A DNA stretch of 50,647 nucleotides from an uncultured Pseudomonadota bacterium (GCA_903910215.1 CAIVYV010000072.1:1-50647), one strand, 5' to 3'. Counted from the first letter of the stretch, positions 1 through 50,647 are shown. Translations and numbers: made by a program. The notes: generated from the sequence alone by a model not told the origin.

Positions 1-240
1 CAAGTCGTACCGGATCGATTGGAGACCTTGGTGTCCGAGTTGCCGACATCCGTGCCCCGCGTGGCCGAGAGTGGGGTGGTCACGACGGCAGATGCTGCGC
101 GTATGGCGAGAGTCGGCTACGACTTGGCTTTGATCGGTGGTGCTTTGATGCAAGCGGCAGACCCCGCGGCGCATCTGGCAGCGATGTTGGATGCGGCTCG
201 TTCGGCTGCCGAGCAGCGCCGCTCTGCAGCGCGGGCTTGA
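1..240 (+). CDS. trpC: Indole-3-glycerol phosphate synthase, C-terminal fragment (5' end lies outside the window)
   Basis: Frame 1 is open from base 1 to the TGA at 238-240. The tail 'VAESGVVTTADAARMARVGYDLALIGGALMQAADP' resembles the last barrel strands of TrpC. The ORF sits directly upstream of trpF-trpB-trpA. Confidence 0.7.
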   Translation, partial: QVVPDRLETLVSELPTSVPRVAESGVVTTADAARMARVGYDLALIGGALMQAADPAAHLAAMLDAARSAAEQRRSAARA

Positions 241-242
241 AG

Positions 243-845
243 ATGATGACGCCGGTGTGGATCAAGGTGTGTGGCTTGACGGACGCAACGGCGGTTTCGG
301 TCGCTCTGGAGCAGCAAGTCGATGCGATCGGCTTCGTTTTCGCGCCCTCACCGCGCGAACTGAGCATCGATCAAGCACTGCGTTTGGCAGAACCCGCGCG
401 GCGCAAAGCGTTGTGCGTGGCGGTCACCTTGCACCCCTCCGAAGTGCTCGTCTCGACACTGCTTCAGGAGTTTCAACCGGATTTATTACAGTTGGATTGG
501 GCGGATCTCGCATCGCTGCCACCGCTCGATCCGGCTCGTATACTGCCTGTCGTTCGTCAGCAGCAGATCCCGCCGGCGCACTGGCCCGCGCGAATCTTGT
601 TCGAGGGGCCTCGCAGTGGTGCAGGTGTCACGGCTGATTGGCGGCAGGCAGCGCAGGTTGCCCGTGCGACCGACTTGGTCTTGGCGGGCGGGTTGTCGTC
701 CGACAATGTCGCAGCAGCGATTCGCGACGTGCGTCCTTTCGGTGTGGATGTGTCGAGTGGTGTCGAGTCGTCACCCGGTCGCAAGTCGCCGCAGAAGATC
801 ATTGAATTCGTTGAGGCGGCCCGCCGCGCCTCTGCAGGAGTGTAA
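243..845 (+). CDS. trpF: Phosphoribosylanthranilate isomerase
   Basis: 'WIKVCGLTDATAVSVALEQQVDAIGFVFAPSPRELS' and the C-terminal 'PFGVDVSSGVESSPGRKS' are typical of PRAI. The start is ambiguous: the track starts at TTG 237, and ATG codons occur at 243 and 246. Confidence 0.85.
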   Translation: MMTPVWIKVCGLTDATAVSVALEQQVDAIGFVFAPSPRELSIDQALRLAEPARRKALCVAVTLHPSEVLVSTLLQEFQPDLLQLDWADLASLPPLDPARILPVVRQQQIPPAHWPARILFEGPRSGAGVTADWRQAAQVARATDLVLAGGLSSDNVAAAIRDVRPFGVDVSSGVESSPGRKSPQKIIEFVEAARRASAGV

Positions 846-848
846 AAG

Positions 849-2102
849 ATGAATGCCCATGTGAAATTCAGTGCCGAAGAGCAGCGTCGCATGCTCGATG
901 CCGAGCTCGGCGGCCAATATCCGGATTTACGCGGACGGTTCGGTCCTTACGGCGGCAGGTACGTTCCTGAAACTTTGATTCCCGCACTCGAGCGTCTAGA
1001 GGCGGGTATGCGCGAGCATCTGCACCGCGCCGATTTCCAAGCCGAACTGACCGAACAGTTACGTCACTGGGTCGGGCGACCAACGGCGTTGAGTTATGCA
1101 CCACGTCTTTCGGCTGCGTGGGGCGCCGAGATTTGGTTCAAGCGCGAGGACCTTGCGCATACTGGCGCGCACAAAATCAACAATGCTCTCGGCCAGGCGC
1201 TGCTCGCCAAACGACTGGGTGCCAAACGCATCGTTGCGGAGACCGGTGCCGGACAGCATGGCGTAGCGAGTGCAGCAGCTTGTGCGCGTCTTGGGTTGCC
1301 GTGCATCGTTTATATGGGTGCCATCGACATGGAGCGACAGGCTCCGAACGTGGGGCGCATGCGCTTGATGGGTGCCGAAGTCGTTCCGGTCACGGGTGGC
1401 GATCAGACTTTGCGCGCTGCAATTGATGAGGCACTACGCGATTGGGTCTCCGATCCGATGGGCACGTTTTATCTGCTCGGTTCGGCCGTGGGTCCACATC
1501 CCTATCCTTATCTCGTTCGTGAGCTGCAGGCGATCATCGGTCGCGAGGCGCGTGCACAATATTTGGAGCGCAACGGTCGGTTGCCTGATGCCGTATTTGC
1601 TTGCGTTGGTGGCGGATCGAATGCCATCGGTATGTTCCATGCTTTCGTTCCCGATGCGTCGGTTGAGATCGTCGGTGTCGAAGCAGGTGGGCGCGGCGTG
1701 AACTTGGGTGAGAATGCGGCGAGCCTCAGTTACGGCTGGCCTGGCGTGTTACAGGGCTGCTACTCACTGTTACTGCAGGATGAGAACGGTCAGATTCACG
1801 AGACCGACTCGATCTCGGCGGGCCTCGATTACCCCGGGGTCGGTCCTGAACATGCCTTGTTGATGTCAGCCGGAAGAGTGAAGTACGAATCGGCTACGGA
1901 CGACGAAGCCTTGTCGGCACTGACTGAATGTTCGAAGCTCGAAGGTATTCTTCCGGCACTCGAAACCGCTCATGCGCTGCATGGCGTGAAGCGTTGGGCT
2001 AAGACTCATCCGGGCGCGCAAGTCATTTTGTGCATGTCAGGGCGTGGTGACAAAGATATGCCGACATTACAAAGAACCCTCCTCGCGGAGAAAGCATCGT
2101 GA
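849..2102 (+). CDS. trpB: Tryptophan synthase beta chain
   Basis: The PLP-lysine motif 'HTGAHKINNALGQALLAKRLGAKRIVAETGAGQHGVA' is present, along with 'GGGSNAIG'. The length of 417 aa is typical. Confidence 0.97.
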   Translation: MNAHVKFSAEEQRRMLDAELGGQYPDLRGRFGPYGGRYVPETLIPALERLEAGMREHLHRADFQAELTEQLRHWVGRPTALSYAPRLSAAWGAEIWFKREDLAHTGAHKINNALGQALLAKRLGAKRIVAETGAGQHGVASAAACARLGLPCIVYMGAIDMERQAPNVGRMRLMGAEVVPVTGGDQTLRAAIDEALRDWVSDPMGTFYLLGSAVGPHPYPYLVRELQAIIGREARAQYLERNGRLPDAVFACVGGGSNAIGMFHAFVPDASVEIVGVEAGGRGVNLGENAASLSYGWPGVLQGCYSLLLQDENGQIHETDSISAGLDYPGVGPEHALLMSAGRVKYESATDDEALSALTECSKLEGILPALETAHALHGVKRWAKTHPGAQVILCMSGRGDKDMPTLQRTLLAEKAS

Positions 2103-2866
2103 AGCCGAGTGAGCGTTTGGCCGATGCGGTGCGCGCCGCATCGAAACGGGGCGAACCTGCCATTGTGGCTTTCATGACTGCCGGCTTCCCGCGCAAGGAA
2201 CAGTTTCGCGAGCATTTATTAGCGGTGGCGAGTGAGTCGGATGTCGTCGAGATCGGCGTACCGTTCACTGACCCCATGGCCGACGGTATGACGATCCAGC
2301 GTTCAAGCCAAGCAGCTTTGAAGCAAGGCGTCAGTCTGAAATGGATTTTGTCGGAACTGCGTAGCATGCAGCGACCCGCTACGCCGCTCGTACTGATGAG
2401 TTACCTTAACCCGCTGTTGCAGTATGGATATGCCGCACTGGCTGCCGATGCCGCAGCGGCAGGCGTCTGCGGATTCATCGTGCCGGATCTGCCCTTTGAT
2501 GAGGGCGTCGAACTGCGTGCAGCACTAGCCGCCGAAGGCGTCGCACTCGTGCAAATGGTCACGCCGGTGACGACGTCGGCGCGATTGCAGCAAGTCTGCG
2601 CTGCCAGCGAGGGCTTCGTGTATGCCGTGACGATGACTGGGACTACCGGTAAGAACGTCGCCGTGCCCGACACCGTTATCGACTATCTCAAGACGGTCAC
2701 GGCGATATCGCCTGTTCCGGTTTGTGCGGGTTTCGGTATTCGCTCACGCGAACAGGTCGAAAAATTACGCAGCCACGTCGCTGGTGTCGTCGTGGGCTCG
2801 GCATTGGTCGAAGTGCTCGAGCGGGGAGACGATCCGCGTTCGTGGTTGCGGGCACTGCGAGGATGA
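2099..2866 (+). CDS. trpA: Tryptophan synthase alpha chain
   Basis: The GTG start overlaps the trpB stop (GTGA). '[19 protein letters not shown]' and '[13 protein letters not shown]' are TrpA hallmarks. Confidence 0.95.
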
Positions 2867-4131
2867 GTGTGGCCAATGCGAGCAAGCCTTGGTGGACTGC
2901 GCTTTATGCACAGGTCTTGATCGCAATCGTCGTGGGAGGGGCGCTCGGGCACTTCGTTCCCGACATTGCTGTTCAGCTCAAGCCGTTGGGCGACGCTTTC
3001 ATCAAGCTCGTCAAGCTGGTGATTGCGCCGGTGATTTTTTTGACGGTCGCCAGTGGCATCGCCAGCATGTCTTCACTGGCAAGCCTTGGTAGTACGACTG
3101 GAAAAGCCTTGCTTTATTTTGTTGTGGTATCAACCGGCGCACTCGTGATTGGCCTGATCGTTGCGAATGTCGTCAGGCCAGGCGATGGCATGAATGTCGA
3201 TCCGGCCACACTCGATGATGGTGCAGTGGCCGGTTATGTGGGCAAGGCGCAAGAGCAGGACATCGTATCTTTCCTGCTCGCCATCATCCCCGATACTTTT
3301 CTCGGCGCATTGACGAGTGGCCAGATTCTTTCGGTGCTTTTCATCGCCATCATCTTCGGTATCAGCGTCGCCAATCTCGATCAAAGCCGACACCGCATCG
3401 TCGAAGGCTTACATGTCATCAGCGAGGCGTTTTTCAAGATGGTGACCTTGTTGATGCGCTTTGCACCGATCGGCGCATTCGGCGCATTCGCCTTTACCAT
3501 CGGAAAATACGGCATCGACTCGATCGCCAATCTTGCAGCCTTGATAGCCACCTTCTACTTAACCTCGGCATTTTTCATCTTGGTCGTGCTGGGTTTGATC
3601 GCCAAAGCATCTGGCTTCTCCCTCTGGCGACTCCTTACGTATCTAAAAGAAGAGTTATGGCTAGTCCTCGGTACCAGCTCGTCCGAGTCGGCGCTGCCGT
3701 CTTTGATGCGCAAGCTTGAGCAAGCGGGCTGCGCTAAATCGGTAGTGGGCCTTGTCGTGCCGACCGGTTATTCGTTCAATCTCGATGGCACCAATATCTA
3801 TATGACCTTGGCGGCGCTCTTCATCGCGCAGGCGACCGGGGTGGATTTGAGTCTCACTGATCAGGTGTTGCTGTTGTTGGTTGCGATCATCAGCTCCAAA
3901 GGTGCCGCCGGTGTCACCGGTGCTGGGTTCATCACTTTGGCTGCCACGTTGGCCGTGGTGCCGGCCGTGCCGGTGGCCGGCATGGCTTTGATTCTCGGTA
4001 TCGATCGTTTCATGTCCGAGTGTCGCGCCATCACCAATTTTGTAGGCAATGCCGTGGCGACCATCGTGGTGGCGCGCTGGGAAGGCGCTCTCGACACCGA
4101 ACGCCTCTCGCGCGAACTCAAAGGACAATAA
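2863..4131 (+). CDS. dctA: Sodium:dicarboxylate symporter family (DctA-type C4-dicarboxylate transporter)
   Basis: The ATG at 2863 overlaps the trpA stop (ATGA). The protein has multiple TM segments, with '[15 protein letters not shown]', '[12 protein letters not shown]' and '[19 protein letters not shown]' typical of DAACS/DctA. The track's longer N-terminal extension from 2722 lies inside trpA. Confidence 0.9.
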
Positions 4132-4133
4132 TC

Positions 4134-5057
4134 ATGTCGATCTGTCGAGCGTTTCCGTCTAAGTTCGCGTTTTGGCTAGCCGCCTTAGTGGTTCTGCTGT
4201 TACCTCTTGTGAGTCACGCGGGGCTTGCCGGTATCGACGTGCCGGGTTCGAAGCGTCTCACAGTGGCCGACTGGGGTGGGGCACCGATTACACTCTGGTA
4301 TCTGCGTGGAGCCGATACCAAAGCGGATGCACCGATCGTATTCGTGATGCATGGAGTGGGGCGCGATGCCGATCGCTATCTCGCCGAATGGCGCGATATC
4401 GCGTTGGCTAACGATATCGTGGTGGTCGTACCGGAGTACGCACAAAATTATTTTCCAGGCAGTGAAGGCTACAACTTCGGCGGCGTATTTGACGAAGCTG
4501 GGAGCTTGCAGCCGAAGGCACGCTGGGCTTACTCGTCGATAGAGCCGCTGTTCGATGCACTGCGACGTCACGAAAATTTGAGCGCCGAGCAGTATTGGTT
4601 ATTCGGTCACTCGGCCGGCGCGCAGTTCGTCCACCGATTTGTGATGTTGGGTGTCGCGCAGCGGATGGTCGCGGCCATCTCGGCCAACGCGGGCTCCTAC
4701 ATGTTTCCCGTGAACGACGTCGATTGGCCCTTCGGCTTGCGTGGTGCGCCGAAAGGCGGCGACGCGGGTATCTTCGCGTCGCCCATGGTCCTGATGTTGG
4801 GTGACGCCGATTCCGATCCGAATCATCGCAGTTTGCCGAGGCAGCCGGCGGCTATGGCGCAGGGACCGCATCGCTACGCCCGAGGCCAAAATTTCTACGG
4901 CACCTCACGGCAGATCGCCGAGCGCACTGGCCAGACGTTCAACTGGTCGTGTGTCATCGTTCCGGGTGTTGCACACGACAACGCTGGCATCGCGCGAGCG
5001 GCTATTCGTATCATCAAGGGATGGAAACCTACCCCCGGCGCCGATTGCGCTCCCTGA
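4134..5057 (+). CDS. Secreted alpha/beta-fold hydrolase (esterase / depolymerase-like)
   Basis: An internal ATG at 4134 gives the signal peptide 'MSICRAFPSKFAFWLAALVVLLLPLVSHAG'. A nucleophile elbow 'GHSAG' and 'VMHGVGRDADRY' are present. The specific family was not determined. Confidence 0.7.
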   Translation: MSICRAFPSKFAFWLAALVVLLLPLVSHAGLAGIDVPGSKRLTVADWGGAPITLWYLRGADTKADAPIVFVMHGVGRDADRYLAEWRDIALANDIVVVVPEYAQNYFPGSEGYNFGGVFDEAGSLQPKARWAYSSIEPLFDALRRHENLSAEQYWLFGHSAGAQFVHRFVMLGVAQRMVAAISANAGSYMFPVNDVDWPFGLRGAPKGGDAGIFASPMVLMLGDADSDPNHRSLPRQPAAMAQGPHRYARGQNFYGTSRQIAERTGQTFNWSCVIVPGVAHDNAGIARAAIRIIKGWKPTPGADCAP

Positions 5058-5863
5058 TCTCTTTACTCGTGCTTGCCGCTGCAAGCGCGATGACTGACAC
5101 CAGGGCCTCTGATTTCAGTATTTTCGGACGACATGCTATCGATGCGGCCCCCGAGTCGCTCGCAGGGTTTGAAGGCGCAGAAGTTCGAGTTTTGCGCCGT
5201 GATCCACGCGGTCTCGTGGCCGAGGTCAACCTGCCGATTGGTGTGACAGTCAGTACGCATTACGCCGACTACACCACTGAAATCTTCGTGCTCGATGGGC
5301 AATTGCGTCTGGAGCATGACTCGCGACGCGAAATGCTCGCCAAGCACGACTATCTGCACATCCCTTCGGTGGTGGGCGCTGCGTCACTACACGTGACCGC
5401 GGCGTCGAGGTTATTGGTGTTCTTTGATCCAGCGCGTTCGACCGACGGCAACGCGCTCTCTGTGGTACGAACTGCAGCGAGCGATTGGGCGGCCGGTATG
5501 GTGTCGGCGCGCGATACCGGCGTGGCTCTGAAGTTACAGGTGCGTGATCTATACCAAGTTCCGCAAAGCGGCCAACGCACCTGGTTACTTCGCGCAGGAG
5601 CGGACCTTAAATTGCCCTGGGAGCGACACCGGACGATCGAAGAGGGCTACCTCGTCTCGGGCGACTATCGTTTGTTCGAGTGTTTAGAGGGTCGTGAGCA
5701 GCGCTTCGACTATCGCGCAGGTGGCTATTTTTATCGGGCACCCGGCATCGTGCACGGCGGACCCAATTCCGGTAGCAGCGGCGAAATCGTCATGCTGCTA
5801 CGCACCCCCGATAAATTGACGGTCGAATTCCTACCGACCTGCTCGACGCCCGCCAACCCATAG
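5021..5863 (+). CDS. Secreted cupin-fold (bicupin-like) protein, function unknown
   Basis: The ATG at 5021 gives the signal peptide 'METYPRRRLRSLISLLVLAAASA'. Two cupin-like beta segments are visible: 'TEIFVLDGQLRLEH' and 'YLVSGDYRLFE...YFYRAPGIVHGG'. The ORF overlaps the preceding gene by 37 nt and the 3' end of ubiB by 33 nt. Confidence 0.55.
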   Translation: METYPRRRLRSLISLLVLAAASAMTDTRASDFSIFGRHAIDAAPESLAGFEGAEVRVLRRDPRGLVAEVNLPIGVTVSTHYADYTTEIFVLDGQLRLEHDSRREMLAKHDYLHIPSVVGAASLHVTAASRLLVFFDPARSTDGNALSVVRTAASDWAAGMVSARDTGVALKLQVRDLYQVPQSGQRTWLLRAGADLKLPWERHRTIEEGYLVSGDYRLFECLEGREQRFDYRAGGYFYRAPGIVHGGPNSGSSGEIVMLLRTPDKLTVEFLPTCSTPANP

Positions 5864-7498
5864 CACGACAACGGCCGCGATCAGCAATAGCGGGCCGAGG
5901 CCTGCTGGCCACAACTCGAGGCCGAACCAAAGCAAAGAAGTAAATCCGAGCATGCTTGCCACGAGAGTCGCGTTGCGGCGCTTTTCGCTGGCGCGAATTT
6001 CTTGACGCAACTTTTCGATGTCTTCCGGTTGAACGCCGATATGCAGTTTGCCATCCTGCCATTTCTGTACGGCCACCTTCAGCAGCGGCGGCAGCGCTTG
6101 TGTCACTTCGATCATGGCGGGCAAGTGATCGCGGAGCTGACGCAGTTGAGCGCGCGGGCTCAAGCGATCGCGCATCCACTCGCGCAGGATGGGCGCAGCG
6201 GTCTGCCAGATGTCGAGTTCCGGATAGAGATCACGACCGAGACCCTCGATGTTGAGTAGCGTCTTCTGCAGCAAGATCAGCTGCGGCTGGATACGCATAT
6301 CGAAGCGCCTAGAGATATCGAATAAACGCAGCAGAATGGTGCCGAACGAAATATCTTTCAGTGGCTTGTTGAAGATCGGCTCGAGTACGGTGCGGATCGC
6401 CGATTCCATCTCATCGACCCGTGTGTCGGCAGGCACCCATCCGGATTCCACGTGCAGCTCGGCCACACGACGATAGTTGCGATCGAAAACCGCGAGAAAA
6501 TTCTCTGCGAGATAATGCTGATCGCGAAGGTCGAGTGTACCGACGATGCCGAAATCCACGGCTGCATAGCGTGGGCGTGAGGGATCCTCCGCCAGCACGA
6601 AGATGTTCCCCGGATGCATGTCGGCATGGAAAAAATTATGGCGAAATACTTGGGTAAAAAAGATCTTCACGCCGTTGGTGGCCAGCAGCGGAATATTCGT
6701 TCCTAGCTTTCGCAGTGTATCCATGTCGCTGATGGTGATGCCGCGAATGCGTTCCATCACCATGACGTTTACGCGACAAAAATCGAAATAGACTCTCGGC
6801 ACATGCAGCAGGTCAGAGCCCTCGAAGTTGCGCCGAAGTTGCGCGGCATTGGCAGCCTCGCGCATCAAGTCGAGCTCATCGATGATCGTCTTCTCGTATT
6901 CATCGACAATTTCGTCGACTCGCAAGCGACGTGCTTCGTGCGAATTGCGCTTAGCGAGTTTAGCGAGCGCATGCATCACCTCGAGATCGCGCTCGATGAT
7001 CTTGCGCATGCCGGGGCGCAAAACCTTGACGATGACATCACTACCCGAGCCGTCGGATCCGTCAGCTTTGAGTTTGGCGACGTGCACTTGGGCGATCGAG
7101 GCAGCCGCAAGGGGTTGCTGCGAAAACTCTTCGAAGACATCGAGCACCGGGCGTCCGAAAGCTTCTTCGACGATACGTTTGGCGAGCGCACCATCGAACG
7201 GCGGGACGCGATCCTGCAGTTTGCACAGTTCGATGGCGATATCGGCTGGCAACAAATCACGACGTGTCGAGAGCGCCTGTCCGAGTTTGATGAAGATCGG
7301 ACCGAGCTCTTCCAGCGCGAGACGTAGTCGTTCGGCACGCGTAGCCCCTTTGCGACGCTCGAACCAGGTCCAAGGCGAGGCGAGAAAGACAAAACGCAAA
7401 GGTCGGTACAGATGCGTTTCGGCGACGAACTCGTCGAGACCGTGACGCACGAGCACGCGCTGGATCTGGATCAGTCGGGCAAGAACGCGCAGTTTCAT
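5831..7498 (-). CDS. ubiB: Ubiquinone biosynthesis regulatory kinase-like protein UbiB (ABC1/ADCK family)
   Basis: 'AASIAQVHVAKL', 'FFHADMHPGNIF' and 'VDFGIVG' are present, plus two C-terminal TM helices. It follows ubiE-ubiJ with an ATGA overlap. Confidence 0.95.
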   Translation of the reverse strand: MKLRVLARLIQIQRVLVRHGLDEFVAETHLYRPLRFVFLASPWTWFERRKGATRAERLRLALEELGPIFIKLGQALSTRRDLLPADIAIELCKLQDRVPPFDGALAKRIVEEAFGRPVLDVFEEFSQQPLAAASIAQVHVAKLKADGSDGSGSDVIVKVLRPGMRKIIERDLEVMHALAKLAKRNSHEARRLRVDEIVDEYEKTIIDELDLMREAANAAQLRRNFEGSDLLHVPRVYFDFCRVNVMVMERIRGITISDMDTLRKLGTNIPLLATNGVKIFFTQVFRHNFFHADMHPGNIFVLAEDPSRPRYAAVDFGIVGTLDLRDQHYLAENFLAVFDRNYRRVAELHVESGWVPADTRVDEMESAIRTVLEPIFNKPLKDISFGTILLRLFDISRRFDMRIQPQLILLQKTLLNIEGLGRDLYPELDIWQTAAPILREWMRDRLSPRAQLRQLRDHLPAMIEVTQALPPLLKVAVQKWQDGKLHIGVQPEDIEKLRQEIRASEKRRNATLVASMLGFTSLLWFGLELWPAGLGPLLLIAAVVVLWVGGRRAGR

Positions 7499-8085
7499 CT
7501 TGTTTCTTCGAGGGTTCGTAGACGGGCGATAGCCCGATCGACATCTTCACGGAGTTGATCGACATCGGCCATGAAGGCTTCGGCTTCTGCTCGAGGTACC
7601 AGCGTATGGTTCTCGTGCGCCAGATATTCCGCCGCATTACGCACCGTATTCGATGCGGCGCGTCGCCCGAAAGACCAGAGCGAGCGCGCCAGTCGACCGA
7701 TATGGTGGGCTGGGAGATCACCAATCAAGCGCGAGAGTTCTTCCTCGAGATCTGGCTGCAGCAACAGGGCGAGCGCTCGATAGCGCTGTAGGATCTCGGC
7801 ATCGCCACGCACAGTGACTTGCCCGGATTGCAGTAATCGCTCGGGATTATTTCCCGTCAGAGCGAGCAGATTGATCGGACTGCCTTCGACGGTGACATTG
7901 AAGTCGCCGATCGGTGTGCGTGACAACGACAGCGTATCGCCGAGCGACTCGATGCTGATCTGCAAGCCTGTACCCGTGATGCGAACCAGCAAGCGCTGAC
8001 CTTGCAAGGCAGTACAGCGAGCTCTCGCACCCGGCGATGAGGCAAGATTGCGGTTAAGCGCGTTTTCGATCGCAGCGGTCAGCAC
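7495..8085 (-). CDS. ubiJ: Ubiquinone biosynthesis accessory factor UbiJ (SCP2 domain)
   Basis: It occupies the position between ubiE and ubiB. The N-terminal half is SCP2-like and the C-terminus is helical. I chose the GTG at 8085, just after the ubiE stop, which gives 196 aa. The track's TTG at 8160 would overlap ubiE by 68 nt. Confidence 0.65.
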   Translation of the reverse strand: MLTAAIENALNRNLASSPGARARCTALQGQRLLVRITGTGLQISIESLGDTLSLSRTPIGDFNVTVEGSPINLLALTGNNPERLLQSGQVTVRGDAEILQRYRALALLLQPDLEEELSRLIGDLPAHHIGRLARSLWSFGRRAASNTVRNAAEYLAHENHTLVPRAEAEAFMADVDQLREDVDRAIARLRTLEETR

Positions 8086-8092
8086 GAGCGGG

Positions 8093-8851
8093 TCAGACTT
8101 TGTAGCCGCGGTGCAGCGCGACGATGCCACCGGAGAGGTTGTGGTAGCGGCACTGATCAAAGCCCGCCGTTCTCATCATTCCGAGCAGTGTTTCCTGATC
8201 TGGATGTTTGCGGATCGATTCGGCGAGATATCGGTAACTCCCCTCATCGTTCGCAACGAGGCGTCCGAGTACGGGCAGTACCTTGAAAGAGTAGGTGTCG
8301 TACAAAGGTTTGAGCCCAGGCGCCGTCGGCTGCGAGAACTCGAGAATCAACAATCGACCGCCTGGCCTGAGCACGCGATACATCGATCGCAGTGCCGCAT
8401 CCTTATTGGTGACATTACGCAGGCCGAAGCCGATCGTGACGCAATCAAAGGTGGCATCCGCGAACGGCAAGCATTCGGCATTGGCCTGCACATAATCGAC
8501 GCCTTTGACGATACCGGCATCGATCAGCCGATCACGACCGTGGGAGAGCATCGAGCCGTTGATATCCGAGAGTACGACCAGGCCTTGTTCGCCGACCTGA
8601 CTCGCCATCCCGCGCGCGAGATCGCCGGTACCGCCGGCGACATCCAATGCTTTCTGACCCGGGCGCAGATAGGTTTGGGAGAGCGCGAAGCTCTTCCAGA
8701 TACGGTGCAGCCCCCCCGACATCAGGTCGTTCATCAAGTCGTACTTTGGTGCAACCGAATCGAAGACGCCGCGAACGCGACGCGCCTTGTCTTGCCAGGC
8801 GACTTCTTCGAAGCCGAAATGCGTGGTCTTGGACGAATCTTGGGCCGACAT
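8093..8851 (-). CDS. ubiE: Demethylmenaquinone / ubiquinone C-methyltransferase
   Basis: '[44 protein letters not shown]' and the SAM motif '[11 protein letters not shown]' are present. The length is 252 aa. Confidence 0.95.
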
Positions 8852-8999
8852 CGGTGGGCTCCAGGGACGGGGCTATATTGTAGCCTTGTTGGGGGGTGAC
8901 TAGTTTTTGTCCGGAAACAGGCGTAAAAGGTTCGATCAGGCGTATCGATCCTTTTAAGGGTCGGTCGAACGGGGGGATAAAAACAAGAAGGGACTGATA

Positions 9000-9027
9000 G
9001 GCCGGACGGGCTGTCCGGCCTTTTTTT
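9000..9027 (+). terminator. Intrinsic-terminator-like hairpin oriented on the plus strand
   Basis: GGCCGGAC-gggct-GTCCGGCC is followed by TTTTTTT on the plus strand. It lies 3 nt from the stop of the minus-strand DUF971 gene. Confidence 0.6.
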
Positions 9028-9030
9028 GTC

Positions 9031-9405
9031 TCAGGTTCCCGAGCCGCTCTGCAGCCGATCACGGACTTTTTGCAGGTAAGCAGCCCATCTCGTCGCGTGC
9101 TCCGCACCGAGTTCCCGCAGATATTTCCAGGTGTAAAGCCCGGTGTCGTGTCCGTCGTCGAACACCAACCGAACGGCGTATTGGCCGATCGGTTCGACGG
9201 CCGTGATCATCACTTGCTGTTTGCCGAGCACGAGGGTTTCCTGACCTGGTCCGTGCCCTTGCACCTCAGCCGAGGGCGAGTGCACGCGCAGATACTCGAA
9301 CGGCAGTGAATAGTGCTCTGCCTCACCAAAAGCGACCTCGAGTACCCGCGATTGCTTACGCAGACGTATTTCCGTGGGTGTCGGCGCTGAGGCTGGCTTA
9401 TTCAC
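9031..9405 (-). CDS. DUF971 (gamma-butyrobetaine hydroxylase-like N-terminal domain) protein
   Basis: 'FEYLRVHSPSAEVQGHGPGQ' and 'VRLVFDDGHDTGLYTWKYL' are characteristic. It has a GTG start and lies upstream of ubiE. Confidence 0.8.
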   Translation of the reverse strand: MNKPASAPTPTEIRLRKQSRVLEVAFGEAEHYSLPFEYLRVHSPSAEVQGHGPGQETLVLGKQQVMITAVEPIGQYAVRLVFDDGHDTGLYTWKYLRELGAEHATRWAAYLQKVRDRLQSGSGT

Positions 9406-9474
9406 GGTGACATTTTACCCAGCCTCTTGGATACTCGGGCGAAAAGGGTGGTTGTTCGACAGACCGGGGGTCAT

Positions 9475-11271
9475 ATGGCGTCGACGGATACCTCACATCC
9501 CGACTATTTCCATAAGGTCGTGGATTGTCAGTGGGCCTGCCCGGCTCACACCGATGTTCCCGAGTACATCCGATTGATTGCACAGGGGCGCTTCACCGAT
9601 GCGTATCTGGTGAATCGGCGCTCCAACGTCTTCCCCGGCATCCTCGGGCGAGTTTGTGACCGCCCCTGCGAGCCTGCGTGTCGGCGTGGCCGAGTTGAAG
9701 AGAAGCCCGTTGCCATTTGTCGCCTAAAGCGGGTGGCCGCCGATCATAAAGAAGACTATCGCGATCGACTCCCTGAGATTCCCGCTCACAAGAACGGCAA
9801 GAAGATCGCTTGCATCGGCGCAGGATGCGCATCGCTTACCGTCGCTAACGATCTGATGCCGCTCGGCTACGAAGTGACGATCTTCGAACAGTTCGCCGTC
9901 GCTGGCGGCTTGATGCGCACCAACATCCCCTCGTTCCGCTTGCCTGGCAGCGTGCTCGACGAAGAGATCGGCACGATCGTCGAAATGGGTGTCGATCTGC
10001 GATTGGGTCATCGCATTGATTCGATGCGTCAATTGTTGGAAGAGGGCGGCTTCGATGCCATCTTCGTCGGCTCCGGTGCGCCGAAGGGCAAAGAATTGGA
10101 CTTGCCAGGTCGCACAGAGGCCGCCGCCAATGTTCATATCGGCATCACTTGGCTCGAATCGATCGCCTTCGATCATGTGCACTCGGTCGGTGAGAGCGTG
10201 TTGATCATTGGAGTCGGCAACACAGCGATGGATTGCTGCCGAAGCTCTTTACGCCTCGGCGCCAAGAGCGTGAAGGTAATGGCGCGAAAACCGCGACAGT
10301 TTTTCAAAGCCTCCGAGTGGGAGCTCGAGGATGCCGAAGCCGAGAGCGTCGAGATCGTGATCAATCGATCTCCGAAGTCGTTCGTACTCGAACAGGGCCG
10401 TCTGCGCGGCATGATGTTCGACGTGGTCGAGTACGACACCGATACGGCTGGGCGCATCACTGCTGAGCGCATTGTCGGCGAGGAATTTTTCCCCGCCGAC
10501 GACGTGATTCTCGCCATTGGTCAAGAAAACGCGTTTCCTTGGGTCGAGCGCGACCTTGGAATCGAGTTTGATTGTTGGGATATTCCGAGAGTGGACGCCG
10601 TCACCTTCGAAAGTACGCGCCCCGGCGTTTTCTTCGGCGGCGACGCCGCTTTTGGTCCTAAGAATATCATCTGGTCGGTCGAGCATGGCCATCAAGCTGC
10701 GATTTCGATCCATCTGCATTGCCAAGGCGCCGATTTGAACGCGCGGATGTCGCCCGGTATGAATCTGCAGAGTCGCAAGATGGGTATGCACGAGTGGTCA
10801 TACGCCAACGACTACAACGTGGCTGAGCGGCGTCTTGTTCCGCACGTTTCTCTCAAGGAGAGATTCAAGAACATCGATATCGAAGTTGAGCTTGGGTTCA
10901 CAGCTGAACAGGCGGCTGCGGAAGTTCAACGTTGTCTCAATTGCGACGTACAAACGATTTTCGATGCCAAGTTGTGCATCGAATGCGACGCATGCATCGA
11001 CATCTGCCCCGTTGATTGCCTGACCATGACGGCCGACGGTGATGATGCGGATCTACGTACGCGGCTCAAGGCGCCTGCCAAAAATGTTACGCAGGCGCTC
11101 TATGTCAGCGAGCCGCTGAAGTTCACAAGCCGGGTGATGGTCAAAGACGAGGATGTCTGTGTGCATTGCGGACTATGCGCCGAGCGCTGCCCGACGGCGG
11201 CTTGGGATATGCAGAAGTCTTGGGTGAAGTGGCCCCATGCTATCGATCAGAGCTCGGGAGGTGCCGGTTGA
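9475..11271 (+). CDS. GltD-like NAD(P)H-dependent FAD oxidoreductase fused to a C-terminal 2x[4Fe-4S] ferredoxin domain
   Basis: The N-terminal Cys clusters are 'CQWACPAHTDVPEY' and 'CDRPCEPACRRG'. Two Rossmann motifs are present: 'IACIGAGCASL' and 'VLIIGVGNTAMD'. The C-terminus carries 'CIECDACIDICP' and 'CVHCGLCAERCP'. The ATG at 9475 is preceded by GGGGG. Confidence 0.8.
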   Translation: MASTDTSHPDYFHKVVDCQWACPAHTDVPEYIRLIAQGRFTDAYLVNRRSNVFPGILGRVCDRPCEPACRRGRVEEKPVAICRLKRVAADHKEDYRDRLPEIPAHKNGKKIACIGAGCASLTVANDLMPLGYEVTIFEQFAVAGGLMRTNIPSFRLPGSVLDEEIGTIVEMGVDLRLGHRIDSMRQLLEEGGFDAIFVGSGAPKGKELDLPGRTEAAANVHIGITWLESIAFDHVHSVGESVLIIGVGNTAMDCCRSSLRLGAKSVKVMARKPRQFFKASEWELEDAEAESVEIVINRSPKSFVLEQGRLRGMMFDVVEYDTDTAGRITAERIVGEEFFPADDVILAIGQENAFPWVERDLGIEFDCWDIPRVDAVTFESTRPGVFFGGDAAFGPKNIIWSVEHGHQAAISIHLHCQGADLNARMSPGMNLQSRKMGMHEWSYANDYNVAERRLVPHVSLKERFKNIDIEVELGFTAEQAAAEVQRCLNCDVQTIFDAKLCIECDACIDICPVDCLTMTADGDDADLRTRLKAPAKNVTQALYVSEPLKFTSRVMVKDEDVCVHCGLCAERCPTAAWDMQKSWVKWPHAIDQSSGGAG

Positions 11272-13091
11272 TGTCACGGGTCAATGATTTCGCCATCAAA
11301 ATCGCGACGGTCAATGGCACCGGGTCGGCGAGCGCCAATACGCTGCTCATGAAGTCGATTTTCCGCAGCGGCATTCCTGTGATGGGTAAGAACTACTTCC
11401 CATCCAACATCCAAGGCCTGCCAACCTGGTACGAGATTCGCGTGTCGAAAGACGGCTATGTCGCAAGATCCGGCAAGGTCGACATCATGGTGTGCATGAA
11501 TGCCGAGACCTATGCGCGTGATGTGCGCGAGGTTGCCGCCGGCGGTTATCTGATCTACGACTCAACCTGGCCGCGCCCCGCTTTGCTCAAGCGCGAAGAC
11601 GTCACCGTGCTCGGCGTTCCGCTCGCACAGATGTGCAACGAGAACTTCAAGGGGGTGCGAACGCGCATCCTGATGAAGAACATTTGCTACGCGGGTGTTT
11701 TGGCGGCGCTACTCGATCTCGATCTTGCGCGGATTCGAGAGCTACTCGCCGAGACCTATGCGAAAAAACCGGCACTGGTCGAGTCGAATATGCAGGCGAT
11801 TCAGCTCGGCTATGACTATGCCCGAGCGCATTTCATCTGTCCTTTGCCGTTGCGGGTATCGCCGATGGACAAGACCGCCGGCCATATCATGATCGACGGA
11901 AACACGGCCGCAGCGCTCGGCTGCCTCTATGCGGGAGCCACCGTCGCCGCATGGTATCCGATCACACCATCGACTTCTTTGATGGATGCTTTCAAGTCTT
12001 TCGCCGAAAAGACTCGCATCGATCCCGAGACGAATCGTGCTCAGTTTGCGTTTATTCAGGCCGAAGATGAGTTATCCGCTATTGGCATGGTACTCGGTGC
12101 CAACTGGAACGGTGCCCGCGCCTTCACTGCGACATCGGGTCCGGGTGTGTCGCTGATGGGAGAGTTTCTGGGGCTCGCATATTATGCGGAGGTTCCGGCT
12201 GTCTTGTTCGATGTGCAGCGCGTCGGTCCCTCAACGGGCATGCCGACCCGCACCCAACAGTGCGACGTGCTCGCAGCAGCGTATGCATCCCACGGCGATA
12301 CCAAGCACGTTTGTCTTTATCCCGCCAATCCCGAAGAGTGTTTCTACATGGCGGTGCAAGCTTTCGATCTCGCCGAGCGGTTGCAAACGCCCGTGATGGT
12401 GTTGCTCGATCTCGACATCGGTATGAACGATTGGATGTGTCGTGATCTCGTTTGGGATGACGCTTATCGTCCCGATCGCGGCAAGGTACTTGGAAAAGAC
12501 GAAGTCGAAAAACTAGAGAAGTTCCATCGATATGTCGATAAAGACGAAGATGGCATCACGTATCGCACTTTGCCCGGCGTGCATCCGAAGGGTGCTTACT
12601 TCACGCGCGGCTCAGGGCATACGCAGTTCGGCACTTACACCGAAGACGCAGCCGAGTACCAGGTGGTGATGGATCGGTTGACGCGAAAATTTGCGACGAC
12701 AAAAGACTACATACCTAAAGCCATTTTGCAGGGAGATGGCAAAGCAAAAGTCGCGATTGTGTCGATTGGCAGTTGCGATGGCGCGATTCGTGAAGCGCTT
12801 GATGTGCTCGCACAACGGGGCATCAAACTCGATTATCTGCGAGTACGTGGATTTCCCTTTGGCGAGGATGTCGAGGGTTTTCTCGAATCCCACGATCGCA
12901 TCTATGTTGTAGAGCAGAACCGGGATGCCCAGTTTCGATCCTTGCTGATTCTCGAAACTCGAGTCGAGAAAGCGAAACTACACTCTTTGTTGCACTACAG
13001 CGGTCTGCCGGTCTCATCGGCTTTCATCGTGGATGGCGTGCTCGCGGATTTGGCTGAGGGTCAGCGGTCAGTTGTGGGGGTCGTATCATGA
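11271..13091 (+). CDS. korA: 2-oxoacid:ferredoxin oxidoreductase, fused gamma/alpha subunit
   Basis: The N-terminal gamma-type domain reads 'FAIKIATVNGTGSASANTLLMKS' and is followed by an alpha domain ('AAWYPITPST'). The ATG overlaps the previous stop (TGATG). Confidence 0.88.
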   Translation: MSRVNDFAIKIATVNGTGSASANTLLMKSIFRSGIPVMGKNYFPSNIQGLPTWYEIRVSKDGYVARSGKVDIMVCMNAETYARDVREVAAGGYLIYDSTWPRPALLKREDVTVLGVPLAQMCNENFKGVRTRILMKNICYAGVLAALLDLDLARIRELLAETYAKKPALVESNMQAIQLGYDYARAHFICPLPLRVSPMDKTAGHIMIDGNTAAALGCLYAGATVAAWYPITPSTSLMDAFKSFAEKTRIDPETNRAQFAFIQAEDELSAIGMVLGANWNGARAFTATSGPGVSLMGEFLGLAYYAEVPAVLFDVQRVGPSTGMPTRTQQCDVLAAAYASHGDTKHVCLYPANPEECFYMAVQAFDLAERLQTPVMVLLDLDIGMNDWMCRDLVWDDAYRPDRGKVLGKDEVEKLEKFHRYVDKDEDGITYRTLPGVHPKGAYFTRGSGHTQFGTYTEDAAEYQVVMDRLTRKFATTKDYIPKAILQGDGKAKVAIVSIGSCDGAIREALDVLAQRGIKLDYLRVRGFPFGEDVEGFLESHDRIYVVEQNRDAQFRSLLILETRVEKAKLHSLLHYSGLPVSSAFIVDGVLADLAEGQRSVVGVVS

Positions 13092-14146
13092 CGTTCATTC
13101 CGAAGCCGAAAATCCGTCACCCGGATTTGCCGCTCAACGACCTCGGGCTCACACGACGGGATTACGAAGGATCCTTATCGACACTCTGCGCTGGCTGTGG
13201 CCACGATTCGATCACCGCAGCAATCACTGAGGCCTGCTGGGGGATTTCGATTCGCCCCGAAAATCTCGCCAAACTCTCCGGTATTGGTTGTTCCTCAAAG
13301 ACGACAGCCTATTTCGTCAATGGCGGACACGGCTTCAATTCCGTTCACGGTCGCATGCCCTCGATCGCGACCGGCGCTAATGCTGCCAACCGGGATCTTT
13401 ACTATATCGGTATCTCGGGTGATGGCGATTCTCTGTCAATCGGCCTTGGGCAGTTCTGTCACGCGATCCGGCGCAATCTCAACATGCTGTACATCATCGA
13501 GAACAACGGTGTGTACGGTCTGACTAAAGGTCAGTTTTCCGCTTCGGCGGATATTGGTACGAAGGCCAAAAAGGGCGAAGTCAATCAGCAGCCCCCGATC
13601 GATCCCGTGCTACTGGCGATGAACCTGGGCGCAGGCTTCGTTGCGCGCAGCTTTTCGGGTGATAAGCAGCAATTGGTGCCGCTCATCCAAGCGGGGCTCA
13701 ATTATCCGGGTTTCGCACTGATCGACGTGCTGTCGCCCTGTGTCACATTCAATGATCATGACGGCTCGACCAAGAGCTACGCCTATACGCGCGAGCATTA
13801 CGAACCGATCGTCGAAGCCGACTTCGTACCACTGCGCCAGGAAATCCGTACCGACTACGCCGCTGGCGAGTCGACGGCCGTGACGCTGCATGACGGCAAT
13901 CGGGTGGTGCTCCGCAAGCTCGCTGAGGATTACGATCCGACGGACGCTCATCGCGCCTACGACTATGTGCAGCAGCACATTACCCGCGGCGAATATCTGA
14001 CCGGGCTGTTGCACTGCCGTTCGACGGCGGAGACCGAGTTCCATGCCCTCAGCCGAACGCCGGAGCAGCCCTTGAACCAGATTCCCTACTCGCAGCTACA
14101 TCCGGGAGCGGCCGGTCTCGCACGCTTGTTGGCGCGCTACCGTTGA
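13088..14146 (+). CDS. korB: 2-oxoacid:ferredoxin oxidoreductase, beta (TPP-binding) subunit
   Basis: 'LCAGCGHDSI' and the TPP motif 'GISGDGDSLSIG...ENNGVYGLTKGQ' are present. The start has an ATGA overlap with korA. Confidence 0.9.
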   Translation: MTFIPKPKIRHPDLPLNDLGLTRRDYEGSLSTLCAGCGHDSITAAITEACWGISIRPENLAKLSGIGCSSKTTAYFVNGGHGFNSVHGRMPSIATGANAANRDLYYIGISGDGDSLSIGLGQFCHAIRRNLNMLYIIENNGVYGLTKGQFSASADIGTKAKKGEVNQQPPIDPVLLAMNLGAGFVARSFSGDKQQLVPLIQAGLNYPGFALIDVLSPCVTFNDHDGSTKSYAYTREHYEPIVEADFVPLRQEIRTDYAAGESTAVTLHDGNRVVLRKLAEDYDPTDAHRAYDYVQQHITRGEYLTGLLHCRSTAETEFHALSRTPEQPLNQIPYSQLHPGAAGLARLLARYR

Positions 14147-14199
14147 GTGTCCTACACTTGCCACTTCGACAACGGTTTAAACCAGTGGAGTAGAGCTAG

Positions 14200-14322
14200 A
14201 TGGGTAAGGGAGATAGCAGAAGCCGTCGCGGCAAGATTTATCAAGGTTCTTTCGGCAAGACTCGTCCGAAGGATCCGGTTCGCGCCAAGAAGCGCGCAGC
14301 CAAAAAGACGTCCAAGAAGTAA
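14200..14322 (+). CDS. 30S ribosomal protein bTHX (40 aa); not in the supplied ORF track
   Basis: My own translation reads MGKGDSRSRRGKIYQGSFGKTRPKDPVRAKKRAAKKTSKK. It closely matches my recollection of Thermus Thx ([26 protein letters not shown]). GGAG lies 9 nt upstream and an intrinsic terminator lies downstream. Confidence 0.8.
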   Translation: MGKGDSRSRRGKIYQGSFGKTRPKDPVRAKKRAAKKTSKK

Positions 14323-14351
14323 AAGACACCCGGCTTTACAGGCACAGGTCG

Positions 14352-14390
14352 CAAGGCCCGTCGGAGAAATCCGGTGGGCCTTGTTTTTTT
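14352..14390 (+). terminator. Rho-independent terminator after the bTHX gene
   Basis: The stem CAAGGCCC...GGGCCTTG is followed by TTTTTTT (14384-14390). It sits between convergent genes. Confidence 0.75.
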
Positions 14391-14414
14391 GGTGGCGTCG
14401 GATCCGATCCCAGT

Positions 14415-15635
14415 TTAAACGGACGTGATCGGGCCTCGTCGCAGTAGCATGATCGCGCCAGCCAGCAGCACGAAGGCTGCCGCGAAAAACGAAGCGCCGG
14501 CAAAATCGAAGCGGCTCGTGGCGATGCTGAACAGGTGGGTCATCGCAAACGGCGCCACGATCGCCGTGAAGCTCACGATGCCACTGATCGCACCTTGCAG
14601 CTCCCCTTGTGCGTTGGCCGGTACTCGTCGAGATAGCATGGCGCGGATCGATGGCATGGTGAGCCCGAGCAAGCAGCCGAGCGGAATACTCGCGAACAAC
14701 ATCGCCGGTGAGCTTGCGAAGGCGTAGCCGAGAAAGCCGAGCGCTCCTCCGGTCATACCGATGATCGCGGTGCGATGTTCACCCAACTTGCGGGTGAACA
14801 TACCCACCAAGCCACCCTGCACGACCGCAGTACCGAGACCCAGTGCGGCTAGCGAAAGCCCAACGTCCCGCTCCGTCCAGTCGAACTTGGCCATGACGGT
14901 CCAAGTCCAGGTGGAGGGTAGTGTGTCGTGGCCGATCTGATAGAAGAAGAGTACGACCAGCAATAGAGCGGCACCGGGAATCACGCGCAACGATTTCAAT
15001 GCACCAAGTACGTTGGCACGGCGAACCGAGAAAGCACGCCGTTGGGTGGTGGGCAGCGTTTCGCGCAGCACGATGATCGCGATCAAGAAGTTCAGCGCCG
15101 TGAATACGGCCGCTGCAAAAAACGGTACGCGTGATCCATAGCCGCCGAGCAAGCCGCCGATCACGGGTCCGACGATGAAGCCCATGCCCCAAGCCGCACC
15201 GTTGAGGCCAAAATATTTGGCTCGCTCTGCATGCGGAATGAGATCAGCCACTACGGCATTGGCTGTCGCGAATGTTGCGCCCGCAATACCGGCGATGATG
15301 CGACCGATAAACAGCCAAGCTAGTGTTGGTGCGAGACCCATCAAGACATAGTCGACGGACAATGCGGCGAGCGAGGCCAACAGGATGGGTTTTCGTCCGT
15401 AACGATCGCTGAGATTGCCGAGAATGGGTGAAAAGATGAACTGCATCGATGCATAGGCCAGCGTCAGCCATCCCGCGATCGGCGCTGCTTCTGCCAACGT
15501 AGCGCCGGAGAGCTCCATTACCAATTGTGGTGCGATCGGAATGATGATTCCGATACCCAGCGAGTCGATGAAGAGCGCCATAGCCACGACGGGCAGCATG
15601 GCGCGACTTGGCGGACTCGCTGAACTCATGCTCAT
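14415..15635 (-). CDS. MFS transporter (DHA1 / TetA-like 12-TM efflux type)
   Basis: About 12 hydrophobic segments are visible, with the MFS loop motif 'GNLSDRYGRKPILL'. The ATG at 15635 overlaps the stop of the upstream KAS III gene (ATGA). The track's longer start lies inside that gene. Confidence 0.85.
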   Translation of the reverse strand: MSMSSASPPSRAMLPVVAMALFIDSLGIGIIIPIAPQLVMELSGATLAEAAPIAGWLTLAYASMQFIFSPILGNLSDRYGRKPILLASLAALSVDYVLMGLAPTLAWLFIGRIIAGIAGATFATANAVVADLIPHAERAKYFGLNGAAWGMGFIVGPVIGGLLGGYGSRVPFFAAAVFTALNFLIAIIVLRETLPTTQRRAFSVRRANVLGALKSLRVIPGAALLLVVLFFYQIGHDTLPSTWTWTVMAKFDWTERDVGLSLAALGLGTAVVQGGLVGMFTRKLGEHRTAIIGMTGGALGFLGYAFASSPAMLFASIPLGCLLGLTMPSIRAMLSRRVPANAQGELQGAISGIVSFTAIVAPFAMTHLFSIATSRFDFAGASFFAAAFVLLAGAIMLLRRGPITSV

Positions 15636-16711
15636 GTCAATGCATGACCTTTCGAGCGTCGGTAACGTTGTACAAGTTCGAGTGCAGAATAGGGCGACGG
15701 CGGTAGATCGATCGACGACGAACCGATCGGTTGAGTACGTGCACCCCAACGTACCAGATGCGCACAAAAGGTCAGTCCGCCGCCGAATGCCGGCATCAAT
15801 AGCAGTGACCCGGACTTGATGCGGCCTTGTTCGAGAGCCTCGCACAAGGCAACGGGCACTGTCGCCGCCGACATGTTTCCATATCGCTGCACATTCACGA
15901 AGACGCGATCCATCGGCACGTTGGCGCGCTTGGCGACATACTCGATGATGCGCAGGTTAGCTTGATGGGGGATGACGAGATCAACTTCATCGGGCGTTTT
16001 ACCGGCGCGTCGCAGCACGTCTTCACAGGCGCCGCCCATTCCTGTGACGGCCTTCTTGAAGATCTCTTGACCTTCGAATTGCCACTCCGTCACCCCGGTG
16101 AGTCGATCTTGATGTACGTACGCGCCGCCGATGCCGTGGATGCGCAGGATATCGCGTGCCTCTCCGTAGCAGCCGAGCTTTTCCAGCATGACGCCGGACT
16201 CTTCATCTGTCGCTTGCAGGATGACGGCGGCAGCGCCATCGCCGAAGAGCACCGAGACGTTGCGATCATCCCAATTCATATAAGGAGCGATGCGTTCGCC
16301 GCCGACAACCAAAGCTGAACGAACGACACCGCTACGAATCATGGCGGTTGCGGTGGACAGCCCGTAGAGAAAGCTAGTGCAGGCGGTGTTTACGTCCATC
16401 GCAGCGCAGCCGTCGGCGCCGATCCGTTGCTGCAAACCCGAGGCCATGTTCGGGCACTGATCGTCATGCGTCGTCGTTCCGAAAACGATGAGCTCGATAT
16501 CTTTGCCGCTCAATCCGGCGCAAGCGAGGGCTCGTTCGGCTGCGACATGCGCCATGTCGGCGAGAGGAACATGCGAAATACGACGCTCGCTGATACCTGT
16601 TCGAGTCGTGATCCATTCGTCCGAGGTATCGAGAAAGGTCGCGATGTCGTTATTGCTGAGTGCTGCTGGTGGCAGACATTTGCCCCAGCCCGTGATGCCT
16701 GCATTCGGCAT
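15632..16711 (-). CDS. 3-oxoacyl-ACP synthase III (FabH-like KAS III) with a C-terminal extension
   Basis: The Cys-His-Asn triad contexts are 'NTACTSFLYGL', 'IPHQANLRII' and 'RYGNMSAATV'. The ATG at 16711 is preceded by GAGAGGGG. About 35 extra C-terminal residues follow 'GGGLTFCAHLVRW'. Confidence 0.88.
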   Translation of the reverse strand: MPNAGITGWGKCLPPAALSNNDIATFLDTSDEWITTRTGISERRISHVPLADMAHVAAERALACAGLSGKDIELIVFGTTTHDDQCPNMASGLQQRIGADGCAAMDVNTACTSFLYGLSTATAMIRSGVVRSALVVGGERIAPYMNWDDRNVSVLFGDGAAAVILQATDEESGVMLEKLGCYGEARDILRIHGIGGAYVHQDRLTGVTEWQFEGQEIFKKAVTGMGGACEDVLRRAGKTPDEVDLVIPHQANLRIIEYVAKRANVPMDRVFVNVQRYGNMSAATVPVALCEALEQGRIKSGSLLLMPAFGGGLTFCAHLVRWGARTQPIGSSSIDLPPSPYSALELVQRYRRSKGHALT

Positions 16712-16861
16712 GAGCGTCCCCTCTCCGGATTCCGGGTGTATCCCCGTGTGAGGCGCGAGGATACCCCTCGACGAGGTCCCGTTCCAACTGTTGGTCAAAT
16801 AGATGAATTTTGCGGTCACGAGCAGGATGCCGAGCTAACTTTCACTTCGGCAAACAACAAC

Positions 16862-17365
16862 ATGAAGAGGGGGTTCGACATGTGGATGCCACCGCTCGAT
16901 GATGCTTGGCAAGGCAAGGTGCAGTTTTACGAGCTCTTGTTCGGCACTTGGACCGTCTACATTCTCCTCGTCTTGATGTGGGAGCGAGTACTGAAAGCGC
17001 CGCTAGAAGAGTGGCGCTACGTGTTGTTGACGTTCTTCGGTGCGGGTGCTTTTTGGGTGAACCATTACTGGCTCAAGGCGCCTCCGCCAATCTGGCTCAT
17101 CCTGATCAATCTTTACACCGTCTTTTTCGTGACGGCTTGGTGGGTGATCGGCATGCGCGGACGTCAGCGTTCGTTCGGCTGGAAAGTCGCAGCCTTGCTA
17201 GGCAGTGTCGTATTCACCGTTTCCTTTATTTTCTTCGAGCAAATCGCCCGCATCGGCGTCGAGCGCTGGGGTATGCACGAATTCTGCTTTATGACGCTTA
17301 GCTTCTTCGGGTTCTGGTGGTTGATCCTGTGGCGCAGGAAACAGCCGCCGGTGAACCCGGCCTAA
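16862..17365 (+). CDS. Trp-rich integral membrane protein, function unknown
   Basis: After the ATG at 16862 there are 4-5 predicted TM segments (for example 'WTVYILLVLMW' and 'IWLILINLYTVFFVTAWWVIG'). The first 145 codons of the track ORF are antisense to the KAS III gene and were discarded. Confidence 0.5.
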   Translation: MKRGFDMWMPPLDDAWQGKVQFYELLFGTWTVYILLVLMWERVLKAPLEEWRYVLLTFFGAGAFWVNHYWLKAPPPIWLILINLYTVFFVTAWWVIGMRGRQRSFGWKVAALLGSVVFTVSFIFFEQIARIGVERWGMHEFCFMTLSFFGFWWLILWRRKQPPVNPA

Positions 17366-17373
17366 GCGCTCGC

Positions 17374-18906
17374 TTAGGCGGTTGCGGCCAGCACTTCCAG
17401 CGAAACGCGTTCAGCTGATTCGAGCGCACCTTCCATGCCGCGACTGCCAATCGCAGTGTGCTCACCGCAGAAGAAGAGCCGTTGGTGCGGGGTAGCGATT
17501 GCGGCACGAAGTTCTCGCACTTGGCCAGGTTGAAAGATCGCCCAATCGCCGGCTGCGAAGGGGTCAGTCGTCCATGAGTGAACGGCTGCGACGCTGAGCA
17601 AGCCCTTTGAAGCGGGCCGCAATCGTTCAAACTCGGAGATGATGAGTTGCTTGCCCGCTTCGGTACCGAAACGGTCGACATACAGCCCGTTGAGCCCACG
17701 ACACCAGACGGTCAGGCTCGTGACCTCATCGTCGGTCTTGCCGAATTTTTGAGCAAGCACGAGCCCGAGTGGCCCATCGGTCCACATCGATGGTGACAAC
17801 CCGTCCATTTCCCAGAAGGGCTTCTTGGCGATGATGTGAAACTGCGTGATCGGAATATGACCGAGCGTTTGAATCGCCTTATTTTTGACTGGCTCGGGTA
17901 GCGGTGAGATCGCGACGTGACGCAGCGTCGAGAAAGGCATCGAACACACCACGGCCTTGGCGCGATAACGAGTACCGTCATTGCAGATCACTTCAGCACT
18001 TCGATCGTCGACGTTGATGGCGACGACACGCTTGTTCAAGAGTAGATCGCCTTTGAGCGCTTTGGCCATGGCGATCGGCAGATTTTGATTACCACCTTTG
18101 AAGGCGCCGATGAGTAGCCCGGGCGGGGCGCCAGCCGGCGGGGCACCTGCTGCGGCAGGGCCTGACGGTACGACGTTGGCAGCGCCGGTACGTGAAAATG
18201 CCGTGACAGCTCCGCGATTGACGTTCTGCCAGTTATCCGAGAACGCTTGCTGCAGCAACGACACGTCGTGCGCCGTCGTTCCATAGGCGATGTTGGTATC
18301 GAAGCCGAGGCGGATCATCGCATCGTCGGCACCGTGCGAGCTCAGAAACTCATGTACGGAAATATCGTATTGCGCATGTTTGGCGTCGTGCCAGTTCTCG
18401 AGATCTCGAAATGGCATGTGCTGTTTGAACATGGCGTCGGCCCAGCTCCAGGGCGCGAGTTTTTTCATCTCGCCGCTGAAGGGGTTGCGCGCGTGGGTGG
18501 CCCAATCTTTGATTTGTACGCGCTCACCACCTAAGAAGAGTTCCTGCCCCGCACGATTGGCAAACAGTCGCGGTGCAAGATTGACGATATCGATCTTGTG
18601 GCGAGCGGCTGCTGCGATACAGCGACCGTAGGCGTTTGCAATGGTATTGCCGCCCGCTTCCGGATGTCCGGGTATGTCGAACATCGTGAAGACTCTACCG
18701 CCCACCCGATTGCGCCCTTCTAAGGTGAGTGTTCGTAAGCCGCTTTCTTCAAGCGTTAGCGCGGCTTCGAGCCCGGAGAGACCCGCACCGATGACGATGA
18801 CGTCGAGTTCCCCGGAGCCGGTTGCGCTGTGGGCGATTGGTTGCAGACCGCTGACGGCAGCAGCGACAGCCGATGAGACGACGAATTGGCGACGATTCAG
18901 CTTCAT
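17374..18906 (-). CDS. Tat-exported FAD-dependent amine oxidase (flavin amine oxidase / L-amino-acid oxidase family)
   Basis: The twin-arginine signal reads 'MKLNRRQFVVSSAVAAAVSG'. The dinucleotide fold motif 'DVIVIGAGLSGLEAA...EGRNRVGGRV' and the C-terminal 'FFCGEHT' are present. Confidence 0.85.
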   Translation of the reverse strand: MKLNRRQFVVSSAVAAAVSGLQPIAHSATGSGELDVIVIGAGLSGLEAALTLEESGLRTLTLEGRNRVGGRVFTMFDIPGHPEAGGNTIANAYGRCIAAAARHKIDIVNLAPRLFANRAGQELFLGGERVQIKDWATHARNPFSGEMKKLAPWSWADAMFKQHMPFRDLENWHDAKHAQYDISVHEFLSSHGADDAMIRLGFDTNIAYGTTAHDVSLLQQAFSDNWQNVNRGAVTAFSRTGAANVVPSGPAAAGAPPAGAPPGLLIGAFKGGNQNLPIAMAKALKGDLLLNKRVVAINVDDRSAEVICNDGTRYRAKAVVCSMPFSTLRHVAISPLPEPVKNKAIQTLGHIPITQFHIIAKKPFWEMDGLSPSMWTDGPLGLVLAQKFGKTDDEVTSLTVWCRGLNGLYVDRFGTEAGKQLIISEFERLRPASKGLLSVAAVHSWTTDPFAAGDWAIFQPGQVRELRAAIATPHQRLFFCGEHTAIGSRGMEGALESAERVSLEVLAATA

Positions 18907-20018
18907 GGTGCGACCCCGGTATTCTCTGGCCTGACGTTATCGGGCAGGCGACAGGTCAACACTTTGGGCTCCGTGATCGAACCGATCAGCAGTTGTCCCC
19001 CGAAAGGTGTACCTACGCTGCCAGCCGAAACAGATTGTCCGAGGTCGAGGAACATGTCGCGGATTTCGACACGGTCGTCCACTAGCGGAGCATCCGGTCG
19101 GGTTCGATAACGAATGATGCGGGTTGGCGCGGGATGCTCGGAGTCTGCGAAATGACGAACGAGATCGAGCAATTTCGGATGGGCGGCGATCCAAAGCGCT
19201 CCTTCCGGGTCGACCTGCAGGTTATCCGGAGCCCCATCGATCACGAGATATTCCCGCAATCGCAAATCCCCGCTTGAGGTGTTTCGATCGAATATCGCGA
19301 CCCGGCGCCCGAACGTTTCGGCGACGTACAGCGTCAGCCCATCTGGGCTCATCGCCATACCGGAGGCGCTTTTGAGGTCACTGGCCACTATGCGCATCTG
19401 CTCACCATCGAAGTAGACGATGGTCGAGAAGCCTTCTCGAAACAGCAGTTCCCGCAGTCGAGTCAGTAGTCCGCCGGCGCCTTTATCGTTAGCCGCATAG
19501 AACTGGCGTGGACCCACCCCGACGATGGCATTGGGCGAAACCAGCAAATCGTTCAGGATGGTTTCGACCGGTTGAAAGAGTCCGTTTGAGCGCTGCTCCA
19601 AAATTTCGATCGCGTGTGTAGCTTCGGGCGGATGGGAGATAACAAACAGGCGTTGTGCGCCATCGCCCATACGGTAGAGCGACATCCCATGTGGCCGGAA
19701 GTTGGCTGGGAGCGAGAGTGCCGCGTTCGTCACTGGCATCGCGGTGTTGTTCAGATTCAGCTGCATGAGCTGACCTGTCACAGGCAGCCCCTCGACCAAG
19801 CCACGCCGGTCCAACACGGACAGATATGCGATACCGCGACTGCGATCGAGCTGAAGATCTTCCGCGCTACCCGGTAGTCCCACGTTGCGACAATATGTGG
19901 CCGTTAGCGGCGTCAGCTCACGGAACTGACCGCCAAAGCGCATGAAGTCGACGAAGAAGCCCGTCATCACCAGCAAGATGATCAAGGAGGGCCAGGCATA
20001 GCGTCCGAGTCGAGACAT
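18903..20018 (-). CDS. Paraoxonase/arylesterase-like six-bladed beta-propeller (SMP-30/strictosidine synthase superfamily) with an N-terminal membrane anchor
   Basis: The N-terminal TM segment is 'YAWPSLIILLVMTGFFV'. 'LPGSAEDLQL' resembles the PON 'TGSEDLEIL' motif. The stop overlaps the amine oxidase start (ATGA). Confidence 0.7.
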   Translation of the reverse strand: MSRLGRYAWPSLIILLVMTGFFVDFMRFGGQFRELTPLTATYCRNVGLPGSAEDLQLDRSRGIAYLSVLDRRGLVEGLPVTGQLMQLNLNNTAMPVTNAALSLPANFRPHGMSLYRMGDGAQRLFVISHPPEATHAIEILEQRSNGLFQPVETILNDLLVSPNAIVGVGPRQFYAANDKGAGGLLTRLRELLFREGFSTIVYFDGEQMRIVASDLKSASGMAMSPDGLTLYVAETFGRRVAIFDRNTSSGDLRLREYLVIDGAPDNLQVDPEGALWIAAHPKLLDLVRHFADSEHPAPTRIIRYRTRPDAPLVDDRVEIRDMFLDLGQSVSAGSVGTPFGGQLLIGSITEPKVLTCRLPDNVRPENTGVAP

Positions 20019-20028
20019 CCGTCAAAGT

Positions 20029-21237
20029 TTAGCGGATGTGGGTGGCTGCCCGCAGACCTTCGATCATAGAGGTGCGTAGCAGATAGGCTCGAGCGCGAGT
20101 TGGATCAGCCGCAGTATCACGCAGATCCTGTTGCCGCTCTGCTCGAATCGTCGGATTTTTCTCTTCGAGTAGTTTCTTGTTTGCGATAGTTTGCGCTTGC
20201 AAGACACTTTCGGCCACGCTGCGTCGACGTCGATCGTATACATCGAGACTAGAGGGATCCGCATCACCGCGGACGATTGCTGCGAGTCGTGGTGCAAGCT
20301 CATAGGCATCGTGCAAGCCGAAGTTCAGGCCCATGCCGCCCAAGGGGTTATTGACATGGGCAGCGTCACCCACGAGTACGGCCCGGTTGCGACGATAGGT
20401 TTTCGCGACTCGTTGATGCACCGCATAAAGATTGGTGTGCACGACCGCGCTACCGCGTGTCTCAGACGAGAGCGCCGCAAGACGATTTGCGGCATGCGTA
20501 TGATCGAGTAAATCGGCTTCGTTTTCCTCGGGATGCGTCGGAAAGACGCAGCGCCAAAGCCCCTGCGGTCGGTCGCCGGGTATTTTGAATGTGGCGACCC
20601 ACTCGATGGGATCCATCGTGTACGAGCTGAACGCATAGCCTTGTCTGGCAAAGTCGAAATCGGTAGTGATCACCAGAAATCGTTCGGCCCACGTGAAACC
20701 CTCGAAAGGGATGTCTTGCGACTTGCGGACGATACTACGTCCACCATCGGCGCCGACGAGCCAGCGACCGCGGATGATGCAGTCACCGTTCTCCTTGCGA
20801 GCCCGCACGGTCACGCCGGATTCGTCCTGGCTGATCGCTTCGACGTCGACGCCATGCAGCACTCGCGAATGCGGAGATTGCATCACGCGTCGCTGCATCA
20901 TCTCGACCAACTTGTGTTGTTCACACTGCAGCCGATAGGGATAACGAGTGTCTTCGCCGAGTACGGCCAAATCGAATTCGGCGATCAGTCCGGCTTGTCG
21001 ATCTCGTAATTGCCAGTGTCTCGCGATCAAACCACGTTGATGTAGTTCGGCCGTCACACCAGACTTTTCCAGCATTTCGAGTGTCGGCGGATGATAGGTG
21101 GCGGCCCGGGGATCGGCGTGGGGTTTGTCGCTACGCTCGAGTAGCACCACATCGATACCGTGATCGATCAAGAACAAGGCCGTCGCCATTCCGGCGGGCC
21201 CGCCGCCAACGATCACAACATCGGCGTCGATCGTCAT
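20029..21237 (-). CDS. FAD-dependent aromatic-ring monooxygenase (UbiH/PHBH class A family)
   Basis: 'DVVIVGGGPAGMATA', 'LVGADGGRSIVRK' and 'VLVGDAAHVNNPLGGMGLNFGLHDA' are present. The ATG at 21237 overlaps the upstream stop (TGATG). Confidence 0.85.
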   Translation of the reverse strand: MTIDADVVIVGGGPAGMATALFLIDHGIDVVLLERSDKPHADPRAATYHPPTLEMLEKSGVTAELHQRGLIARHWQLRDRQAGLIAEFDLAVLGEDTRYPYRLQCEQHKLVEMMQRRVMQSPHSRVLHGVDVEAISQDESGVTVRARKENGDCIIRGRWLVGADGGRSIVRKSQDIPFEGFTWAERFLVITTDFDFARQGYAFSSYTMDPIEWVATFKIPGDRPQGLWRCVFPTHPEENEADLLDHTHAANRLAALSSETRGSAVVHTNLYAVHQRVAKTYRRNRAVLVGDAAHVNNPLGGMGLNFGLHDAYELAPRLAAIVRGDADPSSLDVYDRRRRSVAESVLQAQTIANKKLLEEKNPTIRAERQQDLRDTAADPTRARAYLLRTSMIEGLRAATHIR

Positions 21238-21980
21238 CAGTATCGTTCCAACACCAAGCCGCAGCCGTGAACCGAATCTTCGATACCCGAGCGGCGCAGC
21301 GCATCCCAATAGGTGACAGCATTGATGGCGAGTACCGGCTTATCGAGCCACCGCTCTGCTTGGGCACAAAGTTCGATTGCAGCGAGGTTTGTTCCGACCT
21401 GCACGATCGCATCGATATCGTCACCGTCGAGTTGCTTGAGTGCGTCGATGATCTGGGTGGCCGTGGTGTGCGCGATTTGCACGGGCGAGGGGCACTTCAG
21501 ACCGATCAAGCGAGGAATGACGAAACCGGCTTCTTCAAAATAATGTCGAACCTGCTCGTCGCCCCGTGGTTGGTGAGGTGTCAGCACGGCGATACGCTTC
21601 GCGCCGAGCTTGGCGAGTGCCGCTACGGTTGCTGTCGAGCCCATCGAAACACCGATGCCGGCTCGGGCGGTCAGTTCTGCTTGCAGTTCATCTGCCGCTT
21701 TGACGCCACCCCAAAAGGCCTCTAGAGCGACGCCCATAATGACGTGGGTCGGCTGGCACGTGATGACTTGATCAATTGCACTGCGCATACCATCACGCAT
21801 GGCTTGCACGTGTTCCATGAAAGCCTGTTCGCTCGTTAGCGGCCGCTCGCGGATGCTGATGCGAGCGATATGATTGCTGACGCCGCGTGGACGCAGGAGT
21901 TCGGATTCGGGTTGGCAGCTCGTGTTGGTGGAAGGAACGACGATCGCAATGCGCCCACGCGGGCCAAGTTGATCGGTCAT
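21237..21980 (-). CDS. Asp/Glu/hydantoin racemase-fold protein (maleate isomerase / arylmalonate decarboxylase-like)
   Basis: 'RIAIVVPSTNTSCQPE', 'RIAVLTPHQ' and 'DAIVQVGTNLAAI' fit the fold. The usual second 'CTN' cysteine reads 'GTN' here. Confidence 0.7.
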   Translation of the reverse strand: MTDQLGPRGRIAIVVPSTNTSCQPESELLRPRGVSNHIARISIRERPLTSEQAFMEHVQAMRDGMRSAIDQVITCQPTHVIMGVALEAFWGGVKAADELQAELTARAGIGVSMGSTATVAALAKLGAKRIAVLTPHQPRGDEQVRHYFEEAGFVIPRLIGLKCPSPVQIAHTTATQIIDALKQLDGDDIDAIVQVGTNLAAIELCAQAERWLDKPVLAINAVTYWDALRRSGIEDSVHGCGLVLERY

Positions 21981-22765
21981 GGACTTTTGGTGCTCCCACC
22001 GTCGATGGTGATTGAAGTGCCGGTCAGATGCGCAGCACGCGGCGAGGCGAGATAGACAACATGCGTTGCGACTTCTTCGGCAGAGCCTAAGCGGCGCAGT
22101 GCCGTCTTTTCGAGGAAGCGCGTTTCGGCTGCTGCAACGTCGACACCTTCTCGGGTAGCCGCAGCCTGCATCAGGCGGTCCCAGCGCGGCGATCGCACGG
22201 GACCCGGGTTGACCGCATTGATCGAGACGCCATGTGGACCGAGTTCTTCGGCAAGACCGCGTACGATAGCCAGCAGCGCCGCATTGGCTGCAGCGCCCGG
22301 CAACATGCGCGGCTCCGGAAACTTCGCCGAGTTGCCAACCACCATTACGATACGACCGGCGCGACGCTCGATCATCGCAGGTGCCACGGTGCGCAACGCA
22401 CGAATAGCGCCGAAGAGCTTGATCTCGAGATTGCTCTTCCAGGTCACATCGTCCATTTCCCAGAAGATACCGCCCTGCGCGGCTCCCGCGGCAAATATGA
22501 ACACATCAATGCCGCCCAGTGCCTTGATCGCAGCGCGTATGGCCTGATCAGTGGATGTTTCCGAATCGAGTTGACATTCGATCGCGATGGCACCGGGTGA
22601 GCCGCTGGCCTCAACGTCGGCTTTCAATGCTGCCAGAGAGTTGGAATTTCGACCAAGCAGGGCGATGTTGGCGCCTTCACGAGCGAGCTCGAGTGCAATG
22701 GTGGTTCCGAGGAGGCCAGTGGCGCCACACAACACCACTTTGCTGTCACGTAACTGCAGATCCAT
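21977..22765 (-). CDS. Short-chain dehydrogenase/reductase
   Basis: 'VLCGATGLLGTTIA' is the TGxxxGxG-like motif. 'NSAKFPEP' and 'NAVNPGPVRSP' are also present. The stop has an ATGA overlap with the downstream gene. Confidence 0.88.
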   Translation of the reverse strand: MDLQLRDSKVVLCGATGLLGTTIALELAREGANIALLGRNSNSLAALKADVEASGSPGAIAIECQLDSETSTDQAIRAAIKALGGIDVFIFAAGAAQGGIFWEMDDVTWKSNLEIKLFGAIRALRTVAPAMIERRAGRIVMVVGNSAKFPEPRMLPGAAANAALLAIVRGLAEELGPHGVSINAVNPGPVRSPRWDRLMQAAATREGVDVAAAETRFLEKTALRRLGSAEEVATHVVYLASPRAAHLTGTSITIDGGSTKSP

Positions 22766-22774
22766 CTTGTTCCT

Positions 22775-23788
22775 TCAGCGTCGACGGGCGAGCACGGCGC
22801 CTCGGCCCAAGGCGTGCAGCTTGCCGCGAGCGAGCTCCGCCGACAACGGGGCCATACCACAGTTGGTACAAGCGATCAGACGATCTGAGTCGACATGTTT
22901 GGCTGCAGCACGGATATTGGCAGCCACTTCCTCGGCGCTTTCGAGTTTACCGGGCAAGACTTCGACGGCCCCAACCAGAAGTGTCTTGTCAGGTAGCAGT
23001 CGCATCAGGTCGGGCGGCACACGTGAACCTGCGAACTCGAGCGATACCTGCTGGACGCCGCTCGCATTGATCCAGGGAAAGATGGTTTCGTATTGGCGCC
23101 ACGTATCACCGAGCGAGGACTTCCATTTCACATTGGCTTCGATGCCGTAGCCATAACAAATGTGGACGATGGTCGTTGCCCTCAGGCCCTGCATGGCGCG
23201 CTCTAGCGCGGCAATACCCCAGTCTCCCACCTCATCGAGAAATACGTTGAATGCCGGCTCGTCGAACTGGATGACATCTGCTCCGGCAGCCTCGAGTTCG
23301 TGCGCCTCTTCGTTGAGCATTTCGGCGAAACGTAATGCCATGTCGGCACGTCGCCCGTAGTGAGCATCGGCCAAGGTGTCACAGATCGTCATCGGACCGG
23401 GTAGTGTGACCTTCAAGGCGCGCGTGGTTTGGGAACGCATGAAAGCGGCATCGGCTACGTGGACGGCAGCGCGGCGTCTAAGCGGTGCCGTCACCGTTGG
23501 CACTTCTGCAATGTAACGATTGTTGCGGATCCCCATCGGCGTTTTCAGGTTCCAATCGATGCCCTCGAGTGTCTCGAGAAAGCCGTGCACGAAGTGGATT
23601 CGAAATTGTTCGCCATCGCCGACGATGTCGATGCCAGGACGTTCTTGTTCGCGCAGCCATTGCAGAGCGGCTCGTTGTTTACCGGCTTGCAATTGCGCGG
23701 CGTCGAGCCGCCATGCTGCCCAGAGTTTTTCGGGCTCAGCGAGCCAATCGGGTTTCGGCAGACTGCCGACGGTCGTGGTGAGAAACAT
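22775..23788 (-). CDS. Cobalamin-independent methionine synthase (MetE) C-terminal-domain-like Zn alkyltransferase
   Basis: 'TTVGSLPKPDWL' is present, along with the Zn-ligand contexts 'VHICYGY' (His-x-Cys) and 'IACTNCGMAP' (Cys). The single-domain size is about 337 aa. I chose the ATG at 23788; the track starts at the GTG at 23791. Confidence 0.78.
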   Translation of the reverse strand: MFLTTTVGSLPKPDWLAEPEKLWAAWRLDAAQLQAGKQRAALQWLREQERPGIDIVGDGEQFRIHFVHGFLETLEGIDWNLKTPMGIRNNRYIAEVPTVTAPLRRRAAVHVADAAFMRSQTTRALKVTLPGPMTICDTLADAHYGRRADMALRFAEMLNEEAHELEAAGADVIQFDEPAFNVFLDEVGDWGIAALERAMQGLRATTIVHICYGYGIEANVKWKSSLGDTWRQYETIFPWINASGVQQVSLEFAGSRVPPDLMRLLPDKTLLVGAVEVLPGKLESAEEVAANIRAAAKHVDSDRLIACTNCGMAPLSAELARGKLHALGRGAVLARRR

Positions 23789-23880
23789 CACCGCATGTTA
23801 GCGATGCCGTCGAATCATCCCTGACCGTGATGACGTAATTGCTCGCCAGGCGGATTGGATTTTTAGGTCCCAAAATGTCC

Positions 23881-23910
23881 ACGGCCGGGTGGTTCGCACC
23901 ACCCGGCCGT
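23881..23910 (-). terminator. Hairpin downstream of the fasciclin gene (probable terminator)
   Basis: A perfect 12-bp stem, ACGGCCGGGTGG-ttcgca-CCACCCGGCCGT, is followed on the minus strand by GGACATTTTGGG. A second palindrome, CGGGTCATccATGACCCG, lies at 23942-23959. Confidence 0.5.
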
Positions 23911-23972
23911 GTCGTCCATGGACGTTCAGCATCCCTGCTGTCGGGTCATCCATGACCCGAGCGTTGGTTTGC

Positions 23973-24461
23973 TCAGTTCGGCAGCAGCACGCTGTCGACT
24001 GCAACCACGACACCGTTGGCGGCGTTGTAGTCGCCCGTTACGCGGGCTCCGTCGACGCGCAGGCGACCGCGCACGAGCTCGACCTTAACGTCGTCGCCGC
24101 CCTCGGTCTTGGCGCTACGGGTGCGCTTGAGATCATCCGCCTCGAGCGCCTTGCCCGGCACCACGTGGCGGGTCAGGATCTTCACGAGCTGATCCTTGTT
24201 CTCAGGGCGCAGCAGTGACTCGAGCTGTTCCGGCGGCAGCTTCGCGAAGGCCTCGTCGGTCGGTGCGAAAATCGTGACCGGGCCCTGGGCGTTGAGCGCG
24301 TCTTGGAGGCCGGCGACCTCGATGGCCTTGGCGAGGGTGTTGAAGTTACCCTTTTGCTTGGCGACATCGAGAACCGTCGGGCTGCCGGCGTAAGCCGACG
24401 CGGCCGTTAAAAATGACAAACAGGCGGCAAAAGCGGCCTTGCGAGTGAATGAGCGAATCAT
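23973..24461 (-). CDS. Secreted fasciclin (FAS1) domain protein
   Basis: The signal peptide is 'MIRSFTRKAAFAACLSFLTAASAYA'. The FAS1 motifs 'TIFAPTDEAFAKLP' and 'ANGVVVAVDSVLLP' are present. GGAG precedes the ATG at 24461. Confidence 0.85.
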   Translation of the reverse strand: MIRSFTRKAAFAACLSFLTAASAYAGSPTVLDVAKQKGNFNTLAKAIEVAGLQDALNAQGPVTIFAPTDEAFAKLPPEQLESLLRPENKDQLVKILTRHVVPGKALEADDLKRTRSAKTEGGDDVKVELVRGRLRVDGARVTGDYNAANGVVVAVDSVLLPN

Positions 24462-24562
24462 GGCAGTACTCCGTTTAAGTGTTGGGGCGTACCGCGATCC
24501 TGCGTACGCGAATCTATTCGACAACGAGATAGTGACATCGGCTGGAAAGTTTGTCAAGATGT

Positions 24563-24583
24563 TGTACAGCTAATGGCTGTACA
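24563..24583. promoter_or_regulatory. Palindrome TGTACAGC-N5-GCTGTACA; candidate operator in the divergent promoter region
   Basis: Perfect 8-bp inverted arms lie 13 nt upstream of the regulator ATG at 24596. The palindrome sits inside the 134-bp region between the fasciclin gene and the MerR/B12 regulator gene. Confidence 0.45.
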
Positions 24584-24595
24584 CAACATGGACAA

Positions 24596-25537
24596 ATGAT
24601 GAACAAACCGGCAGCCATGGGATCTACAGGCCAATTCACCATCAAGGCGGTCGCGCAGGCGACAGGCTTAACGGTGGAGACCTTGCGGGCCTGGGAGCGC
24701 CGGTACGAGGTCGTTCGACCGTCCCGCGATGGTTCGGGTCGACGAACGTACTCGGCAGCGGACGTGGCCCGATTGCGTTTGCTACGCACCGCGACCGAGC
24801 TTGGACATACGATCAGCCGACTCGCGGCTCTCGATGAGGAGGAGCTCGCCAAGCTAGTTGCCGATTCGGGCGGTCAAGCCCGGCCTGGCCCCTCGCGCGG
24901 TCAGTCTTTCGTCGAGCGTGCACTCGATGCGGTCACCCATTCCGACCCGTCGGGCGTCGAAGAGGTGTTGACCTCGGCTGTCGCGTTGTTGCCGCCGAAC
25001 GAAGTAGTCAACACGGTGCTCGTGCCTCTGGTGCAAGAGGTTGGTGAGCGCTGGCACCGCGGTGAAGTGTCGATCGCCCAAGAGCATATGACGACGGATA
25101 TCGTCCGTCGGTTGATCATCTCGGTTTCGCGTGGATATCTGCGCTCCGATAACGGCCCGTGTCTGGTGTTGTCGACTTTGTCCGGCGAGCGACATGAACT
25201 CGGTATCTTGATGTGCAGTTGGCTCGCCGCGACGCGTCGTTTTCGTACGCACTATCTCGGTGTCGATTGCCCCGCCGAAGAGCTCGCTCGTTTCGCACTT
25301 GAAGTCGATGCATGCGCGGTACTCGTCTCTTTGGTGATGCCCGAAAACGAAGTGCCGGCATTGCAGCAGTTACGCAGACTCGCTGAGTTGCTAGTGGGCA
25401 AGTGCGAGGTGTGGGTCGGAGGTTTCGCTGCGCGTGCGCTGTCGCCGGAAGAAGTGCCGCCCGGCTGCTTGTTGTTGCCGAGCGCCAGCGCTTTCGAGCA
25501 ACGGCTCGATCTGCTTGCGGCGCAGTTCCATTCCTGA
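24596..25537 (+). CDS. MerR-family regulator with a B12-binding domain (CarH/LitR-type light-responsive repressor)
   Basis: The N-terminal MerR HTH reads 'FTIKAVAQATGLTVETLRAWERRY'. The W-x9-E-H motif is 'WHRGEVSIAQEH'. The B12 motif is 'ERHELG' (ExHxxG), followed by 'VSLV' and 'VGGFA'. Confidence 0.8.
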   Translation: MMNKPAAMGSTGQFTIKAVAQATGLTVETLRAWERRYEVVRPSRDGSGRRTYSAADVARLRLLRTATELGHTISRLAALDEEELAKLVADSGGQARPGPSRGQSFVERALDAVTHSDPSGVEEVLTSAVALLPPNEVVNTVLVPLVQEVGERWHRGEVSIAQEHMTTDIVRRLIISVSRGYLRSDNGPCLVLSTLSGERHELGILMCSWLAATRRFRTHYLGVDCPAEELARFALEVDACAVLVSLVMPENEVPALQQLRRLAELLVGKCEVWVGGFAARALSPEEVPPGCLLLPSASAFEQRLDLLAAQFHS

Positions 25538-25624
25538 TCGAGCGGCAACTCTGTTGCCATCTTTGCCAAACTTTTCGCGCTAACCTCTAGCCAAGATTCG
25601 GCGATTCGTCATAGCCTAAGCTAC

Positions 25625-27403
25625 ATGAGGCGATTACTGCTTGGCTTAGTGTTTGCCGCACTCACGGCTTGCGGTGGCGGCGGCTCCGGTTCCGGAACCA
25701 GTTTCTCGTTAGGCGGCAGCGGCGCCGCGCCGAGCAATCCCCCGGTCTCGACGAGCGATGCATTTCGTTTTCTCAATCAGGCGACTTTCGGTGCGACCGA
25801 AGATACGTCTCGAGCCTTGATCGCACTCGGCGACTCGTCGAATGCCTACGCGCGTTGGATCGATGCGCAGATCACCAAGCCAACCTCTTTGTTGTTGCCG
25901 GCCGTCGAAGCAGCCTACCCGAATCCTGTGCCCATGGGATTCAATGTCAGTAGTTTGAATGCGATCCGCCTCGAAACCTGGTTCGCGAATGCAGTGCGCG
26001 GTGAAGATCAGTTGCGCCAACGCGTGGCCTTCGCTCTGTCCGAAATTTTCGTCGTATCGCAAATTGGTGCACTGCAAAATCTGCCGAACGCGACGGCTGA
26101 CTTCCACGACATGCTCGCGCGAAACGCCTTCGGCAATTACCGCGACTTGCTGGAGCAGGTGACCCTGCATCCGGCGATGGGTATCTATCTTTCGATGCTC
26201 GGTAATCAGCGTGCTGTTTCTGGTACGAATCTTCGTCCAGATGAAAATTACGCACGCGAAATGATGCAGCTCTTCAGCATCGGTCTAGTTGAGCTCAATC
26301 TCGATGGCACGATCAAGCGCGACGCGACTGGGCAGCCGATCCCGACCTACAACCAAGACATCATCGAAGGTTTTGCGCGCGTATTTACCGGTTGGAAATG
26401 GGCTTGTCCGACGACGACTCCGACCTGCACCTTTGCAAACACACGACCACAGGCGGCTCCCGTTACCGGATATAACCAAATCAAGCCGATGCAGTTGTTC
26501 GAGGCGCAGCACGAGTCTGGTGAGAAGCGCCTGTTGAGTTACAGTGGCGTCGCATTGAGCGGCGGTCTCATTCCAGCCAATCAAGGCGGCGAACGCGATC
26601 TGCGCTCGGCACTCGACAACGTTTTCAATCACCCGAATGTCGCGCCTTTTATTTCGAAACAGCTCATCCAAAAATTGGTGACGAGTAATCCCTCATCGGC
26701 ATATGTGCAGCGCGTCGCCGAAAAGTTCAATAATGATGGGTCGGGGCGTCGCGGCAATCTCGAAGCGGTGGTGCGAGCGATTTTGCTCGACGCGGAAGCC
26801 CGAACGACGCCAAGCGGCAATGCAGCTGCGACTGCTGGCAAGCTCAAAGAGCCGCTGCTGAGACTGACTCAACTGTGGCGAGCATACGATGCGCGCTCCG
26901 GCGGCGAAAAATTGGGCGCGGCTCGCAACTTCTCAGGTGGCTCGAGTGGCACCTTTGGGCAGGCTCAGGGTTCTTCCCCATCTGTATTCAATTTTTTCAG
27001 CCCGTTTTATGCGCCGCCTGGAGAGATCGCCGATGCCGGACTAGTTGCGCCCGAGATGCAACTAGCGACGGAGTATCTCAACACCCAGACGACGAATTTC
27101 TTTTGGACGCAAGTCACGACGCGCACTCATCTGAATACGGCACGCTTGAATGTCGATGATGTCTATATCGATATTTCGAACGACTTGCCGCTGGCAAGCA
27201 ATCCGGATGGCCTGATCGATCGTATTGCTACGCGCTTGCTTGGTGATCCCGGCTTGTTATCGGCGGAACTGCGAGCAGCAATCAAAACACAAGTGGAACG
27301 TACGACCATCCCTGCGACCAATCCGACCACCGCGCAAGCCACCCGAGTCGGCGATGCGCTCTATCTCATTCTTACTTCATCCAGCTACGCGTTACAGCGT
27401 TGA
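25625..27403 (+). CDS. DUF1800 family lipoprotein
   Basis: The lipobox is 'FAALTAC' followed by a Gly/Ser linker. 'FRFLNQATFG' and 'LHPAMGIYLSMLGN' are typical of DUF1800. It is paired with a DUF1501 gene. Confidence 0.8.
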   Translation: MRRLLLGLVFAALTACGGGGSGSGTSFSLGGSGAAPSNPPVSTSDAFRFLNQATFGATEDTSRALIALGDSSNAYARWIDAQITKPTSLLLPAVEAAYPNPVPMGFNVSSLNAIRLETWFANAVRGEDQLRQRVAFALSEIFVVSQIGALQNLPNATADFHDMLARNAFGNYRDLLEQVTLHPAMGIYLSMLGNQRAVSGTNLRPDENYAREMMQLFSIGLVELNLDGTIKRDATGQPIPTYNQDIIEGFARVFTGWKWACPTTTPTCTFANTRPQAAPVTGYNQIKPMQLFEAQHESGEKRLLSYSGVALSGGLIPANQGGERDLRSALDNVFNHPNVAPFISKQLIQKLVTSNPSSAYVQRVAEKFNNDGSGRRGNLEAVVRAILLDAEARTTPSGNAAATAGKLKEPLLRLTQLWRAYDARSGGEKLGAARNFSGGSSGTFGQAQGSSPSVFNFFSPFYAPPGEIADAGLVAPEMQLATEYLNTQTTNFFWTQVTTRTHLNTARLNVDDVYIDISNDLPLASNPDGLIDRIATRLLGDPGLLSAELRAAIKTQVERTTIPATNPTTAQATRVGDALYLILTSSSYALQR

Positions 27404-27420
27404 CGTTCAGGACGATACCC

Positions 27421-28827
27421 ATGAATCGGCAACGACGACGATTTCTGAAAGCGGCCACTGCTGGCGGCGTCGCATACGCCTTCGGCCGCACGGTTGGCAC
27501 ACTCGATGCCCAGATGACGGGCGTCGGGGGTTTCGGCGACTACAAGGCTTTGGTCTGTCTCTTTCTCTTCGGCGGCAACGATTCCTGGAACATGTTCGTG
27601 CCGACGAGCACCGCTGAATACAACGCCTATTCGCGCTCGCGCGGGGGTGGCACGGCCTCGAGCCTTGCAGTCGATCGCGCCGCGTTGTTGCCGGTCATGT
27701 ACGACGGGCAAACGAGCGGAGATCCAACCTACGGATTTCATCCATCGATGACCGGCGCGCGCGAGTTATTTCAGTCGGGTCGCTTGGCGGTCATGGCCAA
27801 CATGGGGCCGCTGCTGCGTCCGACGACGAAAGCGCACTATCAGTCTGCAGCGACGAGTGGCCATGCTCTGCCGCCGCAATTGTTTTCGCACAACGATCAG
27901 CAGGATCAGTGGCACAGCTTGCGTGGCAGGACGATCTCGAAATCCGGATGGGCGGGTCGGGTCGCCGATGTCTTGAATGCGCAGGTAGCGAGTCAACAGC
28001 TTTCGCTGAATGTATCGTTGGCAGGTCAGACCTACTTCCAAGCTGGTGAAATTGCGCGTCCCTACGTGATGGGCGCCGCGGGTGCGACCAACTTTACCGG
28101 TTTCGCCACCTCTGGAGTGGGCCTAGGTCGTCGTGGTGCCGTTGAAGCCAGTTTGACGGCAGCGCTCGCGAGTAAGAGCAACACCGTTTACGAACGCAGC
28201 TACGCGACTATTCAGCAGCGCGCGGTGCAGTTCGCCGATCGCGTCAATGGATCGCTGGCCACCGCGCGCGATTTTTCCGCGCTGCCCAACACGGGCATGA
28301 CGCTCTCCGGTTTGCAGACGCAACTACGAACCGTGGCCAAGTTGATATCTGTACGTACGAGTCTGTCATTGTCGCGACAGATTTTCTTCGTCTCTTTGGG
28401 CGGCTTCGATCAGCACGATGATCTGATGGCCGATCAGCCAGGCTTGCTCGCCACCGTCAGTAACGGCATCAAAAGTTTCTACGACGCACTGACCGAGATG
28501 GGCATGGAGAACTCGGTCACGCTATTCACTCAGTCGGACTTTGGTCGTACGCTGACCTCGAACGGCGACGGTTCAGACCACGCCTGGGGTGGCATTCAGT
28601 TGGTCGCCGGTGGCGCCGTTCGTGGCGGGCGAATCTATGGCCAATATCCACTGCTAGAAATCGGCAGCTCACTGGATGTCGGTGGCGGCCGCTTCATTCC
28701 GACGACCTCAGCCGATCAATATGCTGCCACTTTGGCTTCGTGGTTCGGTGTGGGGGCAAGTGACTTGCCCAAGGTCGCGCCGAACATCGGCGCATTTGCG
28801 ACGCGAGATCTCGGCTTCCTCGGTTGA
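27421..28827 (+). CDS. DUF1501 family protein (sulfatase/alkaline-phosphatase-like), Tat signal
   Basis: The Tat signal is 'MNRQRRRFLKAATAGGVAYAFG'. 'LFLFGGNDSWNM', 'GGFDQHDD' and 'GSDHAWGG' are present. Confidence 0.85.
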   Translation: MNRQRRRFLKAATAGGVAYAFGRTVGTLDAQMTGVGGFGDYKALVCLFLFGGNDSWNMFVPTSTAEYNAYSRSRGGGTASSLAVDRAALLPVMYDGQTSGDPTYGFHPSMTGARELFQSGRLAVMANMGPLLRPTTKAHYQSAATSGHALPPQLFSHNDQQDQWHSLRGRTISKSGWAGRVADVLNAQVASQQLSLNVSLAGQTYFQAGEIARPYVMGAAGATNFTGFATSGVGLGRRGAVEASLTAALASKSNTVYERSYATIQQRAVQFADRVNGSLATARDFSALPNTGMTLSGLQTQLRTVAKLISVRTSLSLSRQIFFVSLGGFDQHDDLMADQPGLLATVSNGIKSFYDALTEMGMENSVTLFTQSDFGRTLTSNGDGSDHAWGGIQLVAGGAVRGGRIYGQYPLLEIGSSLDVGGGRFIPTTSADQYAATLASWFGVGASDLPKVAPNIGAFATRDLGFLG

Positions 28828-28857
28828 CCGCAAGTGGGTTAATCGCAATTGAACTGT

Positions 28858-29388
28858 TCAGGCGCGAGGTTTGCCGCGCGCAACTTGACGCAGGAATTGT
28901 TCGAGTTTGCTGTTTGTATCACCGCTCGTGCTGACGGGTAATGGCCCGCTGATCACGCCGCAGTGGTGGCGAGCACGACCTGCATCGATCCAGAGTTCGT
29001 CAGCCACAGCGATGATCGTGCCGTATCGTCGATCGATGACTTCATAACGATCCATGGAGACCTCGAACCAGAAGTTCGAATGATGGATAACGCGGGACGT
29101 CTTCAATTGCAGCAGTTCGCGTGGCGTTGGCGTTTCTCTGCGCAACTCAGGAGTTGCGTAAGCTTGGCAGAGAGGCTCGAGATGGGCTGCGCCCGCAGCG
29201 CTCCATAGCGAATAGAACAGCGGCACACTAAGCGGAATAGCGGCGAGCCACAGCGCGTTTCGAATCCAGCGCCTTTTTCTGCCCGGGCCTTCGAGCTTGA
29301 CTACATCGGCCAAAAGCAGGAACGCCAGTGACGCTGGCATCGCGGCAATCAGCAAAACGATCGCTGCGAGAGCCAAATCGTCGCTCAC
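28858..29388 (-). CDS. Hypothetical membrane-anchored protein
   Basis: The GTG start lies 7 nt downstream of the hslU stop. Two N-terminal TM segments are present ('LALAAIVLLIAAMPASLAFLLLA' and 'ALWLAAIPLSVPLFYSLW'). I recognise no family. Confidence 0.45.
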   Translation of the reverse strand: MSDDLALAAIVLLIAAMPASLAFLLLADVVKLEGPGRKRRWIRNALWLAAIPLSVPLFYSLWSAAGAAHLEPLCQAYATPELRRETPTPRELLQLKTSRVIHHSNFWFEVSMDRYEVIDRRYGTIIAVADELWIDAGRARHHCGVISGPLPVSTSGDTNSKLEQFLRQVARGKPRA

Positions 29389-29395
29389 GCGAAAC

Positions 29396-30745
29396 TCAAA
29401 GAATGAACCTGCTTAGATCCTCATCTTGCGACAAGGCTTCGAGATGGGCGTCGACATAGGCGGCATCAATGTCGATTTTCTCACCGGAACGATCAGCGGC
29501 TTCGTACGACAGCGTTTCGAGTAGTCGCTCCATCACGGTGTGCAAGCGGCGAGCACCGATGTTTTCGGTGCGTTCATTGACGTGAAAGGCGATTTCGGCC
29601 AAACGCCTAACACCACTTGCGACGAAGTTGACATGCACGCCTTCGGTTTCGAGTAGCGCGGCATACTGCGTCGTGAGCGAGGCGTTGGGTTCCGTCAGGA
29701 TGCGCACGAAATCCTCTACGCCGAGCGATGTGAGTTCAACCCGTATCGGAAAACGCCCTTGCAGCTCCGGAATGAGATCGGAAGGCTTGGCGACGTGAAA
29801 GGCGCCCGATGCGATGAACAAAACATGATCGGTTTTGATCGGACCATACTTCGTATTCACGGTGCAGCCTTCGACGAGCGGTAGCAGATCTCGTTGCACG
29901 CCTTCGCGTGAGACATCGGCGCCATAGCTGTCTTGTCGTCGGCATACCTTATCGATCTCGTCGATGAACACGATGCCATTCTGCTCCGCGTTCCGAACGG
30001 CGTTGGCGCGCAGCTCTTCCTCATTGAGAAGTTTGGATGCTTCTTCTTCGAGTAGCAGTTTTTGCGCTTCTCGAATTTTCAGTTTCCGAGAGCGGCCTTT
30101 ACCAGCGCCGAGATTCTGGAACATGGATTGGAGCTGTTGTTGCATCTCTTCCATGCCGGGCGGCGCGAGGATTTCCATCCCGAGCACCGGATTGCGCAAC
30201 TCGATTTCGATCTCGCGATCATCGAGCTGGCCTTCACGCAGCATCTTGCGAAATTTCTGGCGGGTCTCAGCATCACGCGGAGCGACGGGTTCGTCCGTAG
30301 AGAATCCCATCAAGCGAGGTTTAGGAAGCAGTGCATCCAGAATGCGCTCCTCCGCAGCGTCCGCAGCACCATCACGGGCGCGCGCGAGTGCTTCCTCGCG
30401 CTCTAGCTTGACGGCAAGCTCGACGAGATCCTTGATGATCGAGTCGACATCTCGTCCGACATAGCCGACCTCGGTGAACTTGGTCGCCTCGACCTTCACG
30501 AATGGCGCTTTGGCCAAGCGTGCCAGGCGACGCGCAATTTCGGTCTTGCCGCAGCCCGTAGGGCCAATCATCAGGATATTTTTTGGTGTGATCTCGGGGC
30601 GCAGATCTTCGCGAACCTGCATGCGTCGCCAACGGTTTCGTAGCGCAATGGCCACCGATTTTTTGGCCGCATCTTGACCGACGATATGCCGATCGAGCTC
30701 GGCGACGATCGCCTTGGGGGTCAATTCAGCAGGCAGCACACTCAT
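29396..30745 (-). CDS. hslU: ATP-dependent protease ATPase subunit HslU
   Basis: '[33 protein letters not shown]', the Walker A motif '[15 protein letters not shown]' and 'IVFIDEIDK' are present. The length is 449 aa. Confidence 0.97.
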
Positions 30746-31296
30746 GATCCGAGCTCCTCGATTGCGAGGTTGCGATTCGTATAGATGCAGATGTCGGCTG
30801 CAATGTTGAGTGAACGCGAAACGATGTCGCGAGCGCTAAGGTCGGTATTGTTGATCAGGGCTTGTGCGGCAGCCTGTGCAAAGGCGCCACCCGAACCAAT
30901 CGCGACGAGATCGTGCTCAGGCTCGATGACATCGCCATTACCCGAGATGACGAGTAGCTTCTGCGGATCACCGACTAACAGTAGCGCTTCGAGTCGGCGC
31001 AGGGCGCGATCAGAGCGCCAATCTTTGGCAAGTTCGATGGCGGCTCGCGTCAGGTTGCCGAATTTATCGAGCTTGCCCTCGAAGCGTTCGAACAAGGTAA
31101 AGGCGTCAGCCGTGCCGCCGGCGAAGCCGCCGATGACCTTGCCGTTGCCGAGCAGTCTGACTTTGCGGGCGTTGCCCTTCATGACGGTATTGCCGAGCGT
31201 AACCTGTCCGTCGCCGCCGATGGCGACGATACCGTCGCGACGGACACCGAGGATGGTGGTGCCGTGCGGATTGAAACCTTCAGCCATGGAGCTCAC
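30742..31296 (-). CDS. hslV: ATP-dependent protease subunit HslV
   Basis: '[36 protein letters not shown]' is typical of HslV. The stop has an ATGA overlap with hslU. The start is either the GTG at 31296 or the ATG at 31287. Confidence 0.95.
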
Positions 31297-32192
31297 TTCT
31301 TTCGCGCCCGAGGGTGGGCTTGATCATAGATGCGGGCGAGGTGCTGAAAATCAAGGTGAGTGTAGACCTGCGTTGTTGCGATATCGGCGTGGCCGAGCAA
31401 CTCCTGGACGCCACGCAAGTCCTGGCTCGACTCGAGCAGGTGCGAGGCGAAGGAATGTCGGAACAGGTGCGGATGGACATGTACCGGTAGTCCCTGGCGT
31501 CTTGCCCAAGCGGCGACTCGCTTCTGGATGGTTCTGGCGCCGAGACGGCCGCCATTGCGGCCAACGAAGATGGCTTTCTCATCCGCTGGAGCCATGGAGG
31601 TGCGCTCCGTGAGCCATGCTTGTAATGCGTCGCAGGCTTTTCGGCCGACGGGCAGTATCCGCACCTTGTTGCCTTTGCCGGTGACTCGCACGGTGCGATC
31701 AGCTAGGTCGAGGTCATGCAGATCGAGCCCCAACAATTCCGCGAGGCGTAGACCCGATGAATAAAAGAGCTCCATGACGGCGCGATCTCGTTTGGCGAGA
31801 GCGTCGTCGCCGACGATCTCCAGCAGACGAGTCATTTGATCGGCATCCACGGTTCGCGGTAGTGGGCGACGGGCTTTGGGGGCACGGACGTCACCGGCCG
31901 GACTATGTGTTATCACGCGCTCCCGCTGCAGATAGCGAAGAAAACTCCTCGTCGCCGACAGACGACGTTGAATACTGCGTGGAGCGAGGCCGGCGGCATG
32001 CGAGCGAGCGGCAAACGAGCGGATATGTTGCTCATCCAGTGATGCCCAGTTGTCTATTTTTTGCTGATCACACCATTGCGCGAGGGACTCGATCTCACGT
32101 CGATAGTTTAGGGTGGTGTGCGGCGACACCCTCCGTTCACGCGATAGATGCGTGACGAATTTTTCGACCCACTCCAGTGCCGTCGGGTTCAC
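31293..32192 (-). CDS. xerC: Tyrosine recombinase XerC
   Basis: '[16 protein letters not shown]', '[40 protein letters not shown]' and the catalytic RHRY context are present. It lies in the conserved dapF-DUF484-xerC context. Confidence 0.9.
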
Positions 32193-32809
32193 GCCGCCTG
32201 TATACGACAGCGCAACAGGGCAGCGCCGAGCAGTTCGCCCATTCGGGCGAGGAAATCGGTACTCATTGCGGGCGTGAAGCGTTCGGCATCGATGCTGCCG
32301 AGCGCCAACGCGCCGAGGCTGGCGGCAGGCCCAACCGGAACGAGCGCCATTGAGGCGATGGATTCGGCTTCGTCACCGAAGACGATCCGTCGCTGCTCGA
32401 GTACAAAGTGACCACAGCGCGTACGAGCAGCCGGCAATAAGGTCTCGACGTCTGGACGTGTCTCTGGATCGACCAGCAGCCGTACCGAGACGATATCGAA
32501 ATCGGTCCGCAACGAAGCATGTACGCGCGCGATGAGATCGGCTTCGTCATGCGCTTGCATCAAAGTCAGCGTGAAGTGATGCATACGTTCTGCGATGGCA
32601 TCGTTTTCACGACCGACGCGAACCCACTCAGCGAGTTTTTCGCGATTAGCGGCCTGACGCTCACGCAAGACTTTGATTTGGCGTTCCATCAAAGAAACTG
32701 CACCTTCACCAGCTTCGTGATGTAGCACGAGGTGATCGAGTGCCTCCGGGTGCTTTTGCAGAAAGTCCGGATGCTGCTTCAAAAATTCGATAACTTGCTC
32801 ATCCTGCAT
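32189..32809 (-). CDS. DUF484 family protein (YigA-like)
   Basis: The N-terminus is 'VIEFLKQHPDFLQKHPEAL'. It occupies the position between dapF and xerC. Confidence 0.8.
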   Translation of the reverse strand: MQDEQVIEFLKQHPDFLQKHPEALDHLVLHHEAGEGAVSLMERQIKVLRERQAANREKLAEWVRVGRENDAIAERMHHFTLTLMQAHDEADLIARVHASLRTDFDIVSVRLLVDPETRPDVETLLPAARTRCGHFVLEQRRIVFGDEAESIASMALVPVGPAASLGALALGSIDAERFTPAMSTDFLARMGELLGAALLRCRIQAA

Positions 32810-32812
32810 CGA

Positions 32813-33607
32813 TCAATCCTCGATTGAACCTTCGAACGCGACCACGGCGGGTCCCGTCATCCATAAATGTGATCCAGGGCCTTCCCAGCGCAGTGACAAG
32901 CGGCCGCCCGGCAGATCGATTGCGACGGTGGCTGCGAAGCGCCCATCACGTCGACCAACGGCCATCGCAGCACAGGCACCGGTGCCACAGGCGAGTGTCT
33001 CGCCAACACCGCGCTCGAATACGCGTAAGCGCGCATGCTCACGATCGACGAACTGTAGAAATCCGACGTTGGTTTTTTGCGGAAACATCGGATGTGATTC
33101 GAGTATCGGGCCGAGCTCTGCGATCGGTGCCGAATGGATGTCGGGAACCCAGATGACGATGTGTGGATTCCCCATCGACACGCGGGTGAAACGAATCGTC
33201 ATCGCATCGATGGAGAGTCCGATTTCGTCATCGTCGAAAAAGCGCGGCTCGCCCATGTCGACCGAGACCAGCCCATTGCTGTCGAAGCGCGCTTCGATGA
33301 TGCCACCGCGGCTCTCAAGGCGGATCGGTCCGCTGAGCTTGCGTTGTCGTCGCAACCATTCGGCAACACAGCGCGCACCGTTGCCGCATTGTTCGACCTC
33401 GCCGCCATCGGTGTTGAAGATGCGGTAGTAGGCGAGTGTGTCGGCGCTACGAGCGGGTTGGATCACGAGCGCCTGATCAAAACCGATTCCAGTCTTTCGA
33501 TTCGACCACTCGCGCCAGCGTTCGGCGGAAGGCAGGCTGGCATCGGCGGCGGTCTCGAATACGACGAAGTCGTTGCCGAGACCATGCATCTTGGTAAAGC
33601 GGATCAT
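32813..33607 (-). CDS. dapF: Diaminopimelate epimerase
   Basis: 'FTKMHGLGNDFVVF', 'FNTDGGEVEQCGNGARC' and 'ERGVGETLACGTGACA' are present; the last two carry the catalytic Cys residues. Confidence 0.95.
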   Translation of the reverse strand: MIRFTKMHGLGNDFVVFETAADASLPSAERWREWSNRKTGIGFDQALVIQPARSADTLAYYRIFNTDGGEVEQCGNGARCVAEWLRRQRKLSGPIRLESRGGIIEARFDSNGLVSVDMGEPRFFDDDEIGLSIDAMTIRFTRVSMGNPHIVIWVPDIHSAPIAELGPILESHPMFPQKTNVGFLQFVDREHARLRVFERGVGETLACGTGACAAMAVGRRDGRFAATVAIDLPGGRLSLRWEGPGSHLWMTGPAVVAFEGSIED

Positions 33608-33617
33608 ATGGCGTAGA

Positions 33618-34484
33618 TCATCGTGCGAAGAGCTCGGCCTTCAAACGATGGATCGCGGAGATATCTTCATCGCCGTAACCGCGCGCGATCAGTTCTGCAT
33701 ACTCGCGCAGCACATCTTCGACCACTGGCAGAGCGACGCCGCTGGCAGCGGCCATGTCGCGACAGATACGCAAATCTTTTTCGTGCAGTTTGATGCGAAA
33801 TCCAGCCGGGTATTCGCCACGGATCATATTGGGCGCGCGGTTCACGAAGTACCACGAAGATCCTGCGCCTTGCCCGAGTGTTTCGACTACGCGCTCGAGC
33901 GGTAAGCCTTGTTGATGAGCGAACGCCATCGCCTCGCCAACGGCGCGAATGATGCCCGCGCACATGATCTGGTTGGTGGCCTTCGTTGCTTGGCCTGCAC
34001 CGTGCGGTCCAAAGTGACGAACCGTTCGACCCATCTTCTCGAGTATCGGCCGCGCGTTTTCGAAATCGGCGGCGTCACCGCCGCACATGATGGCGAGCGT
34101 GCCGTTCTTGGCACCTTCGACACCGCCGCTTACCGGACAATCGAGAAAGCGGGCGCCGCGTAGTGCGATCTTCTGGGCGGCTTCTCGTGCTGTAGCCGCG
34201 CTTACCGTTGAGCAGTCGATGACGAGTGTCCCCGGCTTGAGGCCTGATTCGAGGGAAGCCAGCACATCGAGTACGTCACGATCTGCGGACACGCACAGGA
34301 CCAACACATCGCAATGGGCTGCGAGTTCCGCCGGATCGCTTGGCGCAATGCATCCCAACTCGGCTGCCAAGGCTTGAGCCTTGTCGTGGCTGCGATTCCA
34401 TATGCCCTGCAGCAGACCCGCCTTGGCGAGATTACGCGCCATTGGCGCACCCATGGCACCGAGGCCGAGAAAACCGGTTTTCAT
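33618..34484 (-). CDS. NAD(P)-dependent beta-hydroxyacid dehydrogenase (3-hydroxyisobutyrate / 2-hydroxy-3-oxopropionate reductase family)
   Basis: The ATG at 34484 gives 'MKTGFLGLGAMGAPMARNL'. 'DCPVSGGVEGAKNGTLAIMCGG' and 'GAGQATKATNQI' are also present. Confidence 0.85.
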   Translation of the reverse strand: MKTGFLGLGAMGAPMARNLAKAGLLQGIWNRSHDKAQALAAELGCIAPSDPAELAAHCDVLVLCVSADRDVLDVLASLESGLKPGTLVIDCSTVSAATAREAAQKIALRGARFLDCPVSGGVEGAKNGTLAIMCGGDAADFENARPILEKMGRTVRHFGPHGAGQATKATNQIMCAGIIRAVGEAMAFAHQQGLPLERVVETLGQGAGSSWYFVNRAPNMIRGEYPAGFRIKLHEKDLRICRDMAAASGVALPVVEDVLREYAELIARGYGDEDISAIHRLKAELFAR

Positions 34485-34510
34485 AAGGTGTGATCTTATC
34501 AGCCGTACGC

Positions 34511-34546
34511 AAAAAAACGGGGCGGTGATCTCTCGACCACCGCCCC
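34511..34546 (-). terminator. Rho-independent terminator after amtB
   Basis: The stem GGGGCGGTG...CACCGCCCC (34519-34546) is followed on the minus strand by GTTTTTTTG. Confidence 0.75.
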
Positions 34547-34580
34547 TAGGCTTTACAGGGGACAACTGTAAATCGAAAAC

Positions 34581-35921
34581 TCAGTTCGTGTAGGCGCGCT
34601 CGCCGTGGCTCGTTGTATCGAGACCTTCGCGCTCGTCTTCTTCTTTTACGCGCAACCCGATCGTCAGATCGATCAGCTTGAAGAGGACGAAGCTGACCGT
34701 GCCGGACCAGCCGATGGCCACGAGAACACCGAGCGTTTGAGTGGTGACTTGGCTACCCATGTCGTAGCCGTCGACACCGACGCCGCCCAAAGCAGGTGAA
34801 ACGAAGATGCCGGTACCGATGGCACCAACGATGCCACCAACGCCGTGGATGCCGAACACGTCCAGTGATTCATCGTAGCCAAGCGCCTTCTTCAAGCTCG
34901 TGACAGCGAAGAAGCAGGCGATGCCGCCGATCGCGCCCAAGATGATCGAGCCCATTGGGCCGATCAGGCCAGCGGCTGGCGTGACGGCCACAAGACCCGC
35001 GATGGCACCCGAGGCAATACCCAACATCGAAGGCTTTTTGGTGACCAGAGTTTCGACGAGCATCCAAGCCAGTGCGGCAGCGGCCGTCGCGAGTATGGTG
35101 TTGAGCAGAGCGAGCACTGCGATACCGGTTGCCTCGAGGTTCGAGCCCGCATTGAAGCCGAACCAACCGACCCACAGCAGTGCTGCACCGATCATGGTGA
35201 AGGGGAGATTGTGCGGAGGCATGGCGTCGCGGCCGTAGCCGATACGCTTGCCGAGTACGAGTGCGCCCACCAGCGCAGCGATACCGGAGTTGATGTGCAC
35301 AACGGTGCCGCCGGCGAAATCGAGATCACCCTTCTCGAACAGCAATCCGCCGGTTGCCCACACCATATGCGCCATCGGCAAATACGAGAGCGTGAACCAC
35401 AGCGCCGAGAACACGAGTAGTGCGCTGAACTTGATGCGTTCTGCAAGGCCGCCCACGATGAGTGCCGTGGTAATGGCTGCGAACGTCAACTGGAACGCCA
35501 CGAACACATACTCGGGAATGACGACCCCGTCCGAGAACGTGGCAGCCGTGCTATCCGGTGTGATTCCCGCTAGGAATAGTTTGGCGGTATCGCCGATCAT
35601 CCAGTTCCACGAGCCGCCATCGCCGAACGCAAGGCTGTATCCGTAGAACACCCAGAGCAAAGAGATCAAACAAAAAATTGTGAAAACTTGCGTTAGAACC
35701 GAGAGGATATTTTTTGATCGGACAAGTCCGCCATAGAACAAGGCGAGGCCCGGCACGATCATCAGGATGACGAGCACAGTCGACAACATCATGAACGTGG
35801 TGTCGCCCTTGTCGGGTACCGGTGCATCCTGTGCAAGAGCCAACAGCGGAGCCGCTGCGGCCACTACGGCGAAAAAGCCGCCGAGCCATCCTTTTTTACT
35901 CAGCCCTTGTCTATTCAGCAT
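34581..35921 (-). CDS. amtB: Ammonium transporter
   Basis: The signal-like N-terminus begins at the ATG at 35921. 'DFAGGTVVHINSGIAALV', 'GWFGFNAGS' and 'DVFGIHGVGGIVG' are present. It lies downstream of glnK. Confidence 0.92.
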   Translation of the reverse strand: MLNRQGLSKKGWLGGFFAVVAAAAPLLALAQDAPVPDKGDTTFMMLSTVLVILMIVPGLALFYGGLVRSKNILSVLTQVFTIFCLISLLWVFYGYSLAFGDGGSWNWMIGDTAKLFLAGITPDSTAATFSDGVVIPEYVFVAFQLTFAAITTALIVGGLAERIKFSALLVFSALWFTLSYLPMAHMVWATGGLLFEKGDLDFAGGTVVHINSGIAALVGALVLGKRIGYGRDAMPPHNLPFTMIGAALLWVGWFGFNAGSNLEATGIAVLALLNTILATAAAALAWMLVETLVTKKPSMLGIASGAIAGLVAVTPAAGLIGPMGSIILGAIGGIACFFAVTSLKKALGYDESLDVFGIHGVGGIVGAIGTGIFVSPALGGVGVDGYDMGSQVTTQTLGVLVAIGWSGTVSFVLFKLIDLTIGLRVKEEDEREGLDTTSHGERAYTN

Positions 35922-35949
35922 TGTTGATACTCCCTGCTCGTCATTGACT

Positions 35950-36288
35950 TCAGGTGGCCGCCACGCCGGTTTCGCCCGTGCGTATGCGAATCGCCTGTTC
36001 GATCCCGGATACAAAAATGCGCCCATCACCCACCTTCCCGGTACGGGTCACGTTGGCGATCGCTTCGACCACCGGTTCGACGATGCTTTCGTCGACGGCG
36101 ATCTGCACTTGGATGCGTGAAACGAAATCCACCTGGTATTCGGCGGCGCGATAAATCTCGAGATGTCCGAGTTCGGCGCCATATCCGCGTACCTCTAGAA
36201 TCGTCATGCCTTGCACACCCAGCTGCGCGACAGCCAACTCGAGATCGTCCAACTTGAAGGGACGGATGATGGCGGTGATCATCTTCAT
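35950..36288 (-). CDS. glnK: P-II nitrogen regulatory protein (GlnK-type, divergent T-loop)
   Basis: 'MKMITAIIRPFKLDD', 'TGKVGDGRIFV' and 'IRIRTGE' are present. The length is 112 aa and the gene lies immediately upstream of amtB. Confidence 0.9.
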   Translation of the reverse strand: MKMITAIIRPFKLDDLELAVAQLGVQGMTILEVRGYGAELGHLEIYRAAEYQVDFVSRIQVQIAVDESIVEPVVEAIANVTRTGKVGDGRIFVSGIEQAIRIRTGETGVAAT

Positions 36289-36407
36289 CGCACGGACCAT
36301 CCCTTTGGCATCGAACGAATAACCGCTTCGTCACATTAAAAATGCGATTCGGCGTCCCGACCGTCGGCGCGGTATCCTTCGCATCGACGGCTCGATGGAC
36401 AGGGAAT

Positions 36408-36423
36408 TGCAGAATCCGTGCCA
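36408..36423 (-). promoter_or_regulatory. Sigma-54 (-24/-12) promoter candidate for glnK-amtB
   Basis: The minus strand reads TGGCACGGATTCTGCA, which fits the consensus TGGCACG-N4-TTGCA/T with one mismatch. It lies about 120 nt upstream of the glnK ATG. Confidence 0.6.
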
Positions 36424-36554
36424 CGCTGGATCACCGCCTGAGTGGTCGGTTTGTCGCGTCTTGGTGCAGATTCGACTGCTGTGCCGCACCGTTTTGGCAC
36501 CGGCGCATCCGGTGCTGCGTCATAAGAGGGCAGTAATGCCCGGAGAGTAATGTC

Positions 36555-36821
36555 ATGGACCAGAAAATCGACGACATCGTCAGACGCCTGCTCGGGTCAC
36601 TGCCGACTTCTCTACAGGACTCTGCTCAAGGACTTCGCCGGGACATCGAAGACAATTTCCGCGCCGTGCTGCAGGCTAATCTGACCAAGCTCGACTTGCT
36701 CTCGCGCGACGAATTCCTCGCTCAGGCGAAAGTGCTCGAGCGAACCCGAGCGCAGCTAGATGAACTGGAGCGGCGTCTTGCGGCATTGGAGGCAAGGTCG
36801 TCTGACACGCCGCGGGGATGA
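36555..36821 (+). CDS. ubiK: Ubiquinone biosynthesis accessory factor UbiK (YqiC/BMFP family)
   Basis: The 88-aa protein has a coiled-coil region: 'NLTKLDLLSRDEFLAQAKVLERTRAQLDELERRLAALE'. GGAGAG precedes the ATG. Confidence 0.75.
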   Translation: MDQKIDDIVRRLLGSLPTSLQDSAQGLRRDIEDNFRAVLQANLTKLDLLSRDEFLAQAKVLERTRAQLDELERRLAALEARSSDTPRG

Positions 36822-36827
36822 CCCGCT

Positions 36828-38357
36828 ATGAGCGTTGCCCGGGTAGCTTGCCGAGGGCAGGTGGGCTTGACGTCGCCGCCGGTGCAGATCGAGGTTTATC
36901 TCGGTAACGGGCTGCCCTGTTTTCACATCGTTGGTTTGCTCTCGACCGAAGTCAAAGAGAGTCGGGAGCGAGTCAGGGCGGCAATCAGTACGACGGGTTT
37001 CGAATTGCCCGCGGGTCGTATCACCGTCAATCTCGCGCCGGCTGATCTGCCTAAAGATGGCGGTCGATTCGATTTGGCCATAGCGCTTGGCATCCTTGCT
37101 GCCTCCGGTCAGTTGCGGCCCGCCCGCAGTCTCGAACGAATCGAATGTTTCGCCGAGCTCGGTTTGTCTGGGGAATTGCGCGCCGTTCGAGGCGCGCTAC
37201 CCGCGGCGGCGGCAGCGCAAGCGGCTGGTCATGAGGTGATCGTCGCGCGCGACAATGCCCCCGAGCTATGTCACTTGGTGGGAGCTCAGGTCGTGGTGGC
37301 GGGTACCTTGCAGGAAGTGTGCGATTACCTCGAAGGGCGTCGCGAGCTTACTCCGGCACGAGATAGCATTCCGTCCCGCGACGAATCGACTGTCGCATGG
37401 CCGATGGTTGCGTTGGCCGATGTTCGCGGCCAATCATTGGGCAAGCGAGCCCTCGAGGTTGCAGCCGCCGGGGAGCATAGCTTGCTGCTGATGGGTCCGC
37501 CGGGGTGCGGTAAGAGCATGCTCGCAGCGCGTCTGCCAGGGTTGCTCCCGCCACTGTCACCCGAAGAAGAGCTCGAGGTCGCGATGATCGCCTCGATCAC
37601 CGGCGGGCGTTCGCTCGTGAGTTCGCAAGGACGGGTATCTCGTCCGTTTCGCTCGCCGCATCATGGTGCGTCGGCGAGTGCGATCATCGGCGGTGGTGCT
37701 GCTGCTCGCGCAGGTGAAATCACGCTCGCGCATCGCGGCGTACTTTTCCTGGATGAGTTGCCGGAGTTCGATCGGCGCGTCCTTGAGGCACTGCGTGAGC
37801 CACTTGAGACTGGCCATGTGTCGATTGTTCGAGCCGAAGCCGCGGCTGAGTACCCCGCGAGATTCCAATTGATTGCAGCGATGAATCCGTGTCCTTGCGG
37901 ACAGCGCGGCGCAAGCCGTGGGCTTTGCCGCTGCTCCGAGTCGCAGATCGAGCGCTACGCCGCGCGATTATCCGGTCCGCTATTAGATCGAATCGACCTG
38001 CGTATCGCACTCGAGGCGGTCAGTGATGCCGACCTCAGTGATGACAGTCGTGCGCTGCGCGAGGCCGACGAGACGGCGATTCGATCCCGAATCCGCTGCG
38101 CACTAAGGCAGCAGCAAGATCGACAGGCTTGCTCGAATTCGAGACTCGAGGGTGCGCAACTGGCGGCCTTTGCCGAGCCTGACGCTGCGGGCCGTCGATT
38201 ACTCGCGGCGATGCGCAGCAAACTGGGGCTCAGCATGCGCGGTTACGATCGCACGTTACGCGTTGCACGAACCTTGGCTGACCTCGATCAAAAAAAATGC
38301 CTCGGCGAGGAGCATCTCGCCGAGGCATTTCAGCTGCGAAGATCTTTAGGGGCTTGA
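36828..38357 (+). CDS. comM: YifB/ComM family Mg-chelatase-like AAA+ ATPase
   Basis: The N-terminal Lon-protease-like domain contains 'ITVNLAPADLPKDGGRFDLAIALGILAAS'. The Walker A motif is 'GPPGCGKSMLA'. 'GVLFLDELPEF' and 'FQLIAAMNPCPCG' are also present. The length is 509 aa. Confidence 0.92.
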   Translation: MSVARVACRGQVGLTSPPVQIEVYLGNGLPCFHIVGLLSTEVKESRERVRAAISTTGFELPAGRITVNLAPADLPKDGGRFDLAIALGILAASGQLRPARSLERIECFAELGLSGELRAVRGALPAAAAAQAAGHEVIVARDNAPELCHLVGAQVVVAGTLQEVCDYLEGRRELTPARDSIPSRDESTVAWPMVALADVRGQSLGKRALEVAAAGEHSLLLMGPPGCGKSMLAARLPGLLPPLSPEEELEVAMIASITGGRSLVSSQGRVSRPFRSPHHGASASAIIGGGAAARAGEITLAHRGVLFLDELPEFDRRVLEALREPLETGHVSIVRAEAAAEYPARFQLIAAMNPCPCGQRGASRGLCRCSESQIERYAARLSGPLLDRIDLRIALEAVSDADLSDDSRALREADETAIRSRIRCALRQQQDRQACSNSRLEGAQLAAFAEPDAAGRRLLAAMRSKLGLSMRGYDRTLRVARTLADLDQKKCLGEEHLAEAFQLRRSLGA

Positions 38358-38361
38358 GCGC

Positions 38362-38868
38362 TTACTGCGCGAGCATGTGATCGACGGCGGCCTGAATCAG
38401 CTCATCCGATAGATCCGTACGTCCGCCTTTGGCGGGCATCACACCCGCTTTGCCCGTGTAGCCTTCGATCGCGTGTTTGTAGAGCGTCGCCTTACCTTGG
38501 GCGATACGCGGCGCCCAAACAGCCGCATCCCCGGTCTTCGGCGCACCAGCAATGCCGCCGGTGTGGCAAGCACCGCATACTTGCTCGTAGACGCCCGGGC
38601 CATCCGTGAGCACTGCCATGGCAGTGGTCATGGCACCGGCGCCTGGTGCGATCGCGAGGGCCGAGTTGTCGGCACCCGCGACGGCGACACGACCCGAAGT
38701 CAGATTGCGCTCGACGTCGGCCACATACTTGGGCTCAGTCAGTAGGTGCGCCTTCTGAGTGTTGTTGCCAACGACACGAGCCAAGGCAAACAAAACGATC
38801 GCAATCACGATCAGGATGCCGAGTACGAGACTGAAGATGTTGAAAAACTGGGAGTCCTGCTTGCTCAC
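38362..38868 (-). CDS. Membrane-anchored cytochrome c5-type monoheme cytochrome
   Basis: The N-terminal TM segment is 'FFNIFSLVLGILIVIAIVLFAL'. The heme motif 'CGACH' and 'GVMPAKGG' are present. The GTG start overlaps the upstream stop (GTGA). Confidence 0.8.
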   Translation of the reverse strand: MSKQDSQFFNIFSLVLGILIVIAIVLFALARVVGNNTQKAHLLTEPKYVADVERNLTSGRVAVAGADNSALAIAPGAGAMTTAMAVLTDGPGVYEQVCGACHTGGIAGAPKTGDAAVWAPRIAQGKATLYKHAIEGYTGKAGVMPAKGGRTDLSDELIQAAVDHMLAQ

Positions 38869-39569
38869 GTGTGTGTCCGGCGGGTGTTGAAAACCGCCGG
38901 ATTATAGCCGTTGGTCGGCAGCGGCTCCAACACTGACACCAGATTGCCGCTCTCGCGCATGCTCTCCCAGTCAGCCCGCCTGGCACTGTGGAGGCTCGCG
39001 GTCGGCATGATGGTTCGTAGCACCACTTCGCCGTACGCCGGGATATCGCCGGCGGCGAGGCCGTATTCCAGGGCAAACCAGGCATTACCGTGCCGATCCC
39101 AGGTTGGCCACTGGTCGGACGGGGCGCCGTCTGCCCACCCCACTTGCGCAATCAACAGGCGCACGACGTCGATCAAGGTCGTGATCAGCGTGTGGCCCTC
39201 GAACTTGAAGCCTTGGATGACGCGCTCGTAGAAGTGTGGTGTCGCCAACAGCGGGTAGTTCTGTACGTCAGTCGCGAGACCTCCGTCACGCCGCTGAACC
39301 GACTCGCCGCGCAATTGGTAGAGACCGGTAGCATTGAGCTCGCAATAAGCCCACATGGCGAGCTTCTTGGTTCGTTCGATCAGGACGACGCGCTCGGGGC
39401 CTAGGGTGGAAAACAAGGCCTCGTGGGTCGATCGGACCCGCGGCCCGAATCGATCCGGTTTGCGGGATAAACGGTAGGTCGCCAAGCGGCTTGCCACTCG
39501 CCGATCGGATTCGCGTCGCAGCCCGCGGGCATGCGTGTCGCTGATGGCAAATTGTGAATAATCGAGCAT
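38865..39569 (-). CDS. Hypothetical cytoplasmic protein (234 aa), no family recognised
   Basis: It has an ATG start and a long clean ORF. It is translationally coupled (GTGA) to the cytochrome c5 gene. It has no signal peptide or TM segment and a basic N-terminus. Confidence 0.5.
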   Translation of the reverse strand: MLDYSQFAISDTHARGLRRESDRRVASRLATYRLSRKPDRFGPRVRSTHEALFSTLGPERVVLIERTKKLAMWAYCELNATGLYQLRGESVQRRDGGLATDVQNYPLLATPHFYERVIQGFKFEGHTLITTLIDVVRLLIAQVGWADGAPSDQWPTWDRHGNAWFALEYGLAAGDIPAYGEVVLRTIMPTASLHSARRADWESMRESGNLVSVLEPLPTNGYNPAVFNTRRTHT

Positions 39570-39650
39570 GGACGCACCTTCCCCGAGAAAGGTAACGGCC
39601 GGTCGGCTCTTGGCGTGATCACGGGTTTCGTGACGCGCGTCACCGAATGT

Positions 39651-40133
39651 CTACTGACGTACGTTCACGGGTTTCGAATCGAGCGTCGCCGCTCGTTTTC
39701 GTAGTTGCTCTGTTTTGCGCTGCGCTTGAGCGAGCGTGTTGTAACGAGGATTCGGAACCGTAAAAGCCGTGTACGACAAATCATCGTGCCCGGGCACGGG
39801 TACCGCCCGTGTGCCGCTGATCGCGATGACAAGGCCGGTGTCATCATCGGTCACATCTCCCGATACGGTGCAGCGATACGTTTGCCCTGCAACGAGGTTT
39901 CCAAAATCGCAGGCTTTGACGGCACCGCCTGCCGCATTAGGCAACTCGATCGTTACCGCTCTGAAGGCGATACGCGGTTGCAAGCTAATAGTGGCCCGCA
40001 CCGGGTCGGCACTAGTGACAGAGATCGCAGCGCCAAGTTCCAATCCTTCGTCGATTTCGTGCGCTTGCGCAGTGTGCTGCACGATATTCATCATCGACAA
40101 CATGCAAAGGCCAAAGAAAAAGTGCGGCGTCAT
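39651..40133 (-). CDS. Small secreted beta-rich protein (160 aa), function unknown
   Basis: The ATG at 40133 is preceded by GAGG. The signal peptide is 'MTPHFFFGLCMLSMMNIVQHTAQA'. 'CDFGNLVAGQTYRCTVSGDVTDD' resembles bacterial Ig/DUF11-like repeats. It is the last gene of the sigma/TBDR/protease operon. Confidence 0.5.
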   Translation of the reverse strand: MTPHFFFGLCMLSMMNIVQHTAQAHEIDEGLELGAAISVTSADPVRATISLQPRIAFRAVTIELPNAAGGAVKACDFGNLVAGQTYRCTVSGDVTDDDTGLVIAISGTRAVPVPGHDDLSYTAFTVPNPRYNTLAQAQRKTEQLRKRAATLDSKPVNVRQ

Positions 40134-40146
40134 AGTGAGCCTCGGG

Positions 40147-42387
40147 TTAGGGCGTGGGTGTTGGCGCTGGTGCTGCTGTGATGGTGAAGCACTGTTCTGC
40201 AGGTGCGGTGTAGGTGGTCGCTGAGCACTCATTGCGGGTGGTTTCGGCGACGGAGCTCAGCACGACGCTGCACTCGCCGACCCATCCCCAACCGCCCTCG
40301 GATGGAACCACTTGATCCACGAAGATACTGCGCGCGCCTTTGGAATAACCGCCGGCGAGTGAGCCATTGGCCCTGGCGACGACAAACACCGGGATGGTGT
40401 TGCTAGGGGCGCTAATGGTGTATCGGCGCGTAGTTCCGTCACCATCGAATCTAAGATAACGACGATTCGATAGTTTGTTGTATTCGTTAGCGCTGCCAGC
40501 AGAACAAACAGTGACCGAGCCGTTTAACGGGATACGTGTGAATATCGGAAAAGTTTGAGTCGACGATCGATTTCCTAGAATCGATTCCGTGGAGCCCCAC
40601 TCGTCGTTGCCTGCGAGGGTGATATTGAGTGACGAGCCGACGGCATCGATGTTTCCTGCCAGAGCCGGATGCTGTTTCTTCAAGATGCCGGCGTAAGCCC
40701 AGATGTTGGGTCCGAAAGTACCGGTGCGCCAATCCTGCGAATAAAACGGCGCCAGAATTTGCGGGCCGGAGAGCTTGATTGATCCGGCTGGGTCGAACAG
40801 GCGCCAGATGAACTGGATCACCGTTCGCTCCTGAAACCAGCCGAGCGGCGTATCGTTACTGCGATAGTCACTGCGCACCGCGCGCACCGAGCCATCACGA
40901 AAGATAAAGCGATCGAGCGTGGGCGCCTTGGTGATCATCAAGGCTGTTCCCGTGGCGAATCCCTCATGTTGTACCAGCGCGATATCCTGATGTTCGCCCC
41001 GTTCGGAGTGGGGGCCACCGGGCGAATAGTTGCGCTGCGATTTATCCTGCGTGAAGTGCGTCATCTCGTGCGCTGTGATCGCCGTTGAGAGTTCCTGTAA
41101 CTCAAAGGCCGGGGCGCCGGATAGAAAAATATGCGGAATATTTTCGTTGCCGCCCGAGTTCACTCTGCCGTCTGCCGCGATCGTGATGGCGCCACGGGAA
41201 TAAAACGCACCTGAGCTACGTACGAAACCGCGATCGTAGTTGTTGTTATCGGTTGCGCCACCTTTGTTTTGCGCGCTCCAGAGTATCGAGACGCTATCGA
41301 CGGAATTCACCGCACCGTTTTGCGCGACGTAAGCTTGTTGCTCCATGGCATCGGCGAGGACGATGTAGGGTGCGGAGATACGCTGATCATCCCGTAGAAT
41401 TTTGAGTGTGGCATCCCACCCGAGTTTTGCCGTTAGTTCCGTAGCCTGTTTGAGTCGCTTAGGATCAGGCGTGTATTCAGCAGCACGATTAAGATAGGGC
41501 TCATAACGGGTGCGAATCGTGCTTGCCACGGTGGATACCGGACGCATGTTGTCGAGCACATGGATCTCGAAGCCACTGCTGTTCTTGCCGATCGACTTGA
41601 TGACCGGCATGTATCTTTTCTTCGGATCAAGACCCGTGAAGCGCACGCTTCCCGTATCGGATGCATACGTTCCGGCGACTTTATTGCCAGAGCCATCCTG
41701 CAGCTCGATATAGACGTTGCGAATGCCGGTAGTGATCGGGTTTTCCATGTCAGCTTCTAGGCGACCGGATGAATTGACCTTGCTTGGCCCCGGACGTTCA
41801 TATTTCGCCGTGACAAGCAGTTCGAACGTGTCGGCAACGGTAATCGTGACGCTGGAGGTGACGGCTGGATACGCCGGGTTAGAGCATTCGAGTGCGTAGG
41901 TAACGCTCTGCGTCAATGCTGGCGTAGTCAAAGTGCCGGAGGTCGCAATAGTGTCGGTGAAACCAGCTGTGCCGCGACAGCTTTTGATATTCGCTGCCGC
42001 CCAATCAACCTTGGCAGTGTTGCCGGCGAGCAGATCGGAGTCTGATGCCACCAGCGATAAAGTTGGCGCATTCCATCCGGTGACCGCCACGCTGCCGTTA
42101 GCGCTCCCGCCGCGACCAGTGCATGTCAGAGTAAAAGTCGATAATTCTTTGGTGATATTAACGGACTGATTTCCCGAGCTGGCGAAGGAGCCTGCCCAAT
42201 CACCTGCAGCCGTGCAGTTGTCAGCGTTGGTGGACGACCAGGTCAGTGTGACGGCCGCGCCAATGCGTGCGTCTGCTGTTGCCGCCGAGAAGGTGACGGT
42301 CGGCGCTGGCGGCGGACCGCCACCGCCGCCACAGCTGACGAGCAATCCGGCCAAGAAAATGACGATGATCGAGTACCACGCGCGCAT
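40147..42387 (-). CDS. Lipoprotein zinc metalloprotease (HExxH gluzincin-like) with two N-terminal Ig-like repeats
   Basis: The lipobox is 'LAGLLVSC' followed by a GGGGGPPPAP linker. Two ~85-aa Cys-paired repeats are present ('TLTWSSTNADNCTAAGDW...LTCTG' and 'KVDWAAANIKSCRGTAG...LECSN'). 'AHEMTHF' is followed 30 residues later by 'QHEGFATG'. Confidence 0.7.
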   Translation of the reverse strand: MRAWYSIIVIFLAGLLVSCGGGGGPPPAPTVTFSAATADARIGAAVTLTWSSTNADNCTAAGDWAGSFASSGNQSVNITKELSTFTLTCTGRGGSANGSVAVTGWNAPTLSLVASDSDLLAGNTAKVDWAAANIKSCRGTAGFTDTIATSGTLTTPALTQSVTYALECSNPAYPAVTSSVTITVADTFELLVTAKYERPGPSKVNSSGRLEADMENPITTGIRNVYIELQDGSGNKVAGTYASDTGSVRFTGLDPKKRYMPVIKSIGKNSSGFEIHVLDNMRPVSTVASTIRTRYEPYLNRAAEYTPDPKRLKQATELTAKLGWDATLKILRDDQRISAPYIVLADAMEQQAYVAQNGAVNSVDSVSILWSAQNKGGATDNNNYDRGFVRSSGAFYSRGAITIAADGRVNSGGNENIPHIFLSGAPAFELQELSTAITAHEMTHFTQDKSQRNYSPGGPHSERGEHQDIALVQHEGFATGTALMITKAPTLDRFIFRDGSVRAVRSDYRSNDTPLGWFQERTVIQFIWRLFDPAGSIKLSGPQILAPFYSQDWRTGTFGPNIWAYAGILKKQHPALAGNIDAVGSSLNITLAGNDEWGSTESILGNRSSTQTFPIFTRIPLNGSVTVCSAGSANEYNKLSNRRYLRFDGDGTTRRYTISAPSNTIPVFVVARANGSLAGGYSKGARSIFVDQVVPSEGGWGWVGECSVVLSSVAETTRNECSATTYTAPAEQCFTITAAPAPTPTP

Positions 42388-42434
42388 GACGTCACGATAC
42401 TGGACTTCTGTGCGCTATCAAACAGTCATCGCGT

Positions 42435-44753
42435 TTAAGGCAGGTTCCACACGACGCCGACATTGAGATATCTCGGCAGCCACGATTGGGTTCGGGTCTC
42501 GAGCCCCGTTGGCGCCATGCGCAGATCCGTGCAGCAAGGGTTGCTGCGGTTGGTGGCGTTGTTCACATCGAGCGCGATTTCCAGCAGCCCGATCTTGAGC
42601 GGCTTACGCCAGGAGGCACGGATATCGAGGTTCCATTGCGCTGGCCATCGGGCACGGTTGCGCTCACCTACCACCGGCAGCAGAGCGCCCGAATCGCCGA
42701 TCTGGAATTCGGTGCGACTCCAGCCGGTGCGCCACGAGCCTTGTCCTGAAAGGCTCCATGGGCCACTACGCCAAAGCAATCCGAGCAGCAGCGCATGCTG
42801 TTGGTTCCAGTTACGCGGTACGTCGCTCGTGCCGATATCGTCTTCGACTTCCGACCAAGCGTAATTCAGGAAGCCGGACCAGCTCTCATCCAGCGTATAG
42901 CGACCTGCAAATTCGACTCCGTAGGCGAGTGCGCCATCCGGTGCGATACGACGGCGGTCGATCTCCATCTCCGGAATGAGCGACACCGGGTTGAGCAAAT
43001 TTTCATATCGCGGTGCGGGGTCGTGGATTCGCTTACGGTATGCCTCGACTCGCCATGCTCCGTGGTCTGCCAGAAGTTGTTCGTAGCCGAGCACCCACTG
43101 ATCCGCTTTCTGCACCGGGTGGAAGCTCGTTTCACCATCGGCAACTTGCAGTTCATCGGCGCGTTGACCTTGGGATGTGCGGCCGGCACTGACTCGCAGG
43201 AATCGACCGTCGGCGAGCTCGTATTCCATAGCCAATCGAGGCGACCAGTCGATAGCATTGCTTGGTTGGTTGCGCTGATCAGCGCGAATGCCAAAATCGA
43301 GACGCCATGCCGACGAGAGTGTGATGAGCTTCGAGGCGTAAGCTGAGACCGAACGAGTCTCTGCATCGACGAGAATCCGTCGCTCAAGGTTAGGCGCGCG
43401 GTTGAAAGCAGTCGATAGTGACGAATCAAAGTTCGCTCGTATCGAGTGATCGTAACGAGTATTCAAGTTCAGTATTTCAGCGCCGATTGACCATGAACCT
43501 GGCCTCTGCCAAGCAAGGTCAAAATAATATCCGTCGGTTTGTCGATCCTCAGCAACCCGGCCGATGGATATCCGCTCGCCTGACCATTCACCGCGGCGAT
43601 CTGCGTGCGAGTCGAATTTGGCAAAGGCCAAAGCTAATCGATGATCGGTGGTCGTGTCGCGTGTCGCCTTGAGCCACAACGTATTGTCACGATAACCGGC
43701 GGTTGACCGCTCGCGATCTTTTCTCGAATCGTCGTTCTGATAATCGAGCTCATCCTGCAGGATCGAAAGCCCGGCCACCAAAGTCCAGTCATCGACAATA
43801 TGCTCTCCTCGGACGAGCAGGTCAGAAAACTCGACTTCGATATTGTCGATATCTACCGCACGCGCGACCCAGCCCGCGCTACTGCTTCTGCCGGCGACTA
43901 GCCAACGGCTTGGCGAGTCGTTGATCTGCGTTTTACCGACCGACATGGCGTGAGCGGCCAGTAATGACAGTCCGATCTCGTGGTGGTTTCCGTTATCGGT
44001 CCTGCGTGGCTGTATATCCATCACGGCGGAAAGACGGTCACCATGACGAACAGGGAAAACGCCGCTGAAAAAATCGAGTGTGTCGATCGTCGCGGGTTCG
44101 ATGCTACCTAGGATCGCTCCATAGTCTTTGAAATGAAATGGAGCGAGTTGTGGTATGCCATCGAAGCGCACAAGCATTTCATCGTCGCTGCCACCGCGCA
44201 CATGAGTTTTGGAGCTGAGCGGAGTGCTCGCGGTGCCAGGGAGCGTGCGCGTCACACGAAGCGCGTCCTCGTTGAGCCCCGCAAGATTCTCGATGTCAGC
44301 GCGGTCGAGCTGTGCAGTAGTCGTCAGCGGCGACTCGCTGGAGTAACGACTCGCATAAATAGCGATCTCCGCGAGCGGTTCGAGATCATAGGGGGAGTCC
44401 GTTGGTTTTGCCGGGTCTAGTGCGGGTAATCGGGTGACGACGAAGAGACCAGGACGAACATTGCGCAGGGTTAATCCATGATTCGCGAGTAAGCGTAGCG
44501 CCGTGTCGCGCGGATTATCGATGACCGAGTTTTGCGCGACTCTCAGTTCGGTGGTGACCAGTCGATCGCTGAACAAAATGGTGAAGTCGCGCGAGCGCAA
44601 TTGCTTCAGGGCGGTAGCCAAGCTCGTTCCGGATGGAATGAACGTGACCGGTGTCGAGGCGAGAGCGATGTGGGGGTGCAGGCCGAACGTCGATACGAGC
44701 AAAGACCAGATGAGCAAAGACCATATAACGGGCCGGAGTTTCACCTGGCGCAT
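42435..44753 (-). CDS. TonB-dependent receptor with an N-terminal STN signalling domain (FecA-type transducer)
   Basis: The ATG at 44753 gives a signal peptide. The STN domain reads 'LATALKQLRSRDFTILFSDRLV...GLFVVTR'. The TonB-box-like segment is 'LAEIAIYASRY'. A plug and a long beta-barrel follow. It lies directly downstream of fecR. Confidence 0.88.
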   Translation of the reverse strand: MRQVKLRPVIWSLLIWSLLVSTFGLHPHIALASTPVTFIPSGTSLATALKQLRSRDFTILFSDRLVTTELRVAQNSVIDNPRDTALRLLANHGLTLRNVRPGLFVVTRLPALDPAKPTDSPYDLEPLAEIAIYASRYSSESPLTTTAQLDRADIENLAGLNEDALRVTRTLPGTASTPLSSKTHVRGGSDDEMLVRFDGIPQLAPFHFKDYGAILGSIEPATIDTLDFFSGVFPVRHGDRLSAVMDIQPRRTDNGNHHEIGLSLLAAHAMSVGKTQINDSPSRWLVAGRSSSAGWVARAVDIDNIEVEFSDLLVRGEHIVDDWTLVAGLSILQDELDYQNDDSRKDRERSTAGYRDNTLWLKATRDTTTDHRLALAFAKFDSHADRRGEWSGERISIGRVAEDRQTDGYYFDLAWQRPGSWSIGAEILNLNTRYDHSIRANFDSSLSTAFNRAPNLERRILVDAETRSVSAYASKLITLSSAWRLDFGIRADQRNQPSNAIDWSPRLAMEYELADGRFLRVSAGRTSQGQRADELQVADGETSFHPVQKADQWVLGYEQLLADHGAWRVEAYRKRIHDPAPRYENLLNPVSLIPEMEIDRRRIAPDGALAYGVEFAGRYTLDESWSGFLNYAWSEVEDDIGTSDVPRNWNQQHALLLGLLWRSGPWSLSGQGSWRTGWSRTEFQIGDSGALLPVVGERNRARWPAQWNLDIRASWRKPLKIGLLEIALDVNNATNRSNPCCTDLRMAPTGLETRTQSWLPRYLNVGVVWNLP

Positions 44754-44776
44754 TATAAAGATATCAGGACCGATGC

Positions 44777-45730
44777 TTACGGCTTGCTGATAAGGACCTC
44801 TCCGTCGCGACGCGACACGTCGAGTTCGACGGCGACCGCGATTGCCGCGAGCGCATCGTCGGGTGTAAGACCGGTGACGCTCCCATTCAAGCGGATATCC
44901 GGGTCGGCATTCTGCAAGGTGACGCGGTGACCGGTTTCTCGCTCGTACCACGCGAGGAACGTTCCGAGGCTGACGCCATCAATATCGATAGGTGAGGGGA
45001 CTGTTTCGATCCAGCTCCAGCGTTCATCAGTGGCCGAAACGCTCGTGCGTTCGATGGCTTGAGGGTTCGCTACGGTTACGGATAATTGCTCGCCCGCCGC
45101 GGCCGTTGCGAGCGAACGGCGCTCTTCGGGTTTCTGCAGGGCGATCACGCCTTCACGAACCGAGACATGGAGCCGTTCTTGATCGTAGTCGACTAGATAC
45201 TGAGTGCCGAGGTGTTGGATATCACCTAGAGCAGTTTTGACCAGTAAAGTGTTGTTATGCGTGGAGGGGTTCGAGTCGACAAAAATTCGACCCTTGTTGA
45301 GTCGGAGATGACTCTCGTCGCTGAATATCAGTTCGGAATCGGGCGCCGCTCGAACGACGAGACCAGATGCCAGTCGCATCGATAGCGTGGCAGCACCCGT
45401 GTTGATCGTTTGTTCGTTGTAGATGGGCTCGTCGTTATGGAAAGACTCGTCGCCGTGCACCCCCGATATCGTGGCGATCTGCATGCGAGGCGCTTCGGCG
45501 TTTCTTGAAACCCAAAACAATACGCCGGAGAACAGAACGAGCAATACGCTTGCTGCAGTGGCGAACATCCAGCGACGCTTTGGGGTGCGAGTAGTGGCCG
45601 GTTGTTGCTCTGCCAGACCTGCTTTCCACTCGGTGCGAATGCGCTCAAACGCAGCCTCGCGACGATCCGTTGGAATGCGAGGCGCATCCCGCAAAGGGCG
45701 CAGCGCTTTCTGGATCTCTTCGTCGTTCAT
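44777..45730 (-). CDS. FecR-family transmembrane anti-sigma factor / sensor
   Basis: It has a short cytoplasmic N-terminus, one TM segment ('WMFATAASVLLVLFSGVLFWV'), a periplasmic FecR domain and a C-terminal STN-like domain ('LGTFLAWYERETGHRVTL'). Confidence 0.85.
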   Translation of the reverse strand: MNDEEIQKALRPLRDAPRIPTDRREAAFERIRTEWKAGLAEQQPATTRTPKRRWMFATAASVLLVLFSGVLFWVSRNAEAPRMQIATISGVHGDESFHNDEPIYNEQTINTGAATLSMRLASGLVVRAAPDSELIFSDESHLRLNKGRIFVDSNPSTHNNTLLVKTALGDIQHLGTQYLVDYDQERLHVSVREGVIALQKPEERRSLATAAAGEQLSVTVANPQAIERTSVSATDERWSWIETVPSPIDIDGVSLGTFLAWYERETGHRVTLQNADPDIRLNGSVTGLTPDDALAAIAVAVELDVSRRDGEVLISKP

Positions 45731-45733
45731 GCC

Positions 45734-46318
45734 CTAGACCTCAAAGCCCGCGGTGTTCGCAGCGGACTTGAACGCCACGCGTGCGCGCTGCAGGCTCGAT
45801 TGAGCGGCATCGTGCGAGACGCCGAGTTTCAATGCGATTTCCTCTGTCGAGAGATCATCGAGATATTTCCACCGTAGCACCTCACCGTAACGGCCCGGCA
45901 GTTGCCGAAGTATCGTATCGATTTGTTCCGTTCGCTCTGCCGAGGCCGTCTGTTCTTCAGGTTCATGCTGCAGGTCGGCGGCATGTTGTTGCGCGGCGCG
46001 TTGTCCCGAAGGATCTGAATCGAGACTGACTTGCCGTGCGGCATCTCGATTCGAGATCTCGAGCAGATCAGCAAGCTCGTTGCGACAGATGCCTGCGAGC
46101 CATGAGAACAGGCTCGACTCACCGCGGAAACCATCGAGCTTTCGAACGGCACGACAGAGCGCCCGCTGCGCCGCCTCTTCGGCAAGGCTGGGCTTGTCGC
46201 GCACCCTCGAGAGGGCGAAGCGGTAAAGGCGATCGAAATACTCATCGAAAAACTCCTTGAAGGCGAGTTCATCACCCGCCAGGAGCCGCTCCACCTGTTT
46301 TTGATCCGAGTTCGACAT
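45734..46318 (-). CDS. ECF-type RNA polymerase sigma factor
   Basis: Region 2 reads 'LLAGDELAFKEFFDEYFDRLYRFAL' and region 4 reads 'LRWKYLDDLSTEEIALKLGVSHDAAQSSLQRAR'. I prefer the ATG at 46318 over the track's GTG at 46387. Confidence 0.88.
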   Translation of the reverse strand: MSNSDQKQVERLLAGDELAFKEFFDEYFDRLYRFALSRVRDKPSLAEEAAQRALCRAVRKLDGFRGESSLFSWLAGICRNELADLLEISNRDAARQVSLDSDPSGQRAAQQHAADLQHEPEEQTASAERTEQIDTILRQLPGRYGEVLRWKYLDDLSTEEIALKLGVSHDAAQSSLQRARVAFKSAANTAGFEV

Positions 46319-46401
46319 TGCGGCTCGGGAGGTTAGACGGCCCGGGGCACTCGGATCAATCGCGGCGATGGATTTCGGGCCGCCCACCTGTCTAACCGGT
46401 C

Positions 46402-46983
46402 ATGAGTGCCATCACTACGCGAATTCTTAAGCAGGGAGCCGGAGCGCCGTTGCGAGGCCGATACGAGCGTCTCATTCGTTCACGGTATGCGCTCGCTCAC
46501 GGTGCCGAGCTTCAGGACTTCATGCCAAATCTACTCGGTTGCGTCGGGGCAGAGGATCAACCGCTCGCGGTCCTCGGTTATCAGAGTGCCGCGGCTGGCT
46601 CCTTATTCCTCGAACAGTATCTCGATTCACCCATCGATCAGATGCTACTGGGTAGGGGTGATGCAGTCGGTTCTGCAGCAAGGCTAGATCGTCACAGAAT
46701 TGTTGAGGTCGGCAACTTTGCCAGTCGAGATCGGGTGGCTACGATGGAATTACTGCAGCAACTGCCGAGCTTTCTCGCCCGGGAAGGGTTCGAATGGCTG
46801 GTTTTCACCGGCACACCGCGAGTATGTGCACTGGTCGCGGGCTTCGGTGCGCCGCTGCTTGATCTCGGCAGAGCAGACCCTGCGAGGCTGCAAAGCGGTG
46901 CCGCCCGTTGGGGCCGTTATTATGAGAGCACCCCGCGCGTCATGGCGGGTTGGCTGGGTCATTGCGCGCAGGTGGCCGCGTGA
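46402..46983 (+). CDS. 'Thermostable hemolysin' family protein (GNAT-fold acyltransferase-like)
   Basis: The 193-aa protein contains 'RYERLIRSRYALAHGAELQDFMPNLLG...LFLEQYLDSPIDQ...EVGNFAS', which matches my recollection of the T_hemolysin family. This was not verified by a search. Confidence 0.6.
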   Translation: MSAITTRILKQGAGAPLRGRYERLIRSRYALAHGAELQDFMPNLLGCVGAEDQPLAVLGYQSAAAGSLFLEQYLDSPIDQMLLGRGDAVGSAARLDRHRIVEVGNFASRDRVATMELLQQLPSFLAREGFEWLVFTGTPRVCALVAGFGAPLLDLGRADPARLQSGAARWGRYYESTPRVMAGWLGHCAQVAA

Positions 46984-48428
46984 GCGTCGCGTTTCAAGAT
47001 GCACGGGGCACGCTCACGAGCGATGAACTGGTCGATACAGAGGCGCAAGCATCAGCATGGGTGGCGAAAACGCCAGATGCATCGGTGCGCTACGGGCTCT
47101 TTGCCGACAACGGCATCGCCTGGGCGATCGTCGATCGTGCCTTGCATCGCAGCTCTTTCGTCAATGTACCGCTGCCCCGTCACTTCAGTGAGTCGCAACT
47201 GGCCCACGTGGTTGAAGACGCCGCTCTTGATCGAGTCATCACGGATGATCCCGACAAGCTAAATCATCTTCCCGGTGATTGGCGTCGGCTCGACGATGAA
47301 TTCCTGGGGCTGCAGTGCTGGGCGCGATCAATTGCATCGCAGCAAAGTCGATTGCTACCGCCTGCGACCTCCAAGATTACCTACACCTCGGGCAGCACCG
47401 GAAATCCGAAAGGCGTTTGCTTGTCGCGTGCAGCAATGGACTCGGTCGTGAATTCGTTGGTCGGTGTGTTGCGACCACTTGCCGTGCGTCGCCATCTGTC
47501 TCTCCTCCCGTTGTCGACTTTGCTCGATAACCTCGTGAGTGTTCAGGTCGCGCCGGCGCTCGGTGCTACGGTTTTGCTGCCGTCCTTGGGTGAAACCGGC
47601 ATCGGCTATGGTGGAATCGACATCCAGCGAATGTTGTCTTGTATTGATCGTTATTCGCCTGAAAGTCTTTTGTTGGTTCCAGAGTTATTGCGAGTGCTGG
47701 TGGCGTCAGTCACAAAAGGCTGGCGTGCACCAACTAATCTCAAGTTCATCGCCGTCGGAGGAGCGTCTGTTTCTCCGGAGCTCTTGACGGCGGCCCATGC
47801 CGTCGGATTGCCCGCTTACGAAGGCTACGGCCTGAGTGAGTGCGCCTCCGTGGTGGCGTTGAACTCGCCCGCTGCCGCGCACAAGGGCAGTGTGGGGCGC
47901 GTTCTACCGCATGCCCGGATTCGAATCGACGCGGCCGGTGAGATTCACGTCCGTGGCGCGACGATGTCAGGCTACCTCGGAAACGACGATCACGCGCAAG
48001 ATGAGGTGGCTACGGGTGATCTCGGCTTTATCGATGCAGACGGCTTTCTGCATGTACGCGGTCGAAGAAAGAATCTACTGATCACGAGTCTTGGTCGCAA
48101 TGTGTCACCGGAGTGGGTCGAGCGAGAGCTGCTCGCGAGTGGGTACATTGGTCAAGCTGTAGTCTTCGGTGAAGCAAAGCCATTTTTATCCTGTTTGATT
48201 TATCCGAGCAGTCCAATGGTCACTGCGGCAGAGCTTGGCGCAGCGATCGACGCTGCAAATCGCCGACTACCGGACTACGCCCAAGTCCGGCGCTGGGCTT
48301 TGCTACCTCAACCGCTACGCCTTGCGGATGGAACCGTGACTTCCAATGGCCGAACCCGTCGCGACGTGGTGTTTTCGCGCCACCAAAATTTGATTGAGGA
48401 TTTATATGTCGATGCTATCGCCAGTTGA
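46980..48428 (+). CDS. AMP-dependent synthetase/ligase (ANL superfamily)
   Basis: 'TYTSGSTGNPKGV', 'GYGLSEC' and 'TGDLGFIDADGFLHVRGRRKNLL' are present. The GTG at 46980 overlaps the upstream stop (GTGA). The track's TTG at 46950 is an alternative start. Confidence 0.88.
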   Translation: MSVAFQDARGTLTSDELVDTEAQASAWVAKTPDASVRYGLFADNGIAWAIVDRALHRSSFVNVPLPRHFSESQLAHVVEDAALDRVITDDPDKLNHLPGDWRRLDDEFLGLQCWARSIASQQSRLLPPATSKITYTSGSTGNPKGVCLSRAAMDSVVNSLVGVLRPLAVRRHLSLLPLSTLLDNLVSVQVAPALGATVLLPSLGETGIGYGGIDIQRMLSCIDRYSPESLLLVPELLRVLVASVTKGWRAPTNLKFIAVGGASVSPELLTAAHAVGLPAYEGYGLSECASVVALNSPAAAHKGSVGRVLPHARIRIDAAGEIHVRGATMSGYLGNDDHAQDEVATGDLGFIDADGFLHVRGRRKNLLITSLGRNVSPEWVERELLASGYIGQAVVFGEAKPFLSCLIYPSSPMVTAAELGAAIDAANRRLPDYAQVRRWALLPQPLRLADGTVTSNGRTRRDVVFSRHQNLIEDLYVDAIAS

Positions 48429-49080
48429 TGCCTACGGCCGTCTTGCCGACTCCACTCAAAATTCACGAGGTTACTTATTGTCGGCGCCCGTCATCAGACG
48501 AGCCTTGGCAGGTGATGTGACGCGAGACCTTTACGTAGCGTTTCTGACGCAGGCGTATCACCACGTCAAACACACCGTTCCTCTACTCATGGCGGTGGGT
48601 AGTCGGCTCGATGATTCCAAAGATTGGTTGCGCTCAGAGCTGGTTCATTATGTCGAAGAAGAACATGGTCATGAGCAGTGGATCCTGAACGACATCGCCG
48701 CTGCAGGCGGTGATGCAGAGCGCGTGAGACGTTCGAAGCCGCATGTCGAAACGGATGCGATGGTGGCTTATGCCTATGACGTTGCTATGCGACGCAACAC
48801 TGTCGGCTTTTTCGGGATGGTGTTCGTTCTGGAGGGAACGAGTGTTGCGTTGGCTCTCGATGCCGCGAGCCGCATTCAGTCAGCTCTTGAGTTGCCGGAT
48901 CGCGCGTTCAGTTACCTGCGTAGTCACGGCAAGCTGGATCAGGAGCATACACAGCATCTGGCGGGGATCGTCAATCGACTTGATGCCCCATCTGATCACA
49001 TGGCGATCGTCGATTGTGCCAATGCCATGTTCTGGCTCTACGGCAATGTGTTCCGCAGTTTGGAACGAGTGGCCGTATGA
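48406..49080 (+). CDS. Heme-oxygenase-like diiron oxidase/oxygenase (iron-containing redox enzyme family)
   Basis: The protein is all-helical. The ligand pattern comprises 'YVEEEHGHEQW' (ExxH), 'VLEGTS' (E) and 'SHGKLDQEHTQH' (H-x3-D-x2-H). The start overlaps the 3' end of the ligase gene. Confidence 0.7.
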   Translation: MSMLSPVDAYGRLADSTQNSRGYLLSAPVIRRALAGDVTRDLYVAFLTQAYHHVKHTVPLLMAVGSRLDDSKDWLRSELVHYVEEEHGHEQWILNDIAAAGGDAERVRRSKPHVETDAMVAYAYDVAMRRNTVGFFGMVFVLEGTSVALALDAASRIQSALELPDRAFSYLRSHGKLDQEHTQHLAGIVNRLDAPSDHMAIVDCANAMFWLYGNVFRSLERVAV

Positions 49081-49877
49081 GTTCGCCGATTAGGGCGTTG
49101 GTCACCGGCGGTGGCAGCGGGATCGGCGCTGCGATCGCTCGACGATTAGTCGATGAGGGCGCCCGGGTGCTGATCACCGGTCGTGATACTTCAAAACTGC
49201 AAGCAATTGCGTCCGAGGCACCGCAGCAGATCGGCATTCTCGTGGCAGATCTCACGATCGATGCGGACCGAAAGCGAGTCGCCGAATATGCTAGCCACTG
49301 GGATCACGTCGGAATCGATACTCTCATCAACAACGCTGGTACTGGTGGCGCTGGATTTCTGGAGGATTCGAATCCGGCGCAGATCGACGCAGTGCTGCAG
49401 ACCAATCTCATTGCTCCAATCTGCTTGACGCAAGCGTTGCTTGTACATCTGAAGTCGCTGCCAGAGGCACGCATCATCAATATCGGCTCGGTATTTGGCT
49501 ACATCGGCTATCCGTCGCAGGCAGTTTATTCGGCTAGTAAGTTCGGACTACGCGGATTTTCAGAAGCCTTACATCGCGAGCTTGCCGGTACTCGTATCAG
49601 CGTGCAGCATGTTGCGCCGCGGGCGACGCGCACCACCTTAAATTCCAACGCGATGGACGAACTCAATCGCGAGCTCGGCAATCGTATTGATGATCCGGAT
49701 CAAGTGGCGCAAGTGGTGGTCGCCGGCTTGTCGACGCGACGTACCAACAAGGTAATCGGTTGGCCCGAGGCGCTATTCGCAAGGGTCAATGCCGTTCTGC
49801 CATCGCTGGTAGACGGTGCATTAGTAAAACAGCTGCCGGTCATTCGGCGATTCATTCAACGAGGCAATCCATCATGA
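49077..49877 (+). CDS. Short-chain dehydrogenase/reductase
   Basis: 'ALVTGGGSGIGAAIA', 'NNAG' and 'YSASKFGLRGF' (YxxxK) are present. ATGA overlaps occur at both ends. Confidence 0.9.
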   Translation: MSSPIRALVTGGGSGIGAAIARRLVDEGARVLITGRDTSKLQAIASEAPQQIGILVADLTIDADRKRVAEYASHWDHVGIDTLINNAGTGGAGFLEDSNPAQIDAVLQTNLIAPICLTQALLVHLKSLPEARIINIGSVFGYIGYPSQAVYSASKFGLRGFSEALHRELAGTRISVQHVAPRATRTTLNSNAMDELNRELGNRIDDPDQVAQVVVAGLSTRRTNKVIGWPEALFARVNAVLPSLVDGALVKQLPVIRRFIQRGNPS

Positions 49878-50530
49878 AGACTAGTCTTGGGCGCAAAATT
49901 TTCGCGGCGTTGTTGCTACTGGCGGCCGTAGCCCCCGTCGGCGCGGCATCGTTGGATGCGGACTTACTCAACATTCAGCAGACATGGGCCCGCATCAACT
50001 ATTCGACAGCGCCTGCCGACCAAAAAGCGACGGAGTTCGGGCAGTTGGCTACCAAGGCAGCGGCGTTGGCTGCGAGTCAGCCAGGGCGCGCCGAGCCGAT
50101 GGTATGGCACGGCATTGCTCTGTCGAGTCAAGCCGGTGCTAAAGGAGGTCTGGGGGCACTATCGCTGGCGAAGCAAGCACGCGGTGTGTTGGAGTCGTCA
50201 CTGAAGATCGATGCCACGGCGCTCTCCGGTTCGGCTCACACCAGTCTTGGCACTCTGTACCATAAGGTGCCCGGATTCCCCGTCGGATTCGGTGACGATA
50301 AGAAAGCGCGTAAGCATCTCGAGACCGCGCTGAAACTGAACCCCGCCGGTATCGATCCCAATTTTTTCTACGCCGAGTTCCTGCTTGATAAGGGCGAGAC
50401 GGCGCTGGCGATCAAACACTTGAAGATCGCGCAGGCAGCGACGTCACGACCCGGTCGCGAGACGGCAGACGCAGGCCGCCGCCAAGAAATCGCAGCGCTG
50501 CTTGGGAAAGTCGGTTCCGCAGGTCGCTAA
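49874..50530 (+). CDS. Secreted helical-repeat (TPR-like) protein
   Basis: The signal peptide is 'MKTSLGRKIFAALLLLAAVAPVGA'. The helical repeats include 'ARKHLETALKLNPAGIDPNFFYAEFLLDKGETALAIKHLKIA'. Confidence 0.55.
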   Translation: MKTSLGRKIFAALLLLAAVAPVGAASLDADLLNIQQTWARINYSTAPADQKATEFGQLATKAAALAASQPGRAEPMVWHGIALSSQAGAKGGLGALSLAKQARGVLESSLKIDATALSGSAHTSLGTLYHKVPGFPVGFGDDKKARKHLETALKLNPAGIDPNFFYAEFLLDKGETALAIKHLKIAQAATSRPGRETADAGRRQEIAALLGKVGSAGR

Positions 50531-50544
50531 GTCGATTGTCGCTC

Positions 50545-50647: not shown

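Follow-up and report, generated by a model that had tools for sequence, protein, structure and literature searches.

A stretch of five co-oriented genes on the minus strand, at positions 39651-46318 of the window (the whole 50,647-nucleotide stretch of DNA that was analysed), raises the question of whether a cell-surface-signalling (CSS) system has been dedicated to a protease. The host is a gammaproteobacterium from a freshwater lineage, and its relatives are Steroidobacteraceae MAGs. An earlier note, made from the sequence alone, described the five genes as one operon, in which an ECF sigma factor, an anti-sigma factor resembling FecR and a TonB-dependent receptor (TBDR) are followed by a lipoprotein protease and a small secreted protein as cargo, and it proposed that the protease generates the ligand of the receptor or is the output of the cascade. 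The gaps of 3, 23, 47 and 13 nt given there proved exact in the ORF list and on reading the junctions (Table 1). Here, we report that the region is better read as two independently inherited modules lying side by side, the signalling trio and a protease cassette, in a lineage-specific juxtaposition and not a dedicated protease-sensing system; we put the probability of this reading at about 0.6.

Table 1. Features of the locus, in window coordinates.
Feature	Position	Strand	Basis or remark
ECF sigma factor, 194 aa	45734..46318	-	Start ATG at 46318; Pfam and NCBIfam domains
FecR-like anti-sigma factor, 317 aa	44777..45730	-	Pfam, NCBIfam
TonB-dependent receptor (TBDR), 772 aa	42435..44753	-	Signal peptide, STN-fold, TonB-box-like, plug, barrel
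Predicted STN-fold domain of the receptor, residues ~33-110	44424..44657	-	AF2 fold and Foldseek
Lipoprotein, 746 aa	40147..42387	-	Lipobox, HExxH, AF2 model, homologue invariants
Small secreted protein, 160 aa	39651..40133	-	Signal peptide; lipoprotein partner by synteny
Cassette as presence/absence unit	39646..42434	-	47-nt spacer, lipoprotein gene, 13 nt, small gene
Promoter-like element, receptor-lipoprotein spacer	42397..42421	-	TTGATA-N16-TATCGT; conserved in cassette-bearing close relatives
GGTGACGCGCGTCAC hairpin 3' of the small gene	39620..39646	-	Same hairpin in L105
Back-to-back divergent promoter-like motifs	46335..46393	.	Facing the sigma gene and the T_hemolysin gene
Divergent five-gene operon, T_hemolysin first	46402..50530	+	Pfam; synteny

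The two regulators are readily recognized. The sigma protein matches Sigma70_r2 (PF04542), Sigma70_r4_2 (PF08281) and Sigma70_ECF (PF07638) in Pfam and scores 88 bits against TIGR02937; its best NCBIfam matches are generic or SigW/RpoE-type, and the FecI model is absent among the best 25. The anti-sigma factor carries a FecR domain (PF04773; 41 bits, cut-off 24), matches the NCBIfam FecR model PRK09774 over residues 118-299 (E 4.6e-7) and is laid out as a short cytoplasmic N-terminus, one transmembrane helix (~54-74), a periplasmic FecR domain and a C-terminal domain. Gene order and Pfam domains agree that both lie directly upstream of the receptor, and this arrangement is general: in our tally of 79 metagenome loci, sigma and FecR genes adjoin the receptor in 46 of the 47 related loci.

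The receptor itself is divergent. Its barrel domain scores 72 bits in Pfam and its plug 17 bits, below the cut-off of 23.9 (22 of 23 family members do match the plug model), and the closest TBDTs in the PDB match weakly. The N-terminal STN signalling domain assigned to it in the earlier note holds by predicted fold, but not by sequence search. Pfam STN (PF07660) does not match the receptor even at E=10 and matches one of its 23 relatives, at E=0.17; a profile search of PDB sequences found no STN chain. The AlphaFold2 model of residues 30-115 (pLDDT 83), however, has a beta-alpha-beta / beta-alpha-beta-beta topology, and its ten best Foldseek matches in the PDB are all TBDR signalling domains, led by FecA (1zzv, TM 0.68/0.72) and followed by PupB, FoxA and FpvA; all have a probability of 1.00, and their E values range from 3e-3 to 2e-2. 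We regard it as a predicted, very divergent STN-fold signalling domain. Between this domain and the plug lies EIAIYAS (residues 129-135; family form EVxVYASRY), which by eye and from general knowledge we take to resemble known TonB boxes. The full anatomy of a CSS trio in the first three genes is supported. In other clades, a PD40/S9 peptidase unrelated to the cassette protease recurs near the receptor (17-18 loci); such recurring peptidases could hint at a peptide-related role of the receptor.

The fourth and fifth genes are as first described: the lipoprotein bears HEMTH (440-444) and HEGFA (474-478), and a signal-peptide protein follows it. The lipoprotein is assigned to the outer membrane; its own signal peptide, MRAWYSIIVIFLAGLLVS-C19, ends in the lipobox LVSC, and Cys19 and the poly-Gly run after it are conserved in the family alignment. 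The mature protein comprises two Ig-like domains, a CarboxypepD_reg-like sandwich, a gluzincin catalytic domain and a C-terminal beta-sandwich; a PPC-like sandwich closes its relatives too. H440, E441, H444, H460, D468, E475 and G476 are invariant among 19 homologues, down to 26% identity, and the AF2 model (pLDDT 86.7) places the HExxH motif on a helix (435-450) and the downstream Glu on the next one (469-486). Sequence and model together fit the pattern of gluzincin clan MA(E), in which H440, H444 and E475 would be the zinc ligands, and the lipoprotein is very probably, by prediction, a zinc metallopeptidase.

The HExxH motif on a predicted helix and the invariant Glu on the next one, in an EG(F/W) motif, are shared with M4 thermolysin and M36 fungalysin. 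Nevertheless, there are clear differences: the lipoprotein reaches threshold with none of the curated Pfam or NCBIfam peptidase families (M4, M36, M1 and others), its His-to-Glu spacing is 31 residues, and it is anchored as a lipoprotein, carries Ig-like and CarboxypepD_reg-like domains at its N-terminus and is paired with an obligate small partner gene. At the active site of its relatives, Pfam yields sub-threshold matches to M4 (3/19) and M36 (2/40). Strong NCBIfam M36 matches in the relatives were rejected as evidence of family, as they are due to PKD-like domains. A profile of the catalytic domain gathered 2691 cluster representatives, which makes the protease a member of a large gluzincin family that lacks annotation. 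A closer assignment is weak, as the matches in the fold search with the full model were mostly to Ig-like domains; the family may tentatively be called an uncharacterised thermolysin/fungalysin-like one.

The small protein has a signal peptide ending in AQA|HEIDEG and two conserved Cys residues; it has no match in Pfam, and searches with it returned 51 clusters, all unannotated. In all 25 loci where a full-length lipoprotein homologue with 35% identity or more is followed by further sequence, a homologue of the small gene lies directly 3' of it; most of these loci have no receptor nearby. Lipoprotein relatives at 57, 50, 48, 36 and 26% identity are accompanied by the small gene only, with sigma, FecR and TBDR genes not nearby. 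From this synteny, the small protein appears to be the obligate partner of the lipoprotein; more speculatively, it might serve as a chaperone or as an inhibitor in the periplasm. The pair is self-contained and occurs in many contexts without the trio, which argues against the dedicated architecture that the earlier note had proposed.

The same occurrence in most genomes without any receptor bears on the idea that the receptor acts outward, in TonB-dependent secretion or surface exposure of the protease, as Oar does for PopC in Myxococcus xanthus. There, too, genes for a TBDT and a protease are close together, and distant relatives of our receptor carry Oar-like CarboxypepD_reg N-terminal domains (P0185-P0193) and OMP_b-brl_4 barrels; a precedent for protease export by a TonB-dependent route is mentioned in PMC11658791, which cites Gomez-Santos 2019. 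The window receptor, however, lacks CarboxypepD_reg and has the STN-fold domain in its place, together with sigma and anti-sigma partners, the protease is a lipoprotein for which the Lol pathway is expected, and the association is not conserved. We consider this explanation extremely improbable.

The trio, in turn, occurs without the cassette. The cassette follows the trio in nine of ten loci of the close clade (receptor identity at least 66%) and in none of 50 outside it; beside relatives of the receptor that are 66, 62, 41 and 38% identical, sigma and FecR are retained and the cassette is absent. Within the close clade, three states are found: both modules, the cassette only (L008, L010) and the trio only (L105). 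In L105, whose receptor is 85% identical, precisely 39646-42434 is missing. In L010, ~7.4 kb is cleanly deleted, from the SDR gene of the divergent operon through the TBDR gene; of the latter, the last ~65 nt are left, and these, followed by the spacer and the lipoprotein gene, now adjoin the TPR-like gene. In L008, only 3' remnants of the TBDR gene remain, beside unrelated genes. Judged from these natural variants, either module has been lost independently among close relatives, again at odds with a dedicated unit.

These losses bear on the proposal that the protease supplies the receptor with its ligand, a peptide or a fragment with bound metal, to be both taken up and sensed, in which case all five genes would make up one protein-utilisation and sensing system. 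Tight, co-oriented spacing with no terminator in the 47-nt spacer, the position of the cassette upstream of the hairpin with which the trio closes in L105, its retention in the close clade, the PD40/S9 peptidases beside distant members of the receptor family, and described Bacteroides TBDT loci with surface lipoprotein proteases (PMC11658791) are all in keeping with it. It is disfavoured because the receptor family evidently manages without this protease almost everywhere, including L105 inside the clade; moreover, the protease pair stands in many genomes without an adjacent TBDR, L008 and L010 retain the cassette after loss of the trio, and the locus has no inner-membrane peptide transporter. 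We regard this proposal as very doubtful. Against the reading as two modules, the 9/10 retention of the cassette 3' of the receptor could be due to selection that favours coupling, and not to common descent.

The other proposal, that the protease is an output of the cascade, stands in part. Co-transcription is plausible because the cassette is flanked on one side by the stop codon of the receptor gene and on the other by the hairpin (fold -19.1 kcal/mol, with a modest z of -1.9), which in L105 directly follows the receptor stop codon; dedicated coupling is not supported. The strong form of this proposal is that selection recruited the protease pair as a dedicated sigma output, with a sigma-dependent promoter in the spacer. 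The spacer element, TTGATA-N16-TATCGT, ends 7 nt before the lipoprotein ATG, so that a -10-like sequence abuts the start codon of a gene without a Shine-Dalgarno sequence; very short leaders would also arise at the sigma and T_hemolysin genes, where the -10-like elements lie 14 and 6 nt from the ATG, respectively. Read as TTGAT-N16-GTAT, it resembles the conserved sigma-side TTGAT-N16-GTCT. On the other hand, the element also fits the sigma-70 consensus at 9/12 positions, and its -10 part (GTATCG) is unlike that of the sigma side (GTCTAA). It is kept in all cassette-bearing close relatives, and perfectly so in L008 and L010, which have lost the neighbouring sigma gene; distant homologues of the lipoprotein have no such element upstream. 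The motif pattern, counted six times against 0.94 expected, was defined post hoc. A dedicated output is rather unlikely, and the sigma dependence of any promoter here is inferred from motif conservation only.

In the clade whose receptors share 60% identity or more, the steadier neighbour of the trio is the divergent operon, which encodes a T_hemolysin-family protein, an AMP-dependent ligase, a heme-oxygenase-like protein (Haem_oxygenas_2), an SDR and a secreted TPR-like protein of 218 aa (Pfam). It adjoins the sigma gene in all eight loci of this clade and also in L142, where the receptor is 37% identical, and in L010 the genes from SDR through T_hemolysin were deleted together with the trio. 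Divergent motifs of the form CGATkGAT-N~13-(C/T)GTCTAA, one toward the sigma gene and one toward the T_hemolysin gene, are conserved down to loci with 62-66% receptor identity, and the sigma-side motif recurs at 41% and 38%.

This steady pairing, the mirrored motif and the co-deletion would suit a metallophore-type CSS system, in which the operon makes a small chelator or signal for the receptor to take up and sense, and the cassette is a bystander. The FpvA / FpvR / PvdS-FpvI system of Pseudomonas, where the signal is pyoverdine, offers the likeness of a TBDR transducer with a sigma factor that may control both itself and a biosynthetic-looking neighbour operon, and FpvA is among the Foldseek matches to the signalling domain. 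Here, however, the neighbour operon has no NRPS or other known siderophore enzyme and nothing suggests iron regulation, the link between the sigma factor and this operon being drawn only from synteny and the shared motif. An NIS synthetase, a periplasmic binding protein and an ABC importer are likewise absent; the best match to a Fur box in the promoter region is 11/19, which is no Fur box; the operon stands beside the trio in only one of 31 distant loci; and we found no literature on the T_hemolysin / AMP-ligase / heme-oxygenase-like / SDR gene set. We consider a metallophore system unlikely.

The reading as two juxtaposed modules leaves the trio as a CSS-type system of familiar build. Like FecI-FecR-FecA of E. 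coli, it has an ECF sigma factor, a single-pass anti-sigma factor with a FecR domain and a TBDR in which a signalling domain precedes a putative TonB box, and the signalling domain of FecA is the best predicted-fold match. Sequence similarity to FecA is nevertheless negligible (BLASTP E 0.065); a profile comparison aligned the N-termini in register, but at only E 0.016 and a probability of 2.8%. Unlike the fec locus, sigma, anti-sigma and receptor are co-oriented here, a Fur box and a fecBCDE-type importer are absent, and the best NCBIfam sigma matches are not FecI-type. As the earlier note had stated, siderophore, heme, periplasmic binding protein and ABC genes are missing among the ORFs and Pfam matches of the operon. 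Its premise that characterised CSS systems sense only iron carriers was incomplete: FecR-regulated ECF groups tied to carbohydrate scavenging have been described, as have TBDT loci with surface lipoprotein proteases (PMC7826278; PMC11658791). Bacteroidetes ECF / anti-sigma / SusC-like loci (ECF240) and PULs combine non-iron FecR-type signalling beside a TBDT with a surface-lipoprotein hydrolase (PMC7826278; PMC11658791). They differ in that Pfam finds no SusD or RagB domain in our five proteins or their neighbours, the host is a gammaproteobacterium, and the hydrolase here is a mobile cassette, not a constant component of the locus.

If the trio works as FecIRA and FpvAIR do, the binding of a ligand to the receptor would be passed on through its STN domain to the anti-sigma factor, on the periplasmic side, which would then be inactivated and release the sigma factor. 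Nothing points to iron as the ligand. The mirrored TkGAT-N16-GTCTAA motifs would most likely allow the sigma factor to drive both its own operon and the divergent T_hemolysin operon. Among Steroidobacteraceae, in a single lineage of genus rank, the protease cassette lies after the receptor stop codon and before the hairpin with which the trio otherwise ends; owing to this position, its transcription probably comes both from read-through and from the conserved promoter-like element that it carries itself.

The five minus-strand genes that the earlier note had read as one cell-surface-signalling (CSS) operon with a protease as cargo are co-oriented and tightly spaced, as it stated, with gaps of 3, 23, 47 and 13 nt according to the list of open reading frames and a reading of the junctions. 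Three of them form a trio of ECF sigma factor, FecR-like anti-sigma factor plus TonB-dependent receptor (TBDR), and the other two, encoding a lipoprotein and a small protein, form what we call the cassette. The domain assignments of the first two proteins were confirmed: the sigma factor matches the Sigma70_r2, r4_2 and ECF models (Pfam, NCBIfam), with no FecI model among the best 25 NCBIfam matches, and the anti-sigma factor carries a FecR domain (Pfam, 41 bits). The receptor barrel scores 72 bits in Pfam; its Plug lies below the cut-off and is matched in 22 of 23 family members. The flank holds housekeeping genes. GC content is flat at 0.56-0.61 over the whole window, and base composition around the cassette does not point to recently acquired foreign DNA. 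The 234-aa protein gene overlaps the cytochrome c gene by 4 nt; its product has no Pfam or NCBIfam match and is 93-96% identical in relatives, exceeding each of the five trio and cassette genes.

Features of the locus and its surroundings (window positions)
Feature	Position	Strand	Length
Housekeeping flank (glnK-amtB, BMFP/UbiK-like gene, ComM/Mg-chelatase-like gene)	34581-38357		
Cytochrome c gene	38362-38868	-	
234-aa protein	38865-39569	-	234 aa
Small protein	39651-40133	-	160 aa
Lipoprotein	40147-42387	-	746 aa
TonB-dependent receptor	42435-44753	-	772 aa
FecR-like anti-sigma factor	44777-45730	-	317 aa
ECF sigma factor	45734-46318	-	194 aa
Mirrored promoter-like motifs	46335-46393		
Divergent T_hemolysin operon	46402-50530	+	

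Matches in genomes put the source organism among Steroidobacteraceae MAGs. Comparison with loci of related genomes and metagenome contigs (L-handles) separates the two groups of genes. The sigma-FecR-receptor trio is a deeply conserved unit, and both sigma and FecR, but no cassette, accompany its receptor's relatives at 66, 62, 41 and 38% identity. The lipoprotein gene lies downstream of the receptor in 9/10 loci at a receptor identity of at least 66% and in 0/50 below; the view of all five genes as one dedicated system is not supported by this search for the same synteny. The lipoprotein and small-protein genes make up a cassette that stands by itself: lipoprotein relatives at 57% (L087), 50% (L088), 48% (L089), 36% (L004) and 26% identity (L007, Steroidobacter gossypii), and the more distant member in L094, have neither a sigma nor a FecR nor a TBDR gene next to them. 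APH-family kinase genes recur beside distant cassette copies (L007, L094, L088 and L087, the last with NTP_transf_3), an adjacency that may simply be inherited synteny.

Neighbours of the receptor gene by identity to the window receptor, in 79 metagenome loci that the receptor profile retrieved (L095 is the window's own contig); denominators are loci with enough flanking sequence
Receptor identity	Sigma + FecR	Lipoprotein downstream	T_hemolysin operon
At least 66%	7/7	9/10	6/6
60-65%	4/4	0/2	2/2
Below 60%	35/36	0/48	1/31
Total	46/47	9/60	9/39

Within the close clade three states occur: both modules, the cassette alone (L008, L010) and the trio alone (L105). In L010, where the lipoprotein is 90% identical, a clean deletion of about 7.4 kb has taken the SDR, heme-oxygenase-like, AMP-ligase, T_hemolysin, sigma and FecR genes and nearly the whole receptor gene, so that the TPR-like gene now abuts the final ~65 nt of that gene, with the spacer and the lipoprotein gene after it. 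L008 (lipoprotein 92% identical) retains only two 3' receptor-gene remnants, beside unrelated housekeeping genes. The deletion scars (L010:9009-10010, L008:9744-10000) have right-hand breakpoints within 3 nt of each other, at about window 42495. L105, whose receptor is 85% identical, lacks exactly window 39646-42434, and a GGTGACGCG-GTCAC hairpin that lies 3' of the small gene in the window directly follows its receptor stop codon; the cassette thus comes after the receptor stop codon and before the point at which the trio transcription unit otherwise ends. A further locus with full synteny at 90% identity, L014 (CAMCBU010000002.1), is of Steroidobacteraceae type, and its record, titled "MAG: Klebsiella pneumoniae", is probably mislabelled or contaminated. 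We favour a two-module mechanism with a lineage-specific juxtaposition, to which we give a probability of about 0.6 as a whole. If this modular reading is right, tight spacing would be a poor guide to function, since a single genus-level clade shows three natural configurations.

The first gene of the divergent operon encodes a T_hemolysin-family protein (PF12261, E 1.7e-49); the others encode an AMP-dependent ligase, a Haem_oxygenas_2 diiron-type enzyme, an SDR and a secreted TPR-like protein of 218 aa. The operon, which has the look of a small-molecule pathway, accompanies the trio in 8/8 wider-clade loci and in one locus at 37% identity (L142). PDB sequence searches with the T_hemolysin and heme-oxygenase-like proteins returned only a structural-genomics TENA/THI-4 protein, and nothing specific on the T_hemolysin / AMP-ligase / heme-oxygenase-like gene set was found in the literature. 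The 83 bp between the sigma and T_hemolysin genes hold two back-to-back motifs, CGATkGAT-N~13-(C/T)GTCTAA, one per direction, which are kept down to loci of 62-66% receptor identity; the sigma-side motif recurs 5' of sigma at 41 and 38%. They look like an autoregulated ECF-type promoter and its twin for the divergent operon. The distance from their -10-like elements to the start codons is only 6-14 nt, and the transcripts are therefore predicted to be leaderless or nearly so. A loop of the metallophore type, in which the divergent operon makes what the trio senses, would agree with the synteny of operon and trio, but iron signatures are absent and we regard it as quite unlikely; a scan of the promoter region found no Fur box. 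In the window's clade (L001), EptA and PAP2 genes lie just past the operon, and a Sulfatase-family (LtaS/EptA-like) membrane-protein gene is found near the trio in 23 distant loci (e.g. L114, L115, L117, as well as L133, L142 and L172), in several of which it separates sigma-FecR from the receptor, sharing the strand of sigma and being transcribed divergently from the receptor. These neighbours may hint at envelope-lipid modification within the regulon.

The 47-nt spacer between receptor and lipoprotein genes contains TTGATA-N16-TATCGT, which ends 7 nt before the ATG, and has neither a Shine-Dalgarno sequence nor a terminator. Every close relative that has the cassette keeps this element, even L008 and L010 with no neighbouring sigma gene; 5' of distant lipoprotein genes it is absent. 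We read the cassette as probably transcribed both by read-through and from its own predicted element. The protease pair could instead be a dedicated sigma-dependent output, as the earlier note had also considered. The one argument for this is motif resemblance: the spacer element and the sigma-side motif are alike in the -35 part only, and the shared pattern, defined post hoc, is found at 6 places in the window where 0.94 would be expected. We consider such a dedicated output unlikely.

The predicted signalling domain of the receptor is very divergent in sequence. Pfam STN gives no match to its N-terminus even at E up to 10 and matches one of 23 relatives (E 0.17), and a profile of the domain picked out no STN chain in a search of PDB sequences, so that the question was taken to structure prediction. 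The domain, which is conserved throughout the receptor family, was modelled by AlphaFold2 (pLDDT 83) as beta-alpha-beta / beta-alpha-beta-beta, and in a Foldseek search of the PDB with this model TBDR signalling domains took the first ten places, led by FecA (1zzv, TM 0.68/0.72) and followed by PupB, FoxA and FpvA, with secretin N0 domains next. Profile alignment to the E. coli FecA N-terminus gives the right register and is statistically weak. On the predicted fold we accept an STN-fold signalling domain; the STN claim of the first reading stands by predicted fold and fails by sequence models. A TonB-box-like EIAIYAS follows the domain at residues 129-135.

The lipoprotein has an LVSC lipobox, and its HEMTH...HEGFA sequence is as described earlier: the 19 homologues compared, down to 26% identity, all share H440, E441, H444, H460, D468, E475 and G476. 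In the AlphaFold2 model (pLDDT 86.7), two Ig-like domains come first and a CarboxypepD_reg-like sandwich next; then follows a mixed alpha/beta domain, which has HEMTH on helix 435-450 and the invariant E475 of HEGFA on helix 469-486, and a C-terminal beta-sandwich closes the chain. Gluzincins of clan MA(E) combine HExxH with a downstream Glu, and the modelled active-site layout is that arrangement. No curated peptidase model in Pfam or NCBIfam matched the lipoprotein, and its relatives gave weak Pfam matches at the active site (Peptidase_M4 in 3/19, Peptidase_M36 in 2/40). NCBIfam "M36 family metallopeptidase" matches of distant relatives were dropped because the aligned parts are PKD-like regions rather than the catalytic domain. 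Foldseek with the full model was uninformative for the catalytic domain, since the N-terminal domains swamped its results with Ig, fibronectin and macroglobulin matches, and PDB-sequence profile searches with full-length and catalytic-domain alignments returned only spurious Protein L and CodY matches. The catalytic-domain profile found 2691 cluster representatives (E up to 1e-3) among 1.84 billion proteins, a family size of ~2,700 when counted as clusters at 50% identity; all members looked up are "hypothetical". The zinc-protease assignment agrees with the invariant residues and modelled helices and finds no curated family, and the protein is thus probably a zinc endopeptidase from a large family outside all curated models.

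A small-protein homologue lies directly 3' of every full-length lipoprotein homologue of at least 35% identity (25 loci, counting only those with downstream sequence). The 200-aa gene 3' of the most distant relatives shows no detectable homology to this family (hhalign, probability 0.6%). Relatives keep the mature N-terminus HEIDEG, which directly follows the predicted signal-peptide cleavage, as far as ~40% identity and the His in it as far as ~30% (L089), and two Cys of the protein do not vary. A plug-type protease inhibitor acting through this N-terminus is conceivable and, by analogy with periplasmic inhibitors of secreted metalloproteases, we speculate that the partner may guard or chaperone the gluzincin.

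In the two-module mechanism, the trio, which has the anatomy of a CSS-type system, would also act as one, a system whose ligand is probably not iron and whose likely outputs are the sigma factor's own operon and the divergent operon. The cassette would supply a gluzincin anchored in the outer membrane together with its obligate partner, the small secreted protein, and its place beside the trio probably gives co-expression without defining a dedicated system. The proposal that the protease generates what the receptor imports and senses is disfavoured, because this protease is absent almost everywhere in the receptor family. A peptide-related role is kept alive by unrelated secreted PD40 / Peptidase_S9 genes 3' of the receptor on the opposite strand in 17-18 distant loci (among them L129, L135, L143, L147 and L093), several directly convergent on the receptor 3' end; we nonetheless hold ligand generation to be very improbable. 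A similar S9 gene is also present close to the receptor in L090, at 66% identity. Export of the protease through the receptor, as in Oar/PopC, was considered and set aside as extremely unlikely.

The trio resembles FecIRA and FpvAIR in its presumed mode of working but differs in failing the sequence-level STN test and in a sigma factor with no FecI model among its best 25 NCBIfam matches. The suggestion that the architecture is an undescribed CSS type finds little support, since the literature already describes ECF groups under FecR regulation whose roles are not in iron uptake, and TBDT loci that include surface lipoprotein proteases (PMC7826278; PMC11658791). A non-iron CSS system beside a protease is thus unusual in Proteobacteria and not a new category; nothing specific on protease-linked CSS was found in the literature. 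A bolder and decidedly improbable reading is that the cassette was captured, in one lineage, into the regulon of a non-iron TonB-dependent transducer, the surface gluzincin freeing peptides that the receptor imports and reports to the ECF sigma factor via its divergent STN domain. If true, the locus would be a gammaproteobacterial counterpart of a Bacteroidetes utilisation locus, and the trio-only and cassette-only variants would be snapshots of system assembly.

The locus provides three leads. The first is a family of trios of sigma factor, FecR and STN-fold receptor, both widespread and deeply divergent, which occurs in Steroidobacteraceae-like bacteria and whose ligand is probably not iron. 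The second is a large unannotated lipoprotein-gluzincin family, with a partner gene accompanying every homologue of at least 35% identity in the branch of the window protein. The third is a candidate sigma-controlled T_hemolysin-family / AMP-ligase / heme-oxygenase-like / SDR operon, which may make the molecule sensed by the trio. The natural deletion variants are ready controls for whether the protease is wired into the signalling, and make the question of their coupling directly testable.
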